IMG/VR virus record: IMGVR_UViG_2565956633_000005
Coordinates: 1 to 42,184 of that record
Direction: 5' to 3' (one strand)
Source: a virus
Lineage: Duplodnaviria > Heunggongvirae > Uroviricota > Caudoviricetes
Length of the DNA stretch: 42,184 nucleotides
How positions within the stretch are numbered: position 1 is the stretch's first letter; the number at the start of each line of letters is the position of its first letter. A program made the position numbers and the translations under genes. The notes below the pieces were generated by a model. It was not told where the DNA came from and did no database searches. It was given only the letters and a program-made list of their open reading frames with translations. This document shows, piece after piece, positions 1 through 42,184 of the stretch.

Positions 1-8606: not shown

Positions 8607-10109
8607 TTAAGCTCCTGTTGATTCAGCCCGAGTGCGGAACTGATTGAGCAGCGCGAAAATGCGCAACTGGTTCATGAGGGTTCCCGGCCACAGCACATCG
8701 ACGCGGTTCGGATTTTTGGCGTTCTGCTCGACGATGATATTTTTTGCGAATGCCTCCGCATCCTGCGCATAACCGTTCCATACCAGAGTCTGGTACTCGG
8801 CAATCTGATCGGCCTTGATAATGTTTGGCGTGACGATCGCCGCGCCAGGTGCAAATCGGGTTCCATCCGCAGCAAGCTTCATACGGCCAAACTTGCTGGT
8901 CACCGCTGTGCGCAGGTAGCGGGTCACAAACATCAGGCTGAACAGCGTCTCCACTTCCAGATAACTGTCATCTGCATCGCCATAGCTGTTTTTCTGGTAG
9001 GTGGTGATCAGGTTTTCAATGCGCACCGTGCCATCGTCATCGACCGTAAATGTCGAAATGCCGCTGTACAGCAGATTGTTACGCTCGGTCAGCTCAAAGC
9101 GATCCTGCAGTTCTGGCGCAAGCACCCCCTGAACAGCGAGCGACTGTAGCGGGCGGCCGGGGTCATTACGCAGACTCACCGCAGCTGCGCCGGTGTAAGC
9201 TGCAGACCATGCCCAGGAAGGGGACGGCGATTTATTTACGCCCAGCAGGGTCTCATGCTGGTTATTGCGCAGCTCACCTTTGGTACCGAGCTGGGCGTAA
9301 GTCCCGGTGGTGGTACCAAAGGAATGGCCATAAAGCTGCTTGTCCCATGCCCAGCGACCGCCAGTGTCTGACAGGAACTCCTTCATCACATTCAACGAGG
9401 TTGTATCGTCGTAAGGGTTGATGATGAAATCGAATGTCCGATCCTGCAGGTTTGCCAGCGCGCCGGTAATATCCGGAGCCCCGACTCCGTTAGACATAGC
9501 AGTAATCGTCAGTTCCAGGCCTGCAGGTGTGGACTCGCCTCCAGGTAAGCCGAGGAAGTTCAGGCGAATGTCGATCCCATTACCCGTAGCACCAAGATTC
9601 TTCGCGGTCAGGGTTACGGTATCCGTAGTCGCACTGGCGGTTACAGGTAGCGTGGTTTTTGCGTTAATCGCCGCGGCCAGAGAGGTGGCGATCGCTGCCA
9701 CCGTATCTGTTGCTACAACGGTCAACTGAATGCGCTCACCAGCAATATAAAGGGAGATCACTCCGGTTGCCGTCGGTGCGCTGCTCACTTTAATGGTGCC
9801 GGTTGCAGCCACCATGGAATCGGAGTCTTCCTCCAGCGGCAGGATCCAGACTTCGGCTGCGGTATCATTTTTCTGATACGCCGCCATCATGGCCTGCAGA
9901 ATTCCCCCTTTTCCTGTCAGCTCACCGACGGTATCCGAAGAGGAAACTCGCTGCGGAATACCAGGGGGGGTTGAGCCGGTACTGAGCATCCCACCGATAA
10001 GCAGGGTGCGCTGCGTGGCAGTGGCGTTATTCGCCATTGAGTTATCAAACTCAACGAAGAAAAGCCCTACCCGCAGGTTATCGGGAACACGAGCGAAAGG
10101 TACGGTCAT
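8607..10109 (-). CDS. contractile tail sheath protein
   Basis: 500-aa ORF; sheath-tube-chaperone-tape measure order. Confidence 0.8.
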   Translation of the reverse strand: MTVPFARVPDNLRVGLFFVEFDNSMANNATATQRTLLIGGMLSTGSTPPGIPQRVSSSDTVGELTGKGGILQAMMAAYQKNDTAAEVWILPLEEDSDSMVAATGTIKVSSAPTATGVISLYIAGERIQLTVVATDTVAAIATSLAAAINAKTTLPVTASATTDTVTLTAKNLGATGNGIDIRLNFLGLPGGESTPAGLELTITAMSNGVGAPDITGALANLQDRTFDFIINPYDDTTSLNVMKEFLSDTGGRWAWDKQLYGHSFGTTTGTYAQLGTKGELRNNQHETLLGVNKSPSPSWAWSAAYTGAAAVSLRNDPGRPLQSLAVQGVLAPELQDRFELTERNNLLYSGISTFTVDDDGTVRIENLITTYQKNSYGDADDSYLEVETLFSLMFVTRYLRTAVTSKFGRMKLAADGTRFAPGAAIVTPNIIKADQIAEYQTLVWNGYAQDAEAFAKNIIVEQNAKNPNRVDVLWPGTLMNQLRIFALLNQFRTRAESTGA

Positions 10110-10303
10110 TCATTTTCTCCCGCTTTTTTAGGTAATGATTGTTTCTCTGGCGCGCCCTCATCCTTTTTAGAGAGGATCACGTCCCCATCGCTCAGACGGC
10201 GACGCCAGAAAATATTGTCAGGTACTTCAGCACCCTCTTTAGGCAATGGGATGCCCTTGACGGGGCAGCGAACGCTGAGCCCGTTGTTCGGCTTAACAAA
10301 CAT
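10106..10303 (-). CDS. DUF2635-like small protein (Mu gp38-like)
   Basis: 65 aa, MFVKPNNGLSVRCPV...WRRRLSDGDVIL pattern typical of small gene upstream of Mu-like sheath. Confidence 0.6.
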   Translation of the reverse strand: MFVKPNNGLSVRCPVKGIPLPKEGAEVPDNIFWRRRLSDGDVILSKKDEGAPEKQSLPKKAGENE

Positions 10304-10306
10304 GGA

Positions 10307-10852
10307 TTACTCCTGAAGATTGAGGCTGATACCCGGTTTAACTGTGCCGTCTGGCATGTCGACCGCAATATCCATGCCCTCAAGGGGAACCGACTGGACA
10401 GGATAAAAATCTTCCGGCCCCTGGTAATGCTCTATGTCGATCTCGAAAAGAAGCTGCCCCATATGGGCCTCTCCTTCTGAATCAACATTGATGGTTGAAC
10501 GAACTTCCGCGTATTTCTGAATATTCCGCGTCAGTTCGTAGCTGTTGATCACCGCGCGCTCCACCTGCTCGCGAAGGCTTTCAAGCGCCAGCTCTGCCCG
10601 CATGGCTCCATCATCCACTGTATCGCCGTCATACTCCTGAACGCGCCCAGTGATCCTGACAGTGGTGAGGGTGGTAAAAGCAGGGGTATTACGCCCCTGT
10701 GATTTTTTCTGTTCAAAAGGCGTCTGAACCAACAACACAGGATACATATCTGGTGAAGTTGACCAGTCGCGTGGAGAGAATACGCGGTCGCCCGCGCTGG
10801 TTGTCCCGGTTAGTGCAGTGACAACCATTTGCCGAATCGCTGCTGAATTCAT
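10307..10852 (-). CDS. virion/tail completion protein (hypothetical, Mu gp37 position)
   Basis: 181-aa ORF, ATGA overlap with upstream gene. Confidence 0.45.
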   Translation of the reverse strand: MNSAAIRQMVVTALTGTTSAGDRVFSPRDWSTSPDMYPVLLVQTPFEQKKSQGRNTPAFTTLTTVRITGRVQEYDGDTVDDGAMRAELALESLREQVERAVINSYELTRNIQKYAEVRSTINVDSEGEAHMGQLLFEIDIEHYQGPEDFYPVQSVPLEGMDIAVDMPDGTVKPGISLNLQE

Positions 10853-11208
10853 CGCGGTTTTACCACATTGAGGACAAGACGAGATCCGCCATGACTGTCG
10901 GGTTCGACGTTTGACACAACAAATAACTGATTGATGATGTGACCACCGACCGTCTTTATAAATACCCGGTCAGATACAGCAGGTTGCGATTTACCCAGCT
11001 TGCGAAATTCAGCATCGCGCACACCCAACATCGGGCTGGAGGTGTTAATTTCTGAATCGCCATCAAGGTTTTCAGCAACCTGCGCATAACCACGGTCAAA
11101 AATCCCGTTAATTGTAAAAGGAGTACCGTTACGTGGACGGTACTCGTGCTCATCGCCAAAGACATCATGCAGCGGACTCAGAAGATGAGAATCCCAGTCC
11201 ACGCCCAT
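10849..11208 (-). CDS. head-tail joining protein (hypothetical)
   Basis: Track ORF trimmed to ATG at 11206-11208 (MGVDWDSHLL...) to avoid overlap with upstream gene. Confidence 0.45.
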   Translation of the reverse strand: MGVDWDSHLLSPLHDVFGDEHEYRPRNGTPFTINGIFDRGYAQVAENLDGDSEINTSSPMLGVRDAEFRKLGKSQPAVSDRVFIKTVGGHIINQLFVVSNVEPDSHGGSRLVLNVVKPR

Positions 11209-11212
11209 GTCA

Positions 11213-11593
11213 TTACCCTGTCGTAACTGAAACTGATGGCTGAGAAGCAAGAACTCGCTTACGAAGCACATCAACATCAGCAATAACGCCGGACTGCAGA
11301 AGACGCTCAGCATCTTTGCCGGTTACAGGGATGCGCATATTTTCGCGGTACATCTCCCCGTCATGACGAATGCAATTCCCTTTCAACACCACATACTCCT
11401 GCGATTCAGTGTCTCCGGATTTTTCGTCACCACCATCGTCATCAACAGACAATTCGGCATCATCTGTTTTGCTCAAAGGCTGTTTTTCCTGGGTGTTATC
11501 GCCAGCATTCAGGTCGTCAACGCTCAGGCCGTCTTTGGCAGATCCTTCTGCATTCAGATCATCAGCCAGCCCGGTATTAGGTTGTTTTGCCAT
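11213..11593 (-). CDS. hypothetical head-associated protein with acidic N-terminus
   Basis: ATG at 11591-11593 (MAKQPNTG...) 1 nt after capsid stop. Confidence 0.4.
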   Translation of the reverse strand: MAKQPNTGLADDLNAEGSAKDGLSVDDLNAGDNTQEKQPLSKTDDAELSVDDDGGDEKSGDTESQEYVVLKGNCIRHDGEMYRENMRIPVTGKDAERLLQSGVIADVDVLRKRVLASQPSVSVTTG

Positions 11594-11594
11594 A

Positions 11595-12644
11595 TCAGAC
11601 CACCGTTGCGCAGAGGGATGCATTTACCCGGCTCGGAATAACCAGCGGGGAGGATTGCATCAGGATAAGACGCTGGGCTGGATCTTCTTTCACCCAGGAT
11701 TTTGGCGCATAAGCCAGCGGACCGTAGTTGAAAGCCGGGTCCAGGATAACGCCAAAGGCGCGGGTACCCATCAGATCGGCACCACTCATAATGACAGCGC
11801 CATCGGGGATCATAGGCTTCTCGACGTTGTCCAGCGGGTCAATAAACCAGTCGTTATATAACCAGAGGTCAAAGTTACCCCAACGCCCTTTATAAATTGC
11901 GCCCTTCATCGCCTGTGGGCCGGCGTTAATTTGGTTACCAAACGGGCTCAGCGCCGGGAATGTAATGGCGTTATCCTTGATGGTGGTATCCAGTCGGAAT
12001 GCACGCCATGACTTATTCGTAAAGACCAGATCCGTGGCGACAGAGCCGGACTCTTTCAGGAAAGTAGTCTGCCAGATTTCAATGTCATCTGATGGCTGGG
12101 TATTGGTAGCGCCAGCTGCAACGGTCAGAGGCCATTTATCCGAGCCGCTAAGAGTGATGGTCAGATCCGAAGCACGACCGAAATCCACCACCTTAGTTTC
12201 ATAGCCCTCCCCGGCGACGGTTACGGTCCCGGACACCAGCGCACTGGCCGCCATCCATTCCAGACGACGGTTGATCATGTCAATCTGGTCAGCCATTTCA
12301 AACTGAAGGTTCAGCATTTCGCGCTCGGCAGCGGTATATTCCCCGCCAATACGCTCACCAATCTGGCGACGGATAGGTTTGCGCAGGTCCGGCGCGCGCT
12401 TATCTTTGATGTATGCCGGTTTAAAGGTATTGGTCTGGTATTTACGGGATTCGACCAGCTTACCTTCCACCAGCGGGGAGACGAACGGCGCCATACGACG
12501 CAGGCCGACATCAACATCAATCGCCACTTCTTCAGTCTCGTAAGTTACGACATTCGGGAAGAAGCGATCGAGCAGCCAGTTCTGACTGGTTTTCAGGTTA
12601 GGAACAACCTGCACCAGCACGCTGGTATCAAAAATATTTTCCAT
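11595..12644 (-). CDS. major capsid protein, lambda gpE-like
   Basis: Resembles lambda E from memory; track start is a TTG, chosen start is ATG at 12642-12644 (MENIFDTSV...). Confidence 0.8.
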   Translation of the reverse strand: MENIFDTSVLVQVVPNLKTSQNWLLDRFFPNVVTYETEEVAIDVDVGLRRMAPFVSPLVEGKLVESRKYQTNTFKPAYIKDKRAPDLRKPIRRQIGERIGGEYTAAEREMLNLQFEMADQIDMINRRLEWMAASALVSGTVTVAGEGYETKVVDFGRASDLTITLSGSDKWPLTVAAGATNTQPSDDIEIWQTTFLKESGSVATDLVFTNKSWRAFRLDTTIKDNAITFPALSPFGNQINAGPQAMKGAIYKGRWGNFDLWLYNDWFIDPLDNVEKPMIPDGAVIMSGADLMGTRAFGVILDPAFNYGPLAYAPKSWVKEDPAQRLILMQSSPLVIPSRVNASLCATVV

Positions 12645-12741
12645 ATTCAGTCTCTTGATAGTGCCAGCCGCAGCTGGCAAAAAATTTAAACGAGCCAGCC
12701 CCTGCCGGTTAAAGCATTCGTCAGGAGAGCCGTGGGGGAAA

Positions 12742-13146
12742 TCAGGAGGTGGTTACAGGTGCCTGGTCACTGTCTTTCAGGAAGATAGCCAGCGGTCGGA
12801 GCGCTTTTTTCAGGTCAGCGGTCGTCCAGGAGTTATCAAAAATAATTCGGTGCTGGTTGAATTCCCCCATCAGATACAGGCCGCCGTTCTGATCGAAAGA
12901 CGATGCATCAACATCATCAACCAGAATAGCAACGGGTAACTGACTGCCATCTTCAGCCGTTTTCACACATTGCGTGTATTTCCCGCTGGCAGCCACCAGG
13001 CCCAGGACAGTACCACGCTTAAAGGCACCGCCCGTAATGATCCCGGTGTCAGTCACCAGCTGGAGCGTGCCAGCGACAAGCTGATCCGGAACAAACAGCG
13101 CGCTCTTCATGCCAGGCGCAAACGCATTCTGACCAAACTGATCCAT
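12742..13146 (-). CDS. head decoration protein (lambda gpD-like)
   Basis: 134-aa ORF between scaffold and capsid genes; GGAG RBS. Confidence 0.65.
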   Translation of the reverse strand: MDQFGQNAFAPGMKSALFVPDQLVAGTLQLVTDTGIITGGAFKRGTVLGLVAASGKYTQCVKTAEDGSQLPVAILVDDVDASSFDQNGGLYLMGEFNQHRIIFDNSWTTADLKKALRPLAIFLKDSDQAPVTTS

Positions 13147-13736
13147 TATTTCTCTCCTCTTGTGGAGTTGTAGAGGCCGGTCATTTTACTTACCAGCGCA
13201 GACTTTCCGGTCTCTTTCTGTCCGCTATCCGGATTAAGCCGGACCTGGTGGCTTTCCTGCATACGCTGATCGAGAGAGCGTTTACGGGATGGCTGAGATG
13301 CGGCTGCGGCCGGAGCCGAAGAGGCTAGGACATTAATTGCTGCCGCAGAACTCATCCCGGTATTGAAAGCCAGTGACGCGGCCAGTGAAGGATTCGCAGC
13401 TGCATGCTTACTGCCGAAAATACGGGCGCAGCGTTTACGCTCAGCAGCGCGTGCATTTTTTACCGCCTTACTCTCTTTGCGATCGTCGTCGCCGTCGTCT
13501 TCAGAATCATCATCTTCTGACGCATCCGGATCATCGCAGTCATCTTCAGCATCATCGTCGCGTTCGTCTTCTTCCGCGTCGTCGTCGCGCTCATCATCAT
13601 CGGCATCATCTTCGCGCTCATCCTCTTCCGCGCGACGGGCTTTCGCTTTTTTGGCTTTTTTATCCTCTTCTTCCTCAGAAGCGGAAGGGCCAAGACCAAT
13701 GAGGTGAGCAAAACTAAACGTCTTTTTCTTTGCCAT
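13146..13736 (-). CDS. scaffolding protein with acidic low-complexity repeats
   Basis: ATG at 13734-13736 (MAKKKTFSF...) with AGGAG RBS, right after protease stop; Asp/Glu-rich tract. Confidence 0.55.
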   Translation of the reverse strand: MAKKKTFSFAHLIGLGPSASEEEEDKKAKKAKARRAEEDEREDDADDDERDDDAEEDERDDDAEDDCDDPDASEDDDSEDDGDDDRKESKAVKNARAAERKRCARIFGSKHAAANPSLAASLAFNTGMSSAAAINVLASSAPAAAASQPSRKRSLDQRMQESHQVRLNPDSGQKETGKSALVSKMTGLYNSTRGEK

Positions 13737-13737
13737 T

Positions 13738-14604
13738 TCAGGCTCCTGTTTTTTCAAGTAAGTTTTTGAACGCAGCGTCAGGAGGACACACCTCATCAGC
13801 CAGTCCAATTTCAACGCCATCAGCAGCCATAAAACAGGCGGCCTGGGTACTTTTTATAACCTTTGCGCTAATCCCCCGGTTTCTGGCAACAGTGTTCACA
13901 AACAATTCGCCCATGGTGTTAATGTCCTGCTGGATGGCGGCCAGCGCTTCATCTGACAACTCTCTCAGCGGCGAACCTTCAGCCTTGCGGGATCCATAGG
14001 TGATGATCGTAACTTTAAGACCGTCATCTTTAATCCGCTGCGTCCAGTCAAGGTGCATGGTGATCACACCCACAGAACCCACTCCGCCGGTGCGCGGAAC
14101 AGAAATCCGGTCCGCTGCACTGGCAATGGCATACGCAGCGGAATAAGCGCTTTCCGTCAGAATGGCATGGATAGGCTTTTTCCCCCGGGAGCCGTAAATG
14201 ACATCAACCAGATCGAAGCATCCAGCGACCTCGCCGCCGGGTGAGTCGATATCCAGGCAAATGCCCGAAATGTCGGGATCTTCCATCGCAGTAAGAAACG
14301 CCTGACGAATGCCGTCATACCCTGTCATTCCACTGTACGGACGCAGACTGCCCAGTTTTTGCACCAGCGTTCCGCATATCGGGATGACGGCGACACCCAG
14401 CACATTGTCATAACCCGGATCACTACGGGATTCACGTCCCCGGTTATCGTCATATCCGTACCAGTCATCCTCCATGGCAAGAGAAGATTCGATTTTACTG
14501 ATACCAAATCGGTCCATTACGGATGCCATGATGACTTCGGCTTTACTCGGGTGCAGCGCCAGCGGGGTGTTAAATAATCGCTGGGCCAGATGGGGTAGAT
14601 TCAC
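13738..14604 (-). CDS. head maturation protease, S49/SppA family (lambda gpC-like)
   Basis: N-terminus NLPHLAQRLFNTPLALHP resembles lambda C; probable GTG start overlapping portal stop. Confidence 0.75.
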   Translation of the reverse strand: MNLPHLAQRLFNTPLALHPSKAEVIMASVMDRFGISKIESSLAMEDDWYGYDDNRGRESRSDPGYDNVLGVAVIPICGTLVQKLGSLRPYSGMTGYDGIRQAFLTAMEDPDISGICLDIDSPGGEVAGCFDLVDVIYGSRGKKPIHAILTESAYSAAYAIASAADRISVPRTGGVGSVGVITMHLDWTQRIKDDGLKVTIITYGSRKAEGSPLRELSDEALAAIQQDINTMGELFVNTVARNRGISAKVIKSTQAACFMAADGVEIGLADEVCPPDAAFKNLLEKTGA

Positions 14605-16238
14605 TTTTCCTCCGGATCGGTAATGGTCTGGCTCGCAAACTGGTCAGCCTGTGCCCAGCTCGGAAGCGGTAATCCGCGTTTAAGACATGACTCAATTTCT
14701 CTCTGGCGCTGATCAAGCACTTCTTCCCAGTCTTCACCGACGTTTTCACCCACCTCAATCTCGAGGGTGGAAAGTCCGGCATCCAGACCAAGAATGGCGC
14801 CTTTTTTCTCTGCAACCGGATCCACCCAGCCGCGCCCTGGCCCCATCCAGCGCGCGCGAGAATACGCGGCTCTGGCGTCAACAAAATCAGGTGCGCCTGC
14901 GGGCAGGGGTAAATCCTCATTGTCGTGAACTTCTTCAACAAAGGCGGTGAGAATGGGCTGAGCGAAGCCGGTAGAAAAATCGTCCCGGCGGCGAGTCAGT
15001 GTTTTCCATGCCTCCAGCAACGAGGAGCGTGCAGAACTGTAGTTAACGTCAGACCAGTCCTGGGTGACCTGCTGTGGGGACAACCCTGTTCCTGAAGAAA
15101 AATTACGGAGAACAGCAGATTCGAAGACTTCAAAATTGCTGTAGGGCCGCGCCGCGTTAACCGTCGTGATTTTCTCACCAGGATAAAGAATGGGCATTCG
15201 GGCACCATTCTGAAGTGTCAGACGCCGATCGTTATGGAACTCAACACGCCCGTCCTGATAAGTGCCTAACTCCGACTCGTCATAGGTCTCGCCCAGGGCA
15301 GACTGAACCATCGCAGGGTCATAGGGTGACTCAATGTAAGCGGCGAATATGGCATTAAGAATTGCTGCCTCAAGCTCACTCTGGTCATACTTCACCAGCA
15401 TTTTCAGACGCTGAATAACCGGAGTCAGGATGCCGTTACCGCGGTGCTGCGCGCCACGCTCATGATCAAAATCGTGAACTACATGCGGGCGGCCCCAGTC
15501 AGTTTCACGCGGGATACGCTGCCACGTCATGGTTTTAGCCCCGCTCCACCAGTCACCGATATGGGCCTCCCTGATGTGGTAAGCAACCGGTGCACCGTCC
15601 GCATCAATTTCAACGCCACCACGGACATTTGGCATATCGAAATTCTGCTGAGGATTACTGAGGCGGTCAGGATCGACAATCTGTACCGTGGTGGCGTAAC
15701 GCCCTCTTCCGGGACCAAGCCTGTCAGTTCTGTACTGGAGAATGGCCAGAGCATCCCCGTCAATAAGCTTGTGACGAAATCCCAGGCGTAACATCTGCGA
15801 CACGGTGAGTTTTCGTTCAACATCACAATACCGGCCAGGATCGTTACTCCAGGTCCGCCAGTGCCCGTCCAGTGCTTTTCCGTACTCTTCCGCCCAGGAC
15901 GCATCAAACGCCTTGTTTCCGGTGATCATTCTGAGAACACGGTAATCGGGTTTCATGATGGGGCGGAAGTTGGCACCAACCGCATTATCCAGCAGACGTG
16001 TGACCGCACCGTTTGCCCAGCCGTCATTACGGACCAGATCGCGTGCGCGGGACACGATGCGATCCCGGTAAATGTTAATTTCATTGTCCGGGGACCACAG
16101 CGCGGGTTGCCAGTTCGCCAGTTGATCGCTGAAAGAGTCAGCTGCGTCATAAGGTACGCGGCTCCCCCCCACCAGCATAGAAGGACGCTGCTGTCGCAAC
16201 GGCTGCCCATCAGAGCCCAGTATCTGTACTTTATTCAT
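14601..16238 (-). CDS. portal protein (lambda gpB-like)
   Basis: 545-aa ORF between gpW and protease. Confidence 0.8.
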   Translation of the reverse strand: MNKVQILGSDGQPLRQQRPSMLVGGSRVPYDAADSFSDQLANWQPALWSPDNEINIYRDRIVSRARDLVRNDGWANGAVTRLLDNAVGANFRPIMKPDYRVLRMITGNKAFDASWAEEYGKALDGHWRTWSNDPGRYCDVERKLTVSQMLRLGFRHKLIDGDALAILQYRTDRLGPGRGRYATTVQIVDPDRLSNPQQNFDMPNVRGGVEIDADGAPVAYHIREAHIGDWWSGAKTMTWQRIPRETDWGRPHVVHDFDHERGAQHRGNGILTPVIQRLKMLVKYDQSELEAAILNAIFAAYIESPYDPAMVQSALGETYDESELGTYQDGRVEFHNDRRLTLQNGARMPILYPGEKITTVNAARPYSNFEVFESAVLRNFSSGTGLSPQQVTQDWSDVNYSSARSSLLEAWKTLTRRRDDFSTGFAQPILTAFVEEVHDNEDLPLPAGAPDFVDARAAYSRARWMGPGRGWVDPVAEKKGAILGLDAGLSTLEIEVGENVGEDWEEVLDQRQREIESCLKRGLPLPSWAQADQFASQTITDPEEK

Positions 16239-16501
16239 CAGAATCTAAACCTCGCTGGTTTCCGGGGGCGAGAGATAATCCCCAGTTGCGCCTGCAGAAG
16301 TTGAATCAGGGCCAGCAGATCAGCCAGGGTGCTTTGCTGATAGGACACTGATCGCGTCCCGTCTCCCTGCGTATAGGAAAACGAAACACCGTGGCTCCCG
16401 GTTGCTAAATCAATGTACGCCTGCTGAGCTTTCGCAAGCGCATCCCTGAGCTGATCGTCAGTCATTGCGCCGGCAAGCAGGCTGGTGTTCCGGTTGAACA
16501 T
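16238..16501 (-). CDS. head-tail joining protein gpW-like
   Basis: 87 aa; C-terminal ...RPRKPARFRF resembles lambda W ...RRRGPAGFYV; sits between terminase and portal. Confidence 0.65.
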   Translation of the reverse strand: MFNRNTSLLAGAMTDDQLRDALAKAQQAYIDLATGSHGVSFSYTQGDGTRSVSYQQSTLADLLALIQLLQAQLGIISRPRKPARFRF

Positions 16502-16509
16502 GATTTTCC

Positions 16510-18633
16510 TTATTTCGGCAGGAGTTGCGATATTCGCTTACGTTTGACCGGCGCTGGTTCTTCAATAACCGCACCCGGCAGCTCGTAATTGATTTTTTCT
16601 TCCTGTCCAACTGGCGCTGGCAGGAACTTATCCGGATCGGCTTCGAGGTTGGCGGCCCGGACGTTGAGTTTTAACCCCATATGTTTGAGACCGCACAGCG
16701 CGGCATAGCTGTAAACGAGGCAGTCAAGCGCTTCGTTAGCTCGTCCTGGTATTGCTTCCCAGATACTGTACCGCTGCCCGGAAATGACTTTGTAAACCAG
16801 TCGCTCCGCCAGCAGCTGATTGAAGTACCCGAGATCGCGATCGTCAGGAAAATGCATATAACCCGCAGCGGCGGCGCCAGGTTTGGGTGGCTCAAGATGC
16901 AGGCGACCGCGTATCACGTCTTTCGCTGAGTTAACCCCCAGAATGACAGGGCGGAAACTGGCTTTGCTTTTCGATGATGGTCGTTTGGTCGGCCAGACAG
17001 GATTGCGTTTGCCTCCCTGTGCAGACTCCCCCTTAATTGCCCAGACACGACGGCCAAGACGCTCTTTGGCGAATTCGTATACCTTCTGCGTATGGTGGCC
17101 GCCGGAGTCCATGCACGTTGCCATGATATTCAGGCCGCGCCCGTCACCACGTCGCCAGATCTGTTTCAGGTATGCATCCAGTCGCTTCCAGGGTTCTTCC
17201 GTCTCAAGGTCACCATAAATAACGTCATGCGCGACCGACCACGATTCTTCATCTCTCCCCCAGCCGGTGATCGTAATTTCGAAGCGATCGTCCTGGGTAT
17301 CAACTCCAGCTGTTAACAATGCCACCCCGTCCGGAACGACGGCCGGAAATATTTCCCGGCGCGCCAGCAGAACATCAACAGGGAGCTGTTTCCCATGATT
17401 AGGTCGGTGCGGAAGCCCCATCTGGGTATTCCACCACGCCTGTTCCTTATCCGGATCGCCCTTCGCATCGATATATTTTTTCGCAATATCCGACGGCTTA
17501 TCTTTTTGCCAGGGGCTGAAAAGCTTGGATGCCTGGTACCCCGCGTGGTGGTTATCGACTGCCTCCTTTCCACAGGAGGGGCAGATTGCGCGATAGACCG
17601 CATGCCGTTCCGACTCTGACCATTGCCAGACCTTTTCAACGCTGCCCTCGTCTGCCGCCCGCCAGGCAAGGTCATAATCCATCAGCGGTGAGTGCCGCTC
17701 CCCGCAGCACTCAAATGGGCGCGTCTGATGCCATCGAATAGTGTGCAGAGCTCTGAGGCGCTGTCCTTCGGACCAGCCACTACCACAGCATTCGCAATAG
17801 AGCATCGCCGATTTAGTCAGGTGTTTATCTCCCTCTTTCGGCCACTGAACGTGTTTGAAAAAGTCGGGGAACTGGCGGTGGCCACAGTGCGGGCAAACCA
17901 CAGATGCCCGGCGCTGATCGGAGTCGGCGTAGCTGTCAGCAATGCGGCTCTCATCCTCCACCGTCGGCGAACAGGCGCGTACAGACAGCCAGGTCAGGCC
18001 AAATGTCGCTGTACGCTCTTCGGCCAGCGCAATTGGATCGCCTTCGCGGGTTATCGGGTACTTGTCCACTTCATCCGCCAGCAGGACACGAATCGGACGA
18101 CGCGCAAGGTTATCAGGGCTACCAGCACCCGCCAGCGCCAGAAATCCGCCAGTGAATGCCTTGTAAAGAATGGTTTCTTTCGAGCTTTTCTGTTTCGAAT
18201 CACCGATGATTTTACGCAGTACCGGCGTCACCCTTACCAGCGGGCTAATACGCTCTTTCGAAAACTGTTCAGCGGCTTCTTCTTTCGGCTGCAGCAGCAG
18301 TATCGGACAAGGATCGAGGTGGGCAAAATAGCCAAAAAGGTTTTCCAGCAGTGCTGTCTTCATCAACTGGGTACAGCACATTACAGTGATGATATGAACC
18401 CCGGACTCCGTCGCGGCAAGCATCGGTCCGCGGGCAATTTCTACCGTCGATGTTTCCCAGTTTCCCGAAGTGCTCCCAGCCTCTTTTGCCAGCTTACGAT
18501 AGTCATCTGCCCACTGCGGCACACTGATACGCGGCGGGGGTGTCCAGCCTTTGCGGACGCTTAATTCAAGACGCTCAATCTTCTGCCGGGTTAAACTCTG
18601 GCTCTCCGAGGACTGAGATGTGTTTGTGGACAT
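16510..18633 (-). CDS. terL: terminase large subunit (lambda gpA-like)
   Basis: About 707 aa; track start is TTG, ATG at 18631-18633 chosen. Confidence 0.85.
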   Translation of the reverse strand: MSTNTSQSSESQSLTRQKIERLELSVRKGWTPPPRISVPQWADDYRKLAKEAGSTSGNWETSTVEIARGPMLAATESGVHIITVMCCTQLMKTALLENLFGYFAHLDPCPILLLQPKEEAAEQFSKERISPLVRVTPVLRKIIGDSKQKSSKETILYKAFTGGFLALAGAGSPDNLARRPIRVLLADEVDKYPITREGDPIALAEERTATFGLTWLSVRACSPTVEDESRIADSYADSDQRRASVVCPHCGHRQFPDFFKHVQWPKEGDKHLTKSAMLYCECCGSGWSEGQRLRALHTIRWHQTRPFECCGERHSPLMDYDLAWRAADEGSVEKVWQWSESERHAVYRAICPSCGKEAVDNHHAGYQASKLFSPWQKDKPSDIAKKYIDAKGDPDKEQAWWNTQMGLPHRPNHGKQLPVDVLLARREIFPAVVPDGVALLTAGVDTQDDRFEITITGWGRDEESWSVAHDVIYGDLETEEPWKRLDAYLKQIWRRGDGRGLNIMATCMDSGGHHTQKVYEFAKERLGRRVWAIKGESAQGGKRNPVWPTKRPSSKSKASFRPVILGVNSAKDVIRGRLHLEPPKPGAAAAGYMHFPDDRDLGYFNQLLAERLVYKVISGQRYSIWEAIPGRANEALDCLVYSYAALCGLKHMGLKLNVRAANLEADPDKFLPAPVGQEEKINYELPGAVIEEPAPVKRKRISQLLPK

Positions 18634-19144
18634 GTTCAATCAGCACCTCTGTCATCCTGTCCGCCGGTACATCCAGATCAGCAGCCATTAGCGGCGCCAC
18701 CCTGGACGGCCAGTTAAGCCAGGCATCACGCTGTTGGCGAAAGGCGTTGAATAAAACCTCCTCGGCTGCTGTCAGCTCAATAAGCTGGCCGCTGTCTTTT
18801 TCATACTGCAGCTTTGCCTGCAGGGCCATGTAATTCTCGCGGATACGTCCCGCTTCCTCTCTCGAAAGATCTGCCCCTTCAGTGAGCATTATCTGGCGGA
18901 CAGTTTTATTGATTTCATCACCGTCATCATCGTTATCGCTAACGACGGGAGTTTTCTTTTTCTTCGCGTTCGAGGCGCGCGGGTCTTTGCCATCGCGGTT
19001 TTTCTTCAATGCCGCATCGCTGGCCTCTACGTCAATCAGGTCTCCGTCCATCACAATGAAGCGCCCGGCTTTAATCCACCGGCCAATTGTTTTGCGATCC
19101 ACACCTGAATGTTGTGCGTACTGACTCTGGTTCATCGTGGTCAT
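18575..19144 (-). CDS. terS: terminase small subunit (lambda Nu1-like)
   Basis: 189 aa, N-terminal HTH; overlaps terL start as in lambda. Confidence 0.75.
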   Translation of the reverse strand: MTTMNQSQYAQHSGVDRKTIGRWIKAGRFIVMDGDLIDVEASDAALKKNRDGKDPRASNAKKKKTPVVSDNDDDGDEINKTVRQIMLTEGADLSREEAGRIRENYMALQAKLQYEKDSGQLIELTAAEEVLFNAFRQQRDAWLNWPSRVAPLMAADLDVPADRMTEVLIEHVHKHISVLGEPEFNPAED

Positions 19145-19292
19145 GGGACATCACCTGGGACATTTTCTGGGGTGGGACATTCGCCTGGGACATTTTTGCC
19201 ATGTCCCACCAGAATGTCCCACTGGAATAAACTGGAATAGCCAGAGCTGGCGAGGTGTCCGTAATGATCGCCAGAGGTGGGACATGGGACAC
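19145..19292. repeat. cluster of GGGACAT heptamer repeats, candidate cosB terminase-binding sites
   Basis: GGGACAT at 19145, 19157, 19174, 19187, 19279; inverted ATGTCCC at 19201, 19214; GGGACAC at 19286; all just upstream of terS. Confidence 0.5.
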
Positions 19293-19434
19293 AAATCTGA
19301 AAGTTGTAGCTAGGAAAACACCGCGGCGCGCAATGCCCGTACCTTACAAAAGTCTCAGGAAGGACCCATTTTTTTAATGGCTTCGACCATTCGCTCCGAC
19401 TATGATTATTCCTATTCAATACAAGGAGAATGTA

Positions 19435-19938
19435 ATGGGTAACAATATAATCAAAATAACTTTCGTAGCCGCAGTGCTGGCATCACCAATTGCTCATGCC
19501 CAGTGGGTAACTAATACTGAAGATGACCTTTTCTCTGGTGGTAAGAAAGCAATGATGCTTGGCGAGGTTTCATCCGACAATGGCGCCATTGTGTTTGACT
19601 GCACTAAAGAAAAGCTATCGGCGGCATACGTTGAAATGGATAAAAGCACCGAATCACTATCAGAGGTACCAATGGACCTGATAATGAAGGTCGACGGGAA
19701 TACCGCAGTGAAGCTCGATGCTACCCTTTCAAGACGTAATGTTCAGAGCCTCCAGATTCAATCGGATGACGCGGACCAACTAAAAACAGTGCTTAAGCAG
19801 CTTCAGGGGGCGAAATCCAAAGTGTTAGTTGGTGTGCAAACAAAGGATGGCGGAAACCAGCATTCCATGTCAGCCAATGTTTCTGGATCGACAACTGCAG
19901 TAAACAGCTTCATAAAAGCTTGCGAAATTAACTTATAA
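19435..19938 (+). CDS. secreted protein of unknown function (moron, opposite strand)
   Basis: ATG at 19435 with AAGGAG RBS; signal peptide MGNNIIKITFVAAVLASPIAHA; lies between lysis genes and cos. Confidence 0.55.
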   Translation: MGNNIIKITFVAAVLASPIAHAQWVTNTEDDLFSGGKKAMMLGEVSSDNGAIVFDCTKEKLSAAYVEMDKSTESLSEVPMDLIMKVDGNTAVKLDATLSRRNVQSLQIQSDDADQLKTVLKQLQGAKSKVLVGVQTKDGGNQHSMSANVSGSTTAVNSFIKACEINL

Positions 19939-19948
19939 GTTACTGCTT

Positions 19949-20587
19949 TTATTTTGCCGTCCTGATGGCTTCTGCTATCGCCTGATTTAAAGCAGACGGT
20001 AGCAGTGCGTTCGCCATGGTACGGGCCCTATCCATATACCCCAGCACTGGAGTCACAGGTAGCGCATCACCAAACCGGATCAAAAGCTTTGGAGAACGCT
20101 GTTTACGTTTCGGTCTTCGCGTCCCATTAGCGGAGCGCTTGGCCCGTCGCTTCTTAGCTTTCATCGGTTTCTTACGCTGCCAGACAGCGTTAACGCCATC
20201 CACCTCACCTACGAATACATTTTCCTTTGCTTTGAGCTGAGAGAGCTTATTACGCGGCAGGTTGCCGTATTTATTAAGCTTTATGTCTTTCGGGTTAAGC
20301 AAAGCACTACCATTAAGCTTGTGCTCTCCGCCGAACTCGAAGGGTTCAAGGTAACCAGCAGCAGTATCACGAACAAACACCTTCGCACGAAGGCTGTTTT
20401 TCCTGGCACCAACTGACCCAACCGATTTAACTGTAAAAGGTGTTGGATTATCCAGATTCCGCTCAAATGCTGTTTTTTGGGCCGCTTCTATCTGGCGAAC
20501 CACTTTAGTCATAGCCTGGGCAGTCGCAAACGGTATTTGCTTCTGCAGCTGCTTTAGCTGCCGGGATAAATCCTTAAGCGTTGACAT
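19949..20587 (-). CDS. hypothetical protein with basic Lys/Arg-rich tract
   Basis: ATG at 20585-20587 with GGAGG RBS (MSTLKDLSRQ...). Confidence 0.45.
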   Translation of the reverse strand: MSTLKDLSRQLKQLQKQIPFATAQAMTKVVRQIEAAQKTAFERNLDNPTPFTVKSVGSVGARKNSLRAKVFVRDTAAGYLEPFEFGGEHKLNGSALLNPKDIKLNKYGNLPRNKLSQLKAKENVFVGEVDGVNAVWQRKKPMKAKKRRAKRSANGTRRPKRKQRSPKLLIRFGDALPVTPVLGYMDRARTMANALLPSALNQAIAEAIRTAK

Positions 20588-20637
20588 GGTTTCCTCCAAC
20601 ATTATCGAGCCACCTCTGGAAGTGGCTCTGTAATGCC

Positions 20638-21105
20638 TTACTTCAGGCACTGCGTGGTGATGTATTCCTGCAGCGCCCTCAGGGCTGTTTGGTCGCTGAG
20701 GATTCCGGATCGGATACCGAGAACGTTTCGTCCAGCAACTGCAGAGAGTTCGACGGTGGCATCATCGCCCATGCTGGAGGCGCCGGTGGTTTGGGTTGAG
20801 GCTGACACTGGACATTTGCCTTTGACGAGCACCCGACCACCATTATCAAGCTTGCGCTGCAGAGCATCATTTTCAGCTTTTGCATCGGCTAATTCCTTCG
20901 TGTATTTGGCATCGAGCGCTGCGACGTCTCTCTGACGGGTCTGCATGTCAGCGATGGTGTCTTTCGCCAGGCTGAGCTGCTCAGTCACTTTATCGCGCTG
21001 CCTTTTGAACTCGGTGGCGTTGTCATGGTAGTGGCTAGCCAACCATCCGAGACTGACTATCAGGCAGATCACAATGGCGCTGATAATGGTGGTTAATCGG
21101 CTCAT
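20638..21105 (-). CDS. Rz: i-spanin (Rz-like)
   Basis: ATG at 21103-21105 overlapping endolysin stop; N-terminal TM helix then coiled-coil-like region. Confidence 0.65.
20679..20885 (-). CDS. Rz1: o-spanin lipoprotein (Rz1-like), embedded in Rz in +1 frame
   Basis: 68 aa; lipobox-like ...LIMVVGC; Pro-rich ([12 protein letters not shown]). Confidence 0.6.
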
Positions 21106-21605
21106 TTCTGCCCCCACAAACAAACTTCACGCTCAATCTCGCGGCGAGTTACCAGGCCTTTCCACTGCTTGCCCTTGGCGTAAGTCCAGCGGCGCAGCTG
21201 GTCGCACGCACCTTTCTGGTCGCCCTGGTTGATTTTGCGCAGCAGCGTGGAGGTCTGGAAGTTTCCAGCGCCGACGTTATACGCGAATGAGTACAGCGCC
21301 CCTCTCATCGTTTCGGGGATCGGAGCATTGATATATGGGTTAATCTGTCGGGCGACAATATTCAGGTCTTTATCCAGCAGCGCCTGGCACTCTGCTTTGG
21401 TGTAGGTCTTGCCGAGGATAATATCTTTACCAGTATGGCCCCAGCATACAGTCCACACTCCAACAACATCCCGATAAGGCTGATAGCGTACACCTTCAAG
21501 GCCATCATTACCCGTTGGGCCAGTAATCAACGCCGCAGCGATAGCAATAGCGCCAGCGGGTATCGCTGCAATAACGCTATTCTTCAGCTTTGGTGGCATA
21601 GCCAT
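21102..21605 (-). CDS. SAR endolysin, glycoside hydrolase family 24
   Basis: N-terminal Gly/Ala-rich signal-anchor-release segment [20 protein letters not shown]; E-x8-D-x5-T catalytic spacing ([16 protein letters not shown]). Confidence 0.8.
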
Positions 21606-21855
21606 TGCGCCGATCCTCCCGTTCTTTCCAGCGGAAATACCAGTTCACTGCACAGGTAATAACAGTGCATGCGATACCGACAATAATTGCCCAGTCGCTC
21701 AGGCTTAACCCTGCAATTCTGTCGGCCAACATCCAGGACACCTCTTTTGCTGTTTTAGCTGTTTCGGCATATGCCTTCGCTGATACACCGCAGCCGGTCA
21801 GCGTGGTTCCTGTTCCATATGAAAGTCTGCTGTAAATGGTGCTCATTCTGGTCAT
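21577..21855 (-). CDS. pinholin (phage 21 S-like) with dual-start motif
   Basis: MTRM... dual start; TMD2 [29 protein letters not shown] resembles S21 pinholin; overlaps endolysin start. Confidence 0.7.
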
Positions 21856-22262
21856 AGCCTCACCTCCGATTTTTCGGATGGCGCTGTGTGTGTTTGAAAA
21901 GGGTCAGGCTTCACGGGCTGGATTTATCAACAAAGCACGTAGCGGATGATTCCCGTGAGCCTGAAATTGATGAATATGTCTGAAATAACTAGACCATTAG
22001 TAAAACAACTCGATAAATGTGGTTAAATGAGACTACGTTCTCACAACTTAATTAGTACCAATGATTATCAAGCCCTGCCCCTACTGCGGAAAGTTAATTA
22101 ACCCAGAATCACTTGTGTGTAGCCACTGCCGGATAGTGAATCCTTTTGTGAAGGCCAGCAGAAGAGAAAAAGCGAAGAATGTATTAGTAATCGCTCTCGT
22201 TGCTGCTTTTTTAATTTGGATGATTCTCTGAGTTGCCAGTTTTCAATGAAGATAATGCGGGC

Positions 22263-22289
22263 AAAAAAAGCCTGCTCGGACGAACAGGC
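22263..22289 (-). terminator. intrinsic terminator candidate
   Basis: Minus-strand hairpin GCCTG-N10-CAGGC followed by U7 (plus A-run 22263-22269). Confidence 0.45.
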
Positions 22290-22706
22290 ATGAAAAATAA
22301 CAATACCGTCAAGGAGGTGGCGCCGGGTGCCTCCCGGTGGAACAGCCCCAGCCGACTAGTTCCGCGCAAACAAACCTGGACAAAAAAGTTTGACTGGACG
22401 CCCCGCCGCATAGGGGGATTCACCACGAACCAAAAGATAAAATCATCCGGTGACCGGGGCAATATCTAACCGGAACTTTTCAGAATCACTTATTGTTTCC
22501 TGGAGAGTACATGAGCGTTGGTGAATTCACGTGATGCTTTTGGATGAGCGCTGAACCCAAAGGTCAGTATTTTCACACAGCAATTTTGCAAAAAGCAGCG
22601 CCCATTCAAAACCAGGTCGCTTTCCAGTCACTCCGGGGAACCCATCATCGCAGACTGGAAAGCTTTTACTGGAGCGGGCAAAGGAATCGAACCTCTGACG
22701 CGCAGC

Positions 22707-23132
22707 TTATTTCCAGGTTTCGCCATTTAAGGCTGAAAGCACTGTTTGATGTGTTACACCAAACATTCTCCCTAGCCCTCTGGCTCCATAAACCTTATGT
22801 CGTGGAATGTAGTTTTCTCTGATGAACTGGACGCTGTCCATTGTTAGCTTGCTCATACCATTCAGCTCACCAGCTACTAAGTAGCTAAGGTCAAATTTGG
22901 TTTTCTGAATGTGGCATGCAGAACATAGTAGTTGGCACTTTTCAACCTCAGCATAAAACACCGAATCTGAGTGATAGTGCATCTCGCTTACATTTGCTGA
23001 TTTGGTGGAAGGGTCTATGCGGTCAAACTGAAGCGAATATTCGGATCCGCAACTCGCGCAACGACCACCCAACTTTTCCACGGCCTTAGCAAGCCTAGCC
23101 CTTCGATTAAGATAGTAATCTTTGCTCGGCAT
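22707..23132 (-). CDS. HNH endonuclease
   Basis: 141 aa; Cys pairs CASCGS...H...CSACH; GAGGTG RBS. Confidence 0.65.
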   Translation of the reverse strand: MPSKDYYLNRRARLAKAVEKLGGRCASCGSEYSLQFDRIDPSTKSANVSEMHYHSDSVFYAEVEKCQLLCSACHIQKTKFDLSYLVAGELNGMSKLTMDSVQFIRENYIPRHKVYGARGLGRMFGVTHQTVLSALNGETWK

Positions 23133-23167
23133 TTACCACCTCTGCCACTGAACTAGACCGGCGAATT

Positions 23168-23242
23168 TGGCGGGACAGGAAGGATTCGAACCTTCGACCA
23201 TTCGGTTAACAGCCGAACGCACAACCGCTGTGCTTCTGACCC
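23168..23242 (-). tRNA. tRNA-Asn (anticodon GTT)
   Basis: Hand-folded cloverleaf: T arm GAAGG-TTCGAAT-CCTTC, anticodon loop CTGTTAA, G73 discriminator, encoded CCA; deviations A8 and a U-U mismatch in the acceptor stem. Confidence 0.6.
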
Positions 23243-23249
23243 TGAAATG

Positions 23250-23275
23250 AAAAAGCCCCGCACGATGGCGAGGCT
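23250..23275 (-). terminator. hairpin plus U5 between late promoter candidate and tRNA
   Basis: 8-bp stem with one mismatch, then UUUUU on minus-strand transcript. Confidence 0.3.
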
Positions 23276-23328
23276 CTTAATTCTTTGTCGACCTACGAAG
23301 CTATGGCGACGATATCATATTTACATGA

Positions 23329-23357
23329 AATATATGCTATTTAATTGACTTTTGCAA
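23329..23357 (-). promoter_or_regulatory. candidate late promoter (pR'-like)
   Basis: Minus strand TTGCAA-17 nt-TATATT overlapping the 3' end of the Q-like gene. Confidence 0.3.
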
Positions 23358-24030
23358 TACCATGCCGCGAAAAAGTCGTTTTTTGTTGTGAACGTGATCG
23401 AGAAACCGTCAGCAAAGCTTGTCTGTCCAATCCTTGGAAAATTTCCCCCATAGCCCGCCAGTAGCCAGAATAGTTATGGCTCCAGTTATCGGGTTTAATT
23501 CCGATCATAGAAGCTGGCGCATAACGTAAGCAGCCTTCCCTGCCTGAAATATCTGCTTTTTCATTCTGAGCCGCCAGCCAGATGAGCTGACGCAGGCGAT
23601 CTACCGTTTTCTTTGCAATGCGCACACCTGCAAATTGTTGGTTGAATTGCTCCCACGCCCAGCGGACAATCGTCTCCTGGAGCTCCCAGCAGATATTGTC
23701 GCTGTAGGTCCAGAGCAACCATGCTCTCTGATGGTCTTCCAGAGACAGGACAGCGCGGCGCCATGATGCGGTGCCGAACTCTACCGGACTCACCAGCGCG
23801 ATTGACGAGCCCTTGGCGCGTGACTGACTGCCGCTCATCGGCGGGCCGTCGGGGTTAACCATGCGCTTTTTCTGCGCGTCATAGACTTTCTTCCGCCCCC
23901 GACTCCGCGCCGTCGCGGTGAATTGCGCGTTCTCGGCGAAAGCTACCAGCTGCCCTTTCGTCGCCCCGCTGAGGTCTGCGGTCGCCACAATGAGCTGCTG
24001 ACGTACGTATTCCAGTTGCTGACTGTTCAT
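23341..24030 (-). CDS. putative late antiterminator Q-like protein
   Basis: 229-aa ORF in the Q position between nin genes and late leader; family assignment tentative. Confidence 0.5.
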   Translation of the reverse strand: MNSQQLEYVRQQLIVATADLSGATKGQLVAFAENAQFTATARSRGRKKVYDAQKKRMVNPDGPPMSGSQSRAKGSSIALVSPVEFGTASWRRAVLSLEDHQRAWLLWTYSDNICWELQETIVRWAWEQFNQQFAGVRIAKKTVDRLRQLIWLAAQNEKADISGREGCLRYAPASMIGIKPDNWSHNYSGYWRAMGEIFQGLDRQALLTVSRSRSQQKTTFSRHGIAKVN

Positions 24031-24139
24031 GCGGCTTCCTTCTGTGGCTGGTTGGTTTTGGTCTGGCTGTGCTTTGCTATTGGCGGCAGGTTGGCGCGCT
24101 TAACGCTTTCTGCCTGGTAGCGGATAATCTGGTCACGTG

Positions 24140-24523
24140 TCATTCGTCCACCCTCTCGTTCTGCCAGAGAGGAAGTGGTGACTTATCCCCAGCGCGGCGT
24201 ATGCGGGATTTGGCGTTCTTCTCAATCTGAATGAGTTTCTCGATATTCTGACGGCGCTGCTTTTCTTCCCGGCGGAGATATTTCACGTTCTCCATATAGC
24301 GAGACTCCTGGTCGCAGAGCGTCATCAGGAAGTCAAAAGGCTCGATCAACGTTTCGCACTTCCTGCAGCGTAAGGTCCGGTCCTTTTCGTTAACCCAAAC
24401 GGTGGAGTGCAGGCACATTACCTTCTGTCCTTCGCGCTGAATAACGAGCCCATCCTGTAGGTCGTTATTCTTTGACGGGAAAGCGACAACCTTGCCCAGT
24501 TCAATTTCTGTTTCTGTGCTCAT
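24140..24523 (-). CDS. hypothetical protein (nin region)
   Basis: 127-aa ORF, ATGA overlap with ninG stop. Confidence 0.45.
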   Translation of the reverse strand: MSTETEIELGKVVAFPSKNNDLQDGLVIQREGQKVMCLHSTVWVNEKDRTLRCRKCETLIEPFDFLMTLCDQESRYMENVKYLRREEKQRRQNIEKLIQIEKNAKSRIRRAGDKSPLPLWQNERVDE

Positions 24524-25161
24524 GCGGCCTCCCGTTGTTTCAATGCTTTGAGTTTGGCGCGGTACTCATCGCGGATCCGGATGAAATCTTCCCGGCGGTA
24601 GTTGGTCATTTCGTGGGGGCCATTGAGCCAGTCGACGTATTCCTGTCCGTAACGAGCAACCAGACCGGCTTCGTATTGCTGCGCTACGGTCGCCTCCTTG
24701 GCGGTGTACTTTCCGGCACCGGCATTACACGATTTGCACTGCTTATGGGCGTTGCGCTCTTCAAAGCGAAGTTCTGGGTTGGCGCCGACCGTTTTGAAGT
24801 GGCCGCAGTCCCACTGGCCGCCATGTAAATCAGGTGGATTGGTCTCTCCGCAGCTGATGCATGGCAAATCAGCGTCACGCGCTCGGATGTAGGCGTTGAA
24901 CGCCTGCTGAGCCTGCGCCTTGTAGTAACCGGCAGGCCGAAGCTCTGCCAGCCGTTCCTTGCGGCGTTTGCGACCGGCCTTCTCGGCGTCCTTCTGCTCC
25001 TTGATGCGCTTAGCAGCGGCTTTCACCTTCTCCTTTTCGCGTTCTTCCATTGCGAGGATTGTGCCGTGCTCAGGGCTGCACCAGCGGATCCGGATGTCGT
25101 GGAATTTAGGCACGAAGTATTCACCGCATACTTTGCACTTACGGCGGGATGGTTTACGCAT
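24520..25161 (-). CDS. ninG: NinG/Rap-like recombination protein
   Basis: N-terminus MRKPSRRKCKVCGEYF...WCSPEHG and ...DLPCISCGE...HKQCKSCN match NinG pattern from memory. Confidence 0.7.
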   Translation of the reverse strand: MRKPSRRKCKVCGEYFVPKFHDIRIRWCSPEHGTILAMEEREKEKVKAAAKRIKEQKDAEKAGRKRRKERLAELRPAGYYKAQAQQAFNAYIRARDADLPCISCGETNPPDLHGGQWDCGHFKTVGANPELRFEERNAHKQCKSCNAGAGKYTAKEATVAQQYEAGLVARYGQEYVDWLNGPHEMTNYRREDFIRIRDEYRAKLKALKQREAA

Positions 25162-25324
25162 GACCTCTCCTCGCCGCGAGACGCAGCCATTTCTGATCCA
25201 CCAGGCGGGCGGTGTAGCCTTTCAAGGTCGGGATGTCGGACGGCTTAACCGCGGGCTTACGCTTGCGGCGCGCAGGAACGCGGAAGATTTCGTTTGTGAT
25301 GACGCGGGAAAGTGGAGTAGACAT
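25154..25324 (-). CDS. small basic hypothetical protein (56 aa)
   Basis: Hand-translated, below track cutoff; ATGA overlap with ninB stop and overlaps ninG start. Confidence 0.35.
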   Translation of the reverse strand: MSTPLSRVITNEIFRVPARRKRKPAVKPSDIPTLKGYTARLVDQKWLRLAARRGHA

Positions 25325-25779
25325 CAGGCCTCCTGCTTATCGCGTAGTTGCTGGTACTCGCAGCTCTGCGGGATGGTCAGGTGGCAGCCGATATTCATCG
25401 CCCAGGCTTCGACTTTGCACAGGAAAATGTACATCTCGCCCGTTTCCAGCTCTGACGTATGACGTAGGGATTGGACGGTGGTGACCTCGCCAGACACGAC
25501 GTCTACACGGTCCTTGCTTTCGTAGCCGAGATAGGTGTGCTTCATCGCGTCTTTGACCCACTCAGGCGTAGCGAAGGTCTTGCCGCGCGCGATCAGGTAC
25601 TCGCTAATTTCCGTGTACCACATGTGGCTGAGCGCGTTCTGCGACAGGCTGCGCTTCTCGCGCCATGGCTTAACCTGAAGGCGGAAGCATTGCCCGTCAT
25701 TCAGAAGTGGGTGAAGGTGCTGGGTGATAGCATTAATATTGCCACGATGAAGCTTGATGCCGTCTTTTGGGAGAATCAT
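25324..25779 (-). CDS. ninB: NinB/Orf-like recombination protein
   Basis: ATG at 25777-25779 with GGAGGT RBS; RSLSQN...W motif resembles NinB. Confidence 0.6.
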   Translation of the reverse strand: MILPKDGIKLHRGNINAITQHLHPLLNDGQCFRLQVKPWREKRSLSQNALSHMWYTEISEYLIARGKTFATPEWVKDAMKHTYLGYESKDRVDVVSGEVTTVQSLRHTSELETGEMYIFLCKVEAWAMNIGCHLTIPQSCEYQQLRDKQEA

Positions 25780-26029
25780 ACGCCACCTCCGAGAGGTAAC
25801 GCAGAATACAGAAAATCGCAGGTGCATTTCTGCATCTGTGACAATGTGAGGAGTTCAGATTGTGGTCGCATTTAAGTCCCCTTAAATGCGCAGAAGTCAC
25901 TGACGGGTGTTCAGGCCGTCAGCAAAGAAAGTATGGACGGTTGATTCAACAAAATCAACTAAAGAGAAAGGCCTCCGAAGAGGCCCTGGGCGGGTCGATA
26001 TGTGAATCCCCATATCGCTTGTATGGTAG

Positions 26030-26272
26030 CTATGTCAACTCAGGCAGTTTGAAGCCAGCCATGTCTTCTGCCCGGATGGGAGGTGACAGGCAGTCAGCAA
26101 AGACCAGTGAACCATCGAGCAAGATAACGAAACTCCACCCTCTGAACAGGCTGGCGCTACACCAGTCGGCCTTAAGCGGCACATCTGGCATCCTGTCCGG
26201 GAAGGTTGGGTAATGCTCTGCAAGCCACTCCATGGCGTCGCAGCGGTTGATGGTGTAATTGTCGTACATCAT
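26030..26272 (-). CDS. hypothetical protein
   Basis: ATG at 26270-26272 with GGAGG RBS; overlaps upstream stop. Confidence 0.4.
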   Translation of the reverse strand: MMYDNYTINRCDAMEWLAEHYPTFPDRMPDVPLKADWCSASLFRGWSFVILLDGSLVFADCLSPPIRAEDMAGFKLPELT

Positions 26273-27180
26273 GCCTCCTGCTGTGGTGCTGCTGGTGCAG
26301 CGGCGAGCATTTTCGAGTAGCAATGCACTGTATTCAGCCAGAACCCAACCACCGATTGCCCCGCACGCAACATATCTTTTGTTGGGTCAATCGGAACGAG
26401 TTTCCATCCATTAGGAATGGAGGAGGTATTAACGCTTTCCCCCTGAAGCGCGGCAGCGGCTCGCTCCAAAAGCTCAGGTGATTTGATCTCTCCTTTTTCT
26501 CGAAGATATTTAGCTCTACCAGTAAGCATGCAAATAAAATCATCTGGCAATTTGTAAGCCGTCGTTACAGGTTCAACCATATTGTTGGAGTCACCGGAAT
26601 GGTCAACCATAGCGAGCTTATCCTCGGTATGGTTGGTTATCGCTTCCTGAAAGCGTTCAAGCTCCACGTACTCCTGGCATGACCAACCGCCATCAATGAA
26701 ATCACGAGCTTCAACAGCGTCGAAAGTGAATGATGTTTCGCTGCCAGTTGGTGAGGTTAAGCCGTACAGGTCTGCTACCGGCTTAAACTGTGTGGCTGGA
26801 ATATTTTCAGGAATATTTTGTTGTCGATTTTGTTGCTCGGCACCCTGAAGCATGGCGGCGAACTCCTTCATGCCTGTATCATGTTCTGCTCGCTGCTCTG
26901 GTGTCATAGCCTCAAGCTCAGCATAATACTCTGCGCGCCGCCGTAATGCTCCAAGCATTGTTCTAGTAGGCACTCCTTTGCCGAATTTCAAACCAGGCTC
27001 CAGCATCACTGGGCATGGCAAGGTTTCAGGGTAATCAGGCACAGATGCCGGCGCTGGCGGGGAGGCGAGCATGGACATCAACGCGCATATGGTGTCCTCG
27101 CCGATTTCAAACATACCACTGGCGTTCTGCTCCGAAGCTTTCAGGTCTTCGATTAACTGCTCTCTGGTAATAGTGCTCAT
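26269..27180 (-). CDS. hypothetical protein (303 aa)
   Basis: Long ORF with ATGA overlap to Ead-like gene. Confidence 0.5.
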   Translation of the reverse strand: MSTITREQLIEDLKASEQNASGMFEIGEDTICALMSMLASPPAPASVPDYPETLPCPVMLEPGLKFGKGVPTRTMLGALRRRAEYYAELEAMTPEQRAEHDTGMKEFAAMLQGAEQQNRQQNIPENIPATQFKPVADLYGLTSPTGSETSFTFDAVEARDFIDGGWSCQEYVELERFQEAITNHTEDKLAMVDHSGDSNNMVEPVTTAYKLPDDFICMLTGRAKYLREKGEIKSPELLERAAAALQGESVNTSSIPNGWKLVPIDPTKDMLRAGQSVVGFWLNTVHCYSKMLAAAPAAPQQEA

Positions 27181-27587
27181 GATGCCTCTCCTTTACCGGC
27201 TGCGGCGACCTTCACGCCAACTTCTTCAAGCGCCCTGAAAAACTCAAGGCGGACACCAACCAGAATATCTTCACGCTCACGGTGAGTTACTTCGGCAAGG
27301 TAATCACGAAGCATTTTTAACTCAGGCAATTTCACCTCCCGCGCCTCCAGCTCAGCGATCCGCTTCTCTGCGGATTCCAGCTCATCCAGCAGCGCCAGCA
27401 CGGTGGCGGGGTTGGCTGCGGCGATAAATGCAGCATCACGCGCTTCGTTTTCACTGAATACCATGGCTATTTGCTCATGGTTCACGCCGTCAGTGGAGTA
27501 AATCTCATCGTCGAACTCAACAGCCCACCGGCCTTTCGTCGCCTTCTCCTCCGCTTCACGCAGAGCCTGGTAATTAATCTCGCTCAC
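27177..27587 (-). CDS. Ead/Ea22-like protein
   Basis: 136 aa; family guess from memory. Confidence 0.5.
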   Translation of the reverse strand: MSEINYQALREAEEKATKGRWAVEFDDEIYSTDGVNHEQIAMVFSENEARDAAFIAAANPATVLALLDELESAEKRIAELEAREVKLPELKMLRDYLAEVTHREREDILVGVRLEFFRALEEVGVKVAAAGKGEAS

Positions 27588-28105
27588 TGGTTGCCTCCTT
27601 TGCGAAGCTGGGCGGCGATATCTTCGAGAACGCCATCAGAGAATGAGCGGTCAAAATCGCCTTCCGGCGCATTAGCCATAAACTCAGTAGAGGTAAGAAT
27701 CATCCTGGCAATATCCGCGGCGTTCTTTGCAGTATCATCAATAAAACCAGCTTCCCAGGCAGCCAGCATTCTGTTCGCCACAAAGTAAGCTCCCTCCTTG
27801 CGTGCTTCAGTCTTCACTTCAGCCAGGAAAGCGTCGGTCGCCGGTGTTGGTTCTTGTGGTGATACAGCAACGCGAATGGTTTCAAGTGCCGGGTCTGTTT
27901 CCACTGTCGGAACCTGGATATAACCAAGCTGCACCCCATTCATGATGAACGTGCGACGGTCTTCACACACCGCCTTCAGCCCCGCATTCTCCGCTGCCAT
28001 CTGCGCCAGCTTCATCTCCATATTATCGATTGTGATATCAGTCTGGCGGCCGTAGCGCTCTGACTCGATGAGCTTCTGCTCTAACTCTTCATAACTCGGT
28101 TTCAT
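27584..28105 (-). CDS. hypothetical protein
   Basis: ATG at 28103-28105 (MKPSYEELEQK...) overlapping ren stop. Confidence 0.45.
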   Translation of the reverse strand: MKPSYEELEQKLIESERYGRQTDITIDNMEMKLAQMAAENAGLKAVCEDRRTFIMNGVQLGYIQVPTVETDPALETIRVAVSPQEPTPATDAFLAEVKTEARKEGAYFVANRMLAAWEAGFIDDTAKNAADIARMILTSTEFMANAPEGDFDRSFSDGVLEDIAAQLRKGGNQ

Positions 28106-28443
28106 GCTCTCACCCCGTATACGCTTAAAATTCTTTTCATCGCCGCGCTGTTGCGGCACTCCTGGCAGATCACGTTTGTGTCCGTCCGCTGAATTAACTT
28201 CGACTTACCCTGCTTCATGCCAGGTATCGTGTCAGGGGCGAAGCGCATTCCGTAGCTGGTCAGGCTGTAAAGGCGCTGGCCGTATTTTCCTTCGCAGCGG
28301 ATCAGGCCGTCTGCCAGCAGCGTGCTCACCGTTCCGGATATCTTTTTGGTGTCCATGCCGATAAGCCCTGCCAGTTTGGCGTTGTTCAACCCTGGGTTGT
28401 TGCGCAGGGCTGCCAGCACCTGCTCACGGATTGTTATGTTCAT
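28102..28443 (-). CDS. ren: Ren-like protein
   Basis: ATG at 28441-28443; C-terminal ...ICQECRNSAAMKRILSVYGVRA resembles lambda Ren; directly downstream of P. Confidence 0.65.
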   Translation of the reverse strand: MNITIREQVLAALRNNPGLNNAKLAGLIGMDTKKISGTVSTLLADGLIRCEGKYGQRLYSLTSYGMRFAPDTIPGMKQGKSKLIQRTDTNVICQECRNSAAMKRILSVYGVRA

Positions 28444-28444
28444 G

Positions 28445-29134
28445 TCACACCATCCCGTTCGACTTGTTGCGGTTGTACTTGGCCAGCAGCAGCTGGATCG
28501 GCGTCGGCCCTTGCTCGGCAGCTGGTGCGGCAATAGCCCGGCGTACCGGCGGCACTGGCTTACCCTCGGTGACGCGCCTTTCCCACATGTCCAGCAGATC
28601 GCCTGCCTCGCGTGCCAGTTCACCATGCGTTAACTGGCGCTCGGTGCTGCGGTGGCGCAATTCTACGCAAATGTGGTACATGACCGGCTGCGACCATGGA
28701 AATTGCTCGCTGGAGATGAATTCGAACGAGCGGTTACGCCAGTCCCAGTATTCGGCGATCACCTGGTCAACGTTGACGCCCAGCGCGCCGCCGCTCTGCT
28801 TGCACCAGGCGACGAACTGGCCCGGCGACGGCAGGAATGGGCGCTCCTGGCGGCGGGCAATGCGCATGCCGGCATCGACCTGAGCCATGGTGTGGATCCC
28901 GTTCTCCTGAAACGCCAGCAGCCACTGACGGCGGAATTCGTTCAGGTCTTCCTGGGTGCGGAAGTTCGCCATGCTGGCCGGGAACGCGGCGCGCAGCTCG
29001 TTGAACAGCTTGTTGAATACCTGCGCCACCTGCTCGACCGGCGCGCACTCCTGGTACTGCTCTGGCAGGTTATGGGCCATGCGGCTCATCTGCTCGCGGT
29101 CGTGGTTACGCATCTGCTCTGCAAGAGATTTCAT
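28445..29134 (-). CDS. P: replication protein P (helicase loader)
   Basis: N-terminus MKSLAEQMRNHDREQMSRMAHNLPEQY resembles lambda P. Confidence 0.8.
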   Translation of the reverse strand: MKSLAEQMRNHDREQMSRMAHNLPEQYQECAPVEQVAQVFNKLFNELRAAFPASMANFRTQEDLNEFRRQWLLAFQENGIHTMAQVDAGMRIARRQERPFLPSPGQFVAWCKQSGGALGVNVDQVIAEYWDWRNRSFEFISSEQFPWSQPVMYHICVELRHRSTERQLTHGELAREAGDLLDMWERRVTEGKPVPPVRRAIAAPAAEQGPTPIQLLLAKYNRNKSNGMV

Positions 29135-30039
29135 CGGATCACCCCATAGGCCCAGTCAGTGTTGTTGAAGTCCAGATCTGGCTTGACAGCGCGCTGCTCA
29201 CCTCCGGCGTTACGCTGCATTGTCAGCTTGTCCCACTGCTTACGCAGGCTTTCGGGACTCAGGATGTTGGTCTGCCAGAAGTGGTGTTTGCTAGCCCAGT
29301 CATACAGCGCGCAGATGTCCTGGTGCGACCGGTTGTCTATCTGGCGCATCAGGCGAACAGTGTTAGACCAGGAGGTCATGTCCGGGGCTTTGCAGGTTGG
29401 GTTAATCAGCTTCACCCTGGAGGAAATCCACTTAGCTGTCTCGAGGTCTTCAGCAGAGCCCCACTTCGCACCGGATGGTGTGTAGACCGCAGCTTCAGGA
29501 TGAGTTGATAAAAATTTCTTCAGACGTGCGTCAGAGGATTCGTCAGAATTCTCGGACGAAGATCTTTTAATACTGTTCTTGTTCTTGTATTGGGTGTCTA
29601 CCGTTTTCGGGAAGGTTATTCCTGATTTCGGGAAGGATTTTCCCGTTTTCGGGAATTTTCTTCCCGTTTCCGGTTTGTCTAAAATCCATGCTGAAAGGTC
29701 AGTGTTTACACCGACGATTTTCATCATGCCCTGCTTCTGTGAAAAGATGATTTTGCGTTCTGCGAGAGACTTAAGCGCGTCCGATACATGCGTATCGCTC
29801 AGGCCCGTAAGCTCGGCAATAACCGTATTTGTCACGCGGTCCTGTTTCTTGTTCCAGCCGTAGGTAAGCCAGATCACCGCCTCAAAACATTGCCATTCCC
29901 GGCCTGACAGTCTCAGGCGAGGCTTAAGCTGTTGGATCTCGTTAGCGACCTTGGTATACCCGTTCGACAGGTCGGCCATACGACCTCCCGGTTGTTCGGT
30001 TTTATTTGGGAAATTGATTATTTCAGCGGTGTTTGACAT
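29131..30039 (-). CDS. O: replication initiator protein O
   Basis: Track start is GTG; ATG at 30037-30039 (MSNTAEIINF...) resembles lambda O; iterons inside. Confidence 0.8.
   Translation of the reverse strand: MSNTAEIINFPNKTEQPGGRMADLSNGYTKVANEIQQLKPRLRLSGREWQCFEAVIWLTYGWNKKQDRVTNTVIAELTGLSDTHVSDALKSLAERKIIFSQKQGMMKIVGVNTDLSAWILDKPETGRKFPKTGKSFPKSGITFPKTVDTQYKNKNSIKRSSSENSDESSDARLKKFLSTHPEAAVYTPSGAKWGSAEDLETAKWISSRVKLINPTCKAPDMTSWSNTVRLMRQIDNRSHQDICALYDWASKHHFWQTNILSPESLRKQWDKLTMQRNAGGEQRAVKPDLDFNNTDWAYGVIR
29599..29673. repeat. ori iterons inside the O gene
   Basis: About four ~21-bp spaced copies of TCCCG-TTTT-CGGGAA-like element (perfect palindrome at 29641-29655). Confidence 0.55.
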
Positions 30040-30124
30040 ACTTACTCCCGTTACTTGGCGTAACACAGTGTGATAAGGGCCTTTGAAGTTACCGCTTCAA
30101 GGGCTTTTTCTTTTCTTGTGCCTC

Positions 30125-30670
30125 TCATATAACCCCCAGCATCGATGTAACCATCGTCATCAGCGGTCCTACCTGCTCCGGCATGAGGCGGAACAGCGAC
30201 GCTATACCCTCGCTTACCTCTTTGAGCTTCTGATGCTCTGGAGCGTCCAGCAGCACGGCCTGTTTAGCCTCGGCACACTCTTTCATCGCAGAGGCGATCA
30301 GCGACATCGTGTCGTTCTGCGGCGCCAGACGGTTTCGGTACTCCAGCGGCAGGACCGACATGATTGCCGGGGCCAGCTGGCGAATGTTGTTGGCGGCGTA
30401 TTCGGTATCGCCATCAATCCATCGAAACACTTTCTGCATCTGGCGGTGCGAGTCAGTCTGGATATCCAGACCGGTTCCGCCGGACGCCCGCCACTCTTCC
30501 ACGATCAGCGCGGCGACAAATTCACGACTGCGGCAATCAGCTGCCCAGGCGCGTACTGCTGCGCGGATCCCATCGATATTTAACGCCGAGGATTCTCGCT
30601 CCCGGCGATTCTGGTAAATCATCGCCGCTGGCGAAAATTTGTTACCTTGTTGATACGCAAGTGAATGCAT
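30125..30670 (-). CDS. hypothetical regulator in the cII position (possibly YdaT-like)
   Basis: 181-aa ORF between cro-like gene and O; assignment uncertain. Confidence 0.4.
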   Translation of the reverse strand: MHSLAYQQGNKFSPAAMIYQNRRERESSALNIDGIRAAVRAWAADCRSREFVAALIVEEWRASGGTGLDIQTDSHRQMQKVFRWIDGDTEYAANNIRQLAPAIMSVLPLEYRNRLAPQNDTMSLIASAMKECAEAKQAVLLDAPEHQKLKEVSEGIASLFRLMPEQVGPLMTMVTSMLGVI

Positions 30671-30715
30671 TGCTTTCCCTTTCGTGGTTAGGGCCGCCGG
30701 TCAGGCGGCTGTCGA

Positions 30716-30946
30716 TTAATTTTTAATTCGGTCAGGGTTTGCAGCCTGTAGTAGCCACTCTGCCGTAAACTGCCCTTTTGATGCGTCAGCCAAAAGCTGT
30801 GAATAGTTGGTTTTCTCTGTGTACTCAGTGCGAGGCAACGCCGCGTTCTTTACCCACTTGTGAATAGCAACATTCGACAGACCACATAGGCGTGCCGCTG
30901 CGGTTTGTCCGCCTACAGCTTCGATTGCAAATTGCATTGGGTTCAT
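30716..30946 (-). CDS. cro: Cro-like HTH repressor
   Basis: 76 aa; HTH TAAARLCGLSNVAIHKWV; divergent from cI. Confidence 0.7.
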   Translation of the reverse strand: MNPMQFAIEAVGGQTAAARLCGLSNVAIHKWVKNAALPRTEYTEKTNYSQLLADASKGQFTAEWLLQAANPDRIKN

Positions 30947-31030
30947 AGTGTTTTCCGTTAACTATATTAACTACGAGTTAAGGTTATATCTTAACTGACA
31001 GTTATGTCAACTCTAATTGATAATTAACAC
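30947..31030. promoter_or_regulatory. OR-like operator region with divergent pR/pRM candidates
   Basis: 21-bp palindrome AGTTAAG-N7-CTTAACT (30976-30996); minus-strand pR TTGACA-16-TATAAC; plus-strand pRM CTGACA-16-GATAAT ending 8 nt before cI ATG. Confidence 0.5.
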
Positions 31031-31798
31031 ATGGTTAAAAAAGACGATTTAAAAGAAGAATTCTCGAAGAGACTTCGCGCTGCATTGCTTGATGCTGGCG
31101 TGGGTGGGCGTGGGCAGGCTGGCAGGATCAGGGAAGCTATGAAGTCCCAAGGGATTGCTGTATCTGAGCCCGGGATCTGGAAGTGGCTTAACGCATCAGC
31201 AATACCAGACCAAACCAATATCCTTGCACTTAGCCGCTGGCTTGGGGTTCGCCCTGAGTGGCTGGAATACGGAAGGAATGATCCTGAACCTGAACTGCAC
31301 AGGGTATCATCCATCCCGCCTGAATCTGAGTGGGGAACTGTCGACGCTTGGGACAAAAATACCCCCCTACCTGACGATGAGGTGGAAGTACCGTTTCTGA
31401 AGGATATCGAGTTTGCGTGTGGTGATGGGCGTGTTCATAGCGAAGATCATAACGGCTTTAAACTGAGGTTCTCCAAGGCAACGCTCAGAAGGGTGGGTGC
31501 AAATAGTGATGGTTCTGGAGTGCTTTGCTTTCCCGCTTCTGGTGACAGCATGGAGCCCGTTATTCCTGACGGCGCAACGGTAGCAGTCGATACAGGCAAC
31601 AAGCGGATTATTGACGGCGAACTCTATGCTATTAACCAGGGCGATTTAAAGCGCATAAAGCAGCTTTATCGAAAGCCTGGTGGGAAGCTATTAATACGAA
31701 GCATCAATCGCGATTATGACGATGAAGAGGCTGATGAGGCAGATGTCGAGATAATCGGTTTTGTGTTCTGGTACTCGGTATTGCGATATCGCCGATAA
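31031..31798 (+). CDS. cI: CI-like repressor (HTH plus S24 LexA-like autopeptidase domain)
   Basis: 255 aa; C-terminal GDSMEPVIPDGATVAV...K motif. Confidence 0.8.
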   Translation: MVKKDDLKEEFSKRLRAALLDAGVGGRGQAGRIREAMKSQGIAVSEPGIWKWLNASAIPDQTNILALSRWLGVRPEWLEYGRNDPEPELHRVSSIPPESEWGTVDAWDKNTPLPDDEVEVPFLKDIEFACGDGRVHSEDHNGFKLRFSKATLRRVGANSDGSGVLCFPASGDSMEPVIPDGATVAVDTGNKRIIDGELYAINQGDLKRIKQLYRKPGGKLLIRSINRDYDDEEADEADVEIIGFVFWYSVLRYRR

Positions 31799-31803
31799 TT
31801 TTA

Positions 31804-31916
31804 GTGGCCTGAAGAGACGTTTGGGTGATAAGAGAATATCTGATAGTAGGCGTGGTTACTTTGCTCTCGGTTGTTGCGATCGTGCTTATGGTGGCCTGAT
31901 GAGACGTTTGGGTGAT
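31804..31916. repeat. 27-bp direct repeat pair
   Basis: GTGGCCTGA(A/T)GAGACGTTTGGGTGAT at 31804-31830 and 31890-31916, one mismatch. Confidence 0.6.
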
Positions 31917-32064
31917 GGGCAAGGTGTTCTGGTCGGCGCATAGCTGGTGAAAAAATTATTTAATGCGGTGTATTGGCTGATTGTAACCCCATGTAACATC
32001 TTGCCGTCACCATTTCGGTGGTTAGATTTTTAATAAAAAAAACAAATGTATAGCAAGGTTTTTT

Positions 32065-32544
32065 ATGGATAAAATTAATTACCCACCCCTGTTTGAGCCA
32101 GGGCTCCATGACATGGATGAAGCTGGATTAAAATCGTATTGTGTCGATTGCTTTCCTTCATCATCCAGGCGAGGCATGCTATACTGTAATTTTATACAGC
32201 TACTCGAATCTATTCGAGAATTATCTGCTCAATATGGCTGTTTTACAGAAATATGGGTTGATGGTTCATACACCACGTCTAAACCAGAGCCTGATGATAT
32301 TGATATTTTGTTGGTATGTGACTATAGCAATATAAACTCAATACCTGTCATGCTTCGGGGCCGCGTCGATAATTTGCTTGACCGAAACTACATCAAACAA
32401 AACTACAAAATTGATGTCCTACTACTCATGAAGAATTTAGATGACCCTAACTATGATTATGAGTACTGGCGTAGCTACTGGCGCGGTTGGTTTGGTTTTG
32501 ATCGCAGTGAAAACCCGAAAGGGTTAGTGAGGATTTTTTTATGA
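32065..32544 (+). CDS. minimal nucleotidyltransferase-like protein (Pol-beta superfamily signature)
   Basis: 159 aa; AAGG RBS; EIWVDGSYTTSKPEPDDIDILLV fits hG[GS]x9-13Dx[DE]; later KIDVLLL acidic strand; AT-rich. Confidence 0.55.
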   Translation: MDKINYPPLFEPGLHDMDEAGLKSYCVDCFPSSSRRGMLYCNFIQLLESIRELSAQYGCFTEIWVDGSYTTSKPEPDDIDILLVCDYSNINSIPVMLRGRVDNLLDRNYIKQNYKIDVLLLMKNLDDPNYDYEYWRSYWRGWFGFDRSENPKGLVRIFL

Positions 32545-33473
32545 ATGATAAATCAATGTTTAAAAATTGCGATAAACGCATTGATTTCATTCAAAAAGAA
32601 GTCGATGCAATGAAGCAAAACAAAACCAGGTCCTTTGCTGACATGCTTCTTTATCGCTCCATGGATTCTCATCTGAGCGATTTGAAGGCCGAAAAATTAA
32701 AGCAAGATAGTCGGCACCCACTTATCGATTTTTTTGAGCTGCGGCTGAAAGGCTCTGAGGTTGACTTTGGCTCTATTCCTTTAGAGCTGCTTGGGGCTAT
32801 TTCAACAAATCTTGCAGCGCTAATACAAAGAGCAACACACAAAATTGCCTCAGGCAAGGACTCAAAAAAAGTTCCCTACGACGTGAAAAGCTCCTTAAAC
32901 CTCAGGCTGGCTGATTTATCCCCTGGGTCTACAAAATTGGGCGTCACCTTCTCTACAGGAATAGCAGAATTAGTAGAAACAGTACCCAGCAAGGCTGTAA
33001 AAGGCATATTCGATTTGTTGTTAAGCGATGACGACAACAACTTCATGAATCACGTCGCTGAAATTGGATACAATTCCACTGTAAGCCTTAAGAGAATCGT
33101 AGAGGAATGCGATAAACACAACTTAACATTTGATGCAAGTTGGACCGGTCCATTTAGTAATGGCACCAAGGTGGCAACTATTGACTCCAATAAAATTAAG
33201 TACTTGGTGAGTAGACTTACATCAACCATTTCATCCCCTCCCATTACTGAAACGGTTACAGGCGAACTGGTCGTTCTATCCAAATATGGGAAGCTGGAGC
33301 TTGATGTTGGTGGTGAACATTTAAAGGCTTCCTATCCGATTGAAATGCTAGATTTAATACAAAAAAAACACAAGGTCGGACAGATTGTTTCTCTTTTAGT
33401 GGAGACTACTGAGATTCACAATGATCGCATAGGTCTGTACCGTAAAAACCATCTTGTTAAATCGGTTCTTTAA
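32541..33473 (+). CDS. hypothetical protein, partner of NTase-like gene
   Basis: 310 aa; ATGA overlap with upstream gene; GTGAGGA RBS; no recognisable motif. Confidence 0.55.
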   Translation: MNDKSMFKNCDKRIDFIQKEVDAMKQNKTRSFADMLLYRSMDSHLSDLKAEKLKQDSRHPLIDFFELRLKGSEVDFGSIPLELLGAISTNLAALIQRATHKIASGKDSKKVPYDVKSSLNLRLADLSPGSTKLGVTFSTGIAELVETVPSKAVKGIFDLLLSDDDNNFMNHVAEIGYNSTVSLKRIVEECDKHNLTFDASWTGPFSNGTKVATIDSNKIKYLVSRLTSTISSPPITETVTGELVVLSKYGKLELDVGGEHLKASYPIEMLDLIQKKHKVGQIVSLLVETTEIHNDRIGLYRKNHLVKSVL

Positions 33474-33480
33474 TATCTCA

Positions 33481-33504
33481 CCCGGCCACCGCGCCGGGTT
33501 TTTT
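33481..33504 (+). terminator. intrinsic terminator
   Basis: CCCGGC-CACCGC-GCCGGG hairpin followed by TTTTTT. Confidence 0.65.
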
Positions 33505-33588
33505 ATTGCCCACCCATAAAGCCATCCTCCATTCTGCCGATAACTATCCAGCCTGAAGCTGATAACAATAACTATCGCAACACTACCT

Positions 33589-33610
33589 GCCCGCCCGTGC
33601 GGGCTTTTTT
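33589..33610 (+). terminator. intrinsic terminator
   Basis: GCCCGC-CCGT-GCGGGC hairpin followed by TTTTTT. Confidence 0.6.
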
Positions 33611-33806
33611 ATTGTCCTTTCCGCACTATCTCAGCTGCATCCCTGTTCACACCCTTACCTATCACGTTTCCCGTTTCCTTCCGGTACCGTTCCAGCTTGT
33701 CGATGATGTTTTGCTGGGTCATAGGTAAATCTGCCAGTGACAACTCCATGACCGCCCGCCCCATGGCGTGAACCATCATGTTCACTCTTTCTTCATTCAA
33801 GCCCAT
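33609..33806 (-). CDS. small hypothetical protein (65 aa)
   Basis: ATG at 33804-33806 with AGGAG RBS; isolated on minus strand. Confidence 0.45.
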   Translation of the reverse strand: MGLNEERVNMMVHAMGRAVMELSLADLPMTQQNIIDKLERYRKETGNVIGKGVNRDAAEIVRKGQ

Positions 33807-33928
33807 TACCCACTCCTTTTTGATGTTTTTTTCAGCATATCACATGCCAAGCAAATCTATAACCAAACTAAATTAACCAATAAATCATAACCTTAATAAC
33901 CAACACAGAAATAATTAACCATTGGTTA

Positions 33929-33957
33929 TTGACTGAAAATAACCATTAGTTAATAAT
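33929..33957 (+). promoter_or_regulatory. candidate pL-like promoter with operator-like repeats
   Basis: TTGACT-16 nt-TAATAA(T); embedded in TAACCA/TGGTTA repeats including palindrome TAACCATTGGTTA (33916-33928) and TAATTAAC shared with OR. Confidence 0.35.
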
Positions 33958-34373
33958 CAACCCATCGAAACGAAACATCGACAGCTGAGCGAAGTTAGCC
34001 AGCGGCGGACAGCAAGTCGCCTGCTTTTTAACAACATGCAGATTTACAGCGTCAATGACCTGTTAAGACCCCTACACGTAAACGTGCTGTATCACCGGGT
34101 GCGATCCGGTCGGTGAGAGAGTATCCCCGCGCGAGAGCGAGAACGGCGTGAGAACGGGCAACACTGGCAGGGAGTTGGCGCTGACCAATACAGGGAATGT
34201 TATGGGATGTGGTGAAGGGTTCATGGACGGGAATATGTCGCACGTAAAGCGGCGAGGCCCGAGGAGCTATTGCCGAAGATAAGTAGGCCGAATCGGGTCG
34301 AAATGGGTCTCCCACCTACCACAGCACCAAAGCATTTCTCCCGCATCAGCGGGTAACTAAGTGGAGAGTAAGT

Positions 34374-34562
34374 ATGCACAAGTGTCAATTCTGTGGGTAC
34401 TTTCTGGCATCTGAAGAGATGCAGAGAATATCTGTAAACATGGTTGGCAGGCCTTACAACATCTGCATTCCATGCTCAGAAAAGTACAAAAAGAAAGGCC
34501 TGTGGGATTCGGCAAAAAACGATATCGACTGGAAAGCACTTCCATGCGTCGATGAGACATAA
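34374..34562 (+). CDS. small Cys-rich hypothetical protein
   Basis: 62 aa, GGAGAG RBS, CxxC...CxxC pattern. Confidence 0.4.
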   Translation: MHKCQFCGYFLASEEMQRISVNMVGRPYNICIPCSEKYKKKGLWDSAKNDIDWKALPCVDET

Positions 34563-34595
34563 CCGCATCAGCGGGTAACGACAGAGGGTAAGGGG

Positions 34596-34892
34596 ATGAT
34601 CGACGACATCAAGCGCATCGACTCAATGATAAATGCGCTTCGCAATATGAAACAGGACATCAAGCGTCAGCAGAAACTAAGTGAAATAAACAGTTTAGAC
34701 CTGTCGCCGAAGCAAGCTCAAAAGCGCAATGCCGATGCTGACTGGATTGCGATGGAACAGATTAAGCGTCGGCATGAGCTGCACGCTCTGTCTGTTGAGC
34801 TTGGGTTCGCTGAGCGCCGGGAAAGTTATGCTCCATTTGAATTAACTGACGGGTGGCACCGATTCGACCACAAGCCGCGCGAACCTCAATAG
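34596..34892 (+). CDS. hypothetical protein
   Basis: 98 aa with RBS; followed by hairpin plus T-run at about 34893-34916. Confidence 0.4.
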   Translation: MIDDIKRIDSMINALRNMKQDIKRQQKLSEINSLDLSPKQAQKRNADADWIAMEQIKRRHELHALSVELGFAERRESYAPFELTDGWHRFDHKPREPQ

Positions 34893-35048
34893 CCGCCTAA
34901 CCAGCGGCTTTTTCATACCTGGAGTCATTTACGAGTGGCTCAAGTTATGACAACCGGCGGCCATCCACCGCCCATTGAAACACTGAATAAATGCGTTGAA
35001 GTCTTGTATTAACCGTTCCGTTCGCCGCGATAAGGCCAAGAGGAAATC

Positions 35049-35255
35049 ATGGTAAACCAGCACTACGGTACACAGACAGTAAACCGCGGCGCAGTTCAGC
35101 CGGGGATGCTCGTCAAACACAAGGATTCAACCTGGACGGCATCAGCTAATGCTCGTGGTCGTTTGTATCTGCATCGCGGCGTTGAGATGACTTACACCAG
35201 GGATTTGCTGGTTGAAGTTTATCTGAACGGTCTGGGGAATGGCCTCAGCCATTAA
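35049..35255 (+). CDS. hypothetical protein
   Basis: 68 aa with AGAGGA RBS. Confidence 0.35.
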   Translation: MVNQHYGTQTVNRGAVQPGMLVKHKDSTWTASANARGRLYLHRGVEMTYTRDLLVEVYLNGLGNGLSH

Positions 35256-35532
35256 CGGAGAGTTGCCAAAACACTTTAAGGACAGGTGATGAAAAAAGAA
35301 TGTGGTTATTGCCACAAGCCTGTTGAAGAAGGCGCAGAAGTAAAGAGCACCTTGCTCTATCTCAACGGTTCGCAACTGGCACAGAAAGAAAAAGAATATT
35401 GCTCTAAGCAATGCGCTGAATACGACCAGATGGCGCACGAAAGTTAAATAGCAGTCCTGAAATATGAAATGAAAAATTCGCCATTAATTTGGCGCGGCTT
35501 CTTACACCCTTAATTTAACAACTGGAGATTTT

Positions 35533-35820
35533 ATGGAAATCGTAAAAATCGAAATGAACCTGAAAGCAGTGAATAAAGAAGTGGCTGCATTCAACTGCGA
35601 GAAGAAAGTATCAGGCGTTATTCACTCAACTACAAACGGTGAAACAACAGTCATTCTCGACGGTGGCTATGTGCTTGGCAAGTTTGATTGCCCGCACTGC
35701 GCCATTGAGGAGATCAGCTTGCTGGTACTCAAAATCAGCGATAGCGATTACGCCGGCTGGGGAACCTACCGTACATACAAGCAAGATTTTATGAATGAGG
35801 CGATCGTAGCCGTCAGTTAA
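35533..35820 (+). CDS. hypothetical protein
   Basis: 95 aa with RBS. Confidence 0.4.
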   Translation: MEIVKIEMNLKAVNKEVAAFNCEKKVSGVIHSTTNGETTVILDGGYVLGKFDCPHCAIEEISLLVLKISDSDYAGWGTYRTYKQDFMNEAIVAVS

Positions 35821-35960
35821 GCGAAAGCCCACCGAAGTGGGCCCGCCATGTCCGGCCTCACCGACCAAAGTTACACCGGAAACAACATTAAAACCAAAGT
35901 TAACCCAATGGGCGCTATCAATGGTCCGGGGATTCTAACACCCAAAAATGAGGATCTCAC

Positions 35961-38900
35961 ATGGAATTCTTTAATGTGGTTAAAGCCACTCAGAAATCCG
36001 GAAAGCAAGATGCAGTGGTCTGGTTCACTGCTAAAACCGAGGCTCGCGCCAATCTGATGCTGGATGTTGCGCTGGAAGATGCAGGTATCGAAACAGGTCG
36101 GGGTAAGGACTACGCCAAACCGATTCGCACTGATTTCCCAGTTGTCGACGGCCTGCCGAAAGAAGGTGAAGTTGATTTTACCTGGTGTGATCGCTACGAG
36201 CTTCAGGACGATGGGCGCACCTGGCTGCCAAAAGCCGCTGGTGTGTCTACTGGTTCCGTTGACGCCCCCTACACACCTACTCCGACCGTAATCGTTGAAG
36301 ATGCGACTGCGTCCGAAATTGTCCCGGTTGAAAACCGTACTCCAGCGGTCCGCTTTGCCGTCCATCTGATGAACGATAAATACCAAACCCACGTCACTAA
36401 AGAGCAGCAGTTGGCTGCCAGCGAAATGTCACTGGATGAAGGCAATACATATCTCCATAGCCTGCTTGTGGCAAGGAACGATGTGCCCGCGACCGCCAAA
36501 CTCAGCCTGAATGCTGAGTGGAAAATGATTCGGGCGGTTAAGGACATTTTCACACCCGACGAAGAGCACGAACCAAGATTGATCGCTGCATTCATGTCTG
36601 ACTGGGTGAACACCGATGCCGGTGACCGCAATCAACTGGTAGAAGACTGGCGCAGTGGTAAGTTGCAGTTGCTCAAAACTGAAACCAGCAACGCTGCTGA
36701 CGTTACAACGGGTCAAGATCTCACTGTTGAGGACGGTATCCAGACCGACGAGAACGGCCGGGCAGAAGGTGGCGTCGTTGATGGTGAAGTCGATACCGAA
36801 GAGCAATCCCAGCAGACACAGCAACCGAACCTGATCGTTGTTGCCACCCTGCCATTCCGCCAGCGCGTACTGGCTCAGTTCATCGGTGATGGTGAATATC
36901 TCTATCACATCGACGCAGGGCAGAAAAATGAGATTGTCCGCCTTGAGATGGACACCGATGACGCGTACGTCCAGAACCTGCTGCTGGCAGCTGAGAATGT
37001 GGAAGCATTCAAAAAAGCCATTGAGCACGATATTCATAAAGTCGTGAATGCCGTTAAGAAAGTCTTCCCTGTCGATGGAAAAATCCCTGAACTCGCAACC
37101 TTAATCCAGTTTTTGAAATTGTGGTTCGCTACAGATCACATCGACCGCGGTATCCTCGTTCGCGAATGGGCCGCCGGTAATCGCATCAGTAGTGTGCAGC
37201 GTACTGATTCCGGAACCAATGCCAACGGCGGTTACGTCACTGACCGTGGACCTGATACATACCATACCCTTGACACTCTCGATTTAGAGATTGCATGTGC
37301 CCTTCTGCCTATGGACTTCAACCACTTCGAGATCCCGGGCAGCATTCTTCGTCGCGCTAAAGAAATCGTGACCAAAAAAGAAGAACCATGGAAATCATGG
37401 AGCAACATCCTGCGCAATCAGCCAGGCGTTCTGGGTGTTAACCGCACGGCTATTTTTAACCTGGTACGTATCGCACCGGAAAATATTCATTTAACTCCTG
37501 TCGCTCACCTGGAATTTGTTAACCAGACCATGACAGCCGCGTTCAATTCCGCGGTCGAGTTATTGCCGTTGCATGAGGCTGAACCCGCAGCACAGGAAAT
37601 TCCCCAACCTGAAGGTAAGGAGTCTCCGCGCAAATCCTTCTGCACTCACGAAGAGAACCTGCAACGCGTGCGTGAAGAAGGAGCACGCCGCCGCGCAGAG
37701 GAAGCGGCAGCACAACCGCAGAAAGTCGAACAAGAACTGGTTAAAAATGTCGGCAACGGAATATTCGACGTTACGGCTTTGCTGCAGAACTCAGCAACTC
37801 ATGGCACGAAAAAGGCTACGGAGACCACCAGCAATGTGCAGGTTCAAGAAACTGTCAGTGATGAAAAACAAGCTGGTGATGAAGTACAGCCAGGCGAAAG
37901 CAGTCTGGAGTCTGGTGAAGAGTCAGATACCAGCCAGAAGGACGATGTAAACCAGAATACGGATTCTGTCGCCAAAAATAGCGATTCTGTAAGCCAAACC
38001 GAACCAGTTGCAGCACAAACCGAGCCAGAAGCGCAATCTGACGAACCGGCTGTTGTTTATCCCGCTTATTTCGAGCCAGGCCGCTATGAAGGGCTGCCAA
38101 ACGAGGTTTACCACGCCGCCAACGGCATCAGCTCAACCCAGGTGAAAGATGCGCGCGTTTCGCTGATGTACTTCAATGCGCGCCACGTAGAGAAAACCAT
38201 CGTCAAAGAGCGCTCAGCGGTGCTGGACATGGGCAACTTGGTGCATGCGCTGGCGTTGCAGCCTGAACTACTGGACGCAGAATTCAGCGTTGAACCGGTG
38301 ATCCCTGAAGGCGCATTCACAACGGCCGCGACCCTGCGCGCCTTTATCGATGAGCACAATGCCAGCCTGCCGGCGCTGCTGTCTGCCGACGACATCAAGG
38401 TGTTACTGGAAGAGTACAACGCCACCCTGCCGCCGCAGGTTCCGCTTGGCGCTAACCTGGAAGAAACGGCACAGAACTATATGGCGCTGCCAGCTGACTT
38501 CCAGCGTATTGATGGTGACCAGAAGCAGACGGCGACGGCAATGAAGGCATGCATTAAAGAGTACAACGCCACCCTGCCGCCGCCGGTTAAAACCAGCGGC
38601 AGCCGTGACGCGCTGCTGGAGCAGTTGGCAATCATCAACCCTGACCTTGTGGCTCAGGAAGCACAGAAACCGGCACCACTGAAAGTGTCCGGTACCAAAG
38701 CAGACATGATCCAGGCCGTGAAGGCAGTCAAACCAGATGCCGTATTTGCCGACGAACTGCTGGATGCCTGGCGCGATAACCCGGAAGGAAAAGTGCTGGT
38801 CACCCGCCAGCAGCTGAGCACCGCGCTGAATATTCAAAAAGCGCTTCTGGCACACCCGACCGCCGGCATGCTGCTGACCCACCCTAGCCGAGCCGTTGAG

Positions 38901-39350
38901 GTGAGCTACTTTGGTTTTGACGAGGAGACGGGCTTGGAAGTTCGTGTGCGCCCTGACCTTGAGATCGACCTGGATGGCGTGCGTATAGGTGCAGACCTGA
39001 AAACCATCAGCATGTGGAATGTTAAGCAGGAAAGCCTGCGCGCCAGGCTACACCGGGAAATTATTGAACGTGATTATCACCTGAGCGCGGCTATGTACTG
39101 CGAAACCGCAGCGCTGGATCAGTTCTTCTGGATTTTCGTCAACAAAGACGAGAACTACCACTGGATCGCCATCATCGAGGCATCCGCTGAACTACTGGAG
39201 CTGGGTATGCTCGAGTACCGCAAAGCGATGCGCAATATCGCAACCGGATTCGACACAGGTGAATGGCCAGCGCCAATCACTGCTGACTACACCGACGAAC
39301 TGAACGACTTCGACCTGCGCCGCCTTGAAGCGCTGCGTACTCAGGCATAA
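35961..39350 (+). CDS. recE: large RecE-like exonuclease (putative exodeoxyribonuclease VIII-type)
   Basis: 1129-aa ORF with TGAGGA RBS directly upstream of RecT-like gene; nuclease assignment by synteny, tentative. Confidence 0.5.
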   Translation: MEFFNVVKATQKSGKQDAVVWFTAKTEARANLMLDVALEDAGIETGRGKDYAKPIRTDFPVVDGLPKEGEVDFTWCDRYELQDDGRTWLPKAAGVSTGSVDAPYTPTPTVIVEDATASEIVPVENRTPAVRFAVHLMNDKYQTHVTKEQQLAASEMSLDEGNTYLHSLLVARNDVPATAKLSLNAEWKMIRAVKDIFTPDEEHEPRLIAAFMSDWVNTDAGDRNQLVEDWRSGKLQLLKTETSNAADVTTGQDLTVEDGIQTDENGRAEGGVVDGEVDTEEQSQQTQQPNLIVVATLPFRQRVLAQFIGDGEYLYHIDAGQKNEIVRLEMDTDDAYVQNLLLAAENVEAFKKAIEHDIHKVVNAVKKVFPVDGKIPELATLIQFLKLWFATDHIDRGILVREWAAGNRISSVQRTDSGTNANGGYVTDRGPDTYHTLDTLDLEIACALLPMDFNHFEIPGSILRRAKEIVTKKEEPWKSWSNILRNQPGVLGVNRTAIFNLVRIAPENIHLTPVAHLEFVNQTMTAAFNSAVELLPLHEAEPAAQEIPQPEGKESPRKSFCTHEENLQRVREEGARRRAEEAAAQPQKVEQELVKNVGNGIFDVTALLQNSATHGTKKATETTSNVQVQETVSDEKQAGDEVQPGESSLESGEESDTSQKDDVNQNTDSVAKNSDSVSQTEPVAAQTEPEAQSDEPAVVYPAYFEPGRYEGLPNEVYHAANGISSTQVKDARVSLMYFNARHVEKTIVKERSAVLDMGNLVHALALQPELLDAEFSVEPVIPEGAFTTAATLRAFIDEHNASLPALLSADDIKVLLEEYNATLPPQVPLGANLEETAQNYMALPADFQRIDGDQKQTATAMKACIKEYNATLPPPVKTSGSRDALLEQLAIINPDLVAQEAQKPAPLKVSGTKADMIQAVKAVKPDAVFADELLDAWRDNPEGKVLVTRQQLSTALNIQKALLAHPTAGMLLTHPSRAVEVSYFGFDEETGLEVRVRPDLEIDLDGVRIGADLKTISMWNVKQESLRARLHREIIERDYHLSAAMYCETAALDQFFWIFVNKDENYHWIAIIEASAELLELGMLEYRKAMRNIATGFDTGEWPAPITADYTDELNDFDLRRLEALRTQA

Positions 39351-39355
39351 GGGGA

Positions 39356-40474
39356 ATGATGATGGAAAACACGAATATCGTAACCGCTGAACAGCAGACT
39401 CCAAACACGATCTCAGCCAGCAATGCCATTTTCAACGTGCAGGCTTTAACCCAGCTTCAGTCTGTCGCCGGGTTGATGGCACAGGCAGCCGTAACGGTGC
39501 CTGAGCACCTCCGCGGCAATCCGGCAGACTGCATGGCCATCATCATGCAGGCGATGCAGTGGGGTATGAACCCTTACGCCGTGGCGCAAAAGACGCACCT
39601 GGTTAACGGTGTCCTGGGATACGAAGCGCAACTGGTTAATGCGGTGATCTCCAGCTCAAACGCCATCGTTGGCCGCTTTCACTATGAGTACGAGGGCGAC
39701 TGGTCGAAATGTGCCAGCAGCCGCGAGATAACCGTTAAAAAGCCTGCGAAAGGTGGCGGGACGTACGACAAGAAAGAAATGGTACGCGGTTGGGAAAGTG
39801 CTGATGAACAAGGACTGTCGGTACGGGTAGGTGCCGTTATTCGCGGTGAAAGTGATATCACCTGGGGAGAGCCTGTTTTCCTCTCCAGCGTAATCACACG
39901 TAATTCTCCACTTTGGGTATCAAACCCGAAACAGCAGATCGCTTATCTGGCACTCAAATACTGGGCGCGCCTGTATTGCCCTGCAGTTGTTCTTGGTGTG
40001 TACACCCCTGATGAGATTGAACAGCGCACAGAAAAAGAGATCAACCCAACGCCGCAACGCGTTAGCCTGGCTGATATCTCAGGTGACACCGTCACAACCA
40101 CGCAAAGCGCACAGGAATCGTCGGTAAATGTCGACTCTCTTGCCGATGATTTCCGCGAACGCATCGAATCTGCTCAGGACGTGGATAGCGCCAAATCGCT
40201 GCGTGCCGACATTGAAACGGCGAAAGCTACGCTGGGATCCGCACTATTCACCGAGCTAAAAAACAAAGCCGTAAAGCGTTATTACCTAGTGGATGCACGC
40301 AACAAGGTTGAGGAGGCTATTAAATCCCTGCCCCAGCCCGACGAGCCGCATGCAGCCGAACGGTTCGCTGAAGCCGAGCGCATGCTTGCATCTTCAAAGC
40401 GTCACTTAGGCGATGAACTGCACGATCAATTCAGCATCACCCTGGCGGATATGAAACCGGAATACGTGGCCTGA
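39356..40474 (+). CDS. recT: RecT/Red-beta family single-strand annealing protein
   Basis: ...IIMQAMQWGMNPYAVAQKTHLVNGVLGYEAQL... resembles Bet/RecT core; AAGGGG RBS. Confidence 0.55.
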   Translation: MMMENTNIVTAEQQTPNTISASNAIFNVQALTQLQSVAGLMAQAAVTVPEHLRGNPADCMAIIMQAMQWGMNPYAVAQKTHLVNGVLGYEAQLVNAVISSSNAIVGRFHYEYEGDWSKCASSREITVKKPAKGGGTYDKKEMVRGWESADEQGLSVRVGAVIRGESDITWGEPVFLSSVITRNSPLWVSNPKQQIAYLALKYWARLYCPAVVLGVYTPDEIEQRTEKEINPTPQRVSLADISGDTVTTTQSAQESSVNVDSLADDFRERIESAQDVDSAKSLRADIETAKATLGSALFTELKNKAVKRYYLVDARNKVEEAIKSLPQPDEPHAAERFAEAERMLASSKRHLGDELHDQFSITLADMKPEYVA

Positions 40475-40512
40475 CGAAACCGGGAGGGGTAACCCTCCCT
40501 CAAGGAGATTAT

Positions 40513-40755
40513 ATGCGACTGATCAATCGAGGAAGTAAGCAATCACCTTTAGCTCGCCAAGCATGCGACATCGCGCTGGCAGCTCACTTGCAAACATATG
40601 GCGACTATGGGCGAAGCAAGATGAAAGAGACTTATACGGTGAAGGTTGAAGGCGTGAAAGTCTGGGTGGAGGTGGTGAACCGAAAGGCGAGCTACGTGGC
40701 CACAGCGATGACCGGCATGCGCCGTCTCCGCTCCCTGCCCGGGCAGGTTGGTTGA
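40513..40755 (+). CDS. hypothetical protein
   Basis: 80 aa with AAGGAG RBS. Confidence 0.4.
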   Translation: MRLINRGSKQSPLARQACDIALAAHLQTYGDYGRSKMKETYTVKVEGVKVWVEVVNRKASYVATAMTGMRRLRSLPGQVG

Positions 40756-40796
40756 AAAAGATTTTGAATGGCCCGAACGGGCAACTGGAGAGAGCT

Positions 40797-40994
40797 ATGG
40801 ATGATATTTTGGTAACGTCAGACCTGACCAGTCGCTACAAAATTTCACGCAAAACCCTTTGGTCATGGCAAAGTGCAGACACAATGCCTCGGGGCTTCGT
40901 ATGCCCGTTCCCACCCCCTGACTGGCCCGGCAACCCTAACCGCTGGCGCTCTGAGTCAATCAAAGAGTGGGAGGATAAAAAGAAGATAAATTAA
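40797..40994 (+). CDS. xis: excisionase / AlpA-family DNA-binding protein
   Basis: ATG at 40797 with GGAGAG RBS; ...[10 protein letters not shown]...FP.P pattern; convergent with int, overlapping stops. Confidence 0.55.
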
Positions 40995-42184
40995 CTGAAG
41001 GGCTCTCCGATGATCTCTTCAAGATGGCTCTGCCAAACGCGGAGCCAGTGTTTCTGATCATCGATATAGTCATGAAGGTTGTAATGCGCCATAACCCCCA
41101 CCATCTGATGCCCGAGCAGCTTTTCAATTACGTGCGGCGGGCAACCTAACTCAGAGAGATTTGTGGCTATCGTCCGCCTCATATCATGAAGCGACCACTC
41201 TGCCATACCTGTTCCATTCCAAATAGAACGGGCGTAATTGGATGCCACAGGTGAATGAACGGGCGAATCTTTGATCCCGCCATCAATTTTACGTTGTGAA
41301 GTCACCAGGTGATTGGTGTTTATTTTCTTGAGGTGATTTCTGACCAGGTTAACGGCGGCGTCTGAGAGTCCCCTTCTAATATGTACCCGAGTTTTATAAC
41401 TGCCCGCAGGCACGACCCACTCATTATCATCCAATCGAAACCATGATCTCTCACTAAGTCGAATCTCAGCCGTACGGCATCCGGTAAGCATAATAAATTT
41501 CACCAGGAAAACGGACTCTATCGACATATGGCTTTTCAACCACTGATAGATTTTGCGCAGATCGTCATCGTCCATCCTGCGAGTTCTCTTTTTAGGCTTT
41601 TGCCCGACATCAGATGGCAGTAATCCCTCGAGTGGGTTTGAGGCGATCACACTTCTGTTAACGCAGAACCTAAACGCCCGTTTGCACAGCGAAAGCATGT
41701 AATGAGCCATCACCCTGCTTTCTATAGAATCGAAGACGTTGATCCAGTGCATTTTCGCTGTGTTATCGACTTTGACATTCTTCATCGGTTCGGCGATATG
41801 TTTCTCAAACACCTGGCGATAGTAATCGACTTTAACTAGCCCGTTAGCGATACAGTGCCTTTCAATCCAGTAATTGAACGCTTCGGCAACGGACATCGCT
41901 TCCTGTCGGGTCTGCTTATCCAGCTTCACCTGCTCTCGCGGATCCAGTCCCTCAGTTAACCAGTTTCTGAATTGTTGGCGACGCTCTCTTGCCTGGGTGA
42001 TACTCATTGCAGGATAATCACCAACATTGAGTTTTACCGCTTTACCGGCCCAGCGATACCGATAGAAAAATGATATTTTTCCGGCCTGGCTGATTCTGGC
42101 GTTGAGCCCGTGCGAATCAGAAATAATCTCGATATCATCTCTTTTCTTGCCGAGCGCCTTCCTGAGCTTTGTGTCGGTGATCAT
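40991..42184 (-). CDS. int: tyrosine integrase (P4-like)
   Basis: 397 aa; HxxR (LHDMRRT) and catalytic Tyr region (MAHYNLHDY); ATG at window edge. Confidence 0.85.

Follow-up and report, generated by a model that had tools for sequence, protein, structure and literature searches.

A predicted cos site with an array of eight-base-pair repeats beside the small terminase gene of an Escherichia coli prophage

What purpose is served by a dense array of short repeats lying immediately upstream of a pair of phage terminase genes? We addressed this question in a 42,184-bp stretch of viral DNA (the window), for which a first-pass annotation had reported at least eight copies of GGGACA(T/C) and read them as a probable cosB. 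A motif scan for GGGACAY returned plus-strand matches at 19145, 19157, 19174, 19187, 19279 and 19286 (the last being GGGACAC) and minus-strand matches at 19201 and 19214, so that the coordinates reported earlier were all correct in both orientations. Across the whole window the motif occurs nine times against a chance expectation of 8.7 +/- 2.9. The total is thus at chance level and the non-random signal is clustering: eight of the nine matches fall inside 19145-19292, with the ninth at 16049. About 0.04 matches are expected in 148 bp, which gives a Poisson probability for at least eight of ~1e-16, or ~5e-12 when corrected for position. Because a T stands before all eight array copies, we take the core unit to be 8 bp, TGGGACAT, of which seven exact copies lie in 19144-19285 and none in the rest of the window. 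Centre-to-centre spacings along the array are 12, 17, 13, 14, 13, 65 and 7 bp. Outside 19140-19295 there is a single GGGACAY, where a first-order model expects ~9 (P ~0.003) and second- and third-order models expect ~4.7 (P ~0.05). This scarcity is at most a weak hint that stray terS sites are avoided, and we do not rely on it given an expectation of only ~4.7 under the second- and third-order models.

The array belongs to a region directly 5' of terS and then terL, both on the minus strand. terL (16510-18639, given as the longest ORF; the true start may be a few codons inside) encodes a large terminase of the lambda gpA family, with Pfam matches to GpA_ATPase (2.8e-64) and GpA_nuclease (2.2e-78), and is named 'phage terminase large subunit family protein' in RefSeq. 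terS (18575-19144) encodes a 189-aa small terminase matching PHROG 57, 'terminase small subunit' (4.6e-36); nearly every source calls it 'hypothetical protein', and one UniRef entry calls it 'Terminase small subunit'. Rz, lysozyme and holin genes lie on the higher-coordinate, upstream side, giving the same gene order as in lambda (lysis, cos, terS, terL). Two further minus-strand ORFs, 19071-19292 (overlapping terS in a different frame) and 19141-19419, match nothing in Pfam or PHROG and are unannotated in RefSeq; they are artefacts, as the first-pass annotation had thought probable. Between the lysis cassette and the candidate cos region, 19949-20650 (minus strand) matches PHROG 1924, 'minor tail protein', an annotation we consider doubtful since this is an odd place for a tail gene; in Citrobacter phage phiNP this position is taken by a gene for a hypothetical protein, and its record note points to p72 of the Serratia phage vB_SspM_BZS1 (BZS1).

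Prophages in E. coli chromosomes match the window at 99.9% identity and combine lambda-like early genes with a contractile tail. Their head module is lambda-like (W, portal, protease, decoration and major capsid proteins), and the full intact set of head, tail and lysis genes is retained. Megablast and blastn searches of 50,697 phage records found no relative of the region, and relatives were therefore drawn from E. coli genomes, IMG/VR and GTDB genomes; nearly all IMG/VR matches are prophages within isolate genomes. Among isolated phages, the best TerL matches are BZS1 and phiNP at 48% identity, and none exceeds that value. The locus does not point to headful (pac) packaging, as TerL is of the gpA family and the nearest isolated phage has cohesive ends.

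Those cohesive ends provided the key to cosN, which the first-pass annotation had suggested might lie in a GC-rich segment at about 19320-19345. The segment is present as ACCGCGGCGCGCAATGCCCGTA at 19320-19341, which is also the conserved cosN core. In the BZS1 record (MT843275), the GenBank feature table lists GCATTGCGCGCC (bases 1-12) as the cohesive end on the left (cosL). These 5' 12-nt ends were found by PhageTerm and confirmed when the sequences of virion ends were set against a PCR product spanning the prophage cos (PMC7556043). A comparison with related cos phages, which had been proposed as a check, located the mapped BZS1 12-mer at 19325-19336 of the window (minus strand). Its surroundings are homologous too, with flanks that are identical or near-identical: with slashes at the nicks, the joined BZS1 ends read ...GGGTCCTTCCCTGCACTTTTGTAAAGCACGG/GCATTGCGCGCC/GCGTTCTG..CTAGCTA..., and the window minus strand reads ...GGGTCCTTCCTGAGACTTTTGTAAGGTACGG/GCATTGCGCGCC/GCGGTGTTTTCCTAGCTA.... 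By this homology, cosN of the window is predicted to give 12-nt 5' cohesive ends. The site is conserved in relatives from many Enterobacterales genera, and a GCATTGCGCG core together with GGGTCC recurs in most of 49 species-representative loci. The exact register may be offset slightly. BZS1 has G/GCATTGCGCGCC/G, and the flanks shared with lambda (TACG/.../CGCGG) and a symmetric 'CG/G' at both nicks favour /GGCATTGCGCGC/ at 19326-19337; since the lambda-shared flanks put the nicks 1 nt left of the BZS1 register, we give the register as +/- 1 nt. A literature search for the 12-mer GCATTGCGCGCC returned unrelated papers only. When contig ends were taken as a stand-in for virion ends, none of the contigs compared stopped at the expected ~190 nt upstream of terS. 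Three loci with 16-mer matches (L115, L137 and L165) proved to be chance matches.

Further upstream, a cosQ-like element, GGGTCCTTCC, occupies 19358-19367 (minus strand) and begins 31 nt before the predicted nick. Its heptamer GGGTCCT (19367-19361) stands at a distance of 31 nt in both the window and BZS1 and 30 nt in lambda, where the corresponding sequence is GGGTCCTTTCC; lambda cosQ is described as a highly conserved 7-bp site (PMC4669245). The element is invariant in our six-sequence alignment (A2). So is a block between cosN and cosB, TAGCTAG at 19307-19313 (CTAGCTA in the terS direction), which is identical in 6/6 sequences including Serratia BZS1 and Citrobacter phiNP and might be contacted by TerL or serve to set a spacing. 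Homology between the window and E. coli genomes ends at 19368, just outside cosQ, and a group of other E. coli prophages, among them the one we call L005, shares only 19293-19368 at 92-93% identity. Past the 19368 boundary, just outside cosQ, a plus-strand gene (19435-19938) has a 167-aa product whose N-terminus resembles a signal peptide (PHROG 19473, function unknown). The gene sits where bor does in lambda, and it looks like a moron (accessory gene) because relatives carry other cargo there.

Measured against lambda, the locus is alike in organization. Shared features are the cosQ-cosN-cosB-terS-terL order, a gpA-family TerL, GGGTCCT ~30 nt before the nick, nick flanks of the form TACG...CGCGG(N)TTTTC, a predicted nick-to-ATG distance of 192 nt (190 nt in lambda), repeat blocks in direct/inverted/direct arrangement and an R3-like block starting at about bp 45-50. 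The differences lie in the cohesive end itself (GCATTGCGCGCC versus GGGCGGCGACCT in lambda, with 3-5/12 positions matching by eye depending on register), in the replacement of three 16-bp R sites by clusters of 2-4 copies of an 8-bp motif, eight in total, and in a contractile tail, a terS outside Pfam Phage_Nu1 and a cos region without a consensus IHF site. Local alignment of the two cos regions scored 18 against a shuffle mean of 18.5, which is not significant; the best alignment falls exactly at the nick-flanking CGCGG(T)GTTTTC but, scoring at the shuffle mean, is a lead only. Taken with the 3-5/12 match of the ends, this makes the lambda resemblance one of positions and short blocks, and the predicted cosN assignment rests on homology to BZS1, not to lambda.

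We then read the repeats outwards from cosN, where their order is two direct, a spacer, two inverted and four direct. The pair nearest cosN, at the R3 position, spans 19278-19292 (minus strand; TGGGACAT at 19278-19285 and TGGGACAC at 19285-19292) and corresponds to bp 45-59 of the predicted virion chromosome; lambda R3 starts at bp 50 according to the literature. A 56-bp spacer with 54% GC follows at 19222-19277. The inverted pair at the R2 position (19201-19221, plus strand) consists of ATGTCCCA at 19201-19208 and 19214-19221 and is oriented opposite to the other six copies. The distal block at the R1 position (19144-19193, minus strand) holds four direct TGGGACAT copies, ATGTCCCA in the terS direction, at 19144-19151, 19156-19163, 19173-19180 and 19186-19193, and is 98% conserved in 69 relatives. 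Its first repeat (19144-19151) adjoins the minus-strand terS start (ATG, 19144-19142) and lies between the Shine-Dalgarno sequence and the ATG; the second overlaps the Shine-Dalgarno sequence. Within the spacer, beside the inverted pair, is a direct repeat of ACTGGAATA (two copies with 10-bp spacing, 19221-19239), highly conserved in TGGGACAT-class relatives and replaced by TATTCC in a second E. coli class. No match to the IHF consensus WATCAANNNNTTR was found in 19140-19370 with up to one mismatch allowed, and some relatives have AT-rich spacers. Given a spacer free of a consensus IHF site, the lambda bending model is not simply transferable.

The second class retains the layout with different letters. 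In L005, GGTAACA/TGTTACC replace TGGGACAT between the shared cosN segment and that prophage's own terS, in the order two direct by cosN, spacer, two inverted and three direct, the last abutting the ATG. Relatives in general share cosQ and cosN yet split into TGGGACAT or GGTAACA, the long layout having 3-4 final direct copies; GGTAACA-class relatives carry two inverted TGTTACC at the place of the window's inverted pair. In alignment A2, GTGTCCCATGTCCCA of the window shares columns with GGTAACAGGTAACA of BZS1, phiNP and L005. BZS1 and phiNP resemble the window in an identical 12-nt end, homologous cosQ, cosN flanks and CTAGCTA block, and a cosN-proximal repeat pair in the same alignment columns. 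They differ in having a short cosB, with three GGTAACA in 74 nt and terS beginning at bp 75, and in a terS whose N-domain is of another class and whose C-domain is unrelated (17% identical). Neither cosB nor Nu1 nor these repeats are mentioned in the BZS1 paper (PMC7556043). Long and short cosB among the window's relatives parallel a published distinction between complex cosB, described as R3-I1-R2-R1 in direct/inverted/direct orientation and found in lambda, 21 and Monarch, where terS begins at bp 191, and simple cosB, as in N15, where it begins at bp 89 (PMC4669245; PMC9026076). Two more distant loci, L187:659-988 (a Hyphomicrobiales MAG) and L188 (Sphingomonas), have a terS that is 36% identical, keep GGGTCCTTCC and GTAATTGCGCGCCGCG, and carry another inverted repeat before terS, GGTTGC...GCAACT, which may represent a third specificity class.

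To gauge constraint across the region, we computed a conservation footprint from 69 unique TGGGACAT-class sequences. Conservation is 98.3% at motif positions, against 81.7% in the remainder of cosB; the cosQ-like element reaches 99.9% and the 22-bp cosN core 94.9%, and beyond 19368 conservation falls to ~30-40%. These values bear on whether the array could have arisen neutrally, through local duplication while the prophage decays, with no current function. A duplication origin is suggested by a super-period of 30 bp, the distance between TCACCTGGGACATTTT and TCGCCTGGGACATTTT, and a decayed copy with no terminase genes does exist in an E. coli genome (L006). Neutral drift is nevertheless hard to square with motif positions at 98% and intervening DNA at 82%, with a motif and layout that persist in Morganella and Xenorhabdus at 44% terS identity, and with the full intact head, tail and lysis genes of this prophage. 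We regard a functionless array as scarcely credible. The repeats instead stand between cosN and terS, as the cosB reading requires, at the most conserved positions of the region.

If the repeats are cosB, TerS would be the protein that reads them. Its predicted fold opens with a winged-HTH-like domain at the N-terminus (~residues 1-50), continues through a basic/acidic linker that is disordered, and ends in a helical C-terminal domain. No Pfam family matched at E <= 0.01, the Phage_Nu1 profile included. By hhalign, residues 4-35 align to the lambda Nu1 wHTH (residues 3-34) with a probability of 69% and E of 4.5e-5. An AF2 model of moderate quality, built from 39 homologues (mean pLDDT 70, pTM 0.30), gives the N-domain a pLDDT of ~78 and a strand-helix-helix-wing-helix order. 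With Foldseek, this domain matched gpNu1 (1J9I) at probability 0.90 and target TM-score 0.57, with a weak E of 0.84; the top matches were Pukovnik Xis (probability 0.99) and BldC (0.82-0.89), and others included the TerS DNA-binding domains 7LWR and 7LW0 and an RppC/TerS complex. With Foldseek E-values of 0.1-1, the wHTH assignment is consistent with these data, which do not decide it. A PDB sequence search with the terS profile gave hints only (RppC, E 0.14; a TerS DNA-binding domain, E 1.5). The earlier label 'Nu1-like' accordingly stands at the level of fold and profile, by hhalign and Foldseek, and falls at the level of the Pfam Phage_Nu1 family.

Natural chimeras allowed us to ask which part of TerS goes with which repeat. 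Between the window and L005, the N-domain (residues 4-48) is 52% identical and the C-domain (residues 120-189) 96%, and the motif is different; between L005 and BZS1 the N-domain is 75.5% identical and the C-domain 17%, and both have GGTAACA. We extended this comparison to a species-level scan of 49 loci, one genome per species. TGGGACA repeats are present in 9/9 loci with the window-type N-domain (YAxHxGVDRKTIGRWIKAG...), among them Morganella and Xenorhabdus with terS 44% identical, and in 0/38 loci with the BZS1-type N-domain (FAKLHGVSRKTVTxWKxRGW...). GGTAACA is the top 7-mer in ~30/38 of the latter, and in most of the remainder either the contig supplies scant sequence upstream or there are no more than one or two copies. 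Two alphaproteobacterial loci have a third N-domain type and neither motif. The sequence comparisons thus support the view that the repeat motif follows the predicted N-terminal HTH domain of terS and not its C-terminal domain. The C-domain may instead be matched to TerL: both are near-identical when the TGGGACAT class is compared with the GGTAACA class of E. coli (the window and L005, whose TerLs are alike, have C-domains 96% identical), and BZS1, with a C-domain at 17%, has a TerL at 48% identity. Two claims of the first-pass annotation gain from this joint variation, namely a distinct terS specificity and the cosB reading itself, as the repeats are swapped for GGTAACA in the same layout where the terS DNA-binding domain differs.

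The pairing recalls lambda and 21, which have cosQ and cosN in common and differ in cosB R sequences and in the TerS recognition helix (PMC4669245). Work from the Feiss laboratory on lambda/21 and N15/Monarch offers a further likeness, long and short cosB within one specificity class. The difference is that our pairing comes from natural chimeras and joint variation, not genetics, and the window's motifs are unrelated to the R sequences of lambda, 21 or N15. The terS copies of E. coli, Kluyvera and Citrobacter are 100% identical, and identity stays at 99-100% when Enterobacter is included, so the module crosses genera. One assembly labelled as a Firmicute (Vagococcus sp. WN89Y; L178, NZ_JBQPOM010000071.1) has a terS 89% identical and a full TGGGACAT cos, and is probably contaminated or mislabelled.

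Joint variation with TerS also helps to weigh two other accounts of the repeats. They might be operators of a regulator acting on terS/terL or on the divergent plus-strand gene at 19435-19938. Repeats 1 and 2 do sit at the terS Shine-Dalgarno sequence and ATG, short direct and inverted arrays are typical of operators, and regulators such as BldC are among the Foldseek matches of the terS N-domain. However, a scan of 18900-20100 found no sigma-70-like promoter or terminator, the plus-strand gene is absent from relatives that retain the repeats, the motif varies in step with the N-terminal domain of terS but with none of the other genes nearby, and the position of the repeats relative to a mapped cosN fits R3/R2/R1. 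We consider an operator role highly improbable. Alternatively, cosN and cosQ could be real and the repeats bound by a host nucleoid protein, TerL or a separate phage protein, with TerS recognising something else. A host factor cannot explain two exclusive motifs in phages of the same hosts, and the near-identity of TerL and the terS C-domain across classes leaves only the terS N-domain tracking the motif; on the other side, the wHTH assignment comes from weak scores, and further conserved blocks exist (CTAGCTA and the two copies of TATTCCAG). On balance, we judge recognition by another factor to be improbable.

Together, these lines of evidence indicate that 19144-19367 is very probably the cos site of a lambdoid prophage with a lambda-type head and terminase and a contractile tail. 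In the packaging direction (minus strand), the predicted order is cosQ at 19367-19361, cosN at 19336-19325 and cosB at 19292-19144. The N-terminal winged-HTH domains of TerS would bind the eight TGGGACAT sites, grouped as an R3-like pair, the spacer, an inverted R2-like pair and an R1-like four reaching the terS start codon. Bound TerS would anchor the gpA-family TerL, which would then introduce staggered nicks at cosN and package in the terS direction, with cosQ serving termination at the next cos. The TGGGACAT motif and the TerS N-domain would form an exchangeable specificity cassette, for which sister phages substitute GGTAACA and the other N-domain on the same cosN and cosQ. We infer the physical binding, the nick positions in the window phage and the geometry of the complex from sequence comparison.

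How TerS might occupy such an array is a more speculative matter. The lambda mode relies on a tight wHTH dimer that spans an IHF bend to connect R3 with R2. Xis and BldC proteins, the top fold matches to the terS N-domain, are MerR-like wHTH proteins of direct-repeat arrays, and on short repeats in tandem they assemble head-to-tail. Their roles are those of regulators or of recombination directionality factors and not of terminases, and the likeness is at fold level with E >0.1. It is possible, though rather unlikely on present evidence, that TerS polymerises in the same manner on arrays of 8-bp sites spaced 7-17 bp apart, independently of IHF, and that wHTH plus array form a free specificity cassette on a widely shared cosN/cosQ. 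If so, unrelated prophages could terminate on each other's cos, and cos-only remnants or satellites such as L006 could be mobilised. L006:2800-3110 lies beside thiM in E. coli 2015C-4136CT1 (NZ_CP027550.1) and is a cos-like segment with GGGTCCTTCC, a cosN variant longer by one base (GGCATTGCGCGAGCGCGG) and ~10 GGGACAT/GGGACG copies that are arranged differently. Neither terS nor terL is present. No credible ORF lies on the terS side of its cos-like site, and we rejected it as the source of a satellite terS- or rpp-like gene. The segment may represent what is left at one end of a truncated prophage, or else a satellite that carries a cos and could be mobilised by TGGGACAT-class phages.

An element of this kind and its mechanism are well known, and the lambda paradigm is unchanged. 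For the predicted cosB recognition motif, TGGGACAT, we found no description in the accessible literature. For a prophage lineage distributed across Enterobacterales genera, the analysis provides a packaging site, predicted genome ends and a terS gene; it can be used to fix the start coordinate of such genomes and to predict which prophages or satellites may cross-package. The lineage also presents what appears to be a natural domain swap, in which two cosB motifs, each with its own TerS DNA-binding domain, are set on a shared cosN and cosQ. Because the swapped cosB/TerS classes share a near-identical TerL within E. coli, these prophages would offer a ready system for studying how the specificity of cos packaging evolves.

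What the first reader, a model, noticed from the sequence alone, without database searches (positions are those of the whole stretch)
19435..19938. Opposite-strand secreted protein between lysis genes and cos (bor-equivalent moron position)
Seen in sequence: plus-strand ORF with AAGGAG RBS and N-terminal signal peptide ending AHA-QW, embedded among minus-strand late genes. Established knowledge: lambda carries the lysogenic-conversion gene bor in the equivalent position and orientation. Inference: lysogen-expressed periplasmic factor of unknown function.
Basis: partly seen in the sequence, partly recalled or inferred. Interest (0 to 1): 0.5.

Follow-up and report, generated by a model that had tools for sequence, protein, structure and literature searches.

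The report
Prophage add-on gene for periplasmic protein
This is a real 580-bp add-on gene cassette (a "moron") next to the DNA-packaging site of an E. coli prophage; it encodes a small exported protein of unknown function, so it is an ordinary kind of feature carrying an uncharacterised protein family.

Summary
Window 19435-19938 (+) is a genuine 167-codon gene. It has an AAGGAG ribosome-binding site and a Sec-type signal peptide (…AHA|QW), and it lies antisense among minus-strand late genes of a lambdoid E. coli prophage.

The moron reading is shown, not just plausible:
- Close relatives with an identical small terminase lack the gene. That delimits an inserted unit at 19369-19948.
- The unit has lower G+C than its flanks (0.43 vs 0.53-0.56).
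- A -10-like TATGAT and the ribosome-binding site are conserved upstream.
- Relatives carry a hairpin/T-run terminator after the stop codon; the window allele has lost it.
- Homologs sit in at least six other places: after mom at the right end of Mu-like prophages (5 of 97 E. coli genomes with com-mom), beside tape-measure genes, in an HK97-type phage, in early regions, and in chromosomes.

Expression in the lysogen and the function were not tested. My best guess is protection at the cell envelope, perhaps superinfection exclusion.

The parts
19369..19948 (+). Inserted moron unit: promoter region, CDS and 10-nt tail
   Evidence: Alignment with empty-site E. coli prophages L075 and L076 (identical small terminase) is 100% identical up to 19368 and resumes at the stop codon of the 233-aa gene at 19949. 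Three sampled records (H36-H38) lose homology exactly at 19368 (query position 794). G+C is 0.434, against 0.526 for the small terminase and 0.555 for the large terminase.
19377..19382 (+). Weak -35-like hexamer ATGGCT, preceded by a T-run at 19369-19375
   Evidence: It lies 18 nt upstream of the -10. The homologous position reads ATGACT in Salmonella locus L007, where the scanner reports a 9/12 promoter. Alignment is A4. This part is inferred, and it falls below the scanner's threshold in the window.
19401..19406 (+). -10-like hexamer TATGAT
   Evidence: TAT..T is invariant in 9 diverged upstream regions, including the chromosomal Leminorella copy, while the spacer varies freely.
19423..19428 (+). 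Shine-Dalgarno AAGGAG
   Evidence: Seen directly in the sequence. CAAGG.G is invariant in alignment A4.
19435..19938 (+). CDS, 167 aa, PHROG 19473, no Pfam family
   Evidence: purifying selection.
19435..19500 (+). Sec-type signal peptide (22 aa), predicted cleavage AHA|QW
   Evidence: Rule-based analysis; the features are conserved across 114 family members: 114 have a hydrophobic core, 109 have K/R, 93 satisfy the -3/-1 rule, and 0 have a lipobox. SignalP was not available.
19501..19935 (+). Mature 145-aa protein (15.5 kDa, pI about 5): beta-sandwich plus two helices, with conserved Cys56 and Cys163
19144..19285 (.). Backbone: cluster of 7 TGGGACAT repeats (5 direct, 2 inverted), probably small-terminase binding sites (cosB-like)
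   Evidence: These are all 7 exact matches in the 42-kb window; 0 of 100 shuffles reach 7. The function is inferred.
19321..19368 (.). Backbone: conserved G+C-rich stretch CCGCGGCGCGC…CAGGAAGGACCCA, ending at the insertion junction; candidate cosN region
   Evidence: Conserved in both filled and empty sites. cosN itself is not mapped.
19949..20650 (-). Backbone late gene convergent with the moron (PHROG 1924, 'minor tail protein'); not part of the cassette
   Evidence: Present in both empty and filled sites.
18575..19144 (-). Small terminase subunit (PHROG 57), the backbone neighbour on the other side

Best explanation
Window 19369-19948 is a self-contained accessory cassette (moron) inserted antisense between the last gene of the lysis-side late operon and the packaging site of a lambdoid prophage. 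That prophage has a lambda-type head and a Mu-type contractile tail.

The cassette carries its own weak sigma-70 promoter (ATGGCT-18 nt-TATGAT) and a strong ribosome-binding site. It encodes a 167-aa precursor that the Sec pathway exports and that is cleaved after AHA. This releases a soluble 145-aa periplasmic beta-sandwich protein, probably stabilised by one disulfide (Cys56-Cys163).

Inferred steps: the gene is transcribed from the repressed prophage, and the protein binds a cell-envelope component, as the periplasmic scaffolds it most resembles do. My preferred reading is that this protects the lysogen at the envelope, most likely by blocking entry of superinfecting phage after adsorption.

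Shown here: gene reality, insertion boundaries, mobility between contexts, export signals and fold class. My own probabilities for the parts: moron cassette about 0.9; periplasmic location about 0.85; lysogen expression about 0.6; superinfection exclusion as the specific role about 0.3.
For: Empty site: E. coli prophages with the identical small terminase protein and the 233-aa-gene homolog sit 239 bp apart with no gene between them. Homology breaks at 19368 and resumes at 19949.

Second backbone: 63%-identical homologs are the last gene of Mu-like prophages, between mom and the conserved right end. Four different host flanks follow. Only 5 of 97 E. coli genomes with com-mom carry the gene.

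Other contexts:
- between the tape-measure and DNA-circularization genes (L011, L068);
- between a Doc toxin and the tape-measure gene (L070/71);
- in a phage with HK97-type HNH-terminase genes (L054);
- in an early region next to Ant (a 183-aa paralog, L077-79);
- in the Leminorella chromosome (L006).

Independent recombination: in L046 the terminases and portal have dS <=0.01 but the target has dS 1.5. In L044 the target has dS 0.02 but both flanks have 0.7-1.4.

G+C is 0.434 against 0.53-0.56 in the flanks.

Promoter footprint: TAT..T and the ribosome-binding site are invariant while the spacers vary, including in the chromosomal copy. The scanner finds a promoter at the same place in L007.

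Terminators lie directly after the stop codon in L007, L068 and L070 and in L046, L050, L059 and L010.

Signal-peptide features and the two-Cys pattern hold across 114 relatives.

The model is confident, and its top structural neighbours are periplasmic envelope proteins. IalB-domain proteins are periplasmic or envelope-associated; RgsG, for example, works within a Tol-Pal network (PMC7327166). MotY-N makes periplasmic protein contacts (bioRxiv 10.64898/2025.12.04.692373).

Precedent: the HK97 gene 15 moron beside the tape-measure gene encodes an envelope protein that excludes superinfecting phage (PMC3594210).
Against: No expression data exist. The window's promoter is only 8/12 and was not reported by the scanner, which found 0 sites in 18900-20800.

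The window allele lacks the terminator hairpin that relatives have. Only 10 nt separate the convergent stop codons.

Nothing ties the protein to phage exclusion specifically. There is no PADLOC match worth noting, no homolog in 50,697 sequenced phages and no characterised relative.

SignalP was not run. The distance between the two cysteines in the model could not be read out.
Confidence: 0.55

Rival explanations
1. It is a host-interaction or virulence-type conversion factor like Bor or IalB. The exported protein would help the lysogen survive in an animal host, for example through serum resistance, adhesion or invasion.
For: The position and orientation match lambda bor. The best structural match is Bartonella invasion-associated protein B. 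Many E. coli carriers come from humans or animals.
Against: The protein is soluble and periplasmic with no lipobox or surface anchor. The family occurs in environmental and plant-associated Enterobacterales: Edaphovirga, Serratia plymuthica, Dryocola, Pantoea agglomerans from onion, and river-water and frog-farm E. coli. IalB's own mechanism is unknown (PMC7327166). No sequence-level link to IalB or Bor was found.
Confidence: 0.15
2. It is a periplasmic immunity or inhibitor protein against other envelope-targeted attacks, such as lysozymes, colicins or type VI peptidoglycan-degrading effectors, rather than against phage.
For: It is a small disulfide-bonded periplasmic beta-sandwich carried on mobile elements. 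Alleles are strongly diverged compared with the structural genes (dN up to 0.30 against 0.05 for the large terminase).
Confidence: 0.15
3. It is a phage lytic-cycle protein, either a virion or tail-associated component or a lysis accessory factor, that merely happens to sit on the opposite strand here.
For: In several phages homologs lie in the same orientation inside tail modules, next to the tape-measure gene. In the window it is near the lysis cassette.
Against: The gene is dispensable: near-identical phages lack it. Its position changes between phage types and it also occurs in chromosomes. A cleavable Sec signal peptide is conserved. It has its own terminators in the tail-module contexts. 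It is antisense to the late operon in the window.
Confidence: 0.05
4. It is a chance antisense ORF, not a gene.
For: None beyond its location on the strand opposite all its neighbours.
Against: dN/dS is 0.06-0.13. There are 270 cluster representatives. The AlphaFold2 model is confident. The ribosome-binding site is conserved. No competing minus-strand ORF longer than 51 aa crosses it.
Confidence: 0.01

Closest known systems
Phage lambda bor (lysogenic-conversion moron between Rz and cos)
   Same: It is an opposite-strand, independently transcribed accessory gene between the lysis genes and the packaging site of a lambdoid phage, and it encodes an exported envelope protein. The lambda layout is from established knowledge; Bor's role is described in PMC3594210.
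   Different: Bor is an outer-membrane lipoprotein of about 97 aa. This protein has no lipobox (0 of 114 relatives), no Bor Pfam match and a different size and fold. The analogy is positional only.
HK97 gene 15 moron (inner-membrane superinfection-exclusion protein)
   Same: Both have textbook moron anatomy: extra DNA compared with relatives, deviant G+C, and their own promoter and terminator. HK97 gene 15 lies between the tail chaperone and tape-measure genes (PMC3594210), the slot where homologs of this gene sit in L070-L073. Both products act in the envelope.
   Different: gp15 is a small integral membrane protein, whereas this is a soluble periplasmic beta-sandwich. There is no sequence similarity, and exclusion activity has not been tested here.
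IalB family (Pfam PF06776; PDB 3dtd, Bartonella henselae)
   Different: There is no Pfam IalB hit for the target or for any of 114 relatives at E<=0.01. One 297-aa relative scores E=0.002, below the curated cut-off. Profile searches of PDB sequences do not find 3dtd. Aligned identity is 12%.
MotY N-terminal domain (Vibrio polar flagellar T ring, PDB 8z5n)
   Different: Identity is 9%. The target has no OmpA-like C-terminal domain and no flagellar context. That chain A of 8z5n is MotY is my inference from its length and description.
T4 Spackle (Sp), a periplasmic superinfection-exclusion protein
   Same: It is a small Sec-exported periplasmic phage protein that blocks a step of phage entry. This is the closest functional analogue to the mechanism proposed here, and the comparison rests on my own knowledge.
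   Different: It has an unrelated sequence and, from my own knowledge, an all-helical fold. It comes from a virulent phage. No evidence here links the target to tail lysozyme inhibition.

Membership tests
Moron (as defined in PMC3594210) | Extra DNA relative to closely related phages | tested here: met
   Empty-site prophages with an identical small terminase show homology breaking at 19368 and 19949. Only 5 of 97 E. coli genomes with Mu-like com-mom carry the homolog.
Moron (as defined in PMC3594210) | G+C content differs from surrounding genes | tested here: met
   The unit is 0.434, against small terminase 0.526, large terminase 0.555 and Rz 0.543. Third-codon-position G+C is 0.446 against 0.58-0.59.
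Moron (as defined in PMC3594210) | Own promoter | tested here: inconclusive
   A conserved -10-like TATGAT and the ribosome-binding site stand out among variable spacers. The scanner reports a 9/12 promoter at the homologous site in L007. The window's ATGGCT-18-TATGAT is 8/12 and was not reported.
Moron (as defined in PMC3594210) | Own terminator | tested here: inconclusive
   A hairpin plus T-run lies directly after the stop codon in L007, L068 and L070 and in L046, L050, L059 and L010. In the window allele the 5' arm is deleted and only 10 nt separate the convergent stops.
Moron (as defined in PMC3594210) | Expressed from the repressed prophage | not testable with these tools
   This needs strand-specific RNA-seq, 5'-RACE or proteomics of an uninduced lysogen.
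Sec-exported soluble periplasmic protein | Cleavable signal peptide with n/h/c regions and the -3/-1 rule, and no lipobox | tested here: met
   Rule-based analysis only. The window reads MGNNIIK/ITFVAAVLASPI/AHA|Q. Across 114 relatives, 114 have a hydrophobic core, 109 have K/R, 93 satisfy -3/-1 and 0 have a lipobox. SignalP was not available.
Lambda Bor family | Lipoprotein signal (lipobox Cys) and Bor sequence homology | tested here: not met
   No lipobox and no Bor Pfam hit at E<=1.
IalB family (PF06776) | Match to the Pfam model above its gathering score | tested here: not met
   No hit for the target. 0 of 114 relatives hit at E<=0.01. One relative scores 18.7 bits against a cut-off of 22.1.
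IalB family (PF06776) | IalB fold | tested here: inconclusive
Known anti-phage defence systems (PADLOC) | Match to a defence-system protein model | tested here: not met
   The only hit is a weak chance-level match (E=0.007, 13 bits) to a type I specificity subunit.
Superinfection-exclusion proteins (functional class) | Expression blocks infection by incoming phage after adsorption | not testable with these tools
   This needs plating-efficiency, adsorption and DNA-entry assays.

The most novel reading that the evidence does not exclude
The gene is a member of a previously undescribed family of Sec-exported, two-cysteine, IalB-like periplasmic proteins, with at least 270 clusters at 50% identity. 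Temperate phages of Enterobacterales repeatedly capture these genes at cargo hot spots: the cos junction, the Mu right end, the flanks of the tape-measure gene and the immunity region. On this reading the family is a new periplasmic mechanism of superinfection exclusion or envelope defence, and it would give the first molecular function for the IalB-like fold.
Probability: 0.25. Interest if true: 0.6.

Novelty: new member of a known kind. Interest (0 to 1): 0.35.

Why it matters
Morons are how temperate phages change their hosts, and most have no assigned function. This one is unusually well delimited: natural filled and empty sites exist in two unrelated phage backbones. It also belongs to a sizeable family with no Pfam model and no annotation beyond 'hypothetical protein'. 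A related 183-aa E. coli paralog has been seen on at least 1,000 contigs.

The natural isogenic pairs make a phenotype screen straightforward (phage exclusion, envelope stress, serum, competition). A positive result would annotate hundreds of prophage genes. It could also shed light on the long-unexplained IalB-type fold. If no phenotype is found, this remains a routine accessory gene.

Tried and rejected
Searches that gave no functional lead:
- Pfam, NCBIfam and PADLOC scans of the target found nothing usable.
- tblastn of the target, and of the 183-aa paralog, against 50,697 GenBank phage records found no match. Megablast of the region against the same set also found nothing.
- Profile searches of PDB sequences with the close (A1) and wide (A2) alignments, and with P0066, returned only chance hits and never 3dtd. 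A sequence-level link to IalB was therefore not established.
- Foldseek against PDB found nothing significant, and its top hits (TEAD) have TM about 0.25. Foldseek against viral models gave weak hits to uncharacterised proteins of T4-like phages (TM about 0.5).
- The Rfam scan of 18800-20800 returned only a chance microRNA hit.
- Plasmids gave two 45%-identical Pantoea megaplasmid hits only.
- Literature searches for the accession, and for IalB together with MotY, found nothing.

- The AlphaFold database library was not available.
- The search for related loci with the wide alignment failed because no stretch was conserved enough.

Ideas rejected:
- The longer 178-aa reading from ATG 19402. 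It has no ribosome-binding site, it overlaps the conserved -10, the ATG is not conserved, and NCBI's pipeline uses 19435.
- The conserved ...AGGAAGGACCCA motif as part of the cassette. It is phage backbone, present in empty sites.
- A structural or lysis role, and a chance ORF (see the rival explanations).

Full report
**1. What is in the sequence**

Window 19435-19938 (+) is an open reading frame of 167 codons. AAGGAG lies at 19423-19428, 6 nt before the ATG. The N-terminus reads MGNNIIKITFVAAVLASPIAHA|QW.

The window is an almost complete lambdoid prophage of E. coli, 100% identical over the region to NZ_CP116923. It contains:
- an integrase at 40991-42184;
- RecE/RecT at 35961-40474;
- a CI-like repressor at 31031-31798 (+);
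- the Q antiterminator at 23341-24030 (-);
- a late region entirely on the minus strand.

The late region runs in this order: holin, endolysin, Rz/Rz1, a 233-aa gene (PHROG 1924), then the target on the opposite strand. After the target come a repeat-rich non-coding stretch, the small terminase, a lambda GpA-type large terminase, the portal, head genes and a Mu-type contractile tail.

NCBI's pipeline annotates the same CDS as a hypothetical protein, WP_001472855.1. The only refinement is that one backbone gene separates the ORF from the lysis cassette.

**2. It is a real gene**

- The protein matches PHROG 19473 (unknown function) end to end at E=1.6e-99.
- It has 33 close homologs, all in Enterobacterales.
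- An exhaustive profile search finds 270 cluster representatives at E<=1e-3.
- Pairwise Nei-Gojobori estimates give dN/dS of 0.06-0.13 wherever dS is not saturated.
- An AlphaFold2 model built on 27 sequences is confident: pLDDT 86.5, pTM 0.79, with only the signal peptide disordered.

**3. It is an inserted cassette (moron)**

A megablast of the small-terminase-to-233-aa-gene segment against 5,426 complete E. coli genomes found many prophages where the two flanks match but span about 1,450 bp instead of 2,013 bp. Two of these were fetched. They encode the identical small terminase protein (WP_000210383.1) and a homolog of the 233-aa gene, 239 bp apart, with nothing between them.

The three-way alignment is 100% identical up to window 19368 (…CAGGAAGGACCCA). 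It resumes at the stop codon of the 233-aa gene at 19949. Three other sampled records lose homology exactly at 19368 (query position 794).

The inserted unit is therefore 19369-19948, 580 bp. It consists of a T-run, ATGGCT (19377-19382), an 18-nt spacer, TATGAT (19401-19406), the ribosome-binding site, the CDS and 10 nt. Its G+C is 0.434, against 0.526-0.555 for the terminase genes, and the third-codon-position G+C is 0.446 against 0.58-0.59 (profile).

**4. The cassette moves**

Among 58 IMG/VR loci and several genome loci, the dominant arrangement is small terminase (-) | target (+) | 233-aa gene (-). It occurs in E. coli, Salmonella, Klebsiella aerogenes, Citrobacter, Kluyvera and Enterobacter prophages. 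Homologs also occupy other positions:

| Context | Loci or proteins |
|---|---|
| Last gene of Mu-like transposable prophages, between com-mom and the conserved right end …GTTTTTCGTGCGCCGCCTCA; four loci then diverge into four host contexts | L002-L005 |
| Same-strand slot between the tape-measure and DNA-circularization genes | L011 (Dryocola), L068 |
| Between a Doc-like toxin and the tape-measure gene, or just before the tape-measure gene | L070-L073 |
| Same opposite-strand position in a phage with HK97-type HNH endonuclease and terminase genes | L054 |
| Early region next to an Ant anti-repressor and a CI-like repressor, for a 183-aa E. coli paralog seen on at least 1,000 contigs | P0045/P0197, L077-L079 |
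| Islands next to a DUF3892 gene | Edaphovirga, Serratia |
| Plain chromosomal setting | Leminorella (L006) |

In the Mu-like case only 5 of 97 E. coli genomes with com-mom carry the gene.

Divergence patterns show that the gene recombines independently of its flanks:
- In L046 the terminases and portal are almost identical to the window (dS <=0.01), but the target has dS about 1.5.
- In L044 the target is almost identical (dS 0.02), while the small terminase (1.4) and the 233-aa gene (0.7) are not.

**5. Transcription signals**

In nine diverged upstream regions, including the chromosomal Leminorella copy, TAT..T and CAAGG.G are invariant while the sequence between them varies freely. The scanner reports a 9/12 promoter (ATGACT-18-TATATT) at the homologous place in Salmonella locus L007.

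The window's version is 8/12 and was not reported. The promoter is therefore plausible but not proven.

Relatives carry a hairpin plus T-run directly after the stop codon. The scanner reports these in L007, L068 and L070, and folding shows them in L046, L050, L059 and L010. In the window allele the 5' arm of that hairpin is missing, and only 10 nt separate the convergent stop codons.

Q-dependent late transcription must read through the cassette antisense, as it does for bor in lambda (established knowledge).

**6. The protein**

Rule-based analysis across 114 diverse relatives gives:
- 114 with a hydrophobic core;
- 109 with an N-terminal K/R;
- 93 satisfying the -3/-1 rule one residue before the invariant Trp;
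- 0 with a lipobox;
- 111 with exactly two cysteines in the mature part, at the positions of Cys56 and Cys163.

The mature protein is 145 aa, 15.5 kDa, with pI about 5. The model has nine strands and two helices.

At sequence level no link to IalB could be made. IalB-domain proteins are periplasmic or envelope-associated and have no known mechanism (PMC7327166; bioRxiv 10.64898/2026.01.22.700529). MotY-N is a periplasmic protein-contact module (bioRxiv 10.64898/2025.12.04.692373). The fold therefore suggests binding to an envelope component and nothing more specific.

**7. Interpretation**

It remains an inference on expression in the lysogen.

On function I commit, with about 0.3 probability, to envelope-level protection against superinfecting phage. 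The reasons are:
- The cassette sits in the classic cargo slots, including the HK97 gene 15 slot beside the tape-measure gene (PMC3594210).
- Carriers include many non-pathogenic and environmental bacteria, which argues against a mammal-specific virulence role.
- Alleles are much more diverged than the neighbouring structural genes.

Rivals are a Bor/IalB-like host-interaction factor (0.15), immunity against other envelope-targeted toxins (0.15), a lytic-cycle role (0.05) and a chance ORF (0.01).

**8. Verdict**

This is a new member of a known kind: a cleanly delimited moron carrying an uncharacterised protein family. It is not surprising to a phage specialist. It is, however, a convenient and testable entry point into a widespread family that so far has no annotation beyond 'hypothetical protein'. 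Interest is 0.35.

Noticed in passing
window 19144-19285: All 7 exact copies of TGGGACAT in the 42-kb window (5 direct, 2 inverted) cluster in 142 bp directly upstream of the small terminase start codon; 0 of 100 shuffles reach 7. They are probably small-terminase binding sites (cosB-like). A conserved G+C-rich CCGCGGCGCGC at 19321-19331 is a candidate cosN.
   Followed up: partly
window 5627-5919 (-): There is a second moron-like cassette. An unannotated 82-aa ORF (5671-5919), hydrophobic with probably two membrane spans, matches PHROG 12129 (unknown function) and has its own intrinsic terminator (5647-5627). It lies between the tape-measure gene (5951-7810) and the DNA-circularization gene (4204-5610). 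That is the same slot where Dryocola (L011) and L068 phages carry a homolog of the target gene.
   Followed up: partly
window 19949-20650 (-): A 233-aa late gene (NCBI's start gives 212 aa) matches PHROG 1924, 'minor tail protein', and weakly a tail-completion/Neck1 family. It lies between the lysis cassette and the packaging site, far from the tail module. It belongs to the phage backbone (present in empty sites) and is itself exchanged as a mosaic block (dS 2.3 against the window in L046, where the terminases are identical).
   Followed up: partly
window 19936-19951, compared with L046/L050/L007: The window allele, and the many 100% identical prophages, have lost the 5' arm of the terminator hairpin that follows the gene in diverged relatives. 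The convergent stop codons are left 10 nt apart.
   Followed up: yes
L077-L079 (IMG/VR); proteins P0045/P0197: A 183-aa E. coli paralog (about 40% identity, seen on at least 1,000 contigs) sits in the early region of lambdoid prophages, next to an Ant anti-repressor, a CI-like repressor and RecT. In one case it lies beside an IS21-like transposase pair.
   Followed up: partly
L072 4947-5857: A 39%-identical homolog is followed 24 nt later by a second ORF (122 aa) with its own signal-peptide-like N-terminus, just before the tape-measure gene. This may be a two-gene exported cassette.
   Followed up: no
proteins P0152, P0166, P0178, P0183 (metagenomic): Alanine-rich proteins of 330-655 aa, from unidentified metagenomic organisms, carry two or three tandem copies of this domain behind one signal peptide. 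P0097 joins the N-terminal half of a major capsid protein E to the C-terminal half of this domain and is probably an assembly or frameshift artefact.
   Followed up: no
window 32065-33473 (+): A DUF6932 gene (PHROG 9194) and a 310-aa gene (PHROG 6603, unknown function) lie immediately downstream of the CI-like repressor on the same strand. This slot is typically expressed in lysogens. In the otherwise related prophage of NZ_CP116923 the equivalent region carries different cargo (TerB-family protein, DUF3927).
   Followed up: no
window 20638-21855 compared with L001 22845-24114: The lysis cassette differs between the window (Rz/Rz1, phage lysozyme, holin) and the otherwise identical prophage of NZ_CP116923 (LysC, DUF2570, a different lysozyme and holin, plus KilA-N and three extra small genes). 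This shows mosaic exchange immediately to the right of the 233-aa gene.
   Followed up: partly

Follow-up and report, generated by a model that had tools for sequence, protein, structure and literature searches.

Codon usage was long the explanation for the tRNA genes that lambdoid phages carry between Q and the lysis genes. The DNA analysed here, a 42,184-nt stretch of IMG/VR record IMGVR_UViG_2565956633_000005 (the window), carries at this position a tRNA-Asn(GUU) gene together with a gene of the HNH endonuclease family, which raises the question of what such a tRNA is for and how a nuclease gene came to lie beside it. In the reading developed below, to which we give a probability of roughly 0.7, the region is a Q-dependent leader whose functional tRNA-Asn belongs to a counter-defence cargo, the tRNA-Thr of that cargo has been split by a homing-type HNH gene, and the copy of this gene in the window, which has arginine at residue 38, would be nuclease-dead.

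Organization of the late leader

The prophage in the window combines a head and terminase of the lambda type with a contractile tail. Since the annotation of the L6-21 prophage is offset from the window by indels outside approximately 21-24 kb, the ORFs of the window were scanned directly. The features on either side of the tRNA and HNH genes are as follows.

23341..24030, minus strand: Q, late antiterminator gene, 229 aa (Pfam PF06323 Phage_antiter_Q, E=2.7e-71)
23329..23357, minus strand: pR'-like late promoter, TTGCAA-17-TATATT, with a -35 hexamer that overlaps the end of Q
23245..23325, minus strand: short terminated leader RNA of the isrJ family, with a tR'-like intrinsic terminator at its end
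22452..22669, minus strand: conserved leader spacer, common to HK639 and E. coli OW1E2
22259..22451, minus strand: STnc100-family structured RNA with an intrinsic terminator at its end (Rfam RF02076)
20638..21855, minus strand: lysis cassette (Pfam holin, Phage_lysozyme and Phage_lysis (Rz))
21577-21855, minus strand: holin
21102-21605, minus strand: endolysin
20638-21123, minus strand: Rz
20679-20885, minus strand: Rz1-like ORF embedded in Rz (ORF list)

A preliminary description of this locus had placed the tRNA and HNH genes between Q and the lysis genes, behind a promoter-like sequence and a hairpin with a U-run and ahead of a second terminator, and each of these flanking elements was recovered. 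Q was identified by PF06323, as were the holin and endolysin genes by their Pfam families, and RefSeq names the Q protein of a 99.8% identical E. coli prophage 'bacteriophage antitermination protein Q'. The sequence TTGCAA-17-TATATT was present at 23357..23329 (-) and was the sole sigma-70-like site within 21800-23500. Shuffled sequences contained a mean of 2.1 such sites, so that a single site is not above chance and the weight of the assignment rests on its position at the end of Q, the same place relative to Q at which pR' is annotated in phage 21. From this position, the site may work as a pR'-type late promoter.

Both hairpins belong to curated RNA families, isrJ and STnc100, a point that the preliminary description had overlooked. 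The upstream hairpin, which is terminator-like, has an 11-bp G+C-rich stem (23251-23278) followed by the U-run UUUUUCAUUU (z=-2.4 by folding) and forms the 3' end of a full-length match to isrJ (Rfam RF01393, 23252-23325; 65.1 bits against a gathering cut-off of 37). The second terminator, with a stem at 22270-22289 and a T-run to 22262 (terminator scan and folding; hairpin of -13.5 kcal/mol, z=-3.2), forms the 3' end of a full-length match to STnc100 (71.7 bits against a gathering cut-off of 47) and lies just 5' of the holin gene. The Rfam search gave no match for the spacer at 22452..22669.

The order of Q, promoter, short terminated transcript and lysis genes is that of a lambdoid late leader. 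The curated annotation of phage 21 lists Q, pR', QBE, the tR' terminator, tRNA-Asn, tRNA-Thr and S21, and the late leaders of phage 21, SfI, Sf6 and HK446 have the same element order as the window from Q to the holin gene. The arrangement is therefore already known, and the phage 21 annotation bears out the resemblance that had been proposed to other lambdoid phages with tRNA cargo in this interval. We infer that the region is the leader of a Q-dependent late operon of a lambdoid E. coli prophage of the phage 21/SfI type. RNA polymerase that starts at pR' (23357-23329) would normally halt at tR' and free an isrJ-family RNA of approximately 75 nt. Q-modified RNA polymerase would pass tR' and transcribe, in this order, tRNA-Asn(GUU), the former tRNA-Thr(UGU), the spacer, the STnc100-family RNA with its terminator, and the lysis and morphogenesis genes. 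The window differs from phage 21 in its Q family (PF06323), its isrJ-family leader and its tRNA-Asn, which is allele A (with A8), whereas the phage 21 tRNA-Asn is allele B of the same family. It further differs in that no intact tRNA-Thr is present, the Thr slot being a remnant with the HNH ORF, and in the extra spacer and STnc100-family RNA that follow this slot.

A conserved tRNA-Asn(GUU)

23168..23242, minus strand: phage tRNA-Asn(GUU), allele A, with G73, encoded CCA, A8 and U4·U69 (ARAGORN, Rfam)

A tRNA-Asn(GTT) had been proposed at 23168-23242 (-), together with a check by tRNA predictors. ARAGORN accepted it and called it as the only tRNA in the window (tRNA-Asn(gtt)), the Rfam tRNA family RF00005 scored it at 63.9 bits against a gathering cut-off of 29, and its cloverleaf is the minimum-free-energy fold. 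The two departures from the canonical U8 and fully paired acceptor stem that had been pointed out, A8 and a U-U acceptor mismatch (U4·U69), are both present. They had been taken as possible signs of decay, and on this point comparison of the alleles argued otherwise. Of the 21 unique tRNA-Asn sequences, which cover alleles A, B and C, 18 retain U4·U69, so that this mismatch is a family trait rather than a product of decay; A8 is fixed in the widespread allele A and specific to it. Compensatory changes separate the three alleles in all four stems, with double changes at acceptor pairs 6 and 7, D pair 2, anticodon pairs 1-3 and T pairs 1-3. The identity elements of AsnRS are G34-U35-U36 and the discriminator G73, and all of these are present in every allele. 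The tRNA-Asn of the window is 100% identical in Klebsiella phages and HK639. Judged by this pattern of covariation and conservation, it is a conserved and probably functional phage tRNA.

An HNH-family ORF inside a tRNA-Thr(UGU) gene

23141..23162, minus strand: 5' remnant of tRNA-Thr(UGU) type A, tRNA positions 1-23, 22 nt: GCCGGTCTAGTTCAGTGGCAGA
23133..23140, minus strand: cassette 5' end, GGTGGTAA (read directly from the sequence)
22707..23132, minus strand: HNH-family endonuclease gene, 141 aa (PHROGs phrog_4234, 9e-20)
22670..22709, minus strand: 3' remnant of tRNA-Thr(UGU) from position 36, 40 nt: TAAGCTGCGCGTCAGAGGTTCGATTCCTTTGCCCGCTCCA

The preliminary description had an HNH gene following the tRNA. 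The family assignment held, given the match to phrog_4234 and the RefSeq label of WP_001568783.1, 'HNH endonuclease', but the simple downstream placement did not. On comparison with intact genes, the ORF sits within a tRNA-Thr(TGT) gene, which it cuts in two. The intact tRNA-Thr(tgt) genes of Enterobacter phage BHUENT6 and E. coli M37H match the 5' remnant at 22 of 22 positions, and the AATTC spacer that follows tRNA-Asn is the same in the window, M37H and BHUENT6. The 3' remnant matches the intact type-A tRNA-Thr at 35 of 35 positions, and its acceptor end, like the sequence downstream of it, shows no difference from the tRNA-Thr locus of E. coli OW1E2. The insertion replaced 12 nt, tRNA-Thr positions 24-35, and the parts lost are the 3' strand of the D-stem, the 5' strand of the anticodon stem and the first two anticodon bases. 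In the RefSeq annotation, the split tRNA-Thr is unmarked.

An insertion in the D/anticodon region that keeps both ends of tRNA-Thr would be expected if the ORF were encoded by a self-splicing intron, removal of which restored a functional tRNA-Thr. Group I introns, some of them with endonuclease ORFs, are known from the anticodon loops of bacterial tRNAs, and where they carry homing endonucleases the ORF interrupts the anticodon region of the tRNA, as in the window. They have also been described in tRNA genes of Patescibacteria (PMC13011429). The window differs from these introns in that ribozyme and exon sequence are both missing and the tRNA is not restorable. The Rfam search of 21800-24100 returned no intron or ribozyme family at E<=10, and the ORF takes up 426 of the 434 nt between the flanks, which leaves no room for a ribozyme core. 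The 12 tRNA-Thr nucleotides that are gone include two anticodon bases and one strand each of the D-stem and anticodon stem, and the acceptor strands of the window (3' GCCCGCT, 5' GCCGGTC) are not complementary. A group I or other intron was therefore rejected as scarcely conceivable.

Nor was there support for a functional split tRNA or natural 'tRNA scaffold', whose halves would pair with each other while tRNA-processing enzymes cut out the mRNA, although the case against it is weaker for the copies with matching halves. The 3' acceptor strand fails to complement the 5' strand in the window and eight other copies, 5' halves of the phage 21 type are found joined to type-A 3' halves, and the halves vary at 6 of 57 positions. 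Compared with synonymous sites, of which 32 of 142 are variable, the tRNA-Thr halves are only modestly more conserved, as would be expected either from mild constraint or from recombination with intact alleles.

The HNH cassette and its distribution

The cassette is 431 bp long, is essentially one ORF, and has a GC content of 45% compared to 52% for the window. The ORF draws on the tRNA at both ends: its ribosome-binding site comes partly from the tRNA-Thr D-arm, with a Shine-Dalgarno sequence, AGAGGTGG, made up of the tRNA-derived AGA and the cassette 5' end GGTGGTAA, and its stop codon is the first three bases of the 3' remnant, U36-A37-A38. None of the open-access papers searched described an ORF that lies within a tRNA gene and borrows tRNA bases for its ribosome-binding site and stop codon, and they yielded nothing specific on HNH ORFs in lambdoid late leaders or inside tRNA genes. 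The 3' end of the ORF and the missing tRNA-Thr segment have 7 nt, CAGCCTT, in common; this match was treated as chance, because it falls in codons for the LNGETW motif, which is conserved in distant homologues outside the tRNA context.

The protein has a predicted N-terminal HNH/zinc-finger domain and a C-terminal helix-turn-helix, and includes a sequence-specific DNA-binding module of the kind expected in a homing endonuclease. Among the residues of the two zinc-binding CxxC pairs and the C-terminal metal-binding His, C25, C28, C66, C70 and H74 do not vary, and the window copy also has C73. The ORF is under purifying selection (dN/dS 0.1-0.2, with dS up to 0.30), and the HNH motif is intact in nearly all alleles.

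The protein might also be a packaging accessory like HK97 gp74, working with the terminase, in which case the ORF would be an ordinary late gene rather than a selfish element. However, the terminase is of the lambda gpA type and has an endonuclease domain of its own (PF20454, 2.2e-78), a fact on which the packaging role was rejected, and the ORF lies 3.5 kb from the terminase, not adjoining its genes, and inside a tRNA gene. The ORF was present in only 4 of the 113 E. coli genomes that match this region, and a catalytically altered allele (see below) persists on 42 contigs. We regard this role as very improbable.

Presence and absence of the cassette alternate at a single site in otherwise homologous genomes. 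Occupied sites were found in 4 E. coli genomes and 17 IMG/VR contigs, and empty sites in M37H (same upstream flank), OW1E2 (same downstream flank), BHUENT6 and 89 IMG/VR contigs. The insertion point is the same across genetic backgrounds and target alleles: junctions are identical in all 22 related copies, across four array types (Asn-Thr, Asn-Gly-Thr, Asn-Thr-Arg and Phe-Thr) and two Thr alleles, and the cassette 5' end is GGTGGTAA or GGTGGAAA throughout. Each of the four arrays has an intact counterpart with Thr(tgt) in the slot of the cassette. In four copies, the 5' half derives from the phage 21-type Thr allele and is joined at the same junction; sharing with the other copies starts only 3-4 nt before the cassette, a stretch too short for ordinary homologous recombination. 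The tRNA-Thr(UGU) of phage 21 is itself this 'type B' allele, and the same cassette interrupts type B in E. coli KL53 and L088/L093.

The wider family is tied to tRNA arrays in unrelated phyla, with a tRNA within 100 nt of the ORF or overlapping its end in 61 of 143 distant loci, and with 329 of 346 tRNAs co-oriented with the ORF. HNH genes are the commonest coding sequences inside tRNA arrays (PMC5966550, PMC6409571), and those of mycobacteria, mycobacteriophage and T5-like arrays show the same association, although they are described between tRNAs and the ORF of the window lies inside a tRNA gene. Together, these observations suggest that the cassette is a free-standing homing-endonuclease gene, the predicted target of which is the intact tRNA-Thr(UGU) gene; insertion there would remove both the nuclease target and the tRNA. 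T4 SegB, a free-standing GIY-YIG homing endonuclease embedded in the T4 tRNA cluster, cuts inside tRNA genes of relatives that lack segB and drives the inheritance of its own gene and flanks (PMC2330249), and it has recently been tied to anti-defence tRNA loci (PMC13096335). Like segB, the HNH gene of the window is a free-standing endonuclease gene in a phage tRNA cluster. SegB, however, is a nuclease of another family, and its gene lies between tRNA genes and destroys none, whereas the HNH ORF replaces the core of a tRNA gene and has a homing role predicted from sequence. A homing-type endonuclease gene would here overwrite a gene, as opposed to hiding in an intron, intein or intergenic spacer, and the phage presumably tolerates the loss because the gene that is hit is accessory.

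Identical junctions could also result from one ancient insertion that was spread by recombination between mosaic phages. The cassette would then not be self-mobile; a single illegitimate insertion would have been followed by phage mosaicism at conserved tRNA sequences, and the protein would possibly be DNA-binding or regulatory. A single origin explains the identical junctions of all copies, the tRNA arrays are clearly mosaic, hybrid tRNAs in HK639 and OW1E2 included, and the persistence of the altered allele on 42 contigs is in line with it. Purifying selection on an ORF with a nearly always intact HNH motif argues against such an origin, as do the 3-4 nt shared before the cassette by copies with a phage 21-type 5' half, and the strong link of the wider family to tRNA arrays is that of homing endonucleases (PMC2330249, PMC5966550). 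We consider a non-mobile cassette unlikely and continue with the homing-endonuclease reading.

Counter-defence or codon supply

The Asn/Thr pair is probably a counter-defence tRNA cargo, because Thr(UGU) and Asn(GUU) are published targets of both P2 Old and PARIS AriB. The first host tRNA to be cut by P2 Old is tRNA-Thr(UGU), with Asn(GUU) cut at a slower rate, and the tRNA-Thr(UGU) of phage 21 guards against this nuclease, as tested (PMC12445682). AriB cleaves Lys(UUU), Thr(UGU) and Asn(GUU), with U39 and U16 among the bases that matter (PMC12409363). The two-tRNA cargo, which is standard in these phages, would replace the host tRNAs cut by these Toprim nucleases. Cleavage resistance and rescue of infection are known for the phage 21 tRNA-Thr and for T5 tRNAs (PMC12445682, PMC12409363), and the counter-defence tRNAs (T5 tRNA-Lys/Thr/Asn against PARIS, tRNA-Thr(UGU) against P2 Old) have the GUU and UGU anticodons in common with the pair of the window. 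The window differs in that its own tRNA-Thr is destroyed, and the HNH insertion has probably eliminated half of the counter-defence cargo.

By the published recognition rules (PMC12445682, PMC12409363), tRNA-Asn combines the anticodon of a defence target, GUU, with altered recognition determinants. The CNG motif of the host tRNA-Asn (28-30 / 40-42, CGG/CCG) is changed to UCG/CGA, and the paired motif is absent from phage alleles A and B. All three phage alleles have C39 where the host has U39, and allele A also has C16 in place of U16. The phage alleles thus differ from the host tRNA-Asn at positions where cleavage of other substrates is determined (PMC12409363), and by analogy the tRNA-Asn allele may have an anti-nuclease role. 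The type-A tRNA-Thr retains a CAG/CUG (CNG) motif and a full 5-bp anticodon stem, so that its resistance to P2 Old is not predicted by the published rule (PMC12445682).

Codon supply is the classical explanation for phage tRNAs, and under it tRNA-Asn would boost the decoding of AAC/AAU in highly expressed late genes, with no link to defence. Supply of this kind was proposed for the tRNA-Thr(UGU) of SfI on the basis of an ACA bias (PMC3636060), and ACA is somewhat frequent in the late genes of the window (10.9 per 1000 codons). The AAC/AAT usage of the late genes, which the preliminary description had named as a check, showed no enrichment, with 45.5 Asn codons per 1000 in late compared to 44.4 in early genes, and the codon-usage explanation of tRNA-Asn was set aside on this result. 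The hosts have a median of four tRNA-Asn genes, the SfI authors saw no Asn bias and called the role of tRNA-Asn unclear (PMC3636060), and the Asn/Thr pair matches the target set of Old and AriB. Codon supply is thus a rather doubtful explanation, and the published data agree better with a role in counter-defence (PMC12445682, PMC12409363).

The H38R allele

The protein of the window differs from WP_001568783.1 only by H38R (codon 23019-23021, base 23020, minus strand), a change at a near-invariant catalytic histidine that the preliminary description had overlooked. At least 90% of the family has H38, and the adjacent D37 is invariant. The substitution costs 8 bits against Pfam HNH (PF01844) and takes the protein under the cut-off of 21.4 bits, the window copy scoring 15.1 and the H38 allele 23.4. 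The exact R38 protein was found on 42 contigs, which indicated that it is not a read error. The window copy is probably nuclease-dead, because H38R hits the general-base histidine of the D-H/H-H motif; that catalysis is lost with arginine is assumed from the role of this histidine in other HNH nucleases. Nuclease-dead copies are a stage expected as a fixed homing endonuclease decays.

A further-reaching interpretation is speculative, and we hold it to be improbable: the cassette would be an active tRNA-Thr(UGU)-specific homing endonuclease that spreads among lambdoid phages by destroying an anti-Old/anti-PARIS tRNA, the breaks made by HNH proteins would drive the shuffling of tRNA cassettes, and R38 would be a retained DNA-binding form. 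If so, a selfish element would be in direct conflict with phage counter-defence. Breaks made in tRNA genes by the HNH family would shuffle the Asn/Gly/Thr/Arg/Phe combinations and hybrid tRNAs of late leaders, and the H38R allele on its 42 contigs would be a nuclease-dead form kept for DNA binding, not simple decay. Near-identical prophages that carry either tRNA-Thr or the 431-bp HNH cassette in its place provide natural genotypes for a test of counter-defence, and these also differ in having a nuclease with or without the catalytic histidine. The R38 allele is annotated as 'hypothetical protein'.

The late leader between Q and the lysis genes

The window prophage carries an integrase, RecE/RecT, a lambda-type portal, capsid and gpA terminase, and a contractile tail; an S24-peptidase protein at 31031-31798 is taken to be its CI-type repressor. 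The late-leader region is 99.8% identical to prophages of E. coli L6-21 and PEC422. The preliminary description had placed a promoter-like site, two terminator-like hairpins, a tRNA-Asn(GTT) and an HNH endonuclease gene between Q and the lysis genes, and all were recovered, with Q upstream (PF06323, 2.7e-71) and holin and endolysin genes downstream:

23357..23329, minus strand: promoter-like TTGCAA-17-TATATT
23252-23325, minus strand: isrJ-family leader, spanning predicted start site to first hairpin (full-length match to Rfam isrJ, 65.1 bits; gathering score 37)
23251-23278: first hairpin, 11-bp, G+C-rich, with a U-run
23168-23242, minus strand: tRNA-Asn(gtt)
22707-23132, minus strand: HNH ORF, 141 aa
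22270-22289: second terminator
Ending in the second terminator, minus strand: STnc100-family RNA (full-length match to Rfam STnc100, 71.7 bits; gathering score 47)

The promoter-like sequence was the only sigma-70-like site in 21800-23500; as one site of this kind is no more than chance would give, its location is what lends it weight. ARAGORN identified the tRNA-Asn as the sole tRNA in the whole window; it scored 63.9 bits against the Rfam tRNA model (gathering 29), and its cloverleaf was the minimum-free-energy fold. The unusual A8 and the U4·U69 acceptor-stem mismatch were both present.

The order of these elements is that of the phage 21 late leader: in its curated record, Q is followed by pR' (-35, QBE, -10), the start site, a terminator, tRNA-Asn, tRNA-Thr and the S21 holin. 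Phage SfI carries the same two tRNAs (PMC3636060). The tRNA arrangement was thus already known, as had been supposed, and the ORF was already annotated as HNH. STnc100 has been described as a prophage-associated sRNA (bioRxiv 10.64898/2026.05.13.724894). In Salmonella Gifsy-1, IsrK is the sRNA that immediately follows antQ, and IsrJ comes later, beyond anrP (PMC4825925); in the window, by contrast, the isrJ-family RNA occupies the leader position next to Q. This difference suggests that IsrJ of Gifsy-1 may be what remains of a second pR' leader.

A leader segment of about 220 nt (22452-22669, minus strand), 94-99% conserved in HK639 and several E. coli prophages, contained no ORF and no Rfam match; it holds a possible weak hairpin with a T-run (GGGCGCTGCTTTTTGC).

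The HNH ORF splits a tRNA-Thr(UGU) gene

The preliminary description was right that an HNH ORF follows the tRNA-Asn, but missed that this ORF sits within a tRNA-Thr(UGU) gene. The sequence GCCGGTCTAGTTCAGTGGCAGA (23162-23141) begins five bases past the tRNA-Asn, and TAAGCTGCGCGTCAGAGGTTCGATTCCTTTGCCCG... (22709-22670) starts at the ORF stop codon. In E. coli M37H and Enterobacter phage BHUENT6, both stretches lie within one intact tRNA-Thr(tgt), with only ACGGCAGCCTTG between them. The joined flanks indicated that a 431-bp cassette, consisting of GGTGGTAA and the ORF minus its stop codon, replaces tRNA positions 24-35 in the window. This removes the 3' strand of the D stem, the 5' strand of the anticodon stem and two bases of the anticodon, so that no tRNA-Thr can be made. 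The ORF in turn borrows from the tRNA: its Shine-Dalgarno sequence AGAGGTGG is completed by tRNA-derived AGA, and its stop codon is supplied by U36-A37-A38. No annotation marks such an endonuclease ORF, which replaces the core of a phage tRNA gene and takes its ribosome-binding site and stop codon from that gene, and no description of one was found in the accessible literature. The ORF fills the insertion, and an Rfam search detected no ribozyme there.

The heptamer CAGCCTT occurs both at the ORF 3' end (22722-22728, minus strand), 12 nt upstream of the 3' junction, and at deleted tRNA-Thr positions 28-34. It could be a trace of microhomology used in insertion, but it falls in codons of the conserved LNGETW protein motif, and the identity is therefore probably due to chance.

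Distribution of the cassette

Close copies were found in the window, 4 complete E. coli genomes and 17 IMG/VR contigs, and both junctions were identical in all 22. Four array architectures carry the cassette (Asn+HNH, Asn-Gly+HNH, Asn-HNH-Arg and Phe+HNH), and for each an intact counterpart exists with Thr(tgt) in the HNH slot. This recurrence across several tRNA-array backgrounds is not annotated, and no description of it was found in the accessible literature. Empty sites with the window's flank were present in M37H (upstream) and OW1E2 (downstream), and another 89 viral contigs carry an uninterrupted tRNA-Thr core. Four copies carry another Thr allele as their 5' half; it matches the phage 21 tRNA-Thr exactly and is interrupted at the same point, and sequence in common with the other copies starts only 3-4 nt before the cassette. 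Of 113 E. coli genomes with a match to the region, only 4 had the ORF, and the cassette has a G+C content of 45%, compared to 52% for the window. Divergence among the copies reaches dS 0.30, with dN/dS of 0.1-0.2 indicating purifying selection; one copy (L093) has a premature stop, and another cluster (P0002) is truncated. These comparisons suggest that the cassette is mobile, of the free-standing homing endonuclease type in phage tRNA clusters.

Imperfect tRNAs were also observed in two relatives. In HK639 (L001, 2640-2720, minus strand), the 5' part of a tRNA-Gly is joined to a T-arm and acceptor end of foreign origin (TGCCCGCTCCA), and ARAGORN made no call for this hybrid. In OW1E2 (L004, 1971-2045, minus strand), the acceptor 3' strand of the annotated tRNA-Thr, GCCCGCT, pairs poorly with the 5' strand. 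Both cases point to recombination within conserved sequence of the T-arm.

The HNH family and an H38R allele

Across unrelated phyla and viruses, the wider HNH family shows a strong association with tRNA genes. A tRNA lay within 100 nt of the ORF or overlapped its end in 61 of 143 distant loci, and 329 of 346 neighbouring tRNAs were co-oriented with the ORF. Earlier notes of HNH genes in tRNA arrays agree with this association (PMC5966550, PMC6409571), and it is consistent with T4 SegB, whose cleavage sites lie within tRNA genes (PMC2330249). Many distant HNH ORFs (L131, L163, L149, L020, L147 and others) abut or overlap tRNA genes with no spacer and reach their stop only ~10-20 nt into a downstream co-oriented tRNA, a parallel to the U36-A37-A38 stop in the window. 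A role of the HNH protein in packaging was considered and is unlikely, because the terminase has its own nuclease domain.

The window protein differs from RefSeq WP_001568783.1 by one base (23020), which changes His38 to Arg. We take His38 to be the general base of the D-H motif, as established for other HNH nucleases. The Pfam HNH score falls from 23.4 bits with H38 to 15.1 bits with R38 (cut-off 21.4), and the R38 protein of the window is probably inactive, judging from its sequence. The exact R38 protein, named 'hypothetical protein', occurs on 42 E. coli contigs and the H38 form on 301, indicating that R38 is a real, circulating, minority allele; H38 is kept in every other cluster member listed. 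The H38R allele is not annotated, and no description of it was found in the accessible literature. Across 22200-23400, the only further mismatch to L6-21 and PEC422 lies at 23318 (T in the window, G in the others), near the 5' end of the isrJ-family leader.

The tRNA-Asn is conserved

Related loci yielded 199 tRNA-Asn(gtt) genes (33 unique sequences by ARAGORN calls), and 21 of the unique sequences were analysed. These comprised three alleles.

Alleles of the phage tRNA-Asn
Allele A: window, HK639, Klebsiella and Enterobacter phages
Allele B: phage 21 (exact match)
Allele C: rare

Compensatory double substitutions distinguish the alleles in the acceptor stem (pairs 6 and 7), D stem (pair 2), anticodon stem (pairs 1-3) and T stem (pairs 1-3). 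The anticodon, G73 and CCA are invariant. All three alleles have U4·U69, which was seen in 18 of the 21 sequences and is thus a maintained trait; allele C keeps it although both neighbouring pairs have changed. A8 is limited to allele A, where it is fixed. The suggestion that this tRNA might be decaying was not borne out by the compensatory changes and the retained U4·U69, and the sequences point to a conserved and constrained tRNA. It is quite different from the host tRNA-Asn, of which complete E. coli genomes have a median of four copies.

Possible roles of the tRNA cargo

Codon supply, for which the preliminary description had proposed a codon-usage check, is weakly supported for Asn: AAC+AAU made up 45.5 per 1000 codons in late genes versus 44.4 in early genes, and the SfI authors saw no Asn codon bias (PMC3636060). 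Published experiments suggest a different role. P2 Old kills lambda-infected cells by cleavage of host tRNA-Thr(UGU), cleaves tRNA-Asn(GUU) more slowly, and is countered by phage tRNA-Thr(UGU), including that of phage 21 (PMC12445682). PARIS AriB targets tRNA-Lys(UUU), Thr(UGU) and Asn(GUU) and is neutralised by the T5 versions of these tRNAs; U39 and U16 matter for its cleavage of tRNA-Lys (PMC12409363). The host tRNA-Asn has a paired CNG motif (C28-G29-G30 / C40-C41-G42), U39 and U16; the same positions read UCG/CGA, C39 and C16 in allele A, and AAG/CUU and C39 in allele B. By analogy, we infer that the phage tRNA-Asn may be a nuclease-resistant substitute for the host tRNA-Asn.

The type-A tRNA-Thr, intact in M37H and BHUENT6, differs at position 39, but with CAG/CUG and a full stem both retained it would not be expected to resist Old under the published rule. 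Irrespective of its precise specificity, the Thr half of the tRNA cargo has been lost from the window phage through the HNH insertion. The split locus does not overturn current views, but it provides natural genotypes for testing a counter-defence role of lambdoid late-leader tRNAs, and for testing a conflict between that role and a selfish nuclease gene.

Other modules of the prophage

Beside the S24-peptidase gene, two adjacent ORFs (32065-33473, plus strand) match the PADLOC candidate defence pair PDC-M63A (4e-41; Pfam DUF6932) and PDC-M63B (7.5e-45). They look like a candidate anti-phage system carried by the prophage at a typical moron position. At 35961-40474 (plus strand), RecT follows a 1129-aa RecE-like exonuclease with an Exonuc_VIII N-terminus and a PDDEXK-like C-terminus, forming a Rac-type recombination module; the related L6-21 prophage instead carries lambda Exo/Bet/Gam.

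Follow-up and report, generated by a model that had tools for sequence, protein, structure and literature searches.

The initiator gene O of this phage-like element very probably contains a phi80-type version of the lambdoid theta-replication origin, located in the region that encodes the linker between the two domains of the O protein. An origin of this type is already known: it was described in print as early as 1979, and GenBank carries an annotation of it. In the window, i.e., the whole stretch of 42,184 nucleotides that was analysed, all sequence-level features of a lambdoid origin were found. These are the position within the gene, the iteron array, the AT-rich stretch, the right arm, the P gene with its operon, and the covariation of the iterons with the N-terminal domain of O. 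Below, we describe the origin and the module that contains it, consider what else the repeats could be, and compare the origin with those of lambda and other replicons.

Architecture of the origin within O

[quoted passage not shown] Direct reading of the sequence revealed an array of four partly palindromic units of 15–16 bp at 29599–29675, with a strict spacing of 21/21/21 bp. A preliminary description of this DNA had proposed about four tandem copies of a partially palindromic element, spaced by about 21 bp. Its copy number, spacing and symmetry all hold, as does the start of the array at 29599, whereas the end lies at 29675 instead of 29673. The repeat unit was also rightly assigned to the O gene, but its strand needs correction. 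As O is encoded on the minus strand, the unit in the sense of the gene reads TTCCCGAAAACGGGAA, which is the iteron consensus.

The four iterons occupy codons 122–147 of the 302-aa O gene and have a dyad symmetry of 6+4+6. Iteron 2 is a perfect 6+4+6 palindrome that matches the pattern TTCCCGN4CGGGAA without mismatches, and iteron 3 matches it with one mismatch. The outer iterons are half-palindromes in which the inward-facing half-site alone is well preserved, namely the right half-site of iteron 1 and the left half-site of iteron 4, the unit that adjoins the AT-rich region. Tandem Repeats Finder reported a 21-bp period at 29601–29673 (3.5 copies, 78% matches), and a repeat search found three in-register copies at 21-bp spacing together with nested inverted repeats. 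With up to two mismatches allowed, TTCCCGN4CGGGAA had seven matches in the 42-kb window where 1.97 were expected, and none of 100 shuffles reached seven. Three of the seven matches fall inside the array, at exactly 21-bp spacing. The iteron-like sites in the window outside the array are four scattered two-mismatch matches, a number consistent with chance. On the minus strand the array is translated as GRKFPKT-GKSFPKS-GITFPKT, a 7-aa period that equals 21 bp, and the FPK(T/S)G repeat that had been noticed to coincide with the array is real. Phasing of A-tracts was considered as evidence for intrinsic bending. For a period of about 10–11 bp the array ranks 119th of 8,417 100-bp windows, which is suggestive only and was set aside.

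Directly beyond iteron 4, reading in the O sense, the duplex is less stable than anywhere else in the O gene. The A+T content is 65% over 29556–29598 and peaks at 73% over 29561–29590, compared with 48% for the window. Nearest-neighbour energies place both the least stable 30-mer (29562–29591) and the least stable 40-mer (29561–29600) of the gene in this stretch (z = 2.75 against the whole window). The stretch is strand-asymmetric, with A at 20 of its 43 bases on the sense strand. The moderately AT-rich stretch that had been suspected beside the repeats is thus borne out. The right arm that follows has the same base as lambda 39148–39178 at 29 of its 31 positions. An earlier delimitation of the origin, from 29540, stands overall, while the conserved right arm extends slightly beyond it, to about 29530. 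A GATC (Dam/SeqA) site occurs at 29561–29564, where the AT-rich stretch meets the right palindrome (AAAAGATCTTCG). This site is kept in the Klebsiella phage ST16-OXA48phi5.2; lambda is without GATC and has AAAAGATTATTCG.

Table 1. Features of the origin, of its operon and of the small RNA cluster in the window. Iterons are numbered in the order of the O sense.
Feature	Position	Strand	Description and evidence	Counterpart in JX871397
pR-like promoter, between cI and cro	30983..31010	-	TTGACA, 16 nt, TATAAC; direct sequence read	
cro-like gene, first in the rightward-type operon that reads through the origin	30716..30946	-	ORF; Pfam YdaS_toxin 1.4e-6, below curated cut-off	
cII-like gene, upstream of O in the same operon	30125..30670	-	ORF; phi80 cII annotation; Pfam YdaT_toxin 3e-27	
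M3 RNA (lambda oop RNA homologue), antisense to the O leader and cII-O junction	30050..30109	+	Coordinates transferred from JX871397 and X13065 annotation	
O-like initiator gene, phi80 gene 15 type, 302 aa	29131..30039	-	ORF; Pfam Phage_rep_O; phi80 identity	
Iteron 1	29661-29675		O sense AACCGGAAACGGGAA; + strand TTCCCGTTTCCGGTT	protein_bind gp15, 36663-36677
Iteron 2	29640-29655		O sense TTCCCGAAAACGGGAA; + strand TTCCCGTTTTCGGGAA	gp15 site, 36683-36698
Iteron 3	29619-29634		O sense TTCCCGAAATCAGGAA; + strand TTCCTGATTTCGGGAA	gp15 site, 36704-36719
Iteron 4	29599-29613		O sense TTCCCGAAAACGGTA; + strand TACCGTTTTCGGGAA	gp15 site, 36725-36739
AT-rich stretch, A-rich on the O-sense strand, presumed DNA unwinding element	29561..29598		A+T content, duplex stability, lambda colinearity	
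Conserved right arm of the origin	29530..29560		TTCGTC-N10-GACGAA imperfect palindrome around an EcoRI site, then TCCTCTGAC	
P-like gene, phi80 gene 14 type, 229 aa, presumed DnaB helicase loader	28445..29134	-	Pfam Phage_lambda_P 2e-49	
isrJ-family sRNA	23252-23325	-	Small RNA cluster	
tRNA-Asn (GTT)	23168-23242	-	Small RNA cluster	
STnc100-family sRNA	22259-22451	-	Small RNA cluster	

The ORF listed for the gene runs from a GTG at 30066 to 29131 (311 aa), and the start equivalent to that of phi80 is the ATG at 30039, which is preceded by GGGAG. The Pfam family Phage_rep_O matches aa 29–127 of the 311-aa ORF (6e-25), and alignment with lambda O places the iterons in the linker between the N- and C-terminal domains. 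In a sequence search of the PDB with the O-type domain, the only hit was a marginal one (E = 0.009), to a metal-dependent regulator in its winged-helix region, which gives a weak hint that the N-terminal domain may be a winged helix. Rfam identified no RNA family in the origin region.

A phi80-type replication module in a mosaic element

The 936-bp stretch at 29131–30066 shares 99.9% identity with phi80 gene 15 plus leader, both in X13065, a deposit of the early region, and in JX871397, and 99.7% with phages HK225 and mEp237. The sole mismatch to phi80, at 30058, is upstream of the ATG, so the O coding sequence and its protein are identical to gene 15 and gp15. In JX871397, four features annotated as 'protein_bind gp15' (36663–36739) map base for base onto the four iterons. 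These GenBank sites may have been assigned by analogy with lambda and not from footprints. The first comparison of the phi80 origin sequence with those of lambda and phage 82 was by Grosschedl and Hobom (Nature 1979; cited in PMC3349717 and PMC5043065).

The similarity to phi80 extends to the four iterons, the AT-rich stretch, the right palindrome, the O-P arrangement and the M3/oop RNA, whereas the immunity region, the nin region and all structural genes differ. The block at 28403–30376 is 97.5% identical to phi80, and its 49 mismatches are mostly in the P-like gene. Genome-wide, the window is not colinear with JX871397, as the matches amount to about 7 kb in eight blocks. The element thus carries a phi80-type replication module but is not phi80.

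The gene order is pR-cro-cII-(M3/oop)-O-P, and a P-family gene directly downstream of O in an operon led by pR, cro and cII is what is found at lambdoid origins. The start of the P-like gene overlaps the stop of O (ATGA). The M3 RNA has a terminator-like stem at 30075–30108, followed by a T run. The pR-like promoter overlaps two TTAACT-N3-AGTTAA operator-like palindromes beside the divergent cI gene, and was missed by a consensus scan because its -10 hexamer ends in C. Transcriptional activation of the origin presumably comes from this promoter. The cII-like and cro-like ORFs match the Pfam families YdaT_toxin and YdaS_toxin. As the phi80 record annotates their homologues as CII and Cro-like, the 'toxin' family names look like misnomers for phage regulators.

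The O-P module was present in 186 of 5,426 complete E. coli genomes, 120 of which contained at least 80% of the O-P query. The early region of the element is closest to HK225, mEp237 and phi80, with blocks that are 94–98% identical, whereas a search of 50,697 phage records with the structural half (1–20000) gave next to no nucleotide matches, the best being 79% over 1.1 kb, to the major capsid gene of a Serratia phage. An early region of phi80/HK225 type joined to a structural half without close kin in that collection marks the element as a strongly mosaic lambdoid prophage or phage.

This mosaicism raises the question of whether the origin is phi80-type by descent but inactive, either as a relic in a defective prophage or as part of a mismatched mosaic. 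We consider this unlikely and give it a slight chance. It would agree with the replication module, int and a few other blocks being all that matches phi80, and with a structural half so far removed from recorded phages. Against it, O and P are full-length intact ORFs, the O protein equals phi80 gp15 and the iterons are unchanged. A pR-like promoter is present, and the ORFs of cro, cII, Q, int and the recombination genes are likewise intact. Moreover, many E. coli genomes carry this module with at least 99% identity, as do HK225 and mEp237, which are isolated phages.

Three further observations concern other parts of the window. Just downstream of cI and on its strand, in the slot of lambda rexAB and phi80 40A, there is a two-gene cassette (32065–33473, plus strand) with ORFs of 159 aa (Pfam DUF6932, 1.7e-24) and 310 aa (no Pfam match) whose stop and start overlap. 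In PADLOC, the cassette matches the candidate defence system PDC-M63 in both of its components (A 4e-41, B 7.5e-45), and is likely a prophage-encoded anti-phage moron that would be expressed in the lysogen. A cluster of small RNA genes (22259–23325, minus strand; Table 1) is located beside the Q antiterminator gene (23341–24030), and the strongest A-tract phasing signal in the window is at 23306–23435. Finally, an Rfam match to the isrB family (35822–35919, minus strand) at the start of a large RecE-like gene region scored 38.2 bits against a gathering score of 35, and may be due to chance.

Folding potential, silent sites and natural variants

An array of palindromes could also act as a nucleic-acid hairpin, either as an mRNA structure that tunes the translation or stability of O, or as an antisense intrinsic terminator on the plus strand. 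We regard such a function as very improbable. A 101-nt stretch does fold far better than its shuffles on both strands (z = -4.8 and z = -5.6), and a consensus scan calls iteron 2 (29640–29655, plus strand) with a T run terminator-like. However, strong folding is automatic here, because palindromes repeated at even spacing add up to one large palindrome. In 25 distinct sequences, the long hairpin showed no compensatory change at any of its 24 pairs, and where positions vary, pairing is lost, e.g., in 9–11 of the 25 sequences at pairs 47–57, 29–75 and 33–71. Covariation was no better than in shuffled data. A model of local hairpins yielded one double change, with 187–306 of 500 shuffles equally good, and the outer units are unable to form a local stem. 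Given the absent covariation and the pair-breaking changes, we reject an RNA or single-stranded DNA hairpin as the primary function. The candidate antisense terminator is a 6-bp stem in one of four equally spaced units and was rejected as a trivial consequence of the palindrome.

The variation among natural O genes bears directly on the reading of the array as an origin. From 80 related IMG/VR loci and the phages PHB10 and Meifeng, we obtained 60 distinct O genes, down to 69% nucleotide identity. In the N-terminal domain (codons 1–117), the pairwise diversity was 0.203 at silent sites (same amino acid) and 0.040 for amino acids. In the origin (codons 123–168), these values were 0.039 and 0.149, and in the C-terminal part (codons 175–302) they were 0.229 and 0.261. 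Silent diversity is thus about five-fold lower in the origin than in the N-terminal domain (Mann–Whitney p = 1.7e-9 on the 60 O genes, a value that overstates their independence, given the close relationship of many of them). The safer figures are those from pairwise Fisher tests with four diverged relatives, where p ranged from 0.008 to 9e-6. The gene-wide minimum of silent diversity in a 46-codon window begins at codon 123, the first iteron codon, and silent-site variation is almost nil in the AT-rich stretch among the 60 variants. Within the array, the column diversity was lowest in the 6-bp arms (0.041), intermediate in the central 4 nt (0.152) and highest in the 5-nt spacers (0.309), which is the pattern that would be expected for the binding sites of a dimer. 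This shows that purifying selection at the DNA level is centred on the iteron arms and the AT-rich stretch.

The least probable reading is that the repeats are a feature of the protein alone, a duplicated flexible heptad linker (G-x-x-F-P-K-T/S) whose DNA periodicity is a by-product without a role in cis: the 21-bp period does equal seven codons, the repeat is seen in the protein and the region is an interdomain linker in the lambda O alignment, but the silent-site result leads us to reject it, as silent sites are depressed where amino acids change more, substitutions in relatives often alter F, K, T or S while the palindromic arms stay, and protein-level constraint would not yield units that are DNA palindromes. 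As replacement changes exceed silent ones, it appears that the DNA sites, and not the function of the protein, dictate which amino acids make up the O linker.

One natural variant differs in iteron number. In L061 (IMGVR_UViG_3300048929_000128), an exact 42-bp (2 × 21) deletion leaves two iterons beside the AT-rich stretch, and the O gene, at 855 nt, stays in frame. Unequal exchange between iterons would produce such a loss. The deletion fits the sufficiency of the two proximal iterons that is reported for lambda in vitro, as cited in PMC7466680, and judging by its sequence this variant may represent a minimal two-iteron origin.

Other relatives differ in iteron type. Those with a phi80-type N-terminal domain (PHB10, Meifeng and the IMG/VR loci) keep the TTCCCG..CGGGAA arms, whereas in lambda and the Klebsiella phage both the N-terminal domain and the repeats are of other types. 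The iteron type thus goes with the type of the O N-terminal domain, as expected if this domain reads the iterons. The Klebsiella phage ST16-OXA48phi5.2 has the AT-rich/palindrome arm and the C-terminal half of O in common with the element. Its Phage_rep_O N-terminal domain is divergent, and unrelated CCGCACATGAAG repeats, to which the right arm is likewise adjoined, occupy the same position. This points to a recombination joint, with the O N-terminal domain and the iterons as one unit, and the right arm, the O C-terminal domain and P as another. The O gene of the Klebsiella phage (locus L007, 1361–1472) contains about seven copies of (C/G)CGCACATGA(A/T)G, partly at 12-bp spacing. These repeats are translated as AHEAAHEAAH and are joined to an AT-rich/EcoRI-palindrome arm of the phi80/lambda kind.

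Comparison with other origins and proposed initiation

The order of four iterons, AT-rich stretch and palindrome is colinear with the annotated lambda ori (NC_001416 39034–39160, with iterons ITN1–4 at 39034–39118), which has the same position inside O, a gene of the same family. Both origins have four inverted-repeat iterons with an A-tract centre and a downstream A-rich unwinding stretch, and both have the P gene downstream and the pR-cro-cII operon upstream. The lambda-like architecture inside O that had been proposed is supported by the phi80 identity, the lambda colinearity, the O and P families and the DNA-level selection. The two origins differ in several respects. The lambda iteron, ATCCCTCAAAACGAGGGA, has 18 bp compared with 16 bp for the unit described here, and is spaced by 20/24/23 bp instead of a strict 21 bp. 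The AT-rich stretch of lambda is 79% A+T, that of the element is weaker, and the outer units are degenerate only in the latter. At the protein level, lambda O has 39% aa identity, with the N-terminal domain more divergent, and lambda P has 47%. From the genetics of lambda/phi80 hybrids, origin specificity is not expected to be interchangeable, and we expect the same for the element and lambda because their iterons and O N-terminal domains differ.

The origins of the Stx phages 933W and P27 share the lambdoid architecture and the dependence on O and P (PMC7466680), but have six iterons of the lambda type instead of four of a different type. The iteron origins of plasmids (F, R6K, pPS10 and RK2) likewise consist of helically phased initiator sites beside an AT-rich unwinding element (PMC5043065). 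However, plasmid iterons are direct repeats that are bound by Rep monomers and are located outside the rep coding sequence, unlike the palindromes described here, which would serve dimers and are translated within the initiator.

The initiation mechanism of lambda is summarised in PMC5043065 and PMC7466680, and by homology the phi80-type origin may work as follows. Dimers of the O N-terminal DNA-binding domain would occupy the four palindromic iterons, giving a nucleoprotein complex in which the DNA is bent (the O-some). As the iterons are exactly two helical turns apart, they are on one face of the DNA. Supercoiling, together with transcription from the upstream pR-like promoter, would then open the A-rich stretch of low stability at 29561–29598. 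The O C-terminal domain would recruit host DnaB bound to the P-like protein (gene 14 type), and host chaperones would free DnaB, so that bidirectional theta replication could begin. The window as a whole is mosaic and not phi80, so that firing of the origin in its own genomic context is an inference.

There is also a small chance that the phi80-type array builds an initiator complex with a geometry unlike that of lambda, in which the two inner perfect sites might nucleate binding and the outer half-sites might fill cooperatively. The strict 21-bp register, the half-palindromic outer sites and the weak AT-rich stretch suggest this possibility. If it is true, the two-iteron variant L061 would be a fully functional minimal origin.

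With the phi80-type origin already known, our analysis adds only two mildly new items, a quantified silent-site signature and a natural variant with two iterons. For annotation, the result settles where the mosaic prophage-like element has its replication origin, and with it the replicon type (rep-phi80). The depression of silent-site diversity is a clean computational signature, and it could be used to locate origins inside the initiator genes of uncharacterised phages.

Follow-up and report, generated by a model that had tools for sequence, protein, structure and literature searches.

A DUF6932 nucleotidyltransferase and a predicted OB-fold partner form a phage-defense candidate cassette downstream of cI in a lambdoid prophage

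Two plus-strand genes, referred to here as A (32065-32544, 159 aa) and B (32541-33473, 310 aa), lie downstream of a repressor gene in the 42,184-nucleotide stretch of viral DNA that we analyzed as a whole (the window). Both open reading frames were confirmed; each starts with ATG, they are joined by an ATGA overlap, and each is preceded by the ribosome-binding site expected for it, a Shine-Dalgarno-like AAGG for A and GAGGA for B, read from the sequence 8-9 nt 5' of the starts. The peptides singled out in the original prediction, EIWVDGSYTTSKPEPDDIDILLV, KIDVLLL, and RSMDSH, were all located in the translations. The left border of the region is a cI-type repressor gene on the plus strand (31031-31798), whose product matches Pfam Peptidase_S24 (5.2e-19) and, weakly, an HTH model, and whose C-terminal part is ~91% identical to phi80-type cI. 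A consensus scan found a PRM-like promoter with 10/12 matches (CTGACA-18-GATAAT, 30995-31024, plus strand), with its end 6 nt short of the cI ATG, and a PL-like promoter (TTGACT-17-AATAAT, 33929-33957, plus strand) that forms the right border. Given the positions of these two promoters, both on the plus strand, the A-B pair falls between cI and PL, which in lambda is the location of rexAB. The plus-strand early genes 3' of the PL-like promoter resemble those of HK225, mEp237, and phi80. The host element is a phi80/HK225-like lambdoid prophage, and A-B fills its cI-PL cargo slot. The locus beside the repressor had been pointed out as a hotspot for exclusion and abortive-infection systems. Related prophages do carry different cargo in this slot: in lambda its occupant is rexAB, in phi80 a DUF7946 protein, and in another prophage a YafO-toxin pair.

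The pair had been placed immediately downstream of cI. It is downstream of the S24-type repressor gene but not immediately so: because this S24/LexA-type open reading frame spans 31031-31798, the operon starts 266 nt past the cI stop, leaving a 266-nt spacer. Sequence matches and frame-0 translation identified much of this spacer (31799-31948, plus strand) as a set of recombination scars, containing two fossil cI 3' ends, WPEETFG* (31805-31828) and WPDETFG* (31888-31914). Positions 31799-31915 are 98% identical to phi80, and identity to mEpX1 is 99.6% from 31891 on, with the lambda cI 3' end (lambda 37196-37251) also matched. A hammerhead-type RNA motif was considered for the spacer repeat GGCCTGA(A/T)GAGACGTTTGGGTGA, which contains CTGATGAG, and rejected, because both copies encode a lambda-type cI C-terminus, WP(E/D)ETFG*, because of the phi80 and lambda matches, and because Rfam returned no match for the spacer at gathering thresholds.

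By analogy with lambda PRM, the PRM-like promoter probably drives transcription of cI in the lysogen, and this transcription possibly continues into the A-B cassette. A scan also detected a weak terminator-like hairpin (32003-32022, plus strand; 6 pairs, 3 of them G-C) followed by TTAGATTTTTA and located 42 nt before gene A. Its sequence suggests that it could attenuate read-through from cI, and a weak promoter-like element, TTGCCG-16-TAGATT, overlaps it. The hairpin is kept only among near-identical E. coli-type cassettes. Across divergent cassettes there is no conserved promoter 5' of gene A, the common features being AT-richness and a Shine-Dalgarno sequence only. At the other end of the cassette, the scan recovered both of the terminators that had been predicted 3' of gene B, each with a T run. 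Terminator 1 (33480-33509, plus strand) begins 7 nt past the B stop and has a 7-bp stem (33480-33499) with 6 G-C pairs, followed by TTTTTATT; terminator 2 (33589-33614, plus strand) has a stem at 33589-33604 with 6 G-C pairs, followed by TTTTTTATT, and by its sequence is a back-up stop before the PL region. In the 4-kb region the scan called 8 terminator-like sites, versus 4.2 ± 1.8 in shuffled sequences, but both 3' terminators have 6 G-C pairs each.

The AT-richness noted for the two genes was borne out by a windowed GC check. The GC content is 0.398 for gene A and 0.405 for gene B, versus 0.519 for the whole window, and the 5-kb flanks of the cassette have values of 0.537 and 0.503. At 40.3% overall, the cassette has the lowest GC content of the 42-kb window; just 0.4% of 1409-nt windows are equally AT-rich, and every one of them overlaps the A-B locus.

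Protein A matches DUF6932 in Pfam (1.7e-24) and the PADLOC model for PDC-M63A, PDLC04744 (E 4.2e-41), over residues 1-158 and profile positions 1-148 of 152; the Pfam scan gave no NTP_transf_2 match. A Pol-beta nucleotidyltransferase (NTase) signature had been recognized in this protein, and it held in an alignment of 44 homologs reaching down to 34% identity, in which G67, S68, D78, and D80 are invariant and D117 nearly so. These residues make up an hG[GS] motif, a [DE]h[DE]h motif (D78-I-D80), and a third carboxylate, D117, on the next strand. The family also has a C-terminal motif of its own, R136-SYWRGWFGF-x-R-x-E149 ... K152-G153. In the AF2 model (pLDDT 95.8), the alpha/beta core of the NTase fold is present, the top Foldseek matches are minimal NTases, MntA, and HI0073, and the good structural matches are exclusively Pol-beta nucleotidyltransferases; CdnB and CdnC align to the model through the common core only. 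Alignment and model both place the product of gene A among the minimal Pol-beta nucleotidyltransferases, and none of its catalytic carboxylates is missing. A literature search on DUF6932 and on both RefSeq protein accessions found nothing.

Protein B matches the PADLOC model for PDC-M63B, PDLC04749 (E 7.5e-45; residues 23-304, profile of 309 positions), and its other PADLOC matches are weak and partial (PDC-M32A, 3e-5; DrmC, 0.004). Searches of Pfam, NCBIfam, and PDB sequence profiles gave nothing significant. The AF2 model, with a pLDDT of 76.6 overall and 84-92 over residues 210-310, predicts an N-terminal helical hairpin (~10-56), an alpha/beta middle part (~63-231), and a C-terminal OB fold (~235-309). 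The predicted OB part carries conserved aromatics at 265 and 304 and conserved basic residues at 251 and 301, and its top structural matches include RuvA, SSB, and PriB. Judging from this model, B is a probable nucleic-acid-binding partner of A; OB folds may also bind proteins or small ligands. In the middle part, G129-S130 is invariant and sits in a low-confidence loop of the model, where it could be a mere structural turn. A comparison of the same part with the phi80 slot occupant (DUF7946, protein 40A) gave an hhalign probability of 21% (E 1e-3). An alignment of relatives upheld the earlier view that B has no catalytic signature and that its R-x4-H (RSMDSH) is not diagnostic, as the Arg varies between R, D, N, and S even within Enterobacterales. 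A HEPN reading of RSMDSH was ruled out because this Arg is not conserved, and a Pfam search of B and 68 relatives found no HEPN domain, with a single marginal match to AbiU2 (0.005) in one member.

The pair was proposed as a candidate novel defense module, and the novelty did not hold for either the proteins or the DNA. Both proteins match models that PADLOC already catalogs as PDC-M63A and PDC-M63B, and the two matches are on the same strand, adjacent, and joined by a 4-nt overlap, so that by its profile matches the locus is a member of the PADLOC phage defense candidate PDC-M63. The 145 PDCs were released as computational guilt-by-embedding candidates, derived from genes that lie within BREX, DISARM, and type I R-M systems (Payne et al.). 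Phage mEpX1 carries the same DNA sequence, at 99.6-100% identity, as do 18 complete genomes of E. coli, out of 5426 (0.3%), and the prophages that carry the cassette have at least three different cI contexts upstream of it. A-B is a horizontally exchanged two-gene cassette, and the likeness to a defense or toxin-antitoxin-type cassette was supported; we regard it as a phage-defense candidate on sequence grounds. In the sole published test, PDC-M63AB was deleted from its native host, E. coli NILS69, and the strain was challenged with 10 virulent phages, with no phenotype (PMC12409345). Discovery priority is limited, because the pair is already cataloged as PDC-M63 and this first functional test was negative.

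Across genomes, A and B behave as a unit. A B-family open reading frame lies directly 3' of DUF6932 in 71 of 80 loci from diverse phyla. On all 54 viral contigs that carry B, A lies upstream of it, and 46 of these 54 also have a cI-like open reading frame on the same strand, no more than 1 kb upstream. Of 110 pairs, 109 have the two genes either overlapping or nearly adjacent (0-20 nt); 96 overlap, 74 of these by 4 nt, a spacing consistent with translational coupling. Pairwise distances of A and B are correlated (r = 0.92). In many phyla the A-then-B order forms a strict module, and the two proteins have diverged in parallel over more than 100 loci; a few genomes (L055, L062) retain A as an orphan without B. 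Among temperate phages of Enterobacterales, A-B is nearly always 3' of cI, on the same strand, with terminators at its end. Enrichment of defense genes around canonical non-phage pairs was unsupported: the 150 pooled neighbor open reading frames, taken as two neighbors per side with crude ORF calling, were heterogeneous, mostly unrelated or housekeeping, with few defense genes.

A variant arrangement was found in some Bacteroidota, where an HsdR-like subunit replaces B directly after the DUF6932 gene, within a type I R-M operon. The HsdR-like fusion contains ResIII, Helicase_C, and EcoEI_R_C domains, and a fused HsdM-HsdS precedes the DUF6932 and HsdR-like genes. The N-termini of these fusions match the B family at an hhalign probability of 94.9% (E 4.5e-8), which identifies the N-terminal hairpin, at the level of sequence profiles, as a portable module common to B and the HsdR-like fusions. 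A common modification site in the hairpin is unsupported, because the B hairpins and those of the HsdR fusions have no conserved Ser, Tyr, or His in common. We tentatively propose, while considering it rather unlikely, that DUF6932 is a regulatory NTase class that addresses a ~60-aa helical hairpin and so controls two kinds of partner, the OB-fold protein of PDC-M63 and the HsdR motor-nuclease. If true, this would be a new hairpin-addressed form of nucleotidylation or nucleic-acid-tailing control in bacterial immunity, and a restriction enzyme would be under direct enzymatic control in a subset of type I systems.

The pair was also compared with other known systems. As had been suggested for this architecture, it matched no HepT/MntA, CBASS, or AbiE model in PADLOC, and no system there other than PDC-M63 matched it strongly. 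Like HEPN-MNT modules, it has a small minimal NTase gene first and an overlapping larger partner gene second, and the structures nearest to protein A include MNT and HI0073; unlike these modules, B is predicted to consist of hairpin, alpha/beta, and OB parts rather than a HEPN protein, and A belongs to DUF6932, with no NTP_transf_2 Pfam match and with a unique C-terminal motif. CD-NTases of CBASS are ~300 aa, whereas A has 159 aa and no CD-NTase C-terminal domain, and neither A nor B matched a CBASS model in PADLOC. AbiE and MenAT, too, are conflict modules of two genes with a Pol-beta-fold NTase at their core, but there the gene order is reversed and the NTase is twice the size of A, B is neither a wHTH antitoxin nor MenA-like, and neither PADLOC nor Pfam gave an AbiE or DUF1814 match for the pair. 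By their descriptions, Hailong and Clover share with A-B the two genes, a small accessory Pol-beta NTase with a [D/E]h[D/E] motif, and a nucleic-acid- or nucleotide-binding partner, as predicted for B; their partners are a membrane channel (HalA) and an HD dGTPase (CloA), whereas B has no HD Pfam match and its model is that of a soluble protein. The likeness to RexAB is one of genomic position, with the cassette in the cI-PL slot, on the cI strand, and terminated before PL; the spacer beside A-B retains a lambda-type cI 3' end, and no Rex model is among the PADLOC matches of A or B.

We suggest, with about even confidence, that lysogens express A-B as a conflict module, the enzyme docking on a nucleic-acid-binding partner and acting on or with it. 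The cassette would be expressed in lysogens by PRM read-through, by a weak promoter of its own, or by both, and A would dock onto the N-terminal hairpin of B. Using an NTP, A might then nucleotidylate B itself or a nucleic acid bound to the OB fold of B, and this modification would gate a nucleic-acid-binding effector much as an MNT antitoxin gates a HEPN toxin, a type VII logic that we borrow here. The outcome could be exclusion or abortive infection of other phages or mobile elements, stabilization of the prophage, or both. The weak hairpin between cI and gene A (32003-32022) would count against expression in lysogens, and both the null NILS69 deletion and the scarcity of defense genes near canonical non-phage pairs count against a conflict module. 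The paired, overlapping, and patchy architecture is, as far as sequence goes, also compatible with a generic toxin-antitoxin module.

Three other readings were weighed. The cassette may confer no anti-phage immunity at all, serving instead the prophage, in regulation of lysogeny or induction, in DNA repair or recombination, or in host physiology, or persisting as a selfish addiction module. The NILS69 result, the heterogeneous rather than defense-rich contexts outside phages, and the presence of DNA-metabolism proteins (RuvA, SSB, PriB) at the top of the OB matches all fit such a role, but a patchy, AT-rich cassette carried by 0.3% of E. coli and exchanged among at least three cI contexts suggests accessory conflict cargo more than a core phage function, the slot is otherwise occupied by exclusion or toxin genes, and the variant form is embedded in type I R-M operons; we consider this reading unlikely. 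An inhibitory signal of the Hailong or Clover type seems to us less probable still. Here a nucleotide or short oligonucleotide made constitutively by A would bind the OB fold of B and keep B inactive until phage nucleases, single-stranded DNA-binding proteins, or changes in the nucleotide pool removed the ligand and released it. There are precedents in the two-gene defense system Clover, where the CloB product p3diT restrains the dGTPase CloA, and in Hailong, where short DNA made by HalB restrains the HalA channel; the conserved active site of A is intact, and a predicted C-terminal OB fold is of the classic type that binds ssDNA or oligonucleotides. Against this, B has no recognizable effector domain such as a channel, an HD domain, or a nuclease, and the portable docking hairpin shared with the HsdR fusions points to direct contact more than to a diffusible ligand.

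NTase toxins that modify tRNA, such as MenT and AbiEii, are established, and A could be one of their kind, nucleotidylating tRNA or another nucleic acid, with B as its antitoxin or as an OB-fold subunit that delivers the substrate. These precedents favor the idea, as does the conserved C-terminal motif of A (RSYWRGWFGF-R-E-PKG), which is basic and aromatic and could bind nucleic acid. At 159 aa, however, A lacks the extra domains of such toxins, neither PADLOC nor Pfam gave it an AbiEii- or MenT-type match, the order of enzyme gene first and larger partner second is that of MntA-HepT and not of AbiEi-AbiEii, and orphan A genes would be unexpected for a toxin lacking its antidote, so that we think this the least probable of the readings considered.

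What is new here is the recognition of A-B as a strict module across phyla, of its position following cI in temperate Enterobacterales phages, and of the HsdR-fusion variant. The cassette should be easy to test genetically, because at least one cultivable E. coli phage, mEpX1, carries it in the rexAB position. If active, it would be a further two-gene module for immunity or addiction that is centered on an NTase, and its partner design, a docking hairpin plus an OB fold, would be unlike those of HEPN-MNT, AbiE, CBASS, Hailong, and Clover. The wiring of DUF6932 to HsdR-like subunits is a hint that type I restriction may be under enzymatic regulation.

The window is a phi80/HK225/mEp237-like lambdoid prophage. 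Two plus-strand ORFs, A (32065-32544, 159 aa) and B (32541-33473, 310 aa), are joined by an ATGA overlap, and each has a Shine-Dalgarno-like sequence upstream, as the original prediction had described. An S24/LexA-type repressor gene (cI, 31031-31798), its start abutted by a PRM-like promoter, lies upstream of A, again as predicted. The two terminators proposed after B correspond to stem-loops with T runs at 33480-33499 and 33589-33604. With cI upstream and a PL-like promoter downstream on the same strand (33929-33957, +), the pair occupies the cI-PL interval, where lambda carries rexAB; divergent cro/YdaT/O/P genes lie on the opposite strand. The pair had also been called AT-richer than its flanks, and a windowed analysis agreed: its GC content is 40.3%, whereas the window averages 51.9% and the flanks 50-54%. 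No 1.4-kb stretch elsewhere in the 42 kb is as AT-rich: equally low GC occurs in only 0.4% of windows, all overlapping the locus. Every peptide motif quoted in the prediction was found in the translations of A or B. We conclude that this is a genuine, clearly bounded, and horizontally acquired feature, correctly described in the prediction.

The same slot holds other cargo elsewhere. In the phi80 prophage of E. coli EPI300 (extracted locus L083:2124-2990) it encodes a 288-aa DUF7946 protein, 'protein 40A' (Pfam PF25678 and PF25679), which weakly matches the PADLOC model PDC-S42 and has an N-terminal motif similar to B residues 65-90 (profile comparison equivocal: probability 21%, E 1e-3). In a related prophage of E. 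coli CX15 (L084:2725-3719), it encodes a hypothetical 194-aa protein and a YafO-family toxin, a further sign suggesting that the slot gathers toxin-type or exclusion-type genes. In our prophage, the stretch from the second terminator to the PL-like promoter carries a small convergent 65-aa ORF (33609-33806, -) that had no PADLOC match; the prophages of G3/10, phi80, and CX15 have an annotated opposite-strand ORF of comparable length (about 65-69 aa) at the corresponding position.

The 266-nt spacer between cI and A contains a direct repeat, both copies of which encode, in frame 0, a lambda-type repressor C-terminus and stop: WPEETFG-stop (31805-31828) and WPDETFG-stop (31888-31914). Identity to phi80 is 98% over 31799-31915, lambda cI matches 31891-31948 with its 3' end, and identity to mEpX1, which has the same cassette behind a different cI, is 99.6% from 31891 onward. 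The spacer is a recombination scar, in which two fossil cI 3' ends record successive exchanges of the cassette through recombination at the conserved cI end. A 100% identical cassette also follows an S24-family repressor (236 aa per RefSeq) in E. coli G3/10, in a prophage whose early region differs. The fossil ends, together with the same cassette behind different repressors, thus indicate recent swapping between lambdoid phages via the conserved cI 3' end. Among 5426 complete E. coli genomes, only 18 carry the cassette at ≥ 99% identity. Within E. coli, the cI-A-B region finds its closest match in KL53 (NZ_CP030919.1, 1786514-1790930); an IS4-like ISVsa5 element is annotated inside that match, and cassette similarity there starts only at nucleotide 162 of A.

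Elsewhere in the prophage, the gene at the cII position (30125-30670, -) matches 'toxin YdaT family' proteins of G3/10, EPI300, and CX15, not lambda-type cII, and a 1129-aa ORF in the PL operon (35961-39350, +) corresponds to an HK225/mEp237 region annotated RecE / exonuclease. Rfam and ARAGORN placed STnc100 (22259-22451, 71.7 bits), tRNA-Asn (GTT; 23168-23242), isrJ (23252-23325, 65.1 bits), and a borderline isrB (35822-35919, 38.2 bits; gathering score 35) a short way upstream of the recE-like gene, all on the minus strand. The STnc100, isrJ, and isrB families were described from Salmonella.

Protein A belongs to Pfam DUF6932 (1.7e-24). In an alignment of 44 homologs with identities as low as 34%, G67-S68, D78, and D80 never vary and D117 hardly does. 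They correspond to the hG[GS], DxD, and third-carboxylate sites of Pol-beta nucleotidyltransferases, which upholds the signature read in the original prediction. A C-terminal motif specific to the family, RSYWRGWFGF-x-R-x-E...KG, is also conserved. A is thus a small nucleotidyltransferase that is probably active.

For protein B, no sequence relative was found in Pfam, NCBIfam, or PDB. Its family is nonetheless large and uniform in length, with 266 clusters at the 50% identity level, almost all of them 300-320 aa. The predicted structure (pLDDT 76.6; 84-92 for residues 210-310) has two long N-terminal helices (10-56), then an alpha/beta middle region and a C-terminal beta1-3/alpha/beta4-5 barrel (235-309), which is modeled as an OB fold. 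The sole invariant among 68 diverse members is G129-S130, inside a low-confidence loop. The R-x4-H of B had been dismissed as non-diagnostic, and its Arg is indeed not conserved among homologs.

The A-B gene pair forms a strict and ancient module. A DUF6932-alignment scan of one genome per species returned 80 loci, spanning Proteobacteria, Bacteroidota, Firmicutes, Nitrospirae, Planctomycetota, Verrucomicrobia, Chloroflexi, Acidobacteria, and Parcubacteria; in 71 of them a same-strand B-family ORF begins within about -10 to +40 nt of where A ends. In IMG/VR, A lies directly upstream in all 54 viral contigs with a B homolog (46-100% identity). In 46 of these contigs, the preceding 1 kb includes a same-strand cI-like ORF, so the cI-adjacent position is kept even in cassettes only 46% identical. 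The genes overlap in 96 of 110 A-B pairs, by 4 nt in 74; such overlapping or nearly adjoining genes are consistent with translational coupling. Pairwise divergence of A and B is correlated (r = 0.92, 110 pairs), which shared phylogeny explains in part.

In five Bacteroidota loci (L058:2719-9026, L065:2759-9044, L071:446-6533, L072:1690-9023, and L068:660-3685), DUF6932 is followed not by B but by an 852-860-aa HsdR-like protein with ResIII, Helicase_C, and EcoEI_R_C domains that matches PADLOC type I REase models at 1e-45 to 1e-52. N6_Mtase and Methylase_S genes precede DUF6932, as a single fused HsdM-HsdS ORF in at least two loci (L065 and L071), so that DUF6932 lies inside a type I R-M operon. 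Over their first ~60 residues, the HsdR-like proteins show homology to B's N-terminal hairpin (hhalign probability 94.9%, E 4.5e-8). The hairpin is therefore a portable element: it accompanies the enzyme and can be joined to more than one kind of protein that acts on nucleic acids. This architecture points to physical coupling of A and its partner, with the hairpin as the putative docking element for A. No Ser, Tyr, or His common to the two hairpin classes was found, making a common modification site there unlikely.

The pair had been proposed as a novel defense candidate, a claim that does not hold: A and B match PADLOC PDC-M63A (4e-41) and PDC-M63B (7.5e-45), an existing but unvalidated entry, as well as PHROGs 9194 and 6603, both annotated as unknown function. 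The phage defense candidates (PDCs; Payne et al.) are 145 candidates taken from genes found inside BREX, DISARM, and type I R-M systems, and were made public without functional testing; the type I R-M embedding seen independently here fits that origin. DefensePredictor left PDCs out of its homology search as unvalidated. The predicted lack of a match to HepT/MntA, CBASS, or AbiE stood, as the defining partner domains of HEPN-MNT, AbiE, CBASS, Hailong, and Clover are all absent, and we conclude that, among two-gene conflict modules built on an NTase, the pair represents a distinct variant. Mechanistically, its closest precedents are MNT antitoxins, each of which nucleotidylates its HEPN toxin, and CloB and HalB, accessory NTases that produce nucleotide or DNA signals inhibiting their effectors.

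We propose that the cassette is expressed in lysogens, where A would dock on the hairpin of B and nucleotidylate B, or nucleic acid held by B, thereby gating B as a nucleic-acid-binding effector; the outcome would be exclusion or abortive infection of other elements, or prophage addiction. We give this general model an even chance, and its specific chemistry is much less certain. Two findings count against any defense role: defense genes are not enriched among immediate neighbors of the canonical pair outside phages, and deleting PDC-M63AB from an E. coli NILS69 prophage left infectivity unchanged for all 10 virulent phages (PMC12409345, which, with its preprint, is the one work on PDC-M63 found in the searchable literature). 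A non-defense phage function, which both would fit, seems unlikely to us. We are more doubtful still that the pair is an inhibitory-ligand guard, for which CloB and HalB would be the precedents, and least inclined to view A as an NTase toxin acting on tRNA or nucleic acid.

Given the PDC-M63 entry, the pair is not a new discovery; the useful new leads are the partner of A with its predicted OB fold and the hairpin common to B and HsdR-like proteins. Inside type I R-M operons, DUF6932 may provide enzymatic control of the restriction subunit.

What the first reader, a model, noticed from the sequence alone, without database searches (positions are those of the whole stretch)
31804..31916. 27-bp direct repeat pair between cI and the accessory operon
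Seen in sequence: GTGGCCTGA(A/T)GAGACGTTTGGGTGAT occurs twice 86 bp apart, in the gap between cI stop and the NTase operon promoter region. Inference: insertion-junction scar of the accessory operon, or paired binding sites regulating its expression.
Basis: seen in the sequence. Interest (0 to 1): 0.4.

Follow-up and report, generated by a model that had tools for sequence, protein, structure and literature searches.

The report
Repressor-gene end relics bracketing tiny ORF
The two repeats are leftover copies of the last 26 bases of a lambda-type phage repressor gene; together they form the ends of a 113-bp module, probably encoding a 24-residue membrane peptide, that sits at a known gene-swapping hotspot in lambda-like prophages.

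Summary
The repeat is real: 31804-31829 and 31891-31916, 25 of 26 bases identical, none expected by chance. Each copy is homologous to the last seven codons plus stop of lambda-type cI (QWPEETFG-stop). Here both lie after the TAA stop of a phi80-like cI, so they are untranslated relics.

They were not made by insertion of the downstream operon. The same 113-bp unit (relic, 61-nt spacer, relic) occurs in phi80, in phi80-carrying lab strains such as DH5alpha and DH10B, and in about 85 viral or metagenome contigs. In the 57 loci whose flanks I clustered it lies between at least 12 repressor-side flanks and 24 cargo flanks. Pairwise identity jumps from about 0.3 to about 1.0 at 31803 and falls back by 31916-31919. 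In this window copy 2 is the joint between phi80-like DNA and an mEpX1-like candidate defence operon (PDC-M63).

The unit holds an unannotated, very hydrophobic 24-codon ORF (31825-31899). Its boundaries are constant. Its start overlaps the stop of lambda-type cI where copy 1 is still coding. Most of its polymorphisms fall at third codon positions. Translation is inferred, not shown.

"Paired binding sites" is not supported: the copies do not co-vary and copy 2 decays. Verdict: recombination relics at the known cI-N mosaic hotspot, plus a plausible new small membrane-protein gene. Moderate interest.

The parts
30995..31024 (+). PRM-like sigma-70 promoter (CTGACA, 18-nt spacer, GATAAT) ending 7 nt before the cI ATG. 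It is the likely source of the lysogenic transcript that runs through cI, the repeat unit and the cargo.
   Evidence: Consensus scan, 10 of 12 matches. Assignment as PRM is an inference from its position and from the annotated PRM of phi80.
31031..31798 (+). cI repressor gene (255-aa ORF, Peptidase_S24 domain) with TAA stop at 31796-31798. The part encoding the C-terminal domain is phi80-like; the N-terminal part is not.
   Evidence: ORF list. Pfam PF00717, E = 5e-19. 88% nucleotide identity to phi80 over 31312-31915 only.
31804..31829 (+). Repeat copy 1: an untranslated relic of the last 7 codons plus stop of a lambda-type cI (TGG CCT GAA GAG ACG TTT GGG TGA). It carries the Shine-Dalgarno-like motif and the start codon of the small ORF. 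The conservation island begins at 31803.
   Evidence: 26 of 27 bases identical to the lambda cI end. It is the genuine coding end of cI in 6 related loci. The island edge is shown.
31825..31899 (+). Unannotated 24-codon ORF with a GTG start, encoding (M)IREYLIVGVVTLLSVVAIVLMVA and ending in TGA. phi80 and many relatives have ATG at 31828-31830 (MREYL...). It starts in copy 1 and stops in copy 2.
   Evidence: Read from the sequence. Boundaries are constant in 53 of 53 loci. Polymorphisms are listed. GRAVY is 2.26, the highest of 172 ORFs of 20-30 codons in the window. It is not annotated in any record searched.
31830..31890 (+). 61-nt spacer, the body of the small ORF. It is nearly invariant in all relatives.
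31891..31916 (+). Repeat copy 2: a second relic of a lambda-type cI end. Its first 9 nt are the last two codons and the stop of the small ORF. Its 3' half is variable among relatives. In this window it is the crossover zone between phi80-like and mEpX1-like DNA.
   Evidence: The phi80 match ends at 31915, and the mEpX1 match (99.5%) starts at 31891. Column identity falls to 0.34-0.89 over 31904-31916.
31917..31946 (+). Lambda-type 'post-cI' segment (GGGCAAGGTGTTCTGGTCGGCGCATAGCTG). In lambda, 434, HK544, VT1-Sakai, SfI and mEpX1 this sequence directly follows the cI stop codon.
   Evidence: window 31891-31946 is 94.6% identical to lambda.
32065..33473 (+). Two-gene cargo: a DUF6932 protein (32065-32544) and a 310-aa partner (32541-33473). 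Together they match PADLOC candidate defence system PDC-M63 A and B. The cargo sits where lambda has rexAB and phi80 has gene 40A.
   Evidence: Pfam PF22014, E = 2e-24. PADLOC PDC-M63A E = 4e-41 and PDC-M63B E = 8e-45. 99.5% identical to mEpX1 gp42/gp41.
33480..33604 (+). Two strong intrinsic-terminator-like hairpins (33480-33499 and 33589-33604) that close the cI, small ORF and cargo unit. They are analogous to Timm of lambda and HK544.

Best explanation
Both repeat copies are vestiges of the 3' end of a lambda-family repressor gene: the codons for W-P-E/D-E-T-F-G plus the TGA stop. In this prophage the working repressor is a phi80-like cI that ends at TAA 31796-31798. Copy 1 follows it as dead coding sequence, and copy 2 lies 87 nt further on.

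Together the copies are the two ends of a 113-bp unit (31803 to about 31915). This unit travels as one block among lambdoid prophages and always lies immediately 3' of a repressor gene, in the cI-to-N region already known as a mosaic hotspot.

Shown here. The homology to cI ends is direct. The unit is constant next to many different repressors and cargos. Its edges are sharp and coincide with the repeats. In this window copy 2 is the joint between phi80-like DNA and the mEpX1-like PDC-M63 operon.

Inferred, step 1. Each relic gives 26 nt of homology to any phage with a lambda-type cI end, or about 56 nt when the adjoining post-cI segment is included. Red, RecT, Erf or RecA recombination, which needs about 30 bp, can therefore swap the repressor on the left or the cargo on the right.

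Inferred, step 2. The unit persists because it carries a small gene, a 24-codon ORF (31825-31899) encoding one hydrophobic helix. Copy 1 supplies its ribosome-binding region (AAGAGA, or GAGGTG in the other haplotype, 5-10 nt upstream) and its GTG/ATG start. Where cI is lambda-type, that start overlaps the cI stop (GTGA or TGATG), which suggests translational coupling. Copy 2 supplies its last two codons and its stop.

Inferred, step 3. The peptide would be made in lysogens from the PRM transcript together with cI. I expect it to be a small inner-membrane protein, possibly acting in superinfection exclusion or modulation of a membrane protein. Its function is unknown.
For: Homology to cI ends: lambda and mEpX1 cI end with CAG TGG CCT GAA GAG ACG TTT GGC TGA followed by TCGGCAAGGTGTTCTGGTCGGCGCATAGCTG. 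blastn gives 26 of 27 identity for copy 1 and 94.6% over 56 nt for copy 2 plus the post-cI segment. The same end is shared by phages of other immunities, including 434, VT1-Sakai, HK544 and SfI.

Portable unit: 54 IMG/VR contigs, phi80, E. coli CB7286, one Enterobacter sichuanensis locus and 31 metagenome contigs hold the unit. Scans anchored only on two relics 52-82 nt apart returned only this one spacer. There are at least 12 left-flank classes, at least 24 right-flank classes and about 40 combinations. Pairwise column identity is about 0.3 up to 31802, 0.96-1.0 from 31803, and about 0.3 again from 31916-31919, across 55 distinct contexts.

Mosaic joint in the window: the phi80 match ends at 31915 and the mEpX1 match starts at 31891. 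CB7286 has a third type of cI joined at copy 1.

Copy 1 still coding in some relatives: in 6 loci it is the in-frame end of an intact lambda-type cI (...VVASQWPEETFG-stop), and the TGA overlaps the ORF start.

Small ORF: start and stop are at the same place in 53 of 53 loci. No other frame on either strand has constant boundaries. Polymorphic sites 31830, 31839, 31878, 31884, 31890 and 31896 are all third codon positions. Four are synonymous and two are Met/Ile changes. One further site (31885) is a Leu-to-Ile change. Counting the outlier contig L040, 7 of 10 variable sites are third positions (binomial p about 0.02). The ORF is the most hydrophobic of 172 ORFs of similar size in the window.

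Related small genes at the same site: in relatives the slot right after copy 2 holds genes of the YoaK small-membrane-protein family (NF033821, E = 9e-18). In L013 and L038 these are followed by a third relic and a terminator.

Literature: the cI-N region is described as a mosaic hotspot co-transcribed with the repressor (PMC8585504, citing Degnan 2007; PMC3564112). The minimal homology for Red and RecA recombination is given as about 30 bp (PMC2327257).
Against: There is no expression evidence. The peptide is not annotated in any phage or E. coli record, is absent from the 15-billion-protein collection, and matches no Pfam, NCBIfam or PHROG family.

The family is nearly invariant at the nucleotide level. 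The codon-position test therefore rests on only 7-10 sites. The same sites are also wobble positions of one antisense frame, although that frame has no constant start or stop.

22 of the 55 units tabulated, including this window, have ATA instead of ATG at 31828-31830 and would depend on the GTG start.

The Shine-Dalgarno-like motif in this window's haplotype (AAGAGA) is weak.

How the second relic first came to lie 3' of the ORF is unexplained. The spacer shows no convincing homology to cI coding sequence.

Recombination through the relics is inferred from breakpoint positions. It was not observed.
Confidence: 0.7

Rival explanations
1. The unit is a pure recombination fossil with no gene. 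Two leftover cI ends and the 61 nt between them are neutral DNA. They hitch-hike because they lie between the selected repressor and the selected cargo. They look conserved only because the block has spread recently by recombination.
For: The unit is almost invariant, including most wobble positions, as expected for a young, rapidly exchanged block. No divergent homologues were found even with a peptide-degenerate pattern. There is no annotation and no family match. 22 of the 55 units tabulated lack the ATG.
Against: Conservation stops at the ORF's stop codon, while the rest of copy 2 varies. Apart from one L-to-I site and the outlier contig L040, the variable sites inside the ORF are third codon positions. 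The ORF is intact with fixed ends in 53 of 53 loci, is the most hydrophobic short ORF in the window, and its start overlaps the cI stop in lambda-type contexts. Recognised small membrane-protein genes (YoaK family) occupy the adjacent slot in relatives.
Confidence: 0.22
2. The two copies are paired binding sites (iteron- or operator-like) for a regulator that controls the downstream accessory operon.
For: There are two near-identical 26-mers 87 nt apart, about eight helical turns, upstream of the operon.
Against: The copies do not co-vary. Identity between them ranges from 17 to 26 of 26 across 55 contexts, with mixed haplotype combinations. The 3' half of copy 2 is poorly conserved. The pair sits upstream of at least 24 unrelated cargos, and in some loci directly upstream of a terminator. 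No promoter-like site lies between 31800 and 32065. In lambda-type phages the same sequence is simply the coding end of cI.
Confidence: 0.03
3. The repeats are a target-site duplication or att-like scar made when the DUF6932/PDC-M63 operon, or a small mobile element, inserted.
For: Direct repeats flank a discrete segment. Copy 2 abuts the operon's left boundary.
Against: The operon lies outside the repeat pair, not between the copies. phi80 has the identical pair with a different downstream gene. The 61-nt interior has no terminal inverted repeats and no transposase or integrase. 26 nt is far longer than known target-site duplications (established knowledge). The repeat sequence has an obvious other origin, the cI 3' end.
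Confidence: 0.02
4. The unit is a cis-acting nucleic-acid element rather than a gene. Candidates are a structured RNA or ribozyme (copy 2 contains CUGAUGAG), a processing site in the PRM transcript, or a DNA self-immunity element like the aba element next to bstA.
For: There is strong nucleotide-level conservation. A precedent exists for a 63-bp DNA element just downstream of a prophage repressor (aba, PMC8585504). The CUGAUGA motif superficially resembles a hammerhead core.
Against: No Rfam family matches at E <= 10 within the repeat unit; the four weak hits in 31600-32200 all lie outside it. The predicted RNA fold is no better than shuffles (z = 0.10). No inverted repeats are present. The unit is not tied to any one cargo, as a self-immunity element would be.
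Confidence: 0.03

Closest known systems
3' end of lambda cI plus the cI-rexA intergenic start (lambda 37196-37251), as shared by lambda, 434, HK544, VT1-Sakai, SfI and mEpX1
   Same: The sequence is the same: 26 of 27 for copy 1, and 94.6% over 56 nt for copy 2 plus the following segment. The position is the same, at the end of the repressor gene and in front of the variable lysogenic cargo.
   Different: Here neither copy is translated as part of cI. There are two copies, and a 61-nt insert lies between them. Lambda has a single, coding copy.
cI-to-N mosaic hotspot and moron slot of lambdoid phages (rexAB in lambda, hex in 434, stk in 933W, bstA in BTP1; Degnan et al. 2007 as cited in PMC8585504; PMC3564112)
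   Same: The genomic position is the same, and the unit is presumably co-transcribed with the repressor from PRM. Cargo is highly variable, with at least 24 kinds next to this unit, including candidate defence system PDC-M63 in this window.
   Different: Known descriptions concern the cargo genes. In the papers I could read I found no description of the constant 113-bp relic-ORF-relic unit at the left edge of the slot.
Homologous or homeologous recombination traces ('shoulders') flanking mosaics in lambdoid phages (Martinsohn et al. 2008, PMC2327257; De Paepe et al. 2014, PMC3945230)
   Same: Short patches of homology lie at the borders of exchanged segments. Their length is close to the ~30-bp minimum quoted for Red and RecA recombination.
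   Different: Those studies detect statistical traces genome-wide. Here a specific, named patch (the repressor 3' end) recurs at both borders of one tiny module in dozens of contexts.
YoaK-family and other small single-helix membrane proteins of Enterobacteria (NCBIfam NF033821); hydrophobic peptides of type I toxin-antitoxin systems
   Same: The predicted product is 23-24 residues, almost entirely one hydrophobic helix after a short charged N-terminus. YoaK-family genes lie in the adjacent slot in related prophages.
   Different: There is no sequence match to YoaK or to any other family. No antisense RNA or promoter was found. Translation and toxicity are untested.

Membership tests
Relic of a lambda-family repressor (cI) gene 3' end | Nucleotide homology to the terminal codons plus stop of lambda-type cI (TGG CCT GAA GAG ACG TTT GGN TGA) | tested here: met
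   Copy 1 is 26 of 27 identical to lambda 2500-2526 of L004. Copy 2 plus the downstream segment is 94.6% identical over 56 nt. The same end is present in mEpX1, 434, HK544, VT1-Sakai and SfI.
Relic of a lambda-family repressor (cI) gene 3' end | Located directly 3' of a repressor gene but not part of its reading frame (a vestige rather than a functional end) | tested here: met
   cI stops at TAA 31796-31798, before copy 1. Stop codons lie in the cI frame upstream of copy 2 (read). In 6 relatives copy 1 is still the in-frame end of cI.
Mosaic junction or homologous-recombination linker | Homology between otherwise unrelated genomes begins and ends at the element | tested here: met
   The conservation island runs from 31803 to about 31915 with flanks at random-level identity, across 55 contexts. 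In the window the phi80 and mEpX1 matches meet in copy 2.
Mosaic junction or homologous-recombination linker | Recombination actually initiates in the element | not testable with these tools
   This needs phage crosses or recombineering assays with and without the relics.
Transposon or insertion-sequence target-site duplication | Short direct repeats (usually 2-14 bp) flanking an element that has terminal inverted repeats and/or a transposase | tested here: not met
   The repeat is 26 nt. The 61-nt interior has no inverted repeats and no recombinase gene. The operon lies outside the repeats.
Paired operator or iteron sites | Both copies conserved and co-varying; placed at a promoter or origin | tested here: not met
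   The copies are 17-26 of 26 identical with mixed haplotypes. The 3' half of copy 2 has column identity of 0.34-0.89. No promoter-like site is adjacent.
Hammerhead or other Rfam RNA family | Match to a covariance model; stable structure | tested here: not met
   No family matches at E <= 10 within 31800-31920. The fold z-score is 0.10.
Small membrane protein gene (sORF of 50 aa or fewer) | Intact ORF with conserved start and stop, and a coding-type substitution pattern | tested here: inconclusive
   Boundaries are constant in 53 of 53 loci. 6 of 7 variable sites, or 7 of 10 with L040, are at third codon positions. However, there are few sites, the family is nearly invariant, and one antisense frame shares the same wobble phase.
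Small membrane protein gene (sORF of 50 aa or fewer) | Evidence of translation (ribosome profiling, tagging or mass spectrometry) | not testable with these tools
   No paper holds the peptide sequence. It is not in the protein collection.
YoaK family (NF033821) | Score above the NCBIfam cut-off | tested here: not met
   The window's peptide gives no YoaK hit. The neighbouring 32-aa ORFs in L013, L007 and L023 do (63.6 bits against a cut-off of 32).
Type I toxin-antitoxin | Small hydrophobic toxin plus an overlapping or adjacent antisense RNA with its own promoter | tested here: inconclusive
   The hydrophobic peptide is present. There is no minus-strand promoter-like site in 31800-31950, and the right flanks are too variable to carry a conserved antisense promoter. 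Toxicity was not tested.

The most novel reading that the evidence does not exclude
Copies of the 26-nt repressor-end sequence act as standard connectors of a small-gene cassette system at the lysogenic PRM operon of lambdoid prophages. Each connector would supply the stop codon for the cassette before it. It would also supply a ribosome-binding site and start context for what follows, and about 26 nt of homology for recombinase-mediated shuffling. Tiny membrane-peptide genes could then be stacked or swapped behind any repressor: the 24-codon ORF here, YoaK-like genes, and the L008 peptide. The 24-residue peptide, which is present unannotated in phi80 and therefore in DH5alpha, DH10B and TOP10, would be a real lysogen-expressed inner-membrane protein with a role in exclusion or host modulation.
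Probability: 0.25. Interest if true: 0.55.

Novelty: new member of a known kind. Interest (0 to 1): 0.35.

Why it matters
The result explains a conspicuous repeat as a readable fossil record of module swapping. It pins one border of the cI-N accessory or defence hotspot to a specific 26-nt sequence at single-base resolution. That helps when delimiting cargo islands in prophages, here a PDC-M63 candidate defence system. It also gives a concrete substrate for testing short-homology recombination by phage recombinases.

It also flags an unannotated, conserved 24-codon hydrophobic ORF co-located with the repressor. The ORF is carried by phi80 and therefore by the most widely used E. coli cloning strains. 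If it is translated, it adds to the list of prophage small membrane proteins expressed in lysogens. None of this overturns current views of lambdoid mosaicism.

Tried and rejected
1. Ribozyme or structured RNA. The CUGAUGAG motif in copy 2 suggested a hammerhead. Rfam gave no hit within the repeat unit at either the gathering or the E <= 10 threshold, and the fold was no better than shuffles. Rejected.

2. Spacer derived from a tandem duplication of the cI 3' coding region. Only a 10-mer (GGTTGTTGCG) is shared with some lambda-type cI genes. Shuffle tests were marginal (3-15 of 500) for four targets and null for lambda, mEpX1 and L027. Inconclusive, not used.

3. Genome-contig scan with GGCCTGANGAG N{66,86} GGCCTGANGAG. 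The pattern was too loose. Only Enterobacter sichuanensis L076 was a true unit.

4. Peptide-degenerate DNA pattern in viral contigs, to find synonymously diverged homologues. It returned only the same loci.

5. Protein-level searches for the peptide. The search for homologous proteins refuses queries under 40 aa. Pfam, NCBIfam and PHROGs gave nothing meaningful. The exact look-up was negative, and so was the full-text sequence search.

6. Antisense ORFs 31704-31922 and 31801-31941 on the minus strand. One is open across the unit and shares the wobble phase of the small ORF. However, its start and stop fall in the variable flanks, and several contexts have no start codon. Rejected as genes.

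7. Degnan et al. 2007, the key paper on this hotspot, is not held. I could not check whether the conserved cI-end patch is described there.

Full report
OBSERVATION. The 26-mer GTGGCCTGA(A/T)GAGACGTTTGGGTGAT occurs at 31804-31829 and 31891-31916 and nowhere else in the window, even with 3 mismatches allowed. Shuffles give 0.00 expected matches. The repeat finder extends the pair to 31 nt at 90% identity with a period of 87 nt. Copy 1 begins 5 nt after the TAA stop (31796-31798) of a 255-codon S24-peptidase repressor gene, cI, at 31031-31798. Copy 2 lies about 150 nt before a DUF6932 gene at 32065-32544, which is followed by a 310-codon gene at 32541-33473.

WHAT THE REPEAT IS. blastn of 31700-32100 against phage genomes split the region into two parts. 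Bases 31700-31915 match phi80 at 97%, covering the end of cI and both repeat copies. Bases 31891-32100 match phage mEpX1 at 98.6%, starting exactly at copy 2. In addition, 31891-31948 matches the end of cI in lambda, 434, HK544, VT1-Sakai, SfI and others at about 94-95%.

Reading those loci shows why. Lambda and mEpX1 cI end with CAG TGG CCT GAA GAG ACG TTT GGC TGA (Q W P E E T F G stop), followed by TCGGCAAGGTGTTCTGGTCGGCGCATAGCTG. The repeat is therefore the last seven codons plus stop of a lambda-type repressor gene. Copy 2 is still attached to the lambda-type 'post-cI' segment (window 31917-31946).

In this window both copies are untranslated, because the phi80-like cI has already terminated. 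phi80 itself has the same two copies and the same spacer, and then diverges into its gene 40A. E. coli CB7286 has a third kind of repressor joined to copy 1, followed by the same spacer, copy 2 and the DUF6932 operon.

THE PAIR IS THE TWO ENDS OF A PORTABLE 113-BP UNIT. A 22-mer from the spacer found 54 IMG/VR contigs. Two scans required only two relics 52-82 nt apart, with any spacer allowed. They returned 43 viral and 31 metagenome contigs, and every one carried this same spacer.

Clustering the flanks of 57 loci gave at least 12 left (repressor-side) classes, at least 24 right (cargo-side) classes, and about 40 combinations. In an ungapped, anchored comparison of 55 distinct contexts, pairwise column identity behaves as follows. 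It is about 0.3 up to 31802 and 0.96-1.0 from 31803 to 31903. It declines over 31904-31915 and is about 0.3 again from 31916-31919. The conserved island is thus delimited by the two repeat copies.

The upstream genes end in at least seven different ways, for example ...VLRYRR...PQTYRKHG...IAYNKL and ...ETKMRLV. In those contexts copy 1 is a relic that follows the stop codon. In six loci, however, copy 1 is the genuine in-frame end of an intact lambda-type cI (...VVASQWPEETFG-stop).

The downstream cargos include the following:
- KilA-N/Bro-like proteins
- phi80 40A-like proteins
- HipA-like kinases
- ParA-like ATPases
- HicAB- and HigBA-like pairs
- bare terminators
- in this window, a pair matching PADLOC candidate defence system PDC-M63 A/B (E = 4e-41 and 8e-45)

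Some right flanks also keep a fragment of a P22-c2-like repressor end (GTAGAGACGAAGCTGCGGCTGGT). This shows that ends of several repressor types are left behind at this site.

The pair is not the insertion scar of this operon. Copy 2 is nevertheless the joint at which the operon-bearing mEpX1-like segment (31891-33517, 99.5% identical) meets phi80-like DNA.

NOT PAIRED BINDING SITES, NOT AN RNA MOTIF. Across the 55 contexts the two copies are 17-26 of 26 identical to each other, and their haplotypes combine freely. The bases GTTTGGGTGAT are invariant in copy 1 but variable in copy 2. No promoter-like site lies between 31800 and 32065. The only good promoter-like match nearby is a PRM-like site at 30995-31024, and strong terminators follow the cargo at 33480-33499 and 33589-33604. 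Rfam gives nothing for the repeat region, and the RNA fold of 31790-31950 is no better than shuffles (z = 0.10).

A SMALL ORF INSIDE THE UNIT. The unit reads GTG ATA AGA GAA TAT CTG ATA GTA GGC GTG GTT ACT TTG CTC TCG GTT GTT GCG ATC GTG CTT ATG GTG GCC TGA (31825-31899). This encodes (M)IREYLIVGVVTLLSVVAIVLMVA. phi80 and 33 of the 55 units tabulated have ATG in place of ATA at 31828-31830.

Six lines of evidence support it as a gene.
1. Its start and stop are in the same place in 53 of 53 loci. Every other frame on either strand has boundaries that wander into the variable flanks, or lacks a start codon.
2. Where copy 1 is a real cI end, the cI TGA (31826-31828) overlaps the ORF start as GTGA or TGATG. 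This is the classic arrangement for translational coupling.
3. Copy 1 provides a Shine-Dalgarno-like motif 5-10 nt upstream: GAGGTG in one haplotype, and the weaker AAGAGA in this window.
4. The polymorphic sites inside the ORF are 31830, 31839, 31878, 31884, 31890 and 31896. All are third codon positions. Four are synonymous and two are Met/Ile changes. One further site, 31885, is a Leu-to-Ile change (codon phase assigned by hand). Including three changes in the outlier contig L040, 7 of 10 sites are third positions (binomial p about 0.02).
5. Its GRAVY of 2.26 is the highest of 172 ORFs of 20-30 codons in the window (mean -0.11, sd 0.72).
6. In related prophages the slot right after copy 2 holds other tiny hydrophobic genes. 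One type is a 32-codon ORF that matches the YoaK small-membrane-protein family (63.6 bits against a cut-off of 32). L008 has a 28-codon ORF. Each of these ends in the out-of-frame TGA of a further relic copy, and in L013 and L038 a terminator follows.

There are caveats. The family is almost invariant, so the substitution test is thin. The same sites are wobble positions of one antisense frame. No divergent homologues were found. The peptide is unannotated in phi80 and in the 64 E. coli genomes that carry it, which are mostly phi80-bearing laboratory strains such as DH5alpha, DH10B, TOP10 and JM83. It is absent from the 15-billion-protein collection. It matches no protein family and appears in no searchable paper. 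Translation is inferred, not shown.

HOW IT MOST LIKELY WORKS. The region between cI and N is a recognised hotspot of mosaic diversity, and its genes are co-transcribed with the repressor from PRM. Examples are rexAB, hex, stk and bstA (PMC8585504, citing Degnan et al. 2007; PMC3564112). Red- and RecA-mediated recombination need about 30 bp of homology (PMC2327257), and short homology patches flank many lambdoid mosaics (PMC2327257, PMC3945230).

I infer three things. First, repressor-gene ends left behind by earlier module replacements serve as those patches. A crossover in copy 1 changes the repressor, and a crossover in copy 2 or the post-cI segment changes the cargo. Second, the block between the copies is retained because it carries a small lysogen-expressed membrane peptide. 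Third, the window's arrangement is most simply read as one PRM transcription unit: a phi80-like cI C-terminal domain, then relic, ORF, relic, the lambda-type post-cI segment, mEpX1-type PDC-M63, and terminators.

How the second relic first came to lie 3' of the ORF is not explained. A test for derivation of the spacer from cI coding sequence was inconclusive.

COMPARISON AND NOVELTY. The repeat sequence itself is known DNA, the end of lambda cI. Its setting, the cI-N hotspot, is also known. In the sources I could read, two things were not described. One is the constant 113-bp relic-ORF-relic unit found across dozens of repressor and cargo combinations. The other is its putative 24-residue peptide.

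I class the finding as a new member of known kinds: a recombination relic plus a candidate small membrane-protein gene. Interest is moderate to low (0.35). The most novel reading still open is a connector-based cassette system for lysogen-expressed micro-proteins. I give that a probability of about 0.25.

Noticed in passing
window 31031-31798: The cI gene is a hybrid relative to phi80. Only 31312-31915, the part encoding the C-terminal domain, matches phi80, at 88% nucleotide identity. The N-terminal DNA-binding part has no phi80 match, which implies a different immunity specificity on a phi80-like oligomerisation and cleavage domain.
   Followed up: partly
window 32065-33473: The 'NTase operon' matches PADLOC candidate defence system PDC-M63: protein A is DUF6932 (E = 4e-41) and protein B is the 310-aa partner (E = 8e-45). 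It is 99.5% identical to mEpX1 gp42/gp41 and occupies the rexAB slot. No paper in the library mentions DUF6932.
   Followed up: partly
L013 and L038 (about window-equivalent 31927-32050); L007, L023; L008: Related prophages carry YoaK-family 32-codon genes (NF033821), or another 28-codon hydrophobic ORF (MDMRKYLAIIIAAALAALIVWQWVLDVG), directly after repeat copy 2. Each of these ORFs stops in a further, more diverged relic copy. This gives relic, sORF, relic, sORF, relic arrays.
   Followed up: partly
L012, L026, L042, L036, L022 and others, right flank of copy 2: After a truncated copy 2 these loci carry GTAGAGACGAAGCTGCGGCTGGT. In L012, L013 and L050 this same sequence is the coding end of a P22-c2-like repressor (...VETKLRLV-stop). 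Relics of more than one repressor type therefore accumulate at this site.
   Followed up: partly
E. coli laboratory strains (DH5alpha, DH10B, TOP10, JM83, XL10-Gold, EPI300, NEB 5-alpha and NEB 10-beta): All carry the unit at 98.9% identity through their phi80 lacZdeltaM15 remnant, with no annotated feature under it. Only about five natural E. coli genomes among 5,426 have it.
   Followed up: yes
window 22259-22451(-), 23171-23242(-), 23252-23325(-), 35822-35919(-): Rfam hits above the gathering score: STnc100 sRNA, a tRNA, an isrJ-like Hfq-binding RNA next to the tRNA, and an isrB-like RNA inside the prophage early-left region.
   Followed up: no
window 31915-31950: The ATG supplied by copy 2 (31915-31917) opens an 11-codon ORF (MGKVFWSAHSW) across the lambda-type post-cI segment. 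Lambda itself lacks this ATG, so it is probably meaningless (read).
   Followed up: no
window 32003-32022: A weak terminator-like hairpin (6 pairs, 3 of them G-C) followed by a T-rich tract lies between the repeat unit and the DUF6932 start. It could attenuate read-through from PRM into the cargo.
   Followed up: no

Follow-up and report, generated by a model that had tools for sequence, protein, structure and literature searches.

An early-left control region of phi80-like build with another immunity specificity and an adjacent YmgB/AriR-like small gene

With high probability, the region described here, part of a stretch of 42,184 nucleotides (the window, that is, the whole DNA that was analysed), governs the early-left genes of a lambdoid prophage that combines a phi80-like backbone with another immunity specificity and with a separate YmgB/AriR-like gene. 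Its OL/pL region is of a known kind, the usual left-hand control region found in lambda-like prophages. The main yield of the analysis is a clean annotation, and the small YmgB/AriR-like gene is the sole item with some reach.

The backbone was recognized by comparison with phi80 (records M11919, X13065, and JX871397). OL and pL are placed downstream of cI and its cargo genes and upstream of nutL and N, in a gene order equal to that of phi80 and between homologous flanks. The boxA and the 'core' of nutL are identical in the two phages, and tL1 follows N in both. In detail, positions 33616-34357 share 92% identity with phi80, and positions 34563-35000, which cover the N region, share 99.8% identity at the DNA level. 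The divergence is limited to an operator block of ~115 bp (~33844-33959). This block matches the one of E. coli CX21 and is common to the carriers of a related CI (CX21, 88COLEC, 21AR0133, and 75/02 Stx), whereas phi80, KL53, and HK225 have a phi80-type block in its place.

The operators are of the TTAAC-N5-GTTAA type in the window as opposed to AAATCAACA-type 19-mers in phi80, and the DNA-binding part of CI is also of another specificity. Judging from the sequences compared, the operator sequence changes together with the specificity of the repressor. The exchange of the ~115-bp block and of the repressor's DNA-binding part, inside an early-left region otherwise identical to that of phi80, is a textbook case of lambdoid mosaicism. 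The cargo behind cI is different as well (PDC-M63-like genes in the window, gene 40A in phi80), and the right operon of the window belongs to a different lineage.

OL operators and pL

The existence of a second operator set for the CI-like repressor, overlapping pL, had been proposed in an earlier note on this DNA, and it is now supported by three independent lines, that is, the palindrome itself, the annotation of phi80, and the relatives of the same immunity. The features concerned are the following, with OR given for comparison:

33859-33900, + strand: orphan half-sites (A/T)TAAC, four in number and all oriented alike, at 33859, 33873, 33887, and 33896 (half-site scan)
33915-33929, no strand: putative OL2, TTAACCATTGGTTAT, abutting the -35 hexamer (palindrome scan; in relatives the half-sites are invariant and the centre is variable)
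33929-33957, + strand: predicted pL, TTGACT - 17 nt - AATAAT, with its start predicted at A33964 (promoter scan, 10 of 12 matches; phi80 alignment)
33939-33953, no strand: putative OL1, ATAACCATTAGTTAA, within the pL spacer and overlapping the -10 (palindrome scan and relatives)
30967-30981, 30991-31005, and 31024-31038, no strand: OR, three operators between cro and cI

The repeats that had drawn attention to the region are all present. TAACCA/TGGTTA units are found on the + strand at 33860, 33874, 33897, 33916, and 33940 and on the - strand at 33923, giving six in 86 bp (the whole 42-kb window has 41 on its two strands, against 13.5 expected). The palindrome TAACCATTGGTTA is located at 33916-33928, and the motif said to be common to OR, ATAATTAAC, at 33911-33919 and, within OR, at 31020-31028. 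A better description of these repeats is a 15-bp palindrome, TTAAC-N5-GTTAA. With one mismatch at most, this palindrome occurs six times in the window, where 0.65 +/- 0.74 copies are expected, and none of 100 shuffles reached six. Five of the six copies lie in control regions (OR at 30967, 30991, and 31024; OL at 33915 and 33939) and the remaining one is a stray, so that the consensus is found in OR and OL and essentially nowhere else in the window.

The second line is the homologous phi80 record, which annotates three CI operators together with the -35 and -10 of pL at the exact corresponding position. The third is provided by relatives of the same immunity, namely three E. coli prophages and 75/02 Stx, which retain the half-sites and their spacings and vary in the central 5 bp; when five phages and prophages are compared, no half-site changes, and only the centre is variable. 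The starts of OL1 and OL2 are 24 bp apart, and the same spacing is found at OR (30967/30991) and between OL1 and OL2 of lambda. At OR, the start-to-start spacings are 24 and 33 bp, and the third operator (31024-31038) overlaps the cI ATG at 31031.

A close parallel is the immunity region of 75/02 Stx and POCJ13, whose CI shares 70% identity with the window CI over the N-terminal 122 aa. Its half-sites and spacings (OR, 24 and 33 bp; OL, 24 bp) are those of the window, and, again as in the window, the cI ATG is overlapped by the third OR site and TTGACT lies between the two OL sites. This region differs in having no small divergent gene and in carrying another leader and other early-left genes. 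TTAAC-N5-GTTAA is thereby defined as the operator consensus of an immunity group related to the type of the Shigella phage 75/02 Stx, and this group occurs in 9 of 5426 complete E. coli genomes.

Two OL operators are clear in the window as against three in phi80. A full third one was sought by the half-site scan, which gave a single weak candidate with three mismatches (OL3, 33873-33887, TTAACCAATAAATCA). A comparable weak site is located 41 bp upstream of OL2 in 75/02 Stx, against 42 bp in the window, and E. coli prophages that share the immunity type retain the orphan half-sites of 33859-33900.

It is these four half-sites, deprived of a palindromic partner, that speak for reading the TAACCA repeats in another way, either as sites of some other protein, which could be Cro alone, a host nucleoid protein, or the small protein, or as a repetitive AT-rich spacer. 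This is extremely improbable, as the full palindromes recur at OR and OL only, overlap both early promoters at the classical positions, and co-vary with the repressor type across phages. CI operators are the preferred reading, and we infer from the sequences that CI binds at OL1 and OL2.

The promoter had been read as TTGACT-16-TAATAA, and both elements are indeed there, with TTGACT at 33929-33934 and TAATAA 16 nt downstream; a 17-nt spacer gives AATAAT (33952-33957). The 17-nt reading is the sole promoter-like (sigma-70) site that the scan returned in 33400-35000. Its -35 and -10 align with those annotated for pL of phi80, and the predicted start aligns with the start region of lambda pL.

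In a lysogen, dimers of CI (31031-31798), a protein with an N-terminal part related to phage repressors and an S24 peptidase domain, would occupy OL1 and OL2 and shut off pL. Since the starts of the two operators are 24 bp apart as at OR, they could be bound as a cooperative pair. By homology, transcription would begin near A33964 upon inactivation of CI.

The arrangement resembles that of lambda in its palindromic operators over pL, in the 24 bp between OL1 and OL2, in the aligned transcript start region, and in the homologous base of the long leader hairpin described below. It differs in the length of the operators (15 bp in the window, 17 bp in lambda) and in the divergent small gene, which lambda lacks, and the N protein of the window is unrelated in sequence to that of lambda.

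The leader, the inserted cassette, and N

A leader of about 400 nt had been claimed for the first early-left gene, and the distance from the predicted start A33964 to the first ATG (34374) is about 410 nt. However, that first gene is an insertion relative to phi80, with N located behind it, 632 nt from the start. In the lambda record, about 150 nt counted from the pL start region are enough to include both nutL (35518-35534) and the annotated start of N (35438). The leader and the genes behind it contain the following features:

34004-34021, + strand: short hairpin directly 5' of boxA (terminator scan; together with the boxA U-run it scores as terminator-like)
34022-34034, + strand: nutL boxA, TGCTTTTTAACAA (identical to the boxA annotated in phi80 JX871397; single copy in the window)
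34075-34086, + strand: phi80 'nutL core' hairpin, CACGTAAACGTG (same sequence as annotated in phi80; the window has no other + strand copy)
34196-34336, + strand: long N-leader hairpin domain, which corresponds to the stem-loop in the N leader of lambda (consensus fold, compensatory changes)
34341-34357, + strand: left 17-bp direct repeat, CCGCATCAGCGGGTAAC, which borders the insertion and holds a small hairpin (repeat search, phi80 boundaries)
34374-34562, + strand: 62-aa CxxC...CxxC ORF on a 205-bp insertion (34358-34562 compared with phi80; phrog_19863, E 7.9e-44)
34563-34579, + strand: right 17-bp direct repeat, ahead of the ribosome-binding site of N (repeat search, phi80 boundaries)
34596-34892, + strand: phi80-type N gene, 98 aa (99.8% DNA identity to phi80; phrog_25091)
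34891-34909, + strand: tL1-type intrinsic terminator just after N (terminator scan; corresponds to phi80 tL1A)

The leader is 99.5% identical to the nutL/N leader of phi80, positions 661-938 of which are annotated in M11919 as 'nutL regulatory signal'. By sequence it is the phi80 nutL, with boxA and the 'core' hairpin, followed by the long hairpin of lambdoid N leaders. Rfam gave nothing credible in the leader, either when the whole window was searched at gathering scores or in a permissive search of 33400-35100. The ORF list offers ORFs of 44-87 aa for the stretch annotated as nutL in phi80. In related records, annotators have left this stretch empty or given it small ORFs that are unsupported.

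The description of the leader as structured holds in part. The folding energy of the whole leader gives z = -1.77, and structure is therefore not claimable from energy alone; for the 3' third, on the contrary, the long hairpin is backed by compensatory changes. Its consensus fold has five pairs that are preserved in spite of substitutions on both sides, four belonging to the basal stem and the fifth to an inner stem. The basal stem is retained in HK106, phi419, L015, and L020 despite a different sequence or interior, and in HK106, L015, and L020 it is preserved by changes on both sides. The arms TTTGGGGTGTG and CACACCACCAAAG are common to the window and lambda.

The hairpin module immediately precedes N in phi80, HK106, and the 933W-type phages, and in the last two it abuts the ribosome-binding site of N. 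In the 933W-type phages, a 130-nt module with 91.5% identity is directly before N, and the OL region consists of two annotated repressor sites followed by nutL; the repressor, the operators, and N are different, and stk is the cargo behind cI. By analogy with lambda, the hairpin at 34196-34336 may be a target of RNase III that sets the translation of the next gene. In the window, this next gene is not N, as the cassette with the 62-aa ORF intervenes.

The cassette is missing before N in phi80 and is found in HK225, where its ORF is HK225_040. The ORF has a weak match to Zn_ribbon_GRF_2. Comparison of the sequences shows that the 205-bp cassette with this zinc-ribbon ORF was inserted between the hairpin and N by recombination at the 17-bp repeat. 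The N gene behind it is annotated as such in M11919, X13065, and JX871397. On the basis of this homology, a transcript from pL would pass the phi80-type nutL (boxA at 34022, 'core' at 34075), where N and the host Nus factors would render the RNA polymerase resistant to termination.

The module of boxA and 'core' is also found, with 94-95% identity, in Stx2a phages of the PA2 and O104:H4 types, directly after the presumed pL region. Their boxA versions read TGCTCTTTAACAA, and a hairpin of different sequence occupies the place of the one at 34004-34021. The proteins encoded behind the shared leader in these phages were compared as candidate relatives of N and rejected, since no similarity to the window N was found. 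A shared boxA and 'core' ahead of unrelated proteins fits poorly, as far as sequences tell, with a strictly N-specific boxB.

These observations raise the alternative that the 5' two-thirds of the leader (boxA, 'core', about 130-250 nt, 34022-34209/34338) act without N and are not an N-specific nut site. The host Nus factors might be recruited through the near-consensus rrn-type boxA, or the RNA might act directly on the polymerase like the put sites of HK022. In rrn leaders a hairpin is followed by boxA; the same order is seen here, and the Stx versions keep it with a hairpin of another sequence. Furthermore, a search of the window for a matching nutR, in the form of a second boxA (with up to two mismatches) or of a second 'core', found none, which also tells against the main reading where the right operon is concerned. 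However, the phi80 GenBank records annotate the stretch as nutL together with N, and the module invariably precedes some early-left regulator. Its internal structure is backed by one compensatory pair only, and the high identity between phages may simply be due to recent recombination. An action without N is considered quite improbable, and less likely than the connector role proposed below for the small gene; an N-dependent nutL of the phi80 type remains the preferred reading of the leader.

The small gene beside OL

Upstream of the operators lie a gene that is read away from OL, a candidate promoter element for it, and a terminator-like hairpin behind the cargo genes of the cI operon:

33589-33604, + strand: second of two tandem intrinsic-terminator-like hairpins (terminator scan, sequence)
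33609-33806, - strand: gene of a 65-aa YmgB/AriR-like small protein (ORF list; phrog_3975, E 1.6e-34)
33834-33842, - strand: candidate extended -10 of the small-gene promoter, TGATATGCT, with a start expected near 33827 (conserved with phi80 and HK225)

The tandem hairpins, the first of which is at 33480-33499 (terminator scan), follow the cargo genes of the cI operon, and the second stops just short of the stop codon of the convergent 65-aa gene. The strong ribosome-binding site ascribed to this gene is present as AAGGAG, 7 nt upstream of the ATG. The gene had been regarded as a divergently transcribed small regulator. A conserved extended -10 makes divergent transcription from the operator region plausible, and the protein turned out to be YmgB/AriR-like. 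The motif TGnTAT(G/A)CT recurs upstream of the homologues in 88COLEC, L015, and L020. The small gene would thus form a separate unit with its own extended -10 promoter, directed away from OL and convergent with the cI operon.

The homology and structure search suggested for this protein was performed and identified it as a remote YmgB/AriR homologue, by profile and by fold. Searches with the single sequence against Pfam, NCBIfam, PADLOC, and the PDB were all negative, and YmgB emerged only through the family profile and the predicted fold. The Pfam YmgB family (PF10798) does not match the window protein and matches 2 of 21 relatives, with E values of 0.007 or weaker. In detail, 508 homologues were found, and the family profile (hmmsearch, alignment A1 against the PDB) matched 2oxl_A with an E value of 1.7e-4 over 49 residues, the next match having 0.16. 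The AF2 model (pLDDT 93.4) consists of three helices, and its only good Foldseek match in the PDB was again 2oxl_A (TM 0.79/0.83, rmsd 0.8 A over 54 columns, probability 1.00), with an E value of 0.55 for the runner-up.

The three-helix fold is shared with E. coli YmgB/AriR (PDB 2OXL, PF10798) at 28% identity. Compared with the 88-aa YmgB, the 65-aa protein lacks the N-terminal ~30 residues, and its gene is prophage-borne and monocistronic, whereas YmgB belongs to the ycgZ-ymgABC operon. R55 of the small protein aligns with R74 of YmgB, and this arginine is conserved; in YmgB, R74 is required for the binding of SpoT (PMC10704370).

The known YmgB/AriR members act on host signalling proteins and not on phage operators (PMC3509220, PMC10704370). 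Most likely, the 65-aa protein modulates host signalling through protein-protein contacts, with the Rcs phosphorelay and/or SpoT as its targets, and does not bind operators.

A role within the phage switch was weighed against this, for instance, as an antirepressor or as a modulator of CI or Cro, expressed from a promoter under the control of OL in the way that pRM is controlled at OR. The gene adjoins OL and is divergent from pL in several immunity types, the annotated OL3 of phi80 starts right at the inferred -35 position of the small-gene promoter, and orphan half-sites lie between OL2 of the window and this promoter. On the other hand, the core promoter does not fall within the immunity-specific block and is unchanged between hetero-immune phages. 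In L015, about 75 bp separate the -10 from the nearest operator-like repeat upstream of it. In addition, 75/02 Stx lacks such a gene although its operators are of the same type, and YmgB, the one relative that can be recognised, has Rcs and SpoT as its targets (PMC3509220, PMC10704370). A part in the switch is therefore regarded as unlikely, and modulation of host signalling is retained as the preferred reading. Compared among phi80, the window, L015, and L020, the distances from the operators to the promoter differ, and no fixed geometry emerges that would bear on a control by CI.

Homologues with no more than 34-40% identity occupy the same slot as the small gene, facing cI convergently and the early-left genes divergently. 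A wider proposal, speculative and with a modest chance of being correct, is that these genes form a prophage family of YmgB/AriR-like 'connectors', which would occupy a fixed lambdoid slot, possess their own promoter, possibly be modulated by CI at the far end of OL, and rewire Rcs (capsule) or SpoT/(p)ppGpp. If true, the family would provide these phages with a function that has so far not been described for them, in lysogenic conversion or in biasing the decision. By acting on Rcs or SpoT, it would open a new route from prophages to capsule, biofilm, or stringent-response physiology.

In phi80 the counterpart is a 69-aa ORF upstream of OL, which has no annotation in the phi80 GenBank records. 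As the proposed family includes phi80, it would extend to the phi80dlacZ remnant in cloning strains of the DH5alpha type, and a gene missing from the phi80 annotation is thus carried by common laboratory strains.

Predicted operators and promoter of the early-left region

The early region of this lambdoid prophage is inverted with respect to the usual lambda map, and the region under study fills the gap between two cargo genes and the early-left genes. What an earlier note had observed here was confirmed, and its interpretation is supported: judged by sequence, the region is the OL/pL (left operators and early-left promoter) of a lambdoid prophage that has a phi80 backbone but is hetero-immune, and behind it come the phi80 nutL/N leader, a small inserted ORF and N. 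Such an OL/pL is of a well-known kind.

Features of the early region (Cro-like, CI-like, cargo and early-left genes from the ORF list and family searches; operators and the sixth copy from a palindrome scan with at most one mismatch; N from comparison with phi80)
28619, isolated sixth copy of the palindrome
30716-30946, minus strand, Cro-like gene
30967, 30991 and 31024, OR operators between cro and cI
31031-31798, plus strand, CI-like repressor with an S24 peptidase domain
32065-33473, plus strand, two cargo genes after cI
33915 and 33939, operators OL2 and OL1
34022-34034, plus strand, nutL boxA TGCTTTTTAACAA, identical to the JX871397 (phi80) annotation
34075-34086, plus strand, nutL 'core' hairpin CACGTAAACGTG, identical to the JX871397 annotation
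From about 34374, plus strand, early-left genes
34596-34892, plus strand, phi80-type N gene (98 aa), after the insertion

As had been noticed, TAACCA units recur here (six of them, inside 33860-33945), the palindrome TAACCATTGGTTA is present at 33916-33928, and ATAATTAAC is common to the OL region and OR. A 15-bp palindrome, TTAAC-N5-GTTAA, describes the repeat best; six copies of it with at most one mismatch occur in the 42 kb against 0.65 expected (at least six in 0 of 100 shuffles). Operators are spaced 24 bp start to start at OR and at OL, and OL1 and OL2 in the lambda record are spaced likewise. The proposed promoter, TTGACT followed by an A/T-rich -10, is also present; OL2 abuts the -35 hexamer TTGACT (33929-33934), and OL1 lies in the pL spacer, overlapping the -10 hexamer AATAAT (33952-33957). 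A promoter scan of 33400-35000 gave pL as the sole sigma-70-like site; its predicted start, A33964, corresponds in alignment to the region of the lambda pL start. On the 5' side of OL2, a half-site scan found four orphan half-sites of one shared orientation, among which 33873-33887, with three mismatches, is a candidate weak OL3.

The cI start codon (ATG at 31031) falls within the third OR operator (31024-31038), and in Shigella phage 75/02 Stx the third OR site overlaps the cI ATG likewise. This overlap suggests that the cI mRNA would be leaderless or have a very short leader, arising from a pRM-like promoter, with autoregulation at 31024-31038. CI binding at OL and the transcription start sites are likewise predictions.

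Exchange of the immunity block

In a megablast search against phage records phi80 was matched, with 92% identity over window 33616-34357 and 99.8% over 34563-35000. The phi80 record annotates here three CI operators, the pL -35/-10, nutL boxA, nutL 'core', N and tL1. In a five-way alignment, divergence is limited to about 115 bp (~33844-33959): one operator block is common to the window and E. coli CX21, another to phi80, E. coli KL53 and phage HK225. Since the flanks hardly differ on either side and the alignment keeps TTGAC and the -10 in register, the region is the phi80 OL/pL position with its immunity-specific core exchanged. The window's block is absent from phage records at the megablast level and occurs in 9 of 5426 complete E. 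coli genomes.

Among phage records, 75/02 Stx / POCJ13 has the repressor most similar to the window's, at 70% identity across the N-terminal 122 aa. In 75/02 Stx, as in the window, OR has three sites spaced 24 and 33 bp start to start and OL has two sites 24 bp apart that flank TTGACT; a weak site lies 41 bp further upstream of the OL pair. The half-sites are invariant in all five sequences compared (those of the window, of three E. coli prophages and of 75/02 Stx), and the central five bases vary (OL2 centres CATTG, CAATG, CAACG and TTTGA; OR3 centres ACATG, GAATG and GTATG), as would be expected of repressor contacts. The OR and OL palindromes, the phi80 alignment and the 75/02 Stx layout thus argue for the proposed second operator set of a CI-like repressor over pL.

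The rightward operon is from another lineage, with cro/cII-side genes (30040-30760) that are YdaS/YdaT-like and not phi80-derived. The cargo genes (32065-32544, a DUF6932 gene, and 32541-33473, both on the plus strand) match the PADLOC candidate defence system PDC-M63 A/B (E 4e-41 and 7.5e-45), occupy the slot of lambda rexAB and are 99.5% identical to those of phage mEpX1. Rfam matches above the gathering score, all on the minus strand, were STnc100 (22259-22451), a tRNA (23168-23242, tRNA-Asn by ARAGORN), isrJ (23252-23325) and isrB (35822-35919); the last is marginal (38.2 against 35 bits) and antisense between early-left ORFs.

The mosaic leader, the inserted ORF and N

The long untranslated stretch claimed before the first early-left gene is present. 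From A33964 to 34357 it is 99.5% identical to phi80 M11919, whose positions 661-938 (window ~33985-34262) are annotated as a nutL regulatory signal. A second boxA or 'core' usable as nutR for the phi80-type N was found nowhere in the whole window. The leader itself is mosaic. Positions 34022-34209 (up to 34338 in some phages) are 94-95% identical in PA2-type and O104:H4-type Stx2a phages, where this boxA-plus-'core' module likewise stands after cI-cargo genes and before the first early-left genes. The downstream proteins of these phages are unrelated to the phi80-type N, and so there may be room for a leader function independent of N specificity. About 180 Stx phage records carry the module at 94-95% identity (window 34022-34338; 2501-2817 and 2501-2688 in comparison loci L002 and L009, respectively). 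Some 40-70 nt after the predicted pL start, at 34004-34034, a short hairpin and the U-rich boxA behind it together score like an intrinsic terminator; Stx-phage leaders keep a hairpin of different sequence at the counterpart.

A closed hairpin domain (34196-34336) makes up the second module. Over its segment 34203-34332 the identity to 933W-type phages, HK106 and mEp234 is 91.5%, and in these phages the module sits between nutL and the N ribosome-binding site. The claim of a structured leader holds for this domain, in whose consensus fold five pairs are altered on both sides yet kept (four of the five in the basal stem), whereas the folding energy of the whole leader is unremarkable (z = -1.77) and the boxA-plus-'core' part has one compensatory pair only. 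No Rfam family was found for the leader. The basal stem also forms in the leaders of two relatives with small-gene homologues (L015 and L020), with an entirely different interior. The lambda N leader, whose hairpin is an RNase III-sensitive structure modulating N translation, shares the hairpin arms TTTGGGGTGTG... / ...CACACCACCAAAG; by analogy, the window's hairpin may be processed by RNase III.

Relative to phi80, 205 bp are inserted in the window (34358-34562) between the two copies of a perfect 17-bp direct repeat, CCGCATCAGCGGGTAAC (34341-34357 and 34563-34579); the repeat contains a small hairpin. The insertion encodes a 62-aa CxxC...CxxC protein (phrog_19863), and the same cassette stands ahead of a different gene in HK225. 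A tL1-type terminator follows N.

The small divergent gene

The 65-aa minus-strand ORF (33609-33806) has the strong RBS attributed to it, AAGGAG, 7 nt 5' of the ATG. The gene holds its position across different immunity types and in homologues with only 34-40% identity: each is convergent with the cI operon, which it follows, and is transcribed divergently from the early-left operon, at a gap of 370-730 bp in the homologues compared. 75/02 Stx has the same operators without the gene. A candidate extended -10, TGATATGCT (33834-33842, minus strand), falls in the stretch that the window has in common with phi80 and HK225, and TGnTAT(G/A)CT recurs upstream of the homologues in E. coli 88COLEC, L015 and L020. 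The divergent position of the proposed small regulator stands, and the candidate extended -10 is conserved; CI control is not inferable from sequence, because the immunity-specific block does not include the core promoter, whose distances to the operators differ between phages.

The protein has 508 relatives in a large protein collection (47 representative clusters). Of the listed relatives, nearly all have 41-116 aa and most about 65-70 aa; those with a named source are from Escherichia, Enterobacter and Kluyvera. Single-sequence searches with the 65-aa protein found no family. A profile built from 21 diverse members hits E. coli YmgB/AriR (PDB 2OXL) with E 1.7e-4 (next match E 0.16), and two members touch Pfam YmgB. 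The AlphaFold model (pLDDT 93.4) has three helices, and its sole good PDB match is 2oxl_A (TM 0.79/0.83, rmsd 0.8 A, 28% identity). In the profile match R55 aligns with YmgB R74, which is required for SpoT binding (PMC10704370). From these results, the homology and structure search proposed earlier identifies the product of this conserved gene as a predicted YmgB/AriR-like protein. YmgB is an activator of the Rcs phosphorelay and promotes SpoT-dependent accumulation of ppGpp, via protein-protein contact (PMC3509220, PMC10704370); the phage protein may have similar targets.

This identity is modestly new. The gene is annotated in none of the three phi80 GenBank records. In phi80 it is an intact 69-aa copy (JX871397 33348-33557; locus L001 2473-2682, minus strand), and RefSeq genomes, including the DH5alpha phi80 remnant, annotate it as a hypothetical protein. 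The DH5alpha copy is WP_000362427.1 (locus L024 2482-2691), and the small-gene DNA also matches the DH5a, XL10-Gold, HST04 and GB2005 genomes.

What the first reader, a model, noticed from the sequence alone, without database searches (positions are those of the whole stretch)
34341..34579. Exact 17-bp hairpin-containing repeat preceding two consecutive early-left genes
Seen in sequence: CCGCATCAGCGGGTAAC at 34341-34357 and 34563-34579, each 17-20 nt upstream of a start codon (34374 and 34596). Contains a short stem CCGC-ATCA-GCGG. Inference: shared translational or processing element, or nut/boxB-like antitermination hairpin.
Basis: seen in the sequence. Interest (0 to 1): 0.4.

Follow-up and report, generated by a model that had tools for sequence, protein, structure and literature searches.

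The report
Duplicated leader hairpin flanking inserted gene
The 17-bp repeat is the near-invariant hairpin core of a ~48-nt untranslated 'adaptor' that joins the structured early-left leader RNA to the first gene in phi80-like prophages; it is present twice here because a small zinc-ribbon gene sits between two copies of it, which is ordinary phage mosaicism at an unusually swap-prone gene slot, not an antitermination (nut) site.

Summary
In detail: the exact 17-mer occurs at 34341-34357 and 34563-34579, each copy 16 nt before a start codon, and it is not a chance match. The window is a phi80-like prophage. Phage phi80 has one copy. The window differs from phi80 by a precise 222-bp indel made of a 62-aa CxxC gene plus one repeat copy.

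The 17-mer is the core of a sharply bounded ~48-nt island, AAAGCATTTCTC-CCGCATCAGCGGGTAAC-16 nt-ATG. It is found in more than 120 viral contigs and 14 Enterobacteriaceae species. About 47 different leader domains precede it and about 54 unrelated ORF families follow it, in 129 combinations.

The island is homologous to the end of the lambda N leader (…CCAAAGC|TAAC+16 nt+ATG) with 20 nt inserted, and those 20 nt carry the hairpin. Its left part is predicted to pair with an invariant GGAAUGUUUU at the base of a covarying long stem, the counterpart of lambda's long N-leader stem. The hairpin abuts that stem.

- **Shown:** the element's identity, its homology to lambda, and the link between the duplication and the gene cassette.
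- **Inferred:** that the hairpin acts as a 5'UTR stability or processing element and as a recombination anchor.
- **Not supported:** the boxB/nut reading.
- **Weak:** a 14-nt identity to an E. coli type I-E CRISPR repeat is noted.

The parts
33929..33957 (+). pL-like sigma-70 promoter (TTGACT-17-AATAAT) that starts the early-left transcript
   Evidence: It is aligned with the pL/operator region annotated in phi80.
34022..34034 (+). boxA-like TGCTTTTTAACAA (phi80 annotation: nutL boxA)
34075..34086 (+). CACGTAAACGTG, which the phi80 record annotates as 'nutL core'. This, not the 17-mer, is the candidate boxB.
34193..34201 (+). 5' strand of the invariant basal helix (GGGAAUGUU; family consensus GGAAUGUUUU). 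It is predicted to pair with 34331-34339.
   Evidence: MFE pair table. The sequence is near-invariant in 83 distinct leader contexts.
34204..34328 (+). Variable leader domain closed by a covarying helix (GGGATGTGGT... / ...ACCACAGCACC). It is the counterpart of the long stem of the lambda N leader.
   Evidence: The same domain sits in a lambda-N leader in phage Louie.
34329..34340 (+). AAAGCATTTCTC, the left part of the conserved island and the 3' strand of the basal helix. It is present only before copy 1.
34341..34357 (+). 17-mer copy 1. The hairpin is C34340-G34353 (5 bp, loop AUCA), followed by UAAC.
34358..34373 (+). 16-nt translation-initiation spacer of ORF62 (TAAGTGGAGAGTAAGT)
34374..34562 (+). 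ORF62, a 62-aa CxxC...CxxC protein (phrog_19863, function unknown). It is the cargo of the 222-bp indel.
34563..34579 (+). 17-mer copy 2. It starts right after the ORF62 stop codon. The hairpin is 34563-34574 (4 bp), followed by GUAAC.
34580..34595 (+). 16-nt family-consensus initiation spacer GACAGAGGGTAAGGGG before N
34596..34892 (+). phi80-type gene N (98 aa)
34891..35010 (+). Right flank of the gene slot: intrinsic terminator tL1A (AGCCGCCTAACCAGCGGCTTTTT), which overlaps the stop codon, plus a conserved ~90-nt stretch (..TTATGACAACCGGCGGCCATCCACCGCCCATT..)

Best explanation
**Shown.**
- The 17-mer is the near-invariant core of a ~48-nt non-coding junction element, AAAGCAUUUCUC-CCGCAUCAGCGGGUAAC-16 nt-AUG. 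It links the structured pL leader RNA to the first ORF of the early-left operon in phi80-like prophages of Enterobacteriaceae.
- The element is the homologue of the 3' end of the lambda N leader (..CCAAAGC|UAAC + 16 nt + AUG) with 20 nt inserted (AUUUCUCCCGCAUCAGCGGG). Those 20 nt carry a stable GC hairpin.
- In predicted folds, AAAGCAUUUC pairs with an invariant GGAAUGUUUU to form the base of a long covarying stem. This stem is the counterpart of lambda's long N-leader stem. The hairpin stacks directly against it.
- The window has two copies because a 62-aa gene with its own 16-nt initiation region lies between a full element and a partial one (hairpin + UAAC + spacer). phi80 has the single-copy state. 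The same cassette, 17-mer-ORF62-17-mer, occurs behind at least 4 leader types and in front of 4 different genes.

**Inferred.**
1. The cassette arose once, by an illegitimate join of the ORF62 stop codon to the hairpin. It then spread by homologous exchange within the conserved element, and it can be lost again by recombination between the 17-bp repeats.
2. At the RNA level, the hairpin belongs to the downstream gene's expression signal. Processing of the leader stem, as in lambda, would leave it about 12 nt from the new 5' end. There it would most likely protect or delimit the short 5'UTR.
3. At the DNA level, the 48-nt island on the left and the conserved terminator region on the right act as homology anchors. 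These anchors let phages swap the immediate-early gene.

The single confidence value combines about 0.85 for the shown part (identity, homology, cassette junctions) and about 0.35 for the inferred RNA-level role.
For: - **Indel:** the window and phi80 are nearly identical from the transcript start region through N, apart from a precise 222-bp indel bounded by the repeat.
- **Cassette in other contexts:** HK225, E. coli EC09, L104 and L118 carry the same two-copy cassette with different outer flanks.
- **Distribution:** the 17-mer occurs in at least 120 IMG/VR contigs. A 26-mer containing it occurs in 14 species of 7 genera.
- **Conservation:** a sharp conservation island runs from -13 to +33 with random-looking flanks.
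- **Spacing:** the start codon lies 16 nt downstream in 121 of 167 instances.
- **Reassortment:** 53-54 unrelated downstream ORF families, 47 left classes and 129 combinations.
- **Right flank:** the right side of the slot is also conserved, shared after 53 different genes.
- **Lambda homology:** read directly. The 16-nt spacing after TAAC is the same in lambda (94 of 117 instances).
- **Pairing and stacking:**. The lambda leader has the same architecture.
- **Covariation of the closing helix:** cognate strands give a median of -16.2 kcal/mol against -9.8 for non-cognate strands.
- **Hairpin formation:** median pair probability 0.99 in 119 contexts.
- **Hairpin variation:** with the flanks fixed, 109 of 125 copies are identical, 10 loci carry loop changes, and 2 carry a U.G-preserving stem change.
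- **Hairpin goes with the gene, not the leader:** Stx phage PA2 keeps the leader up to AAAGCATTTCC but has no hairpin and no ORF there. Internal copies keep the hairpin and spacer but not AAAGCATTTCTC.
- **Literature:** RNase III positively regulates lambda N mRNA, and the lambda leader between nutL and N is highly structured (PMC9032294; PMC5725501).
Against: - No compensatory double substitution was seen in the hairpin. Four singleton variants break a pair. Structure-level selection on the hairpin itself is therefore not proven.
- In-silico ribosome-binding-site accessibility does not change when the stem is disrupted (0.467 vs 0.475). It also does not differ between hairpin-type and lambda-type leaders (0.447 vs 0.442).
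- Seven internal copies of the same initiation spacer lack a complete hairpin, so the hairpin is not obligatory.
- Copy 2 is a weaker hairpin, with pair probability 0.43 in context.
- RNase III cleavage of the phi80-type stem is inferred by homology only. The exact lambda cleavage positions come from my memory of Steege 1987 and Kameyama 1991, not from a held paper.
- The direction of the event, insertion here or deletion in phi80, cannot be decided.
Confidence: 0.6

Rival explanations
1. The element is purely a DNA-level recombination linker. The 48-nt island, including the hairpin, stays uniform only because frequent homologous exchange or gene conversion between co-resident lambdoid phages homogenises it. 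The RNA hairpin has no function of its own.
For: Left and right modules reassort almost freely across the island (129 combinations). Conservation edges are sharp. No covariation is seen in the hairpin. Disrupting the hairpin has no predicted effect on RBS accessibility. Some internal copies lack the hairpin.
Against: The left part of the island has an equally invariant complementary partner, GGAATGTTTT, about 100-180 nt upstream. Together they form a 10-bp helix in predicted folds, and DNA recombination does not require that. The spacing to the start codon is fixed at 16 nt. Substitutions fall preferentially in the loop: 10 loci across 4 loop nt against 6 loci across 10 stem nt.
Confidence: 0.2
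2. The element is a nut-type boxB hairpin. An N-like antiterminator would bind it to modify RNA polymerase.
For: It is a small GC stem-loop in the leader upstream of gene N, on the pL transcript downstream of a boxA.
Against: There is no second copy in the pR operon or anywhere else with up to 3 mismatches. The phi80 annotation places nutL 260 nt upstream. The element occurs in 174 loci, of which only 10 encode a phi80- or lambda-type N. The loop AUCA is not a GNRA-like pentaloop. It sits 16 nt from the start codon, the homologous position of the lambda N initiation region and not of lambda nutL. Its duplication here is explained by the cassette.
Confidence: 0.03
3. The element mimics a CRISPR type I-E repeat. 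The hairpin would be bound or cut by host Cas6e (CasE). It would act either as an RNA anti-CRISPR decoy or as a Cas6e-dependent processing site ahead of a counter-defence gene slot.
For: tCCCGCATCAGCGGGt is identical over 14 nt, in the transcribed sense, to the terminal repeat of the E. coli K-12 CRISPR-I array (GTGTTCCCCGCATCAGCGGGGATAAACCG). It matches the consensus repeat at 12 of those 14 positions. A TAA(A)C follows in both. The hosts are Enterobacteriaceae, which in my recollection often carry type I-E systems; this was not tested here. The element precedes a hypervariable slot of small, often acidic early proteins. RNA anti-CRISPRs are known to cluster with anti-CRISPR genes (PMC10651486).
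Against: Outside the hairpin, only 6 of 15 repeat positions match. The 8-nt 5' handle AUAAACCG is absent. The stem is one pair shorter than the repeat's 6 bp: 5 bp in copy 1 and 4 bp in copy 2. Coverage is 48%, against the at least 90% coverage required by SRUFinder. No Rfam CRISPR-DR model matched at E<=1. The element lies about 375 nt from the promoter, inside an mRNA leader. A GC-rich 5-bp stem is a low-complexity target for a chance resemblance. The match was found post hoc through a text search.
Confidence: 0.05
4. The repeat is a target-site duplication or site-specific insertion. ORF62 would be a small mobile element that inserts at the hairpin and duplicates 17 bp.
For: The repeats are exact, direct and immediately flank a discrete 205-bp unit. 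The unit is always found with both copies and in several genomic contexts.
Against: The unit has no transposase, recombinase or terminal inverted repeats. ORF62 is a 62-aa protein with no family assignment beyond a PHROG of unknown function. Other two-copy or internal arrangements retain different lengths of the element: 17, about 20, about 27 and about 29 nt, or only the 3' arm. This points to independent recombination joints rather than a fixed-length duplication. ORF62 homologues in mEp213 and Louie lack the repeat.
Confidence: 0.05

Closest known systems
Lambda N-leader: long structured stem between nutL and N, with the N translation-initiation region (Steege 1987, Kameyama 1991 and Wilson 2002 cited from memory; summarised in PMC5725501 and PMC9032294)
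   Same: It holds the same position on the pL transcript. It has the same architecture: a long stem with a one-nucleotide bulge near its base that closes a variable domain. The same sequence lies at the stem's 3' end (CC-AAAGC) and the same UAAC + 16 nt + AUG follows. The phi80-type variable domain is found inside true lambda-N leaders.
   Different: Twenty extra nucleotides lie between AAAGC and UAAC. They extend the basal helix (AUUUC pairs with GGAAU) and add a self-contained 5-bp hairpin. The downstream gene is not tied to N: 53 families follow this element, whereas the hairpin-less lambda-type junction is followed by the lambda N family in 106 of 117 cases. RNase III cleavage has not been shown for this type.
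Short conserved boundary or 'linker' sequences at module junctions of lambdoid phages, and 'moron' insertions (Susskind & Botstein, Juhala 2000, Clark 2001; from memory)
   Same: A short conserved non-coding sequence sits between freely reassorting modules. An extra small gene is inserted between existing genes and carries its own initiation signal.
   Different: This junction is also a structured piece of a regulatory leader with fixed spacing to the start codon. The slot is bracketed on both sides by conserved sequence. The inserted gene has no promoter or terminator of its own, unlike a classical moron.
5'-proximal stem-loops that stabilise E. coli mRNAs (ompA type; Emory, Bouvet & Belasco 1992, from memory)
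   Same: It is a stable GC hairpin in a short 5'UTR upstream of the Shine-Dalgarno sequence. After leader processing it would lie near the new 5' end.
   Different: The processed end has not been mapped. If cleavage is as in lambda, about 12 unpaired nt would precede the hairpin. That is more than is optimal for protection against 5'-end-dependent RNase E.
CRISPR type I-E repeat hairpin / solitary repeat units (RNA anti-CRISPRs; PMC10651486)
   Same: It shares a 14-nt identical stem-loop with one E. coli K-12 repeat variant, in the sense orientation, within a mobile element.
   Different: It fails the identity and coverage definition and has no 5' handle. It is embedded in an mRNA leader rather than placed just after a promoter.

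Membership tests
N-utilisation (nut) site / boxB | The same boxB hairpin is present in both early operons (nutL and nutR) | tested here: not met
   No further copy on either strand with up to 3 mismatches. No inverted copy was found in 28000-35000.
N-utilisation (nut) site / boxB | The hairpin lies just downstream of boxA, close to the promoter | tested here: not met
   boxA is at 34022 and the 17-mer is at 34341, about 320 nt away. The phi80 record puts the nutL core at window 34075-34086.
N-utilisation (nut) site / boxB | The hairpin co-occurs with a cognate N protein | tested here: not met
   Only 9 of 174 loci with the element encode phi80 N, and 1 encodes lambda N.
Lambda-type N-leader 3' end (long stem + initiation region) | A long helix with conserved base (..GG / CC-AAAGC) closes a variable domain and is maintained by compensatory changes | tested here: met
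   Cognate versus non-cognate duplex energies are -16.2 versus -9.8 kcal/mol.
Lambda-type N-leader 3' end (long stem + initiation region) | AAAGC, then UAAC, then 16 nt to the start codon | tested here: met
   Here a 20-nt insertion lies between AAAGC and UAAC.
Lambda-type N-leader 3' end (long stem + initiation region) | RNase III cleavage of the stem | not testable with these tools
   This needs end mapping in rnc+ and rnc- hosts. Only the homology of the architecture was shown.
Solitary CRISPR repeat unit / RNA anti-CRISPR | At least 90% identity over at least 90% of a known repeat (SRUFinder full match) | tested here: not met
   There is a 14-nt exact match, which is 48% of the 29-nt repeat. 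Ungapped identity over the whole repeat is 20 of 29 (criteria). No Rfam CRISPR-DR model matched.
Solitary CRISPR repeat unit / RNA anti-CRISPR | Binding or processing by the cognate Cas6 | not testable with these tools
   This requires a Cas6e binding or cleavage assay.
Transposable element with target-site duplication | A transposase or recombinase gene and terminal inverted repeats lie between the direct repeats | tested here: not met
   The 205-bp insert holds only a 62-aa zinc-ribbon-like ORF with no such family hit. No terminal inverted repeats are evident on inspection of the sequence, and the repeat search reported none in the cassette.
Intrinsic terminator | A GC-rich stem is followed by a U tract | tested here: not met
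   The stem is followed by GUAAC. The scan finds terminators at 34004 and 34891 but none at the 17-mers.

The most novel reading that the evidence does not exclude
The near-invariant hairpin is a functional mimic of the host type I-E CRISPR repeat. Cas6e would bind or cut the early-left leader at GCGGG^UAAC. That would either titrate Cas6e, like an RNA anti-CRISPR, or release a 5'-OH mRNA for whichever counter-defence gene occupies the hypervariable slot.
Probability: 0.05. Interest if true: 0.8.

Novelty: new variant of a known kind. Interest (0 to 1): 0.4.

Why it matters
The repeat itself is explained by a gene cassette lying between two copies of a conserved junction, so it is not a new regulatory system.

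The junction is useful for three reasons:
- **Mining handle.** It is a 26-48-nt near-invariant tag that marks, across at least seven genera, the single gene transcribed first from pL, before the first terminator. That slot holds more than 50 unrelated, mostly uncharacterised small proteins. The tag and the conserved terminator flank give a simple way to mine immediate-early accessory genes, which are plausibly counter-defence genes. This parallels how conserved neighbours were used to find anti-CRISPRs.
- **Evolution of the N leader.** The classical lambda N-leader design has a widespread variant that is no longer tied to N.
- **phi80 gene N.** The finding raises the question of whether phi80 'N' is simply one occupant of this slot.

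Tried and rejected
1. **boxB/nut.** Rejected. There is no second copy, nutL is annotated elsewhere, and the element is not linked to N.
2. **Chance repeat.** Rejected.
3. **Known RNA family.** Rfam found none for the leader or the hairpin, at gathering thresholds or at E<=1.
4. **Covariation in the hairpin.** There is too little variation. No double compensatory change was found.
5. **Mis-spaced scan.** My first degenerate scan used 14 N instead of 13. It returned only unrelated chance matches, so one scan was wasted.
6. **Hairpin as a structural insulator that keeps the ribosome-binding site open or uncouples it from the leader.** Not supported in silico. Accessibility is 0.467 for wild type, 0.475 with the stem disrupted and 0.450 with the hairpin deleted. 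Lambda-type and phi80-type leaders give the same accessibility and the same leader pairing.
7. **Hairpin always retained at internal junctions.** Not true. Seven internal copies of the same initiation spacer have only the 3' arm, a variant hairpin, another hairpin, or none.
8. **tRNA gene as left neighbour.** Only 5 of 132 left flanks give an aragorn tRNA call. The general feature is a covarying closed stem, not a tRNA.
9. **ORF62 function.** No Pfam, NCBIfam or PDB assignment was found, only PHROG 19863 of unknown function.
10. **Primary lambda N-leader papers.** They are not held in the library, so the cleavage coordinates remain from memory.

Full report
**1. Observation.** CCGCATCAGCGGGTAAC occurs at 34341-34357 and 34563-34579 on the + strand and nowhere else in the 42-kb window, even with 3 mismatches. 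None of 100 shuffles gave two matches (repeat finder D10). Each copy is followed by exactly 16 nt and an ATG, at 34374 and 34596. Copy 1 forms a 5-bp stem, C34340-G34353, with loop AUCA (-9.0 kcal/mol). Copy 2 starts right after the ORF62 stop codon and forms 4 bp (-6.6 kcal/mol).

**2. Where we are.** The region is 99.7% identical to phage phi80. The ORF at 34596-34892 is phi80 gene N. A pL-like promoter lies at 33929-33957. The sites that the phi80 record calls nutL boxA and nutL core map to 34022-34030 and 34075-34086. E. coli G3/10 and KL53 carry the same arrangement at 100% and 99.7% identity.

**3. Why there are two copies.**
- A pairwise alignment with phi80 shows near-identity from the transcript start region through N, except for two substitutions (G34324 and A34326) and one clean 222-bp indel. 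The indel consists of one 17-mer copy, a 16-nt spacer and a 62-aa CxxC...CxxC ORF. phi80 has a single 17-mer.
- The unit 17-mer-ORF62-17-mer is 99.2% identical in phage HK225, where both outer flanks are different. It also occurs in E. coli EC09, L104 and L118.
- Across the held loci, at least 4 leader types precede the unit and 4 different genes follow it.
- More distant ORF62 homologues (72-75% identity) in mEp213 and Louie sit directly after an N gene and lack the repeat.
- The repeat copies therefore mark the two junctions of a small gene cassette. Whether this lineage gained the cassette or phi80 lost it through the 17-bp repeats cannot be decided.

**4. What the 17-mer belongs to.**
A 26-mer that includes the 17-mer occurs in representative genomes of 14 species: Enterobacter (8), Scandinavium (2), Citrobacter, Pseudocitrobacter, Kosakonia, Trabulsiella and Escherichia.
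- Aligning all instances on the 17-mer gives a sharply bounded conserved island from about -13 to +33: ccAAAGCATTTCTC-CCGCATCAGCGGGTAAC-(G/T)ACAGAGGGTAAGGnn-ATG. Sequence on both sides looks random.
- The start codon is exactly 16 nt downstream in 121 of 167 instances.
- The ORFs that follow fall into 53-54 unrelated families of 25-222 aa. Almost all have unknown function.
- The 60 nt to the left fall into 47 classes. The two sides occur in 129 different combinations.
- The right side of this one-gene slot is also conserved. An intrinsic terminator overlaps or follows the stop codon, and a ~90-nt stretch after it is shared behind 53 different genes. In the window this is 34891-35010.

**5. Homology with the lambda N leader.**
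- Phage Louie encodes lambda N (MDAQTRRRERR...). Its leader carries the phi80-type variable domain and ends ...CCACACCACCAAAGC|TAACTGACAGGAGAATCCAGATG.
- Lambda itself reads ...GGCTTTGGGGTGTGTG...CACACACCACCAAAGC|TAAC|TGACAGGAGAATCCAG|ATG.
- The phi80-type element is therefore the lambda leader end with 20 nt, ATTTCTCCCGCATCAGCGGG, inserted between AAAGC and TAAC. The 16-nt distance from TAAC to ATG is unchanged (94 of 117 lambda-type instances).
- In the minimum-free-energy fold of the window leader, AAGCAUUUCU (34331-34339) pairs with GGGAAUGUU (34193-34201). The hairpin (34340-34353) follows with no unpaired nucleotide between.
- GGAATGTTTT is near-invariant in 83 distinct leaders.
- Above this basal helix is a closing helix whose two strands covary between leader classes. 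Examples are GGGGTGTGGTG/CACCACACC, GGGCTGGC/GCCAGC, GGGATTGGATG/CATCCAATC and GGGGTGAGTT/AACTCACC. Cognate strand pairs give a median of -16.2 kcal/mol against -9.8 for non-cognate pairs.
- The lambda leader folds into the same design.
- In lambda, RNase III positively regulates N mRNA, and the structured leader between nutL and N mediates translational control (PMC9032294; PMC5725501).
- From memory of Steege 1987 and Kameyama 1991, cleavage is at CC^AAAGC. If that also holds here, the conserved island is exactly the 5'UTR of the processed mRNA.

**6. Does the hairpin itself matter?**

Evidence for a role:
- It is predicted to form with median probability 0.99 in 119 different contexts.
- With the flanks fixed, 109 of 125 copies are identical. 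Ten loci carry loop changes and two carry a C-to-U change that keeps a G.U pair.
- It travels with the gene rather than with the leader. Stx phage PA2 keeps the leader up to AAAGCATTTCC but has neither hairpin nor ORF there. Internal copies, such as copy 2 here, keep hairpin + TAAC + spacer without AAAGCATTTCTC.

Evidence against:
- There is no compensatory double change, and four singletons break a pair.
- Seven internal copies of the same spacer have only the 3' arm, a variant hairpin, another hairpin, or none.
- Thermodynamic modelling shows no effect of the hairpin on ribosome-binding-site accessibility. It also shows no difference between hairpin-type and lambda-type leaders.

**7. A contrast that may be meaningful.** The hairpin-less lambda-type junction is followed by the lambda N family in 106 of 117 cases, with 7 families in all. 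The hairpin-type junction is followed by 53 families. Only 10 of 174 hairpin-type loci encode a phi80- or lambda-type N nearby. The hairpin-type leader has therefore become a general front end for a swappable immediate-early gene. I could not show computationally why.

**8. Rival readings.**
- **boxB/nut** fails three defining tests (section 2).
- **Target-site duplication** is unlikely. The insert encodes only a 62-aa protein of unknown function, and other junctions retain different lengths of the element.
- **CRISPR resemblance.** A full-text search for the 13-mer returned only a paper quoting an E. coli K-12 CRISPR repeat. In MG1655, the leader-distal repeat GTGTTCCCCGCATCAGCGGGGATAAACCG shares 14 consecutive nt, in the sense orientation, with tCCCGCATCAGCGGGt. 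The ten consensus repeats share 12 of those 14. Outside the hairpin only 6 of 15 positions match and the 5' handle is missing. The match fails the published criteria for solitary repeat units, and no Rfam CRISPR-DR model hits. I keep this as a 5% reading.

**9. Verdict.**
- The interpretation as a shared translational or processing element is broadly right. The nut interpretation is wrong.
- The duplication is the footprint of a small gene cassette at a conserved leader/5'UTR junction, which is a variant of the lambda N-leader end.
- **Shown:** identity, homology, the cassette boundaries, reassortment and the predicted RNA architecture.
- **Inferred:** RNase III processing, a stabilising or delimiting role for the hairpin, and use of the island and the terminator flank as recombination anchors.

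Noticed in passing
window 34329-35010; loci L011-L130, L252-L300: There is a one-gene hypervariable slot directly after the pL leader. It is bracketed by the 48-nt island on the left and, on the right, by an intrinsic terminator plus a ~90-nt conserved stretch. At least 53 unrelated small ORF families occupy it. Several unrelated occupants end in ..(K/R)AA; the terminator's 5' arm (AAGCCGCC) appears to supply these last codons, with the stop codon TAA in its loop.
   Followed up: partly
window 34596-34892: phi80 'N' has no arginine-rich N-terminus and no Pfam or NCBIfam family. It is just one of the many occupants of the slot (9 of 174 loci). Its assignment as an N-type antiterminator deserves re-examination.
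   Followed up: no
L035, L051, L064, L066, L076 (about 80 nt ending 13 nt before the 17-mer): In some phages the variable leader domain is tRNA-like. It has a GGTTCGAATCC T-loop and an NCCA end, and aragorn calls tRNA-Ile(GAT) or tRNA-Ser(UGA). In these cases the leader stem doubles as an acceptor stem.
   Followed up: partly
L007 (phage PA2) ~1200-1700: Stx phages carry the phi80-type leader (boxA to AAAGCATTTCC, 95% identical to window 34022-34338) in mid-operon after a PstI/BsuBI restriction-modification pair. There is no hairpin or ORF there. A strong TTGACT-17-TATATT promoter follows, then a short unannotated transcript that ends in a terminator. This may be an sRNA.
   Followed up: no
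L131 (E. coli MG1655 CRISPR-I array), minus-strand position 1072: The leader-distal repeat of the K-12 array differs from the consensus in the loop (ATCA instead of GCCA). It is identical over 14 nt to the phage hairpin.
   Followed up: partly
window 34324 and 34326: These are the only two substitutions relative to phi80 in the leader. They lie in the 3' strand of the closing helix and weaken it (-13.3 vs -17.5 kcal/mol). They make the sequence match the GCCAGCACC leader class seen with the ORF62 cassette in E. coli EC09. This may be a recombination scar.
   Followed up: partly
window 22259-22451(-), 23171-23242(-), 23252-23325(-), 35822-35919(-): Rfam gathering-threshold hits: STnc100 sRNA, a tRNA, isrJ, and a marginal isrB hit antisense to the region just upstream of the 1129-aa ORF at 35961-39350 (RecE-like by my reading of its neighbourhood; not tested).
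   Followed up: no
window 29601-29673: Three overlapping, imperfect copies (81% identity to the reference) of a 31-nt motif, spaced 21 nt apart (CCGTTTTCGGGAAGG...). They look like replication-origin iterons.
   Followed up: no
L318, L352, L353, L374, L059, L076, L051: The family's initiation spacer ACAGAGGGTAAGGnnATG also occurs before internal genes. There it is preceded by only the hairpin's 3' arm after a terminator, by a shortened hairpin (CCCGTCAGCGGG), by a different hairpin (CACCCTTAAAGGGTG), or by none.
   Followed up: partly
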